Source of the DNA: Thermostichus sp. DRC_bins_24
Lineage (GTDB): Bacteria; Cyanobacteriota; Cyanobacteriia; Thermostichales; Thermostichaceae
Direction: 5' to 3'
DNA: 25,614 nucleotides
Assembly: GCA_039794845.1 (NCBI GenBank)
Contig: JAUQVK010000019.1
Span: forward strand, 1-25,614
The first letter of the stretch is position 1; each line of letters opens with the position of its first letter. The notes beneath the pieces are model-generated. The model saw only the letters and a list, made by a program, of their open reading frames with translations. It was not told where the DNA came from and searched no databases. Made by a program: the position numbers and the translations under genes. Of the stretch, positions 1-25,614 are shown piece after piece.

Positions 1-132
1 GGGGGAAAGTAAACCCAAAAGGATAAGCTTAAAAAACTCGAAGCTTCGTACTTCAGGAAAGTGGGGGCGGTAGGTTTCACAGTAGTCATCAATGACTTGA
101 AGGGTGGGTGGTGCCTGACGAGCTAAAGTCAT
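1..132 (-). mobile_element. IS701-family transposase, 5' end (runs off the window); element end probably near 193
   Basis: Manual translation from ATG at 132: MTLARQAPPTLQVIDDYCETYRPHFPEVRSFEFFKLILLGLLSP. This matches the recalled N-terminus of cyanobacterial IS701 transposases (PT..F/IDxYC..Y...F.xVRSFExFK.L..G..S). ACTGACGAAAGAGG at 179-192 resembles an IS701 terminal inverted repeat. Confidence 0.8.
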
Positions 133-374
133 GGCCGGGTAAGGAGTTCAGCTTCTTCCTCAAGCCTAGCCTCCCCATACTGACGAAAGAGGCTTACAGA
201 GCAGCAGCAACATTCGTAGTACCTTGAAAGGGTTCATGTGCCTCTGTTCTAGCTGTTCAAGCAGAAAGTGTATCGTTCGTATCGTTCTTATTTGGTTGGA
301 GTGACTATACTTGTTTGTGAGAGTTTGAGCCTGTCTGTCGTCGCACCACTTCACCCATCTTCAGCCTTTTTCGG

Positions 375-821
375 TTACTTCATGTCAGCCGTGGGATCGT
401 AAAGCACCACATTTTCTTGCTCATTGGGATCATTGCGAGCCACCAGCGCATAGGCCGGCTCATGGGGATCCAGATTAAAAGGCTGATGGGGCACGCCGGG
501 GGGGATAAAAATAAAATCTCCTGCTTCGTTGATCACCGATTGCTTCAGTCCAGGGCCATACCGGGTTTCCACCCGACCTTTGAGCAGATAAATGGCCGTT
601 TCGTAGTCGCGGTGAAAATGGGGTTCTGCCGTGCCACCCGGCGGGATTACCACCCGGTTCATGGAAATGCCCTTGGCCCCCGCGGTGGCCTGGGAAATGC
701 CGACAAAATAGGGCAGCTTTTGCAGGGTTTGGGTTTCTGCTGCCGGGCGCACCGTGACGATGCCCGCTCCACCGAGATCCAAAGGGGCTGAGGGATCCTC
801 AGCATGGGCAAGAGAAGTCAT
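375..821 (-). CDS. Cupin-domain protein (RmlC-like)
   Basis: Cupin motifs PHFHRDYETAIY and GDFIFIPPGVPHQP. Start taken at ATG 821; the ORF extends to 851. Confidence 0.85.
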   Translation of the reverse strand: MTSLAHAEDPSAPLDLGGAGIVTVRPAAETQTLQKLPYFVGISQATAGAKGISMNRVVIPPGGTAEPHFHRDYETAIYLLKGRVETRYGPGLKQSVINEAGDFIFIPPGVPHQPFNLDPHEPAYALVARNDPNEQENVVLYDPTADMK

Positions 822-1056
822 GCCTGGCCTGCCTTGAGTGTCGATCTGCATCTCGATGCTAGCAATCTCAGTCCAAGGGATCCCAGATAGGGACGGATAA
901 CTGCCCTCGTCGCCACCGGGTTCAGGAGGGATACTGGAGATAGAGGATAGATTTAACTTCTATCGGTGCGGATCCTGTGTTGAGCAATCCCGAAAGGGAT
1001 CCCTATCGAGTTTGGGCTGCAAGCGGAGGTCAAGAGTGGCTGCACAAACATTGGTA

Positions 1057-2415
1057 ATGGATGCGGTGGAACAGTTGGGCCTGAGGGTCACTCTGGGAGA
1101 TATCGCTGCTAGCACAGGCTTAGCGTTACACGAGGCCAAACAAGAGCTGCTGAATCTGGCGCAAAAGGCAGAGGGGCATCTCCAAGTTTCGGAACAGGGA
1201 GAAATTGCCTACGTTTTCCCACGGGGGTTTCGCAGCATTCTCAGCCGCAAAGAACAACAAGACCGAGTTGCCGCCCTGCGCCGCAAACTGTGGGGGGGCT
1301 TCCTCTATGGGTTGCGGGTTTCTTTCGGCATCATGCTGGTGGTGTCGATTGTTTTGATCATCTTGGCGTTGATCGCGCTGCAGATGGCGGCCAGCCGTGG
1401 AGACAACAACGACAGTCGCAGTCGGTCGCGCGGGTTGGGTTTTTACTACTTCCCCAACCTTTGGATCGGCAACCCCTTTTGGCAGCCCTATCCTTACTAC
1501 GGCTACCGAGGCTATTCCGGTCGGGGGCGTTCCAAGCCACAACCCCAAGAAAAATCCGAGCTGAATTTTCTGGAGGCGGTGTATAGCTTTCTGTTCGGCG
1601 ATGGGGATCCCAATGCCGACCTGGAAGAAAAGCGCTATGCCCTGATTGGCCAGGTGATTCGGGCCAACGGTGGGGTGATTGCAGCCGAGCAGGTGTTGCC
1701 CTACCTGGATGTGGAGCCGGGATCCGCTGCTCTGGAATACGAAGACTACATGCTGCCGATTTTGGCCAAATTCGATGGCCAGCCGGAAGTGAGCGAAGAG
1801 GGAGATATTGTCTATCGCTTCCCCGAGTTGCAGGTGGTGGCGGCAGAGCGCAAGTCGTTTGCGTCAGCGGGCCCTGGGGGCCAGCGGATCCCTGGCGCAC
1901 TGCAAGAGAAACCTTGGATCTTTAGCCGCGCCACATCCGGCCAACTGACCTTAGCCGGTGGATTGGGGGTGCTTAACTTCTTCTTGGCGGCCATTCTCTA
2001 TGGCGCTCGCGGTGAGGTGGCAGCGGCAGCAGGGAGCAATGCCTTTTTGGCGTTTATTTATCCGTTGATCGGGTTTCTCTTCCTCTACGGCACGCTCTTT
2101 TTGGCTGTGCCCACGATTCGCTGGTTTACCCTGCAGGCTCGCAATCAACAGGTGGAGCGTCGCAATCGCATCCGGCAGTTTTGGCAAGAGAAGCTGAAGA
2201 ATCCCACCGAGGCGCTGCGGCGCAAGTTGAATTTTGCCCGTCGCTTCAGCCGTCAAGAGGTGGTGCAGGAGTCGGACATCATCTACTCCACCGATCGGGA
2301 TCTGATCGAGCAGCGAGACTATCGCCTGGATCAGGCGGAGTTCCGCCAACTTGTGGAATCGGAAGCCCAGCAGGAGTACCCGGAAACCGAACAAGTGCGC
2401 AAGCGTCGCCCCTAA
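1057..2415 (+). CDS. Conserved cyanobacterial/plastid membrane protein (At5g03900-like)
   Basis: Long ORF with RVTLGDIAA..GL, GHLQVSEQGEIAYVFP, NFLEAVYSFLFGDGDPN and FDGQPEVSEEGDIVYRFPELQ motifs plus TM segments. Start uncertain (1012/1036/1057). Confidence 0.75.
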   Translation: MDAVEQLGLRVTLGDIAASTGLALHEAKQELLNLAQKAEGHLQVSEQGEIAYVFPRGFRSILSRKEQQDRVAALRRKLWGGFLYGLRVSFGIMLVVSIVLIILALIALQMAASRGDNNDSRSRSRGLGFYYFPNLWIGNPFWQPYPYYGYRGYSGRGRSKPQPQEKSELNFLEAVYSFLFGDGDPNADLEEKRYALIGQVIRANGGVIAAEQVLPYLDVEPGSAALEYEDYMLPILAKFDGQPEVSEEGDIVYRFPELQVVAAERKSFASAGPGGQRIPGALQEKPWIFSRATSGQLTLAGGLGVLNFFLAAILYGARGEVAAAAGSNAFLAFIYPLIGFLFLYGTLFLAVPTIRWFTLQARNQQVERRNRIRQFWQEKLKNPTEALRRKLNFARRFSRQEVVQESDIIYSTDRDLIEQRDYRLDQAEFRQLVESEAQQEYPETEQVRKRRP

Positions 2416-2457
2416 AAACGGCCCGACAATGGACACATCCATTGGGAGTGGCTGGCT

Positions 2458-4539
2458 GTGGAAATGGGGGCAATTGAACCATTGGATCCATCGAAAGATC
2501 CGCTGAAAGCAGATGTGAAAACGGGTGCCGGGGAGCAGCAACCCCGTCAGGGTTTGGTTCGCCTGGGGATCGATGTGGGAGGCACCTTTACGGATTTGGT
2601 GCTGTTGCGGGATGGCCAAATGCGGACGGCAAAGGTGCTTTCTACCCCCAACCCAGAAGCAGGTGTGTTTGCAGCACTCGACAAGATCGGCGAGGTTGAG
2701 ATCCACCTGTTTTGTCATGGCATGACGGTGGCCACCAACGCCCTGCTTGAGCGCAAGGGATCCCCCACCTTATTTCTAACCACGGCGGGCTTTCGGGATG
2801 TGCTGGCCATTGCCCGCCAAAACCGCCCCTCTTTGTACGATCTGACGCAGCCGAAGCCGGAGCCGGTGGTGCCCCGTCACCATTGCATAGAAGTCAGGGA
2901 GCGCTGTAGCGTTGCCGGGGTCTTAGAAGCACTGACAGATTCAGAAATTGAGCGGGTGTTGCAGCTCGTGGCGGAGCGGGTTCACCGGGATGGGATCCGC
3001 GCCATCGGGGTGGGTTTTTTGTTTTCATTTCTTTACCCCGAGCACGAACAACGGCTGGGATCCGCCCTCAGGCAGGCTTTCCCAGACTTGCACGTCTCCC
3101 TGTCTTGTGAAGTAGCACCTGAGTTTCGAGAATACGAGCGCTTCAGCACCACCGCCATCGATGCCTACCTCAGCCCCGCTTTGGCCGGTTACCTGCACCA
3201 ACTGGCCCAGGGCTGTCAGGCCAGAGGGATCCCGCAGCCGCTGATCATGCAGTCTTCCGGGGGGGTTACCTCGATTGCGCAGGCGGCAGCCCATGCTTCG
3301 GTGGCGTTGCTCTCGGGGCCAGCGGGAGGAGTGTATGGGGGAGCTTATCTGGGCAAATTGAGCGGCTACCCGCATCTGCTTAGCTTGGATATGGGGGGGA
3401 CCAGCACGGATGTGGCCCTGATCCAGAACGGGATCCCACAGGTGAGCCCGGCAGCGGTGGTGTGTGGATTGCCCGTACAACAGCCCCAGATCGATCTGCA
3501 TACGGTCAGTGCGGGCGGCGGATCCCTGGCGCAACTGCTCCCCGGCGGCGGGTTACAGGTGGGGCCCGAAAGTGCCGGATCCCAGCCGGGGCCGGCCTGC
3601 TATGGGCGGGGGGGAACAGCGCCTACCGTCACAGATGCCAATCTCTGGTTGGGGTACTTGCCGGATGGGGGTTGGCTGGGGGAGTCGGTTCAGCTGCGGC
3701 GGGACTTGGCCGAGCAGGCAATTCGCAAGGTAGCGGATCCCTTGGGCTTAAGCCTGGCGGAAACCGCTGTGGGCATTCGCACTCTGGCCAATGGAGCGAT
3801 GTCGCAGGCCCTGCGGGTGATCAGTGTAGAACGGGGCCTGGATCCGGCGGATTTTGCCCTGTTGGCCTTTGGGGGGGCAGGGCCGATGCATGCCTGTGCC
3901 CTGGCAGAAGCATTGGGCATCCGCAGGATCTTGATCCCGGCGGCCTGTGGGGTCCTCTCGGCGCTGGGCATGGCCCTGGCGGATTTGCGGCGAGACTATC
4001 GGCGGGCGGTATTACAACCGCTCCCACACCTCGGCTTGGAGGGATCCCACCTCGGGCAGTGGGCGGAGCCCCTCATTCACCAGGCCCAAACGGATTTGCA
4101 GGAGCCAGCGCTGCACTTCAGCCTCGACTTGCGCTATCGCGGACAGTCTTTTGAGTTAGAAATCCCGGTGCAGCTGTCGGATCCCATCTCTCTCGTCGAG
4201 CAGCAGTTTCACCAAACCCACCAACAGCGCTATGGCTGGCAGGATCCCACCCAAACCGTGGAGGTGATCCAGTTGCGCCTGCGGGCGGTGCAAGCTCTCC
4301 CCACGGTTCCTCTAACCCCCCCCACCCCCTTGGCCGGGGATCCGCTGCGGGGGGAGCGGCGAGCTTGGTTTGCGGGGAGAATGCGCCAGGTGCCCATTTA
4401 CGACCGGCGGCGTTTGGGTCCAGGGTTTCGGCTGGAGGGGCCGGCGATTGTGGAGATGCCGGAGGCGACGGCGGTGATCGAGGTGGGCTGGAAGGGTAAC
4501 ATCGACGCGGTGGGCACTTTAATCTTGAGCCAATCTTGA
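2458..4539 (+). CDS. Hydantoinase/5-oxoprolinase family, A (ATP-binding) subunit
   Basis: Motifs GIDVGGTFTD, HGMTVATNALLERKG, SGPAGG, DMGGTSTDV, GPESAGSQPGPACYGRGG..PTVTDA and FGGAGPMHA. Confidence 0.92.
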   Translation: MEMGAIEPLDPSKDPLKADVKTGAGEQQPRQGLVRLGIDVGGTFTDLVLLRDGQMRTAKVLSTPNPEAGVFAALDKIGEVEIHLFCHGMTVATNALLERKGSPTLFLTTAGFRDVLAIARQNRPSLYDLTQPKPEPVVPRHHCIEVRERCSVAGVLEALTDSEIERVLQLVAERVHRDGIRAIGVGFLFSFLYPEHEQRLGSALRQAFPDLHVSLSCEVAPEFREYERFSTTAIDAYLSPALAGYLHQLAQGCQARGIPQPLIMQSSGGVTSIAQAAAHASVALLSGPAGGVYGGAYLGKLSGYPHLLSLDMGGTSTDVALIQNGIPQVSPAAVVCGLPVQQPQIDLHTVSAGGGSLAQLLPGGGLQVGPESAGSQPGPACYGRGGTAPTVTDANLWLGYLPDGGWLGESVQLRRDLAEQAIRKVADPLGLSLAETAVGIRTLANGAMSQALRVISVERGLDPADFALLAFGGAGPMHACALAEALGIRRILIPAACGVLSALGMALADLRRDYRRAVLQPLPHLGLEGSHLGQWAEPLIHQAQTDLQEPALHFSLDLRYRGQSFELEIPVQLSDPISLVEQQFHQTHQQRYGWQDPTQTVEVIQLRLRAVQALPTVPLTPPTPLAGDPLRGERRAWFAGRMRQVPIYDRRRLGPGFRLEGPAIVEMPEATAVIEVGWKGNIDAVGTLILSQS

Positions 4540-4562
4540 GTCGCGAGCAAGCCCGTCCGCAG

Positions 4563-5351
4563 TCAGTCTAGGTAATCCAGTTGCTCCAGCAAATCCGGAT
4601 CCGCCAACTTTTGTAGGGAGAGTCGCGCATCATCTCGCACCCCCAAATCGGGATCGCTGCTGGCACTGGCCAGAAGCTGTCTTGTCAAGGTTCGGTAAAG
4701 GGTTTGATCCACAGGGGGATCCCCGAGAGCCTGCTTCACTTGTTGCCCCAGGATGCCCAAGCTCCAGGCACAATTGCCTCGCACGGGTGCGATTGGATCC
4801 CGAGCCAACCCCTGACAAAGGGCCGTCCCCACCTCGTGCAATGCTGCACCGGGCAACACTTGCGCTTGGGCCAGTTGTCCGAGGGCGCTGGCGGCCCACA
4901 GTCGCACCGCCGTGATATCTCCCGCCAACACTTCGATCAACACCGGATAGGCGCGGGGATCCTTGGCATTGCCCAGCGCCCAGACCAAACCTTTGCGCAC
5001 ATAGCCGTTCCAATCCCAGCGCAAGCTCTCGATCAGCACCTCCACCCCACAGGGTGCGCCAGGCTCCGGCGCACAGGGATCCGGATTGCGCCCCAACGCA
5101 TAGGCTGCCCCCACCCGCACCAGCGGACAGGGATCCCGTACCAAGGCCAACAGATGCTTGACGGCCCGGGGTTCTTCGATGTCACAGAAGGCGCGCGCCG
5201 CCTGCATCCGCAAGTAGGGATCTGGATCCTGCAATTGTTGCAGCATCAGCTCCACATCCACCTCTGAAGGCGGGTGAGGAGGCAGTTCGTCTAGAGGCTC
5301 GAGTGGGGAAAAAGCGTCTTCGAACATGAAAGGGTGCCTTTGGCGGGTCAT
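4563..5351 (-). CDS. HEAT-repeat / PBS lyase-like protein
   Basis: Repeated VR..AA.ALG units (VRVGAAYALG, VRKGLVWALG, VRLWAASALG, VRGNCAWSLG). Confidence 0.88.
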   Translation of the reverse strand: MTRQRHPFMFEDAFSPLEPLDELPPHPPSEVDVELMLQQLQDPDPYLRMQAARAFCDIEEPRAVKHLLALVRDPCPLVRVGAAYALGRNPDPCAPEPGAPCGVEVLIESLRWDWNGYVRKGLVWALGNAKDPRAYPVLIEVLAGDITAVRLWAASALGQLAQAQVLPGAALHEVGTALCQGLARDPIAPVRGNCAWSLGILGQQVKQALGDPPVDQTLYRTLTRQLLASASSDPDLGVRDDARLSLQKLADPDLLEQLDYLD

Positions 5352-5460
5352 GCCTCTGGCAGGGAGGGCGCGAGCGCTAGGGTACAGCGAAAGCCACAGG
5401 GAAGCAATGTTCCCAAAACCGGAACACCGCAGCGGAGCTGTCCATCCTTACTGCCGCCCA

Positions 5461-6210
5461 TCATAAACTGCTGGGATCCCCAGACTGCTGTTCTTCTTGC
5501 AGTTGGGTTGTCGGAAATGTAAGCAAGTCCGCTCCTTCCACCACCCGTGCCGAGCGGATCACATCCCCCACCTGTAGGCGATCCACCCACTCCATCCCTT
5601 CGATAACGTAGCCAAACACCGCATAGCGCCCATCCAAAATTGGCAGCGAAGCAAGGCTGATATAAAACTGGGAAGAGGCCGAATCCAGCGGGCTGGAACG
5701 GGCCATGGCCACTGCCCCCGAACGATGGGGGAGCGCCAAATTGCGCAAAGCGACAGGATCCTCGATCAAGGTGTTGTAGCGGGGGTGGGGTTCCCCGCGC
5801 ACCTGAATTTCCAGCGGCAGGGTGCGTATGCGGTTGCCCCCCGGCTCCAGGGCCCCCCCTGTGCCATCACCCCGCGGATCCCCCCCCTGCACCACAAAAG
5901 GCTGCGGATCTTTTTCCACCCGATGGAAGGTAAGACCGTTGTAAAAGCCACGCTGAACCAAATCCACAAACTGGCCACCGGTGAGGGGAGCGGCCTCGCC
6001 GTGGATCTCCAGAGTTACCTTTCCCAGCCCTGCCTGAGCCGTCTGTACCTCCAACTCCACCACCGCTTTGCCTTGCAGTTGCGGGCGATCGGCATAGAGG
6101 CTGGGGATCCCCGTCTGGGAGTCCGATGGTGGAGCTGGACCGCGACAAGCGAGCAAGCCGAGACACAGGTGCCCCAGAGCCAAGCCAAATCCTGCTCTGT
6201 ACCGATTCAT
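5461..6210 (-). CDS. Cyclophilin-type peptidyl-prolyl isomerase, probable lipoprotein
   Basis: GFYNGLTFHRV, VVQGGDP, GAVAMARS, SASSQFYI and LDGRYAVFGYV motifs; lipobox-like LLAC after the signal peptide. Start taken at ATG 6210. Confidence 0.92.
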   Translation of the reverse strand: MNRYRAGFGLALGHLCLGLLACRGPAPPSDSQTGIPSLYADRPQLQGKAVVELEVQTAQAGLGKVTLEIHGEAAPLTGGQFVDLVQRGFYNGLTFHRVEKDPQPFVVQGGDPRGDGTGGALEPGGNRIRTLPLEIQVRGEPHPRYNTLIEDPVALRNLALPHRSGAVAMARSSPLDSASSQFYISLASLPILDGRYAVFGYVIEGMEWVDRLQVGDVIRSARVVEGADLLTFPTTQLQEEQQSGDPSSL

Positions 6211-6302
6211 GTGTGCAATCTCCCTAATCTCCCTCCCCAATGCCTGGCCGCTCCAGCCGCCGTTCTCACCCAAAGACCTTTATCAAGAGCGGATCCCAGC
6301 CC

Positions 6303-7058
6303 TTAAATCTGCTGGGATAACCCCAACTGCAAGGTGACGCTTTGGGCGCCATTGCTCACCCCCACACCGTAGGGGCTAATGGAAGTAACCCGCCAGTCGG
6401 CCTTGACCGCATGGCCCACCGGCACCTGCCGCACCACATTGTCGATCAGGATCAGGGCCTTAGGGTCGCCCGGATCGTGGATTAATCCCACCAATTTCAT
6501 CCGTGGCATAGGCTGGGATGGGATCCGCCGCGCCGGGACTGGAGGCGCCGGCACCACAGCTGGGGGAGGAGGGGCACTGGCCACAACAGCAGGGACAGTG
6601 ACGGGCTTCGAGTCTGGGGTGGCCGTTGATGATTCTGTCTCCACTGGGGATTCTTCAGGCGGCTTCTCCGTGGCCGAGGTCAGCAAGGGCTCCTGATCCA
6701 CCGGAGAAAGAGGTGCTTCAGCTAAGGGATCCCCTTCTGTGGGGTTGCTCAGCCAAGAGCGCTCAGCCCCGGAAAAAATCACCGGCCGTGGGCGTAAGGT
6801 CATCCAGAAGGCCAACCCCGCCACCAACGTAGCCGCAAGAGCCATGCCCAGCAGCATTCCCCCAGAAGCCGAAGAACGTCGCGAACGCAACGGGGGCCGC
6901 GTACCGAAATAGGGATATTCCTCCTCTGCCAGCCCCTCGTCAAGGCTGTGTTCCAGATCGTCAAACAGCTCATCCAACAGAGAGTCCGCCTGCCTCGCTT
7001 GGCTGGAGGACATCCAAGGGGAACGGCGGCTTGCGGCTGACGTATCAAGCCCAGACAT
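6303..7058 (-). CDS. Single-pass membrane protein with Pro-rich linker and C-terminal beta domain (GspC/PilP-like)
   Basis: Acidic N-terminal LLDELFDDLE, one TM helix, Pro-rich stretch, and C-terminal LVGLI...ALILID....VPVG...WRVTSI pattern. Confidence 0.6.
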   Translation of the reverse strand: MSGLDTSAASRRSPWMSSSQARQADSLLDELFDDLEHSLDEGLAEEEYPYFGTRPPLRSRRSSASGGMLLGMALAATLVAGLAFWMTLRPRPVIFSGAERSWLSNPTEGDPLAEAPLSPVDQEPLLTSATEKPPEESPVETESSTATPDSKPVTVPAVVASAPPPPAVVPAPPVPARRIPSQPMPRMKLVGLIHDPGDPKALILIDNVVRQVPVGHAVKADWRVTSISPYGVGVSNGAQSVTLQLGLSQQI

Positions 7059-7148
7059 AGAACCTCCCAGATCCGAACAGCGGGGAGCCCGAACGGAGTC
7101 GAGACACTTGGCCGCCAGCAGCCGCCCAACCGAACTGACCTGCTCCCC

Positions 7149-8084
7149 CTACAGGAGGCGTAGCTCCGGGTACTCAGTCAAAAGCGCATCTGCCGACAGG
7201 GTGTCTCCCTCCAACTGCGGCGTCCACAGCACTTCAAGGGCCACAACCCGCTCCGCCGGGATAGATGCCAACTGCATAAGGCACTGCCGCAGCTCCGCCA
7301 CGGAATGAACTACAGGTAGTGTACCCGAACCTCCGCGATAGGCCACCAATAGTGTGACAACCAAATATTCCCCCATTTCCTTCAGGACATCGGCAGATCC
7401 CTCTAGGGCTGCTCGGGGGGCTTGTTGCAGCCGATTGTTGCGGTTGCTGAGGCTCTCGATGCTGAACTTGCTGCGCTCTTGTAAAGAAGCTTGATAGAAG
7501 AGGGATTCAGCCCGCGAAAGGGGAAGCTTGCCCGCCTCCGCATGGCCGTAGACCCAGTAGTCGCTGTAGCGCATCAGGCTGAGGCTGACATTCTGCAGCA
7601 GTTGGCTCAACCCTTCCGGGGATTGGGTATCGGATTCCAGCGCCAAAGTATTGATCTCTTTCTGCAGTTGCCGGGCACTGGCCAGTAGGCCCACCTTCAC
7701 CTGGGCGACGGTTACCTGCGGGTCACGGATGCCGGTGCTGCCGTCTCCGTCTTCAGAGTCGGTGACAGAGCGCAGGGTGCGAACCAAGAAGCTCCCTGCC
7801 CCGATCAACAGCAGCAGGGTAAACAGGCCGCCACCGCCGCCCCCCCAAAAGAAGGGCAGCAGGAAGGGAAAGCCAAAGCCACCGCCATAGCCACCACTGG
7901 GATACACAGGGGCCGAGCGCGGGCCAATCGAGTGAGGAGCTGAGAAAGTCGGGGCTCGGAAAGAGCCGCCACCGATGCGACCACCACTGCGGGCCCAGAC
8001 GGTGCTCATTGGAGCCAGCGCCAAGATCAAGGCCAAAGCTACGGCCAGCATTGGTCGGCAAAAGCGTCCCAGTTGTTTCAGCAT
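7149..8084 (-). CDS. DUF1517 family protein (FLAP1-like)
   Basis: Signal peptide followed by ARSGGRIGGGSFRAP, GGGFGFPF, VGLLASAR.LQ and ALEVLWTPQ.EGDTLS..LLTEYPEL. Start taken at ATG 8084. Confidence 0.88.
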   Translation of the reverse strand: MLKQLGRFCRPMLAVALALILALAPMSTVWARSGGRIGGGSFRAPTFSAPHSIGPRSAPVYPSGGYGGGFGFPFLLPFFWGGGGGGLFTLLLLIGAGSFLVRTLRSVTDSEDGDGSTGIRDPQVTVAQVKVGLLASARQLQKEINTLALESDTQSPEGLSQLLQNVSLSLMRYSDYWVYGHAEAGKLPLSRAESLFYQASLQERSKFSIESLSNRNNRLQQAPRAALEGSADVLKEMGEYLVVTLLVAYRGGSGTLPVVHSVAELRQCLMQLASIPAERVVALEVLWTPQLEGDTLSADALLTEYPELRLL

Positions 8085-8229
8085 GTTCACGGTATTTTCG
8101 TCCCACCAATCTTCCTCGATTGTACGACTTCTCTCGAAAAGGAGCAGGAGAGAGAACCGATCCGCGACCCACCCAGGACTGAGGGGAGGGGGCATGCTAC
8201 CGTCTGGGAGGCAGATTGGTGCAGGAGCC

Positions 8230-9096
8230 ATGCAGACTCAAGTAGAGGTTCAGTCCAAAGAACGGCTGAGGCAATCCCTAAACCCCCAAGCCCAGCGGGA
8301 TATCCGCCTGTTGGTGCTGGATATCGATGGCACGATTGCGGGGCGTTCCAATCAGGTTTCTCTGCCGGTGCGGGAAGCCATTCAAAAAGCTAAGGCCGCC
8401 GGGGTGCGGGTCGCCATTGCCACTGGGCGCATGTATCGCTCAGCGGAGCGGTTTCACGAGGCGATTCAGTCGGATATGCCCCTGTGCAGCTACCAGGGGG
8501 CGTTGATTCGGGATCCCGCCAGCCAAGAAACCCTGAAGCACTGGGCGATGGAGTGGGAACTGGTGGAGGATTTGTTGCAAGCGTTGCAGGATCACCCGCT
8601 GGTGGTTCACCTCTACATTGAGGATCAACTCTACTTGCGGGAACTTAGCCCCCTCAGCCAGGCCTATGCCCGGCGCTCCCAGGTACCCTTTCAGCTGCTC
8701 TCCCCCGCCCAGCGGGGGCAACAGCCCACCAAGCTGCTGGCCATGTCGGAAGATGTTGATTTGATCAGCGAGTTGCTGGGATCCCTGCGGCAACAGTATT
8801 CCCGTGAGCAGCTCTATCTCACCCGTTCCGAGCCGATTTTTCTGGAGGCCACCCATCCGGCGGTGAACAAAGGCAATGCCGTTCGCTTTCTGGCGGAGGA
8901 GGTGTTGGGGTTGTCGGCGGATCAGGTGATGGCGATTGGGGATAGCGACAACGATATCGAGATGATTCAGTACGCGGGCATCGGCGTGGCGATGGGGAAC
9001 GCCTCTGCCGCTTTGTTGCCCCATGCGGACTGGGTCGCCCCTTCGGTGGATCAAGATGGGGTGGTGGCAGCGATTGAAACCTTTATTCTCAGTTAA
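8230..9096 (+). CDS. Cof-type HAD-IIB hydrolase
   Basis: DIDGT, ATGR, NKG and GDSDND.EMIQYAG.GVAMGNA motifs; AGGAG RBS before ATG 8230. Confidence 0.92.
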   Translation: MQTQVEVQSKERLRQSLNPQAQRDIRLLVLDIDGTIAGRSNQVSLPVREAIQKAKAAGVRVAIATGRMYRSAERFHEAIQSDMPLCSYQGALIRDPASQETLKHWAMEWELVEDLLQALQDHPLVVHLYIEDQLYLRELSPLSQAYARRSQVPFQLLSPAQRGQQPTKLLAMSEDVDLISELLGSLRQQYSREQLYLTRSEPIFLEATHPAVNKGNAVRFLAEEVLGLSADQVMAIGDSDNDIEMIQYAGIGVAMGNASAALLPHADWVAPSVDQDGVVAAIETFILS

Positions 9097-9116
9097 TTGG
9101 TAATTGGGATCCGCCG

Positions 9117-11291
9117 ATGGTTGCCTTAGCCTCCCCCAGCGTTCCAGAACCCCGCCAGCCGCCGCTCCTGCGCCCAGCCCAACAGCAGGCGTTGCAGTAT
9201 CAGTCTGGGCCATTGGGAATTGCCGCCGTACCTGGCAGTGGCAAAACCTTCATTCTGGAGCTGCTGATCTCGGATTTGATCCTCAACCGTGGGATCCCAC
9301 CGGAGCGGATCGGGGTGTTTACCTACATGCGCTCGGCGCGGGGCAATTTGATCAGCCGCATTAACCAACGGCTGCAACAGGCGGGCTATCTGAACCGCTT
9401 TACCCAAGCTTTTACCTTGCATTCTCTGTCATTGCGGGTGTTGCGGGAGGCCCCGGCCCTGCAGGAGGAACTGTCTATCTTGGAGCAATATGAGCGGGAT
9501 CGTCTGCTCAGCCGATTGTGTCGCGCCTGGCTTACCCACCATACCCCGCTTTGGGATCCCCTCATTCCCACCGACGATAGCCCGCAAAAGGTGGCGCAAA
9601 ATCGGGCTCGCTTTCGCCAAAGCTTTCAGCAAATGGTGCAGGCGGTGATCAGCACGGCCAAAAATCTGCGCCTTGCCCCAGAAGGGATTCCGGCCAACAC
9701 CCAAGGGTACCTGGCTTGGGCTGCCCCCATCTACGCCAGCTATCAGGCGGAGTTGCGGCGCCTCGGCAAACTGGACTACGACGATTTGGGCTGGCAAGCG
9801 GTGGAGCTGATCGATCGCAGCCCGGAGGTGCGGGCACAGGTCCAGGACTGGTACGACTACCTGTTTGAAGACGAAGCCCAAGATAGCTCTCCGCTGCAGG
9901 AAGACCTGCTGCGACTGCTCAGCCAACGCACCGGCAACTTGGTGCGGGTCGGGGATCCCAACCAGAGCATTATGGGCACCTTCACCACCGCCGAGCCTCG
10001 CCTGTTCCGGGCTTTTTGTCGGGCCAGTCCACAGGTGATCTTGGAGGAATCTAGCCGCAGCGCCCCCCAGATCATTGCGTTGGCCAATCGCTTGGTGGAT
10101 TGGGTGAATCGGGAGCACCCCCTCGGCCCTTTGCGCACCGCCCTCGCTCCCCAACACATTCAACTGGCCACCTCTGGCGGCCAAAATCCTCCCGCGAGCG
10201 AAGGTCAGGTGGAGTTCGCCTACATCCGTGGAACCCCAGAGGAGGAACTGCAACAGGTGGTGCAGCGGGCGATTCAAGCCACCCAAGCTTTTCCAGAGCA
10301 CACCGTTGTTATTTTGGTAACCACCAACGAAATGGGGGGCAAAGCCCTCAGCCATTTGCAGGAGATGGGCGCCGAGCGGGTGGTGGATCTGTTGCGCAAC
10401 AACCCCAGCCAGCGACGGGTGCTGCTGCAGCTGAAGGGGGTAATCGATCTGTTTGCGGTACCCACGGCCTCAACGCGTTTGGCGGCGGCGGTAGAGCAGT
10501 TGGCCGATTGGGCTGGGATCCCGCGGGCGGAGCTGGAGCCGATGTTGAACTGGATCCGCGCCTCTCTGCCGGAGCGATTGCTGTTTCCCGGCTTTGGCGA
10601 GGCCCCCTCCCTGCCGGATGGCTCCCACTGGCCAAAACTCGCTACCCTACTGCGCACCCTTTCCAGCTGGCTGCGGGCCGGACGTGCCCCCTGGGCGGAG
10701 GTGCTGAACTGGGTGATTCAAAGCCTCTATCGCAAGCCGGAAGAATTGTTCATCGGGCGCTACGTCATCGACCAGCTGGAACAGGTGTTGGGATCCCTGC
10801 CCGAAACCGATTGGCAGGAGATCGCCCAAGAGTTTCAGGTGATTCTGGATCACCGCCTCAACAATCTCCCCTCGGAAATCCTCGCCTTTAATCCGGATCC
10901 CGGCAGCATCACCGTCACCACTCTGCATCGCGCCAAGGGGCTGGAATGGGATCAGGTCTTCATTCCGCAATTGTCGGCTTACGAGTTCCCGACCCAGTAT
11001 GGGGATCGCCGCTTCGGATTATCTTTTTTGGAGGATGTGGACTTGCAGGCCGAGGCTCTGGCGCAGCTGCGCCAGCTCAGCCCCAGAGGCAGTTGGGATC
11101 TACAGGCCGACTCTGCTACTGAGCAAGCATTTCTGGATTTGGCAGCAGAGCGCCTGCGGCTGTTGTACGTGGGCATCACCCGCAGCAAGCGGCGGCTCAC
11201 CCTCTCGGTATCCAGTCAATCTCGCTTTGGTCACGAGCAACCTGCTTCCCTGTTGTTTCGGGCCCTCAACCCTAAGCCAGCCATCTCCTGA
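9117..11291 (+). CDS. UvrD/REP family SF1 ATP-dependent helicase
   Basis: AVPGSGKT, DEAQD, VGDPNQSI, TLHRAKGLEWD and RLLYVGITRSKRRL motifs. Confidence 0.92.
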   Translation: MVALASPSVPEPRQPPLLRPAQQQALQYQSGPLGIAAVPGSGKTFILELLISDLILNRGIPPERIGVFTYMRSARGNLISRINQRLQQAGYLNRFTQAFTLHSLSLRVLREAPALQEELSILEQYERDRLLSRLCRAWLTHHTPLWDPLIPTDDSPQKVAQNRARFRQSFQQMVQAVISTAKNLRLAPEGIPANTQGYLAWAAPIYASYQAELRRLGKLDYDDLGWQAVELIDRSPEVRAQVQDWYDYLFEDEAQDSSPLQEDLLRLLSQRTGNLVRVGDPNQSIMGTFTTAEPRLFRAFCRASPQVILEESSRSAPQIIALANRLVDWVNREHPLGPLRTALAPQHIQLATSGGQNPPASEGQVEFAYIRGTPEEELQQVVQRAIQATQAFPEHTVVILVTTNEMGGKALSHLQEMGAERVVDLLRNNPSQRRVLLQLKGVIDLFAVPTASTRLAAAVEQLADWAGIPRAELEPMLNWIRASLPERLLFPGFGEAPSLPDGSHWPKLATLLRTLSSWLRAGRAPWAEVLNWVIQSLYRKPEELFIGRYVIDQLEQVLGSLPETDWQEIAQEFQVILDHRLNNLPSEILAFNPDPGSITVTTLHRAKGLEWDQVFIPQLSAYEFPTQYGDRRFGLSFLEDVDLQAEALAQLRQLSPRGSWDLQADSATEQAFLDLAAERLRLLYVGITRSKRRLTLSVSSQSRFGHEQPASLLFRALNPKPAIS

Positions 11292-11419
11292 GCCCCGCCT
11301 ACCCCCTTCATCCATCAGTGGAAAGCAACAGGTCGCCATTCGCCTGTTAGCATAGCTAAGCCCGCTAGCGCGCCGCCCTGCGGCGATTGGGCCGTTTTCA
11401 CAGCCATGGATATTCTGCA

Positions 11420-12295
11420 ATGCAACCTCGGCGTATCGCCCGCGAACTGGCCCTGTTGGGGGTCAACCAACTGCCGGCCACGGCGGCCAAACTGAGCGAA
11501 AAACAACTGGAGGACTTGTTACTGGCGGCGGTGCGGACCCTGAGCGAGGAAACCCACGAGACCCTCTCCACCGCAGCGGCAGAAATTCAACGCAGCAACC
11601 GACTGCTGCACGAGAGCGATCCCCTGTTGTTGCCGGATCCTGATCCGGAAGAAGAAGGCGGATCCCGCTCCCCCATTGGTCGTATTCAGCAGGCCCAACG
11701 GCAACTGCAGCGGCTACAAATCACCCTGAAGGGAGCCAACACCCAACCGGCTCATGCCCTGCTCGGCGAATTGGTGGGCTTGACGGGCCAAGCACAGATG
11801 GCCCTCAGCAACGCCAGCCAATCCCTAGAACACCTGGAACAACGGCTGAACAGCGTTCGCCATATTTTGGATGAGGTGATTCAGCTGGCCCAAGAGGCCA
11901 TCAACCGGGTAGGAGCAGCTCTGTCCATGCCGGAGCTGTTGCACATTGCCCAATCCCGAGAGGTGCGGGCCTATGCCTTGCAACTGTTGACAGCCCTTCA
12001 AGCCCATAAGGAGGCGATTGATGCCCGCTTACAGGGGGTTTTGGTGGGTTGGCAACTGCAGCGGGTCGGTCGGATCGAACGCGATATCCTGCGTCTGGCA
12101 GTGGTGGAAATGGAGATTTTGGCCACCAGCCCCCCTAAGGTTGCCATCAATGAAGCGGTAGAGTTGGCTAAGAAATATGGGGAACCTGAGGCAGCCGCTT
12201 TTATTAACGGGGTGCTGCGGCGGGTGGTGGACAGCCAGATGGAAGCACAGTTGGGCCAGGATCCCTCCAGTCCCGTTTTGGGTACCGGGAGCTAA
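11420..12295 (+). CDS. nusB: Transcription antitermination factor NusB with long internal helical insert
   Basis: [13 protein letters not shown]-terminus; C-terminal [16 protein letters not shown] and [15 protein letters not shown]....FINGVLRR. Confidence 0.93.
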
Positions 12296-12303
12296 GGAGA
12301 GGC

Positions 12304-13515
12304 TCATTGCCCGGAGCTGAGGAAATTGGCCGGATCTTGATCCCGCCGGTGTTGGGTGGGAATCGGGATCCCTTGCCCCTCCCCCACCAAGGCTGCTGTC
12401 GCCTCCAAGGCTTCCCGCAAGCGCTTGGCCGCATAAATCGACATATCTCTGGGCACACTAATCCGATCCCGCAAATAGCGCAGAGCCGAGTCAGATCCCG
12501 GAGGTGGCAGACAGGCTTTCCCCGTCATCAGGTAGGTGAGTGCCGCCCGCAGGGCCTCCTCCACCAACCCATCTTCTGCCGGATTGACGCGAATCAGATT
12601 GGCCCGATGCTTGAGTACCCGATGTAATGCCTCCACCCGAGCACTCTCGGGCTCCGGATAAGCCACATCCGGTAACCCCATCCAGGGGCCGTGATCCACC
12701 CGCCGCTGGTTGATCAACGTTTGCGGCTCTCCATTTGCCCAGCACCCTCCCATCTGGGGCGGTAGATCATGCACATGGGTGTGAAAGTCGCTCTGGGTGC
12801 CTCGGTAGGTGGGGCGGCTCTCCATACCCGCAAACCAGGCTTGCAAATGGGGGTTTTCCTCCCGCAACGAATAGCCCTTGTAGTAGTAGAGGCTGGCATT
12901 CATCCGCTCCAAAAAGGGCGTAAAGATGACATCCGCAATTCCAAACTCCTCTAGAAAATAGGGGCCAGGGGTTTGGCTGAGGGCTGCTTCGACCCGGTTG
13001 ACCACCTGGATAAACTGCTCTCGGTGCTGCTGTTCCTGGGCGGCGCTGCGAACCGGAGAACACAGCCATTGACACCAGGCCCGAAACAACTGGCGCTCCA
13101 ACTGGCGCAAAGGCAACACCCGCGGCTCCCTTATCCCTTGACCCAAGGGGCCATAAGCCCGTTCTAAGGCCAGCAAAATGTCGTCACTTTCGGTGATCAG
13201 CCTGCCCTTGAGCTCCAGCGCGGGCAACATCCCAGAGGGCACCTTGCGTTTGTACCAGCTCTCTTTTTGCCCGTAGCAAAACATCGTGACTTTCTCGATA
13301 CGGTAGGGAACTTGCTTTTCCTCCAGCCATAACCAAACCTTCTGGCAGTAGGGGCACCAGGCGTGGTTATCCCGGTAAAGGGTCACCTGCACCGCCGCTT
13401 CCGATTGGCCAAACAGCCGCAGCCGCGCTTGCGCATTGGTTGGTCCCTGTACAGGATCCACCTGAAAGGTATTCAAGGTCTGCAGTTCTGCCCAACTGAG
13501 AGGGGAAACAGTCAT
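12304..13515 (-). CDS. Glutathione S-transferase family protein
   Basis: [37 protein letters not shown] and [19 protein letters not shown] motifs. Start taken at ATG 13515. Confidence 0.9.
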
Positions 13516-13628
13516 GCGGGAAGCCTCCCTGAATACTGGGATCCCCATGATCCATTCATTTCATTCCCACCAGTCCTAGAGCAGCGAATGATAAACCGAC
13601 TCCCTACTCCGTAAGGATTCCGTCAGAG

Positions 13629-13700
13629 AGCGGGCGATGAGACTCGAACTCACGACATCCAGCTTGGGAAGCTAGCGTTCTACCACTGAACTACGCCCGC
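13629..13700 (-). tRNA. tRNA-Gly (anticodon CCC)
   Basis: The reverse complement GCGGGCGTAGTTCAGTGGTAGAACGCTAGCTTCCCAAGCTGGATGTCGTGAGTTCGAGTCTCATCGCCCGCT folds as a cloverleaf. CCA is not encoded. Confidence 0.97.
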
Positions 13701-13727
13701 GGCGTTTATCGGCACCTGCTCTTCCCC

Positions 13728-13733
13728 ATTATA
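13728..13733 (-). promoter_or_regulatory. Probable -10 box (TATAAT) of the tRNA-Gly gene
   Basis: ATTATA on the + strand is TATAAT on the - strand, ~28 nt upstream of the tRNA. Confidence 0.5.
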
Positions 13734-13756
13734 GGGGTTGGCGGGCAAACCTCATC

Positions 13757-14770
13757 CTATCCTGTTTTTTCGGACGAAGGCTTGGCTTGGGGGGGATAAG
13801 GCTGCTGCTGGTGCCAATGCCAGGCCGTTTGGATGATCTTGGTCAAATCGGCGTAGAGTGGCTTCCAGCCGAGATCCCGCAGAATCGCGCTGGCATCACC
13901 CACCAAGCGTGGGGGATCCCCGGGTCGCCGCGCTCCCATTTGCACGGGGATCCGTCGTTGGGTGACGGCTTCTGCTGTAGCAATCACTTCTTTCACAGAA
14001 AATCCTTGGCCATTGCCCAGATTGTACGCTGCTTGTACGGGTTTACCGGCCGTCAGCGCTTCTACCGCCAACACATGGGCTTGGGCCAAGTCGGTCACAT
14101 GAATGTAGTCGCGGATACAGGTACCATCTGGGGTATCGTAGTCATCTCCAAAAATGGTGATGTGGGGCCGTTTGCCACCGGCGGCATCCAACACCAAGGG
14201 AATCAGGTGGGTTTCTGGGTCATGGGCTTCTCCGATTTCGCCATCGGGATCCGCCCCCGCCGCATTGAAGTAGCGCAGGCTAATGGACTGGATCCCGTGG
14301 GCAACCTGAAAGTCTCGCAAAATTTGCTCCACCATTAACTTGCTCTGGCCGTAGGGGTTAATCGGGCGTTGCGGATGACTTTCCGGGATCGGGATCCGTT
14401 CTGGCACCCCATAAGAGGCACAGGTACTGGAGAAAACGATGTAGGGGATTTCGTGATCGCGCATCGCCTCCAACAAACTCAGGGATCCCCCCACATTGTT
14501 GCGGTAGTACTTGGCGGGATCTTTCACCGACTCCCCCACGTAGGCATAGGCGGCAAAGTGGATTACCCCTTCCGGTCGATACTGCAGGATAACTTGATCC
14601 AAGCGTTCCCGGTCGGCAATATCCCCGACTTCCAGAGGGCCCCAACGGGCCGCCCACGGGTGTCCATGAGCCAAATTGTCGTAGGTGATCGGAACGTGGC
14701 CAAAGGCCGCTAAGGCTTTACAGGTGTGGCTGCCGATATAACCCGCGCCGCCCGTAACTAAGAAACGCAT
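13757..14770 (-). CDS. galE: UDP-glucose 4-epimerase
   Basis: MRFLVTGGAGYIGSH, HFAAYAYVGES, FSSTCASYG, YGQSK, LRYFNAAGAD and DGTCIRDYIHV motifs. Start at ATG 14770. Confidence 0.93.
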   Translation of the reverse strand: MRFLVTGGAGYIGSHTCKALAAFGHVPITYDNLAHGHPWAARWGPLEVGDIADRERLDQVILQYRPEGVIHFAAYAYVGESVKDPAKYYRNNVGGSLSLLEAMRDHEIPYIVFSSTCASYGVPERIPIPESHPQRPINPYGQSKLMVEQILRDFQVAHGIQSISLRYFNAAGADPDGEIGEAHDPETHLIPLVLDAAGGKRPHITIFGDDYDTPDGTCIRDYIHVTDLAQAHVLAVEALTAGKPVQAAYNLGNGQGFSVKEVIATAEAVTQRRIPVQMGARRPGDPPRLVGDASAILRDLGWKPLYADLTKIIQTAWHWHQQQPYPPQAKPSSEKTG

Positions 14771-14983
14771 AGGCAAAAGCCAGATGGGGATGCCACCCAG
14801 AATATTCCAAGATGTTCGGGATATTTTTAAAGAACTAAAGAACAGCCAGAGATGACCACAAGTGCAAACGCTTTTGAAGGCCACCCTTCCAAAATCATTT
14901 AACCTGTAACCAGGCAGAAGTTTCCTAGGAAACCAAAATGAAGAAAGTGTTGTAATCTCAACAGAGAGACTAAGGCAGTCTAT

Positions 14984-15001
14984 GTTACATAAAGTTAAAG
15001 T
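14984..15001 (+). promoter_or_regulatory. HLR1-like (RpaB) direct repeat overlapping a TAAAGT -10 box
   Basis: GTTACATA-AA-GTTAAAGT compared with the HLR1 consensus (G/T)TTACA(T/A)(T/A)-N2-(G/T)TTACA(T/A)(T/A); the second half-site has two mismatches. Confidence 0.5.
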
Positions 15002-15007
15002 TCTAGA

Positions 15008-15210
15008 GAGCTCACCCGGTTGAGGGTAAGAAGCCTGCTATCTAACCTTGCAGCCCTCGTGCGGGTTTTCTAGGGTAGGGCTTGTACTTTCTGCTCTTGC
15101 TACGCGAGGTGCAGGGTAGGTCTCAATCTCCGGAGTTGTCGTATGCAGTGCCCTATGGGCCGCCATAGGCGAACGCACTAGCGTGCCCTGGACGTAAAGG
15201 GCTGTGAGAG
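15008..15210 (+). ncRNA. Putative structured RNA / long structured 5' leader upstream of cas10
   Basis: Hand-folded long rod 15016-15133, second hairpin 15141-15186 and closing pair CTCAC/GTGAG. Many G-U pairs work only on the + strand. Confidence 0.5.
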
Positions 15211-15307
15211 GTTTGTTACAAAGATCCCCAAAAAGATCCCCAAAAGTGTCAAAGTTTTTGGTTCTCCGCCCTAGGAAACTTTTGAAGTGCTATCTACTGC
15301 CAGATCC

Positions 15308-17677
15308 ATGACAATGCCTGATCCAAAGTTGCCAACCTCCACAACCATTGCCTTAGCCTGGTGCTTAGCCTGGGGAGAATCCAGGGATCCCGCCCATGCA
15401 CCTGCCAGCCTGCAACAGATGGTGAGGGCTCTGCGCTCTGGTGATAAAGCCGGGATCCCATCTGAGCTAGGGGCTATTCTGAGGCAGATCCAGCAGTTTC
15501 AGCAAAGCTCCAATCACTTTCCCAAAACTTTACAGGCACTTCAGGCTCTCTACCCGGATGTGTGGCAACAGCAAAGCCGCATCGGGCTGGTCTATGGGGG
15601 GGCCACCAAAATCAAGGGCTATGTATTTGAGTCGGCTAAGCTGGCCGAGATCCGGGGGGCCTCAGCCTTGTTGGATCGGATCAACTTGGTGGATCTGCCG
15701 GCTTTTTTTGGGGATCCCACAGACACCTACTCCGGCTGGCAGGATTTGGATGAGGGCAGTCGTGCCCGCCTGAGGGAATTTGTAGAAGATCCCGACCCGA
15801 GAGCCGGGATCCAAGCATGGCTACAAGAGCACTATCCTGGTTTGGCGGCAGCTCTGATCCCGGAGCTGATCATCTACTCCACGGGCGGCAATATCCTGGC
15901 CTTTTGTCCGGCCGCTTGGGTCAACGATCTGGCGGATGCCATCGAGCGCCGCTATACCCAAGAAACCCTGACGGCGAATGCCTGTGCGGTGGGATCCACC
16001 TTCCGCCTGTTGGAGTTTCGCTATGGATTGTTGCGGGATCCCATTGAACAAACCCCTTGGCTGGATTGGTTGGAGGCGAATAAAGACCATTCCTTGGTGA
16101 AAGCTTATTTTGGGGCTTGTCAAGAGGAGGATTTTCAAAATCGAAAAAGTTTTAATGAATTAGTGGGAAATCTGGCGGCTCAATTCAACTACCGCCGCAA
16201 CGGCAACCCAGATCCGGAGCGAGTCAGCCGCGCCTATCCTGCTTTTTTTGAAACCCACCCCTATGTGCGCCGAGATAGCACCGACCGTCGCCTTGCCATC
16301 GCCAAAGCCGAACTGCCCGGGGATCCCTGGCTTTCGGAAGCGACTGCCCGCAAGGCCTTAGTGGGTTGCCAAGCCAAACGGATTGAAACCGGGAAACAGG
16401 GTTGGTATCGCAAGTTTCCTGAATGGGATCCCGGTTTTGTGGAGAGTTGGGTGACGCGATTTGGGCGATTTTTAGACTCTGAGGCAGGGGAGCCCTATCG
16501 GGAGCGCTATTGGCAGGATTATGAAAGCAAAGCCCGGCCCCAGGACAGGATCGGGGAAGCCCAATCTTTACGGGAAGTGGCCAATGCCAGCAACGGCTGC
16601 CAAGGGTTTGTCGCCTACATTTATGCCGACGGCAACAATATGGGGGGCTACATCCAGAAAATTAAAACTCCCGAGCAGTACCAACAATTCAGCCGAGATG
16701 TTTCCGAAGCAACTGAAAAAGCAGTTTATCATGCCCTGGCTCAGCATTTACAAGCCCATCAAATTCAGGGGTTACAGCAGGATCCCGATAGCTACCAAAA
16801 CCGCAATGGACAGTGGATTCATCCCTTCGAGATTTTAACCATTGGGGGGGATGACGTTTTCATGGTGGTACCTGCCCACAAGGCCCTAGATATTGCAGCG
16901 ACGATTTGTGAGCAGTTTGAGCGGATTCTTCTTGCCAAATCACAGGATCCCGAGCAATCTCTGAATTATGCTGCCCAGACTCCAGGAATTATCCCTCAAC
17001 GTTACCAAACTAGAGATTCTCAGGGCAGTTCAGGTCAGTTATGCCAGCTATCCAGCTCAGTAGGGGTTTTGATCGCTTCAGAGGACACCCCGATTTACTA
17101 TGCCCAGAAGCTCGCCGAGCAACTGCTTAAATCTGCCAAAACGTATTCCAAAAAGCTCAAACTCAAAGACAAAGATTATTCAGTAGCAACCCTTGATTTT
17201 CTCGCCCTCAAGTCTGTCACGATGATTGCCTCCAATATCAAAGACTTCCGTAAAGAAGCCCTCGAGATCCCCAAAGACAATCACACCCTCAAACTCTACG
17301 CCAGCCCCTACACGGTGCCGGAAATTAACGGTTTGCTTAAGACTCTTCACGCCCTCAAAGAATCAGGATTCCCGCGTTCTCAGCTTTATCAAATGCGCAG
17401 TTTCTTGGAGAAAGGCAAACGGACGGCCACCCTCAACTACCTTTATTTCCGCACCCGTCTGAAAGAGAAAGCCAAACCTCTTATGGAAGAATTTGAGCAA
17501 ACTTGGTGCAAAGCCAAAACCAACGATGGACACCTTCCGCCGTGGATGCACATTCCAGCAAACGCCAACGGATCTAAAAACAGTACCTACGAGACCATCT
17601 GGCGGGATCTCGTTGATCTGTATGCTTTTGTATCCGAACCCGTTCAAAATAAAGCTCCGACTGCTCGGGAGGAATGA
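15308..17677 (+). CDS. cas10: Type III (III-D-like) Cas10, no HD domain, intact palm GGDD
   Basis: GLVYGGATKIKGYVFES.KL.EIRGAS.LLD, IYSTGGN, YIYADGNNMG and TIGGDDVF motifs. Start is GTG 15287 or ATG 15308/15314. Confidence 0.95.
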   Translation: MTMPDPKLPTSTTIALAWCLAWGESRDPAHAPASLQQMVRALRSGDKAGIPSELGAILRQIQQFQQSSNHFPKTLQALQALYPDVWQQQSRIGLVYGGATKIKGYVFESAKLAEIRGASALLDRINLVDLPAFFGDPTDTYSGWQDLDEGSRARLREFVEDPDPRAGIQAWLQEHYPGLAAALIPELIIYSTGGNILAFCPAAWVNDLADAIERRYTQETLTANACAVGSTFRLLEFRYGLLRDPIEQTPWLDWLEANKDHSLVKAYFGACQEEDFQNRKSFNELVGNLAAQFNYRRNGNPDPERVSRAYPAFFETHPYVRRDSTDRRLAIAKAELPGDPWLSEATARKALVGCQAKRIETGKQGWYRKFPEWDPGFVESWVTRFGRFLDSEAGEPYRERYWQDYESKARPQDRIGEAQSLREVANASNGCQGFVAYIYADGNNMGGYIQKIKTPEQYQQFSRDVSEATEKAVYHALAQHLQAHQIQGLQQDPDSYQNRNGQWIHPFEILTIGGDDVFMVVPAHKALDIAATICEQFERILLAKSQDPEQSLNYAAQTPGIIPQRYQTRDSQGSSGQLCQLSSSVGVLIASEDTPIYYAQKLAEQLLKSAKTYSKKLKLKDKDYSVATLDFLALKSVTMIASNIKDFRKEALEIPKDNHTLKLYASPYTVPEINGLLKTLHALKESGFPRSQLYQMRSFLEKGKRTATLNYLYFRTRLKEKAKPLMEEFEQTWCKAKTNDGHLPPWMHIPANANGSKNSTYETIWRDLVDLYAFVSEPVQNKAPTAREE

Positions 17678-18387
17678 ACATGGTCAGCTTGGCACAACTA
17701 CCCCGTCAGGGACGCACCACAACATCCCTGTCGCTCACTGCCCGCCTCTCCTCCGCACTCTCGGTGGGATCCGGCGGCTCCAGTGGATCCCTGGCCGATA
17801 AACCCATCATTAAAGATAGTTTTGGACGCCTGTTGATTCCGGGATCTCAGCTTAAGGGTCGGCTGCGCCATGAGTGCGAAAAATTGGCCCGAGGGCTGGG
17901 CTGGCCGATCTGTCAATCTCCGGATCCCAATTTGATGTGTCCCAAACGGGAGGGGATCCCTGGGGATTTTCAGCGGCAGGAGTATCAGGGATCCCATTGT
18001 TTGGTCTGTCAAATCTTTGGCAATCCGGCTTTGCCTTCTCGCCTTTGGGTGGATGATTTGATTTGTGATCTCTCTGCAGATGCTTTTGAGGAAACGTTGC
18101 GCCCTGGGGTAACCATCAATCGCCGCCGCCAAACCGCCGAAGATCAGCGGCTCTATCTTATTGAAACCTCACCGGCTGCAGAACTGGCATTTACGGGATC
18201 CCTACACTTGTTGCCCGACTGCCCAAGCTGGAGCAAAGCCCTAATTCTGTCTGCTCTGCACCACATTCACGCGCTGGGGGGGAGCAAATCGGCGGGTCTG
18301 GGTTGGATCACCTGGGATCCCAAATCCTTGAAGGATCTGGAACCTTCGGAGCAGGATTGGCTTTTTCTGAAAAAGGGAAGGGCGTAA
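17674..18387 (+). CDS. csm3: Cas7-group RAMP (Csm3-like)
   Basis: ADKPIIKD...LIPGSQLKGRLRHECE, CLVCQIFG, RPGVTINRRRQTA and G-rich loop LGGSKSAGLG; ATGA overlap with cas10. Confidence 0.9.
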   Translation: MNMVSLAQLPRQGRTTTSLSLTARLSSALSVGSGGSSGSLADKPIIKDSFGRLLIPGSQLKGRLRHECEKLARGLGWPICQSPDPNLMCPKREGIPGDFQRQEYQGSHCLVCQIFGNPALPSRLWVDDLICDLSADAFEETLRPGVTINRRRQTAEDQRLYLIETSPAAELAFTGSLHLLPDCPSWSKALILSALHHIHALGGSKSAGLGWITWDPKSLKDLEPSEQDWLFLKKGRA

Positions 18388-19610
18388 TGGAAACCATTCA
18401 ACTGACCATCACGGCCCAATCTCCACTCGCCATTGGCCGCCAAAAACCCGGGGGATCCGTCAGCGAAGCCCAAGACTACATTCCCGGTTCGGTCATACGG
18501 GGATCCCTGGCAGGACTGATCCTCAGCCAAATGGATCCCAACGCCACCCCAGACGGTGACTTTGCGGCCCTATTCACCGCTCCTCAACCTGCCATTTTCA
18601 CCAACGCCTATCCGGGATCCCATAGCCGAGTCATCCCCATGACGGCTCTCAGTTCCAAAAATGATCCTGGCTTTCGCCATTCAGATACTAGCAAAACAGG
18701 AGTTTTCGACACCCTCATTGATCGATTTTGCGCGCTGAAAATGGGGATCCCATTTGATCCCACAGAACCATCCGGTGGACGAGTGGAACCTTTCAGTGGC
18801 TTCTATGAGCAAGAGGGATCCCACTATGAGACCGCCTCAACAAGCAAACGACTTCTGACTCGCGTAGGCATCAATCGCCGTCGCGCCACCGCTGCCGATC
18901 AGATCCTCTACAGCCTAGAGGTGATGAACGAAGGCAAGTCCAAAAAAGGCACCGAGAAAAATGGGACGATTCAGCCCACAGTATTTACCGCCAGGATTTA
19001 TCTCAGGGATCCCAAATTAGCCCAAACCCTATCAGAATATATCAATAAAAATGCTCATTTATTGCGCTTGGGGGGAAGTGTCTCTCGTGGGTTGGGTCGA
19101 GTTAACATTAAAGCTAAACGTCTGACATCCTCGAGTTCTTCTCTGCCGGAAAGAGTCAAAACTTTCAACAAATTACTCAGGGATCGCTGGCAGCAGTGGC
19201 AGATTTTTGGGGATCCCAGGGATCCGCTTCCGGACAAACGGCAGTATTTCTCGGTGGGGTTGCAATCCGGGGCTATTCTCAAGGAGAACTGGCAGCGCAC
19301 CACGGTTATTAGCCCCGGGATGCTACAAGCAGAGGCCAGCCTTGAGGATGATTCTCTCACTCTGGAGCTCGCCTTTAGTAGCTACAGCACTCTCTCGGGT
19401 TGGAATGCTGCTTGGGGCCTATTCAAAGATGTAGATCTGGTTACCAACCCAGGAGGCGTTTTCCTCTTTAGTACCACTAATATCGATCCATGGATCCCGG
19501 TATTGAGTGAGCTAGAGCAAAGAGGAATTGGAGAACGTACCGGCGAAGGGTTTGGGCAAATCGAGGTGTGTAGTGAGTTTCATCATCATTTTTGGGAGAA
19601 TGTGCTATGA
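18387..19610 (+). CDS. csx10: Csx10 (Cas5-group RAMP of type III-D)
   Basis: SPLAIG, YIPGSVIRG, RVGINRRRATA, LGGSVSRGLG, GWNAAWGL and GIGERTGEGFGQ motifs; TAATG coupling to csm3. Confidence 0.9.
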   Translation: METIQLTITAQSPLAIGRQKPGGSVSEAQDYIPGSVIRGSLAGLILSQMDPNATPDGDFAALFTAPQPAIFTNAYPGSHSRVIPMTALSSKNDPGFRHSDTSKTGVFDTLIDRFCALKMGIPFDPTEPSGGRVEPFSGFYEQEGSHYETASTSKRLLTRVGINRRRATAADQILYSLEVMNEGKSKKGTEKNGTIQPTVFTARIYLRDPKLAQTLSEYINKNAHLLRLGGSVSRGLGRVNIKAKRLTSSSSSLPERVKTFNKLLRDRWQQWQIFGDPRDPLPDKRQYFSVGLQSGAILKENWQRTTVISPGMLQAEASLEDDSLTLELAFSSYSTLSGWNAAWGLFKDVDLVTNPGGVFLFSTTNIDPWIPVLSELEQRGIGERTGEGFGQIEVCSEFHHHFWENVL

Positions 19611-20041
19611 CAGTTGCAACTGAAAAAATCAATTCCGAGCAAGAACTCAAAATCCAACGCGGGATCCGTTTGGCAGAGGATGATCTTGTCATTGCAATCC
19701 AAGATGCCCTTGATAAGAAGCAATATGGCAATCTTGAAGAATCACAATTCAGAAATTTAGTTCGGGTTGCCACTTCCACAGAAAGTACTGAAGTCATCAA
19801 AAACTTCATTCGTTATCAAGTAGGTCGGGATGATAAATGGGGAAGAGGCAAAGGCTCATTGGCAGAACAAATCATTGATGATATTGAAAACTTAATCAAT
19901 AAAAAGGCAGAGTCTATTGCTGAGCAAGCAGGTCTTCCAAAGAAATCAGCAAAAAGTAATGAGATCAAAATGGAACTGATCCGCCGCTATTTGGGTTATG
20001 GGGCGCGCTATCTCAAGTACAAACGAGAAGGGGGATCCTAA
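19607..20041 (+). CDS. Small subunit Cas11 (Csm2-like)
   Basis: Small helical protein with SQFRNL..VA, E.IKNFIRYQVGR and RRYLGY..R; position in the operon; ATGA overlap with csx10. Confidence 0.78.
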   Translation: MTVATEKINSEQELKIQRGIRLAEDDLVIAIQDALDKKQYGNLEESQFRNLVRVATSTESTEVIKNFIRYQVGRDDKWGRGKGSLAEQIIDDIENLINKKAESIAEQAGLPKKSAKSNEIKMELIRRYLGYGARYLKYKREGGS

Positions 20042-20044
20042 GGT

Positions 20045-20659
20045 ATGGCATATAGCGACTTTACCCTTAGCTCAGTTTGTAGGGCATTTGACATTATCCT
20101 TCAGGAGGGGCATAGTTTGTTTGAGTCTATACCTGGTACAGAGGTCCCTGACAGACTGAATTCTTTTTTGCAGCGATATGTACCTCTGGCCACAGCGATT
20201 AACAGCGAAAAAGCCCGCTCTGAGTTCATCATTGCCCCGGTTTTGGCTGAAGTCAGGGAGCTAGCTGATAGACAACTTTCCCTTTTCTCAGGTAAAGAGT
20301 TTAATGTGGATCCCAGCCTTGGCTTGACCGGCTATTGTGACTATATTCTTTGTCTATCTCCTGAACAGTTGTTTATTAAGTCTCCTGTCATGATGGTTGT
20401 TGAAGCCAAGAACGAAAACATCATCGGTGGCTTGGGTCAGTGCTTGGCCAGTATGGTTGCAGCTCAGATGTTTAACCAAACAGAGGGATCCCAAGTTTCT
20501 GTCATTTATGGTGCGGTAACCAGCGGCACAAACTGGAGATTTCTAACTCTAGAAGATAAAACCTCATCAATTGACTCAATAGAATATCACATCTCACAAC
20601 TTGAAAAGATCCTCAGTATTTTATTGCTTCCCAGCAAACAGCCGGTTTTGTCTTGTTAG
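20045..20659 (+). CDS. PD-(D/E)XK restriction-endonuclease-fold protein (widespread cyanobacterial family), copy 1
   Basis: SEKARSEFIIAPVL, G.CDYIL, VVEAKNE, GQCLA.MVAAQ and IYGAVTSGTNWRF motifs. Confidence 0.8.
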   Translation: MAYSDFTLSSVCRAFDIILQEGHSLFESIPGTEVPDRLNSFLQRYVPLATAINSEKARSEFIIAPVLAEVRELADRQLSLFSGKEFNVDPSLGLTGYCDYILCLSPEQLFIKSPVMMVVEAKNENIIGGLGQCLASMVAAQMFNQTEGSQVSVIYGAVTSGTNWRFLTLEDKTSSIDSIEYHISQLEKILSILLLPSKQPVLSC

Positions 20660-20681
20660 CTCACTTTCGTTTTGGTGACCT

Positions 20682-21533
20682 ATGTTTGATATCTTCAAAA
20701 ATCGCCTCGAAGTTACCGGGATCCTGACTACGGTTACGGCCCTGAGAATTGGATCCGGACGTTCCACCGAACCCATCGGCTCCGACTTGCCGGTGCTCAA
20801 AGATGCCCTGGGTCGCCCCATTATTCCCGGATCCAGTTTTAAGGGGGCCATGCGCTCACGATTGGAAAGCTTCTTGCGGGGGATTGATCCCAACTTGGCC
20901 AGGGATCCCTCAGAGTTAACCAGTACCGCTCAGTTTAGGGTCATCAACCAACTCAAACAAGATCACAAAGGAGACGATGCCGCCCTGACAGAAGCACTGA
21001 TTGGGGAGACAGATCTGGTATCCCAAGTTTTCGGATCCCCTTGGCTATCTGGCAAGGTACAAATTCGGGATCTGCCTGTTGTGGCCAGCGCTTGGTTTGG
21101 GCAATATCAAGAGCGAGATGGGGTAGCTATTGATCGGGATACCGAAACCGCATCCGATGGCAAGCTTTATGACTTTCAGGTAGTGCCCGCCAACACCCCT
21201 TTTGAATTTCGCATGGTAGTAGAAAATGCCCAAGAATGGGAACTGGGTTTGCTGATGCTTGGGCTTTATCAGTTTGAAACGGAACAGATCCCTTTGGGCG
21301 GCGGTCGCTCCCGTGGATTGGGGGTAGTGCAGCTTGATATTTTGGAAACCCACTGGTTTGATTCGGAAGGGGATCCCCAACGTTTACTGACTTATTTGCA
21401 AGAATTAACATCGGGATCCCGGCAGCCTCTAGCGCCAGAAACCTTTGTGGAGCTTCGCAGGGACTGGACAAATGCCCTGATCACGAAATTGAGATCAGCC
21501 AGCCAAGCTCAACCTGTTAGTGTTAGGGAATAA
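20682..21533 (+). CDS. csx7: Csx7 / Cas7-group RAMP
   Basis: TALRIGSG, SDLPVLKD..GRPIIPGSSFKGAMRS, RDGVAIDRDTETA..KLYDFQVVP and LGGGRSRGLG motifs. Confidence 0.9.
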   Translation: MFDIFKNRLEVTGILTTVTALRIGSGRSTEPIGSDLPVLKDALGRPIIPGSSFKGAMRSRLESFLRGIDPNLARDPSELTSTAQFRVINQLKQDHKGDDAALTEALIGETDLVSQVFGSPWLSGKVQIRDLPVVASAWFGQYQERDGVAIDRDTETASDGKLYDFQVVPANTPFEFRMVVENAQEWELGLLMLGLYQFETEQIPLGGGRSRGLGVVQLDILETHWFDSEGDPQRLLTYLQELTSGSRQPLAPETFVELRRDWTNALITKLRSASQAQPVSVRE

Positions 21534-21547
21534 AAGGAGGGATCCCG

Positions 21548-22165
21548 GTGGCTTTTACGAACTACAAATCTTTGGAAGAGACAATCAAAGCCTTTCAGAT
21601 CTACTTTCAAGAGGATGATTTTGTTAAAGAGATGCCTTTCTCTGTTCCAGATTACTTTCGAGAAGACTTGCAGATTGTTATGAAAGATGGAGCCGTTGAA
21701 AGCTCCGAGTTTGCGATTTGCGAAAATATCATCTATCCAGTTCTCAAAGAAGTATGGAAAGTCTATCGAGAAAACTTTATTCTTTGGAGTCATCGATATC
21801 TAAACTGCGATCAGGATTTACAAGGCTTTCCTGAATACATTCTTGCCCGACGTTCGCCGTTGGGAAGAGTTGTCTTTGATAAGCCGTATTTACTAATTGT
21901 AGAAGCGAAAAAAGACAATTTCGACTATGCCTGGGGACAATGTATTGCAGAAATGATTGCAGCCCAGAAATTGAATAACCAAGACATTACTATTCATGGG
22001 ATAACCTCTAATGGCTTAATCTGGCAATTTGGCAAGTTAGAAGGAAATATATTCACCCAAAATCAAAAATATTATTCCTTGCAAAATCTTGAGCAGCTTT
22101 TTGCTGTTGTCAACTTTATGTTTGACCAATGCACTCAACAACTCAAAGCCTTTGCACACACCTAA
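21548..22165 (+). CDS. PD-(D/E)XK restriction-endonuclease-fold protein, copy 2 (AT-rich)
   Basis: SEFAICENIIYPVLKEVW, G.PEYIL, IVEAKKD, GQCIAEMIAAQ and IHGITSNG..WQFGKL motifs; AGGAGG RBS before the GTG start. Confidence 0.8.
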   Translation: MAFTNYKSLEETIKAFQIYFQEDDFVKEMPFSVPDYFREDLQIVMKDGAVESSEFAICENIIYPVLKEVWKVYRENFILWSHRYLNCDQDLQGFPEYILARRSPLGRVVFDKPYLLIVEAKKDNFDYAWGQCIAEMIAAQKLNNQDITIHGITSNGLIWQFGKLEGNIFTQNQKYYSLQNLEQLFAVVNFMFDQCTQQLKAFAHT

Positions 22166-22180
22166 AAGGGATCCCTAATC

Positions 22181-23143
22181 ATGCACAAACGCTACGTCAA
22201 CCACTGCACCATCAGCCTCACCCTCAAACCGGATGGGCCTGTCTTGATTAAATCGGGCAAGGAAGGGGCGGATCCCACCAAGCCGGATATGGAGTTTGTG
22301 GAAACCTACCACCAGGGGGGAAAAACGGTCTATTTTCCGGGTAGTTCCCTCAAGGGGGCAATTCGTGCCCATGCCGAACGCATTGTTCGCACCGTGGGCA
22401 GCGACCAACGACCGGCAGGCGAAAACTTTAAGCTCTGGGCGAGTGATCCCCTCGATCAAAGAGCCAATCAATGGCTGGAAAGAATCAAAGAATCCCACAG
22501 AGTTTATGCCCTATCTTCTTTTACGGATCAAATGTTTGGCAATACCGCCATCGCCAGCCGCATCCGCATCGAAGATGCCTATCCTAAGCCGGGATCCCCG
22601 CTCAAATTAGAGGAACGCAACGGGGTTGCCATTGATCGCGTTTTTGGCTCGGTGGCAGTGGGGCCCTTTAACTATCAGGTGTGTGTGGAGGGCTCTTTTC
22701 AGACCAAGATTCATCTGAAAAACTTTACCCTGGCACAATTGGGATTGATCGGGTTAGTTTTGCGGGATCTTAATGATGGCTGGTTTGGCATTGGCTTTGC
22801 CAAATCACGGGGGATGGGAACGGTGGCGGTAGAGCTGAACTCTGCTGTGGTTCACTATCCTGGCTGCGTGGTCAACGACCAGATTAAACTCTTGGGATCC
22901 AATCTCACCTTTCCGAAAAATCGTCTCATGGGAGTTGGAGAATTTTTGGATGAGGCAGAAGCCGAGAAATATGGGTTTCCGAAGCCAGATTACCAAGAGA
23001 TCCCAATTGCGGCGCAACCTATGGAACTAGGCTTCGGAGCACAGCTTGTCTATACCCAGGGATCCCAGGCGGATGTCAAAAGTTTGTTTACCAGTGCCGT
23101 GAGAAGCTGGAGTCAGTTGCTGCAGGGGGTACAGGCATCATGA
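22181..23143 (+). CDS. Cas7-group RAMP (Csm3-like)
   Basis: GPVLIKSG, PDMEFV, YFPGSSLKGAIRAHAERI, RNGVAIDR and IGFAKSRGMG motifs. Confidence 0.9.
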   Translation: MHKRYVNHCTISLTLKPDGPVLIKSGKEGADPTKPDMEFVETYHQGGKTVYFPGSSLKGAIRAHAERIVRTVGSDQRPAGENFKLWASDPLDQRANQWLERIKESHRVYALSSFTDQMFGNTAIASRIRIEDAYPKPGSPLKLEERNGVAIDRVFGSVAVGPFNYQVCVEGSFQTKIHLKNFTLAQLGLIGLVLRDLNDGWFGIGFAKSRGMGTVAVELNSAVVHYPGCVVNDQIKLLGSNLTFPKNRLMGVGEFLDEAEAEKYGFPKPDYQEIPIAAQPMELGFGAQLVYTQGSQADVKSLFTSAVRSWSQLLQGVQAS

Positions 23144-23589
23144 AACCTGCTTTCGTAGCCACTTTAATTGTTCACAATAATGGTGAACTTTTGCCAATCT
23201 TGCAGCGGCTTTTTCCCCCCTCCCAAAAAAGCTACTCCTTTCTACGCTGGCACCATGATGTCAGTGGCATCAATCCAGGGATCCCTACTGATCTGAGTTG
23301 TCAGGAGGGGCAAGTTTTTTCTGGGCAAGCTGAAATTCGCTGGAAGCCAACTCGGCAAGGTCTGAGTTTATTGTATTTGGGGGTTGAGGTGCAGCCGGAA
23401 GGGTTTAGGGCGCTGCGGGGGAAGTGGGTTTACAGGGATTATCCAGCGGATTTATATGGTAATCAACAGAATCCAGAGACGCGATTTCCCAGACCCCTAA
23501 GCTATCCTAATAATCTGAAGCTAGGTCAGCGACATTTTATTGATGCCAATACAGCCTCCGTTCATTTTATTGCCCTAATTCCGAGGTAG
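23140..23589 (+). CDS. csx19: Csx19-like type III-D subunit
   Basis: About 150 aa with EGQVFS..AEIRWK; located between RAMP genes as in III-D loci; ATGA overlap. Confidence 0.65.
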   Translation: MKPAFVATLIVHNNGELLPILQRLFPPSQKSYSFLRWHHDVSGINPGIPTDLSCQEGQVFSGQAEIRWKPTRQGLSLLYLGVEVQPEGFRALRGKWVYRDYPADLYGNQQNPETRFPRPLSYPNNLKLGQRHFIDANTASVHFIALIPR

Positions 23590-23591
23590 CT

Positions 23592-24644
23592 ATGCCGCCC
23601 CAAGGTCCTAGATCATTGCCGACTAGTTCTGGCAACAAAAATAAAGGAAATTTCAGTCAACCGACTTTCCCTAAACCCTACGAACTAATCCCTTTTCCCA
23701 AGCAGCCTCCCAAACTAGAAAGACCCGCCGGACACGACAAGTTTCATGCCGATAAATTGCATGGCACCCTCTTTCTCACCCTGACGGTGCAAACTGCCGT
23801 TCATATTTCGACCGGCATCATTGCCTTCGGTAGCGATGTGGGGGTACCCGGGATCCCGCTCGTGAAAACCATGACCACCACCCCGGATCAACGGCTTAAA
23901 ATCCAGGGCAGTTCCCTCAAGGGCTGCATCCGCGCCATGTACGAGGCGATCACCAACAGCACCCTTGCTGTGATTACGGGCCGTTACCGGCAGCAGATCC
24001 CCCAAGAGAGACATCCCTGCTGCAGAAAAGAGGAGTTGTGTCCCGCCAGCCGGGTTTTTGGTGCCCTGGATTGGCAGGGCCTGGTAGAGTTTAGTGATGC
24101 CGTTGCTGTGAGCGCAGGATCCAGCGGGGGATCCCTGCCTGCCCTGTATCGCCCTCGTCCGGATCAGCGTCGTGCCTACTTCCAAAACGGCAAAGCCGCC
24201 GGACGCAAGTTTTACTACACTCAAACCGAAGCCCTAGATGCAGGAAATAGTGGCACCCCTACTCAACAAGCCGCCAAAAAAACTGTTTTCAAAACCCAAA
24301 TCCATTTCAAGAATCTCACCCCTGCCGAATTGGGCACCCTGCTCACCGTCTTAGGACAGGATCCCGCTCATCCCATGCTCCTGAAATTGGGCGGGGGCAA
24401 GCCCGTGGGACTGGGATCCATTCAGGTGACCCTGGATAAAATTGAGCGCCCCGCCAACCTCAAAGATCGTTACAGCAGCTACCAAGCTCCGGAGTCAGAC
24501 ACCTTAGAAGGGGACAAACTCACCACCTTTGTTCAACAACAGATTAAAGCCACCCAAGGCTATATTTTGCCGGAGCAACTTAGGCAGCTTGCCGCGATTC
24601 TGAGTCCATCTTCCACTCGCCAACCCCCCAATGGAGTGTACTGA
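23592..24644 (+). CDS. Cas7-group RAMP (Csm5-like, terminal III-D RAMP)
   Basis: PYELIPFP, GHDKF, IQGSSLKGCIRAMYEAIT, CPASRVFG, GRKFY and KLGGGKPVGLGSI motifs. Confidence 0.88.
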   Translation: MPPQGPRSLPTSSGNKNKGNFSQPTFPKPYELIPFPKQPPKLERPAGHDKFHADKLHGTLFLTLTVQTAVHISTGIIAFGSDVGVPGIPLVKTMTTTPDQRLKIQGSSLKGCIRAMYEAITNSTLAVITGRYRQQIPQERHPCCRKEELCPASRVFGALDWQGLVEFSDAVAVSAGSSGGSLPALYRPRPDQRRAYFQNGKAAGRKFYYTQTEALDAGNSGTPTQQAAKKTVFKTQIHFKNLTPAELGTLLTVLGQDPAHPMLLKLGGGKPVGLGSIQVTLDKIERPANLKDRYSSYQAPESDTLEGDKLTTFVQQQIKATQGYILPEQLRQLAAILSPSSTRQPPNGVY

Positions 24645-25318
24645 TGACGACAAACGTTTTGCCGCAAACTGTGGATCTCAGCCCCCAATACTGGGATCTG
24701 GCCCACGGTATCGCCATGACTTTGGTAAGGGCAAATACAGACGTGAATGAGTTGAGCAAAAGCATCGCCTATCTCCGCTCCGTGGCGCATCACCCGGATG
24801 CGGGATCCCGATTTTTCAAATTCACCGGTGAACTTGTTCGAGATAATCGAATCATCCGTTCCAAACAAACCAAGGGGTACTATCGAGCTATTGACCAAAC
24901 CTGTAAAGACTACCTGGAGCCGCTCAAAAACCAGCCCGCCGAGATGCTGCAAATTTTAGGCTGGGCGGCCCGACTGATGCGCTACTACAAAGATGGGGGG
25001 ATGCCCCTCGGCGAGATCCCGCCACCCTTGGGATCCCGGCTTAATAGCGACTCCGACCGGCCGGTGGAGGAACAAGCCCAACGCCTTGCGGAAATTGCCG
25101 AGGTCTTGAGCAATGTAGAGTTTCAAGTGGGGCAAATACTCGAAGCCACCATCATCAGCATCAAGGGCAACAAAGTCACCTACGAGCTTCTGGGATCCCT
25201 CAAGCTCACCCAGAAGGAACCCAAAATGGCGGGATCCCTAAAGGAGGGTCAAAAAGTACAGGTGAAGATCACGGATCTCAAAGAAGACGGTGGGATCCGC
25301 AAAGTGAGTTTATTGTAG
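24644..25318 (+). CDS. CRISPR-associated protein: helical N-domain plus C-terminal S1/OB-like domain
   Basis: TGATG coupling to the last RAMP; helical LGWAARLMRYY segment; C-terminal VGQILEATI...KVT...LKEGQKVQVKI beta pattern. Confidence 0.7.
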   Translation: MTTNVLPQTVDLSPQYWDLAHGIAMTLVRANTDVNELSKSIAYLRSVAHHPDAGSRFFKFTGELVRDNRIIRSKQTKGYYRAIDQTCKDYLEPLKNQPAEMLQILGWAARLMRYYKDGGMPLGEIPPPLGSRLNSDSDRPVEEQAQRLAEIAEVLSNVEFQVGQILEATIISIKGNKVTYELLGSLKLTQKEPKMAGSLKEGQKVQVKITDLKEDGGIRKVSLL

Positions 25319-25488
25319 TTCCTGATACCAAAGCAGTTTATTCCATAGCCCACGGTCAAGTTTTCCTGAAAAGATCCAGCATTGGGGTTAGCACTTGCAA
25401 ATTATTCGGTGCTACCCTTAGCAGAAGAGTTATACTGCCTGCCAGATAAGTAGAAGTTCAAATCCATAATTTTTTGGAGGAAGCAACG

Positions 25489-25602
25489 ATGTTATTCGAC
25501 GATGCGCCACCGCCTGGCGGTGGATTCCCTTTTTTCGGGGACGTAAACGTTGACCAGCCTGCACCCAACACGGAAAACCCCCACCCCAAACCGGAGAAAT
25601 AG
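25489..25602 (+). CDS. Putative 37-aa small protein MLFDDAPPPGGGFPFFGDVNVDQPAPNTENPHPKPEK
   Basis: GGAGG RBS 8 nt before the ATG; TATACT -10 box at 25431-25436. Confidence 0.5.
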   Translation: MLFDDAPPPGGGFPFFGDVNVDQPAPNTENPHPKPEK

Positions 25603-25614
25603 CCCCCCGCCCCC

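Follow-up and report, generated by a model that had tools for sequence, protein, structure and literature searches.

A type III-D operon with two nuclease-like genes

The DNA analyzed here is a whole contig of 25,614 nucleotides from Thermostichus sp. DRC_bins_24 (referred to below as the window). It carries an operon with Cas10, a Csx10-type Cas5, a III-D Cas11, several separate Cas7 genes, and Csx19, which places it in type III-D (III-D1, a name taken from the accessible part of PMC13294483). Within the operon, two additional genes, designated PD1 and PD2, lie on either side of csx7 (Table 1). The gene order of the window is repeated in 12 of 15 III-D loci of other genomes (L013 to L016 and L018 to L025). 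The remaining three loci are partial: L017 is cut at the contig start, L026 is without cas10 and cas7a, and L027 is degraded.

Table 1. Genes and signals of the III-D operon in the window
Feature	Position	Strand	Evidence
cas10, 796 aa	15287..17677	+	PF22335 E 2.7e-19; PADLOC Cas10 1.3e-62; alignment with 12 orthologues
cas7 (Csm3-like RAMP), first backbone subunit	17674..18387	+	PF03787 1.3e-21; PADLOC Csm3 III-A/III-D 3.6e-33
csx10 (Cas5 of III-D)	18303..19610	+	TIGR02674 468.8 bits (cutoff 177.3)
cas11 (Csm2 of III-D)	19592..20041	+	PADLOC Csm2 3.1e-60, "CAS-III-D effector_SS" 1.1e-58; GC3 0.36
PD1, 204 aa, ATG start, stand-alone PD-(D/E)xK	20045..20659	+	PADLOC PD_DExK 3.3e-50; AF2; fold matches; tree
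csx7 (Cas7)	20682..21533	+	TIGR02581 243.1 bits (cutoff 108)
AGGAGG, PD2 ribosome-binding site	21535..21540	+	Sequence; overlaps GGGATCCC palindrome at 21539-21546
PD2, 205 aa, GTG start, stand-alone PD-(D/E)xK	21548..22165	+	PADLOC PD_DExK 4.6e-47; AF2; same-slot orthologues; tree
cas7 (Csm3-like), third backbone subunit	22181..23143	+	PF03787 1.1e-26; PADLOC Csm3 1.4e-51
csx19	23140..23589	+	PADLOC Csx19 "CAS-III-D" 8.7e-33
cas7 with insertion (TIGR03986-like RAMP)	23592..24644	+	TIGR03986 5.7e-41, below its cutoff; PADLOC Csm3 8.7e-44
csx21 (type III-associated)	24644..25318	+	PADLOC Csx21 1.9e-79

The first-pass annotation of this DNA had described two co-oriented reading frames around csx7, tightly spaced with the cas genes, and both the coordinates and the junctions agree with it; the two frames are intact. 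As it noted, the ATG of PD1 (20045) follows the cas11 stop codon (20039-20041) after a gap of 3 nt, and PD2 has an AGGAGG ribosome-binding site, which is located 7 nt upstream of its GTG. The gap from PD1 to csx7 is 22 nt. In two hot-spring metagenome runs (X1 and X3), which belong to two studies and possibly include the source sample, contigs bridge cas11, PD1, and csx7; the stretch from csx7 through PD2 to cas7 is bridged by contigs of X3 only, with the same possible overlap. Runs X6 and X7 cover just parts of csx7 and cas7 at a depth of 2 to 4. A joint from 20247 to 21938 seen among the DNA contigs was read as an artifact, its shorter side being just 23 letters long. Judged by the gene spacing, PD1 and PD2 are probably cotranscribed with the cas operon.

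PD1 and PD2 as predicted restriction-fold nucleases

PD1 and PD2 share 32% identity over 196 residues (BLASTP, E 3e-25). All four sequence motifs on which the first-pass annotation had based a paralogous pair are present, and they map to positions conserved family-wide: E55, E60, D99 (E in PD2), E120-A-K122, Q132, and W164 in PD1 numbering. In the PD_DExK profile of PADLOC (PDLC01472, length 146), the match to PD1 spans profile positions 2 to 136 and that to PD2 profile positions 2 to 145. AF2 models were obtained with pLDDT values of 95.8 (PD1) and 96.4 (PD2). In VIA-align comparisons, the best matches to the catalytic domain were the N-terminal nuclease domains of BpuSI (3s1s, type IIG), DrdV (7lo5, type IIL), and HsdR (3h1t, type I), with Z scores for PD1/PD2 of 12.6/13.8, 11.5/12.3, and 10.4/10.4, respectively, over 126 to 145 aligned residues and with an rmsd of 2.6 to 3.8 Å. 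Every fold match with a Z score of at least 8 is a restriction-fold protein, as are all the weak matches found with Foldseek in the PDB (best E 3e-4). The earlier assignment as restriction-fold nuclease genes is upheld by models and fold matches alike, and the catalytic motif is kept. Each protein is, according to the models, a single domain of the restriction nuclease type; an additional helical part lies at its N terminus, and there is no sensor domain.

The catalytic set is kept in 73 to 76 of the 76 rows of the PD1 clade and in 26 to 27 of the 27 rows of the PD2 clade when D or E is accepted at position 99. Both clades retain E55 and E60, and Q132 is invariant. At position 99, 75 of the PD1-clade rows have D, while the PD2 clade has 22 rows with E and 4 with D. 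E120 is conserved in 73 PD1-clade rows and 26 PD2-clade rows, and K122 in 75 PD1-clade rows and all 27 PD2-clade rows. As judged from codon comparisons, the PD2 clade is under purifying selection (median dN/dS of 0.11 from 50 usable pairs of 91, with 14 of the 27 rows, mostly closer ones, picked by hand).

The two proteins have the E...D/E...ExK core in common with the HsdR, BpuSI, and DrdV domains, but they stand alone, without the motor, methylase, or specificity parts of those enzymes. Atlas clusters of look-alike structures bear the name "Type I restriction enzyme R protein N-terminal domain," and in one of them 16% of the members have PF04313. None of 68 family members, however, matched this HSDR_N family (PF04313) at an E value of ≤1, and two of the 68 matched MmeI_N at 0.038. 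PD1 and PD2 look like the HsdR N-terminal domain and are not members of that family by sequence. Neither protein matched Pfam (E ≤ 0.01) or NCBIfam; Pfam searches with the 68 members gave chance-level matches only, and a profile search of PDB sequences with the family gave no match at an E value of ≤1. A size of ~205 aa is common to thousands of full-length relatives. A search for fused forms among longer proteins yielded one, with transposase domains, a weak indication of a stand-alone family.

PD-DExK proteins are already known as a CRISPR accessory family in profile sets. The PADLOC profile, which is matched over nearly its whole length by both window proteins, derives from such CRISPR-Cas sets, and its catalogue entry gives a name only, with no activity, structure, or partner. 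The accessible literature on the family offers only "possible nuclease" as a description. In the accessible part of Shah et al. 2018 (PMC6546367), a "PD-DExK" cluster 45 is listed for subtypes A, B, and D, with Marme_0670 as its representative, and is called a "possible nuclease" that "may complement Type III DNA targeting." The window family is possibly this cluster, whose subtypes match the III-A, III-D, and III-Dv contexts found here; two subfamilies in one operon, or a member in the slot of a CARF gene, are not described in that part of the paper.

Uma2/DUF820 (PF05685) proteins are similar in size, belong to the same superfamily, are multicopy in cyanobacteria, and ride the same type III loci, where Uma2 genes lie behind CARF genes (L016, L020, L021, L024, L025, and contig C112). 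Their Z scores to PD1 and PD2 are 7 to 9. PD1 and PD2 differ from them in having an N-terminal extension and motifs of their own and no match to PF05685, which is also absent from the 25 listed of the 26 families matched by the 68 members.

Distribution of the PD2 and PD1 subfamilies

Of 24 other III-D loci, 12 have a PD2 orthologue in the slot between csx7 and cas7; 4 have a broken copy, and 8 have none. Fifteen of these loci come from 201 sampled genomes (9 intact copies, 1 remnant, 5 absent), and nine are metagenome loci in which the slot is visible (3 intact, 3 broken, 3 absent). The survey of cyanobacterial III-D loci proposed in the first-pass annotation does reveal recurrent insertion. 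Given these counts and the existing catalogue entry for PD_DExK, the operon is not the undescribed III-D variant that it had further suggested. Among the loci listed, at least four sampled families (f2, f3, f7, and f13) share this slot, a count that rests on seven loci (L016, L018, L020 to L022, L024, and L027). The broken copies are those of L017, L139, L141, and L142, and at least three of these operons are otherwise intact. Since the gene is absent from 8 of the 24 loci and broken in 4, it is dispensable.

Of the 26 PD2-type genes sharing ≥55% identity, 15 are located within or next to type III loci: nine in the III-D slot, two in III-A loci, one in a III-Dv locus, two in degraded loci, and one behind cas6. 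In one III-A locus (L131), the gene is inserted between csm4 and csm5. PD2-type genes were also found in restriction-modification (RM), Dnd, and DarTG defense islands, and five sampled genomes (G179, G065, G017, G151, and G197) have PD2-type genes with 61 to 63% identity and no Cas10 palm match at an E value of 1e-6. From its sequence relationships, PD2 can be assigned to a type-III-linked subfamily and is found here in its usual csx7-cas7 slot. In the tree of the PD2 clade, type III and solitary copies are interleaved, with at least five forced changes of location label, and the clustering of labels is not above that of shuffled labels (185/500). Such a tree would fit a hitchhiker as well as a module.

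A second family gene was absent from the 20 kb fetched around eight intact operons with PD2 (L016 and L018 to L024); the genome of L022 (G163) has a further PD2-type copy ~13 kb downstream. A PD2-type and a PD1-type gene are adjacent in three other genomes (L049, L145, and L146). Over the whole genome there are 1.3 GGGATCCC palindromes per kb, so that flanking copies are weak evidence for a mobile PD2 cassette bounded by GGGATCCC.

PD1 belongs, on the same kind of evidence, to a second, larger, and mostly solitary subfamily, and PD1 and PD2 derive from two old subfamilies. Only 3 of 79 independent PD1-type loci are in or beside CRISPR-cas loci; the other 76 are without cas or CARF neighbors, and no conserved neighbors beyond within-lineage synteny were found for the 79. 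In the window, PD1 stands between cas11 and csx7, a slot that a CARF gene occupies in 11 of the 15 loci sampled. The idea that the slot retains a remnant of a lost CARF gene was dropped, as the gaps of 3 and 22 nt leave no room. The nearest kin of PD1 follow a CARF gene in a III-D operon (L037), adjoin genes for CARF-HEPN, DEDDh, and Cas6 (L035), or lie between a III-Dv Cas7 gene and a CARF gene (L048). With L132 and L118, CARF-adjacent PD genes are found in both subfamilies.

Cas10 and signaling

The window Cas10 has an intact GGDD motif (TIGGDDVF), as had been annotated. No H-D dyad was found in its ~100 N-terminal residues, and no HD match was obtained with Pfam. The same motif is missing from the Cas10 proteins of the 12 aligned III-D loci and from the start of the two III-A Cas10 proteins whose genes neighbor PD2-type genes. 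According to the accessible part of Hoikkala et al. 2024 (PMC11229360), 3% of III-D Cas10 proteins have an HD domain, type III-D is thought to rely on signaling, and signaling between loci has been proposed for loci without effectors.

No CARF or SAVED gene was found among the 26 open reading frames of the window (Pfam) or the 11 operon proteins (PADLOC), consistent with the earlier reading; the same library readily picked up the CARF genes of other loci. The genome has a second type III locus (III-Dv, on contigs C15 and C112), which encodes three CARF effectors, CARF-PD-DExK, CARF-RelE, and CARF-HEPN. They are on other contigs, and the window being a whole contig, their adjacency to its operon cannot be judged.

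Possible roles of PD1 and PD2

On balance, we lean toward the view that PD1 and PD2 are self-contained accessory nucleases without a sensor, which would serve as a DNA-cutting arm of the III-D system and would not be cyclic oligoadenylate effectors. They would be translated from the cas operon transcript. Their fold predicts metal-dependent DNA endonucleases, and they would add DNA cutting to a III-D system whose Cas10 shows no HD motif, working as modules of their own and not as receivers of a Cas10 signal. The cyclic oligoadenylate made by the window Cas10 would most likely act in trans on the three CARF effectors of the second type III locus.

About half of the cyanobacterial III-D operons examined carry such a conserved and selected stand-alone nuclease, never studied before, among their subunit genes. 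Knowing its role would close a gap in the picture of target killing by these widespread systems. It may be an independent restriction-like arm or a recruited DNase, or it may do nothing for CRISPR. The window operon is a convenient test case, with both subfamilies and no CARF gene of its own, in a genome that has three CARF effectors in trans.

The strongest competitor, which we nevertheless consider unlikely, is that both genes are passengers, long-term hitchhikers like the cyanobacterial Uma2 genes that ride the same loci, which would settle between the genes of many operons, with a function of their own and nothing to contribute to type III immunity. The first-pass annotation had cautioned in this sense, calling the family expanded in cyanobacteria. 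The expansion is real: matches were found in 59 of 201 sampled genomes, with up to 18 per genome. The window's own genome has 7, and its other copies adjoin uvrB, proS/kaiC, truB and phycobilisome genes, and ABC transporter genes. Most of the family as a whole has no link to CRISPR. Among the best 150 family matches (218 more lie beyond them), which include both PD1 and PD2 types and of which ~10 recur among the PD2-type rows, 148 have no Cas10 match on their contig at a distance of up to 15 kb, the distances being compared by eye. The two near a type III locus are the window's PD1, the only PD1-type gene of the 150 so placed, and a PD2-type gene in the degraded III-D locus of genome G183. PD2-type genes that are intact within degraded type III loci (L027, L117, and L118) or broken in intact operons (L139, L141, and L142), as well as the label changes in the PD2 clade, point the same way. 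So does base composition: GC3 is 0.44 for PD1 and 0.38 for PD2, a foreign value next to 0.62 to 0.72 for seven of eight housekeeping genes checked (uvrB on contig C26 has 0.557). Against passengers, type III loci span well under 1% of genomes and yet have 15 of 26 PD2-type genes in or beside them, the same csx7-cas7 slot is used across the sampled families mentioned above, and both subfamilies recur beside CARF genes. The dN/dS value also counts against passengers, although a selfish function would give the same value. As for vehicles, PD2 had no match in 50,697 phage records (tblastn, E 1e-3), and 14 plasmid records matched, all annotated "hypothetical protein." If the genes are passengers, the lesson is a practical one: a small nuclease gene within a cas operon is not to be taken for an effector unless there is evidence for it.

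It seems improbable, and more so than hitchhiking, that the PD2-type protein is a recruited DNase, which would dock on the RNA-bound III-D complex, here perhaps as a PD1-PD2 heterodimer, and cleave DNA in cis in a target-dependent and signal-free manner. Such recruitment would operate in III-D systems without HD and in some III-A and III-Dv systems, making up for the DNA cleavage of which Cas10 without HD is not capable, and in this lineage it would have let a second nuclease subunit take the place of the CARF effector in the adjoining slot. The position of the gene among subunit genes, both in the III-D slot and in the III-A operon L131, would suit this model, as would a fold that is normally tethered to a targeting module (HsdR, BpuSI, and DrdV) and the three genomes with adjacent PD2-type and PD1-type genes. 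The lack of an HD motif in the window Cas10, the 12 aligned III-D proteins, and the two III-A proteins might be cited in its favor, but because nearly all III-D Cas10 proteins are without HD (accessible part of PMC11229360), this correlation carries no weight. The model is at odds with PD2-type genes in genomes without a Cas10 match and in RM, Dnd, and DarTG islands, with the 8 of 24 III-D loci that are without the gene, and with the eight PD2-bearing intact operons that have no second family gene within 20 kb.

We give least credence, and very little, to PD1 or PD2, or both, as signal-dependent effectors that bind the Cas10 product directly, as the type III and CBASS nuclease NucC binds cA3, and then degrade DNA, or, in a variant, degrade the signal as an off-switch. 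The intact cyclase motif of Cas10, the exact placement of PD1 where CARF effectors stand in 11 of 15 loci, the recurrence of PD genes beside CARF genes, and the joint degradation of the CARF and PD2 genes in L139, L141, and L142 would all be compatible with a signaling role. There is also the precedent of NucC, a restriction-fold nuclease that senses cyclic oligoadenylate without a separate domain (accessible part of PMC11229360) and that, like PD1 and PD2, is small and found at type III loci without CARF or SAVED. The NucC-like effector suggested in the first-pass annotation nevertheless fares poorly. PD1 and PD2 have no sensor domain, and their Z scores to NucC are just 6.2 to 6.7, a generic likeness when compared with 10 to 14 for the RM nuclease domains. 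Of the PADLOC effector models, only PD_DExK matched at an E value of ≤0.01, save for a weak Csx19 match at 0.005, and NucC did not. Unlike NucC, the window family is also present without Cas10, and the genome itself offers canonical CARF effectors. In the accessible part of PMC12409355, no known ring-nuclease family has the fold of PD1 and PD2, and a ring-nuclease identity was set aside with nothing in its favor.

Can1, Can2, and Card1 are also restriction-fold nucleases of type III systems, but they are fused to CARF, which PD1 and PD2 do not have, and their Z scores to PD1 and PD2 are 5.1 to 6.1. PD1 and PD2 as truncated Can proteins were ruled out in view of the thousands of full-length relatives of the same size. 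CARF-PD-DExK genes themselves were found in the cas11-csx7 slot of L022 and in the III-Dv locus of the window's own genome.

The III-D operon and its two nuclease-like genes

The 25,614-bp contig (C19), which the window spans in full and which is part of a 3.5-Mb cyanobacterial genome, carries a single co-oriented III-D operon with the gene order cas10, cas7, csx10, cas11, PD1, csx7, PD2, cas7, csx19, cas7 with an insertion, and csx21. PD1 and PD2, the two paralogous nuclease-like genes, encode proteins that align over 196 residues with 32% identity (E 3e-25). The first-pass annotation had described motifs shared by the pair, a 3-nt gap between cas11 and PD1, and an AGGAGG ahead of the PD2 start, all of which are present. 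Cas10 keeps its GGDD; its first ~100 residues lack an H-D dyad, and Pfam gave no HD match. Metagenome contigs from two hot-spring runs, X1 and X3, which may include the source sample, bridge the cas11-PD1-csx7 junctions, and those of X3 also bridge csx7-PD2-cas7. Together, the motifs, the gap, the AGGAGG, the GGDD without HD, and the bridging contigs confirm the original observation. No CRISPR array was found within the window, and the array and any cas6 of this operon must be on another contig.

Positions of the features discussed
Feature	Contig or locus	Position	Remarks
Tandem repeat	C19	15220-15245	2.2 copies of AAAGATCCCCAA, upstream of cas10; the only one in the window
III-D operon	C19	15287-25318	
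PD1	C19	20045-20659	204 aa; between cas11 and csx7
Palindrome GGGATCCC	C19	21539-21546	2 nt ahead of PD2 start
PD2	C19	21548-22165	205 aa; GTG start; between csx7 and next cas7
Palindrome GGGATCCC	C19	22168-22175	3 nt past PD2 stop
Contig end past csx21	C19	25319-25614	~300 bp
Hairpin resembling a terminator	C19	25507-25523	
III-Dv locus, contig end	C15 (L114)	1-8100	
III-Dv locus, contig end	C112 (L113)	71700-78358	
Broken family copy	C85 (L008 9660-10659)	42977-43399	TAA stop; adjoins Uma2 gene fragment
Cas10 of III-A operon	L131	4215-6515	GGDD kept
Cas10 of III-A operon	L132	16471-18765	GGDD kept

The operon is a mosaic in composition. GC3 is 0.36 in cas11, 0.44 in PD1, 0.38 in PD2, and 0.45 in csx19, against 0.51 to 0.64 in the remaining cas genes and mostly 0.62 to 0.72 in housekeeping genes (uvrB is the one at 0.56); two solitary family paralogues on another contig, C84, are host-like at 0.62 to 0.66. 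This mosaic suggests gene-by-gene replacement within the cassette. PD2 lies between two copies of the 8-bp palindrome GGGATCCC, which we take to be the form of HIP found in hot-spring Synechococcus-like cyanobacteria, and a 7-of-8 copy forms the end of cas11 just ahead of PD1. Genome-wide there are 4,573 copies of the palindrome (1.3 per kb), 54 of them in the window, versus 78 copies of the classical HIP1 palindrome.

A restriction-fold family

Neither protein matched Pfam or NCBIfam, and both matched the PADLOC model PD_DExK, labelled CRISPR-associated (3.3e-50 for PD1, 4.6e-47 for PD2). AlphaFold models built on family alignments reached a pLDDT of 95.8 for PD1 and 96.4 for PD2, and both were searched against 48,161 PDB representatives. 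In keeping with the restriction-fold nuclease proposed at first pass, the nuclease domains of BpuSI (Z 12.6/13.8 for PD1/PD2), DrdV (11.5/12.3), and HsdR (10.4/10.4) were among the best matches, and DUF820/Uma2 proteins scored 7 to 9. The best full-length matches were not nucleases but the chains 3j7y_5 and 7a5f_s3, both from the human mitoribosome (Z 12.7 to 15.0), with 185 to 192 residues aligned including the N-terminal extension; we take them to be mL37/mL65, a heterodimer of restriction-fold paralogues. Atlas look-alike clusters of the family bear the name HsdR N-terminal domain; Pfam HSDR_N matched none of 68 family members, and a profile search with the family found no match among PDB sequences. 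The catalytic set E55, E60, D/E99, E120-x-K122, and Q132 (PD1 numbering) is kept in both subfamilies. PD2 reads PEY instead of PDY, as is usual in its clade, where 22 of 27 rows have E and 4 have D. One fused form, with transposase domains, was found among longer proteins.

The family comprises 5,851 clusters at 90% identity by word-index search, all named hypothetical protein, and 1,050 clusters at 50% identity by exhaustive search. Its expansion in cyanobacteria, noted at first pass, was borne out in 201 genomes spread evenly over the phylum: members occurred in 59 of them, spanning 40 of 96 genera and reaching 18 matches in a single genome; counts that draw on the individual matches cover the best 150 of 368. 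The genome studied here has seven, and the five outside the window adjoin housekeeping genes. One of the genome's copies other than PD1 and PD2 is broken by a stop codon. We found no paper characterizing the family in the literature full text, although supplementary tables may list it in more detail; the accessible portions of PMC6546367, PMC11229360, PMC13294483, and PMC12409355 contain no characterization, and that of PMC12669027 does not mention PD-DExK.

PD2 occupies its usual place

With Csx10 (TIGR02674) as the marker, the 201-genome sample contains 15 canonical III-D loci, all of which we fetched, together with 11 independent metagenome loci retrieved via Csx7. In the survey for recurrent insertion that the first-pass annotation had proposed, the csx7-cas7 interval held an intact PD2 orthologue (54 to 62% identity) in 9 of the 15 sampled loci, one of them degraded, and an 86-residue remnant in 1; it was empty in 5. 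The interval was visible in nine metagenome loci, where it was intact in three, broken in three, and empty in three. Three otherwise intact metagenome operons (L139, L141, and L142) have both a degraded CARF gene (a fragment of 120 to 134 aa) and a PD2 gene split into two ORFs. Across 24 loci, the presence of CARF and that of PD2 were weakly associated.

We then compared the contexts of the 26 genes in the sample with at least 55% identity to PD2, using Cas10 positions and PADLOC scans of neighbours; the scans omitted L128 (syntenic with L127) and G151 and covered two ORFs only at L129. Nine genes were in the III-D slot, two in III-A operons (in one case behind a Csx1 gene, in the other separating csm4 from csm5), one closed a III-Dv operon, two were in degraded type III loci, and one stood behind cas6 of a III-D locus. 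The other 11 were elsewhere, four of them near restriction-modification genes, a methyltransferase, Dnd genes, or DarTG. A PD2-type gene (61 to 63% identity) was also present in five genomes of the sample with zero Cas10 matches. The Cas10 proteins of two PD2-bearing cyanobacterial III-A operons had no HD motif in their N termini. PD2 is a typical representative, at its usual place, of a type III accessory family that is known but unstudied, and the idea of an undescribed III-D variant does not hold for it.

PD1 stands in the effector slot

The cas11-csx7 interval, where PD1 lies, holds a CARF effector in 11 of the 15 sampled loci (CARF-RelE, CARF-DUF2103, CARF-HEPN, or CARF-PD-DExK), and no PD family member was found there in the 24 other loci with the interval visible. 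What is unusual here is PD1, which belongs to the other subfamily and occupies the effector slot. Its 80 closest relatives on one-genome-per-species contigs (48 to 61% identity) came from many phyla and included a near-identical copy of the window (L033); 3 of the other 79 were CRISPR-linked. A PD1-type gene lies directly behind a CARF gene within a III-D operon in L037, adjoins CARF-HEPN, DEDDh, and Cas6 in L035, and in L048 has a III-Dv Cas7 on one side and a CARF gene on the other. The nearest kin of PD1 in both trees were L037, L035, and L049, with weak support (74/67).

What the two proteins may do

A 113-member tree separates the PD2 clade (27 rows, support 100, long stem) from the PD1 clade (76 rows), with the remaining copies of this genome forming a third, divergent group. 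Within the PD2 clade, solitary and type III copies are interleaved; at least five changes are forced, and clustering is no greater than with shuffled labels. Median dN/dS was 0.11 (50 of 91 pairs) for 14 hand-picked rows of the 27, including solitary copies and copies in degraded loci.

The context pattern best fits a reading in which PD1 and PD2 would be self-contained, sensor-less predicted nucleases, recruited again and again to type III and CARF neighbourhoods, because PD2-type genes are strongly enriched at type III loci, across three subtypes, PD genes recurrently adjoin CARF genes, selection is purifying, and solitary copies are frequent, including in genomes without Cas10. A serious rival, to which the interleaving of solitary and type III copies is also relevant, is that both genes are mere passengers of the III-D operon. 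The most interesting remaining reading would make the proteins a recruited DNase or a PD1-PD2 heterodimer; PD2-type and PD1-type genes are directly adjacent in a defence island in L049, with further mixed clusters in L145 and L146. Least support goes to a NucC-like signal effector, with fold scores of 6.2/6.7 for NucC, 6.1/5.7 for Can1, and 5.1 to 5.2 for Can2, and no sensor domain in either protein.

CARF effectors on other contigs

The genome has two further type III systems. One, a III-Dv locus, is split over two contig ends, one with Cas6-HTH, CARF-PD-DExK, a 598-aa Cas10, a Cas7-Cas5 fusion, and Cas7-2x, the other with Csx19, Cas7 with an insertion, CARF-RelE, a Uma2-like gene, and CARF-HEPN. 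The other comprises a III-B Cas10 and Cas1 on C22 (L115). Since the III-Dv locus encodes CARF-PD-DExK, CARF-RelE, and CARF-HEPN, the cyclase-competent Cas10 of the window would have canonical receivers in trans. Signalling to receivers in trans is discussed for effector-less loci by Hoikkala et al. (PMC11229360).

Uma2-like genes (PADLOC candidate PDC-S03) recur in type III loci (L016, L020, L021, L024, L025, L113, L131, and L133), usually right after a CARF gene. In the first five, this pair fills the cas11-csx7 interval. One such gene separates cas10 from csm2 in a III-A operon, and another separates csx19 from cas7 in a III-Dv operon.
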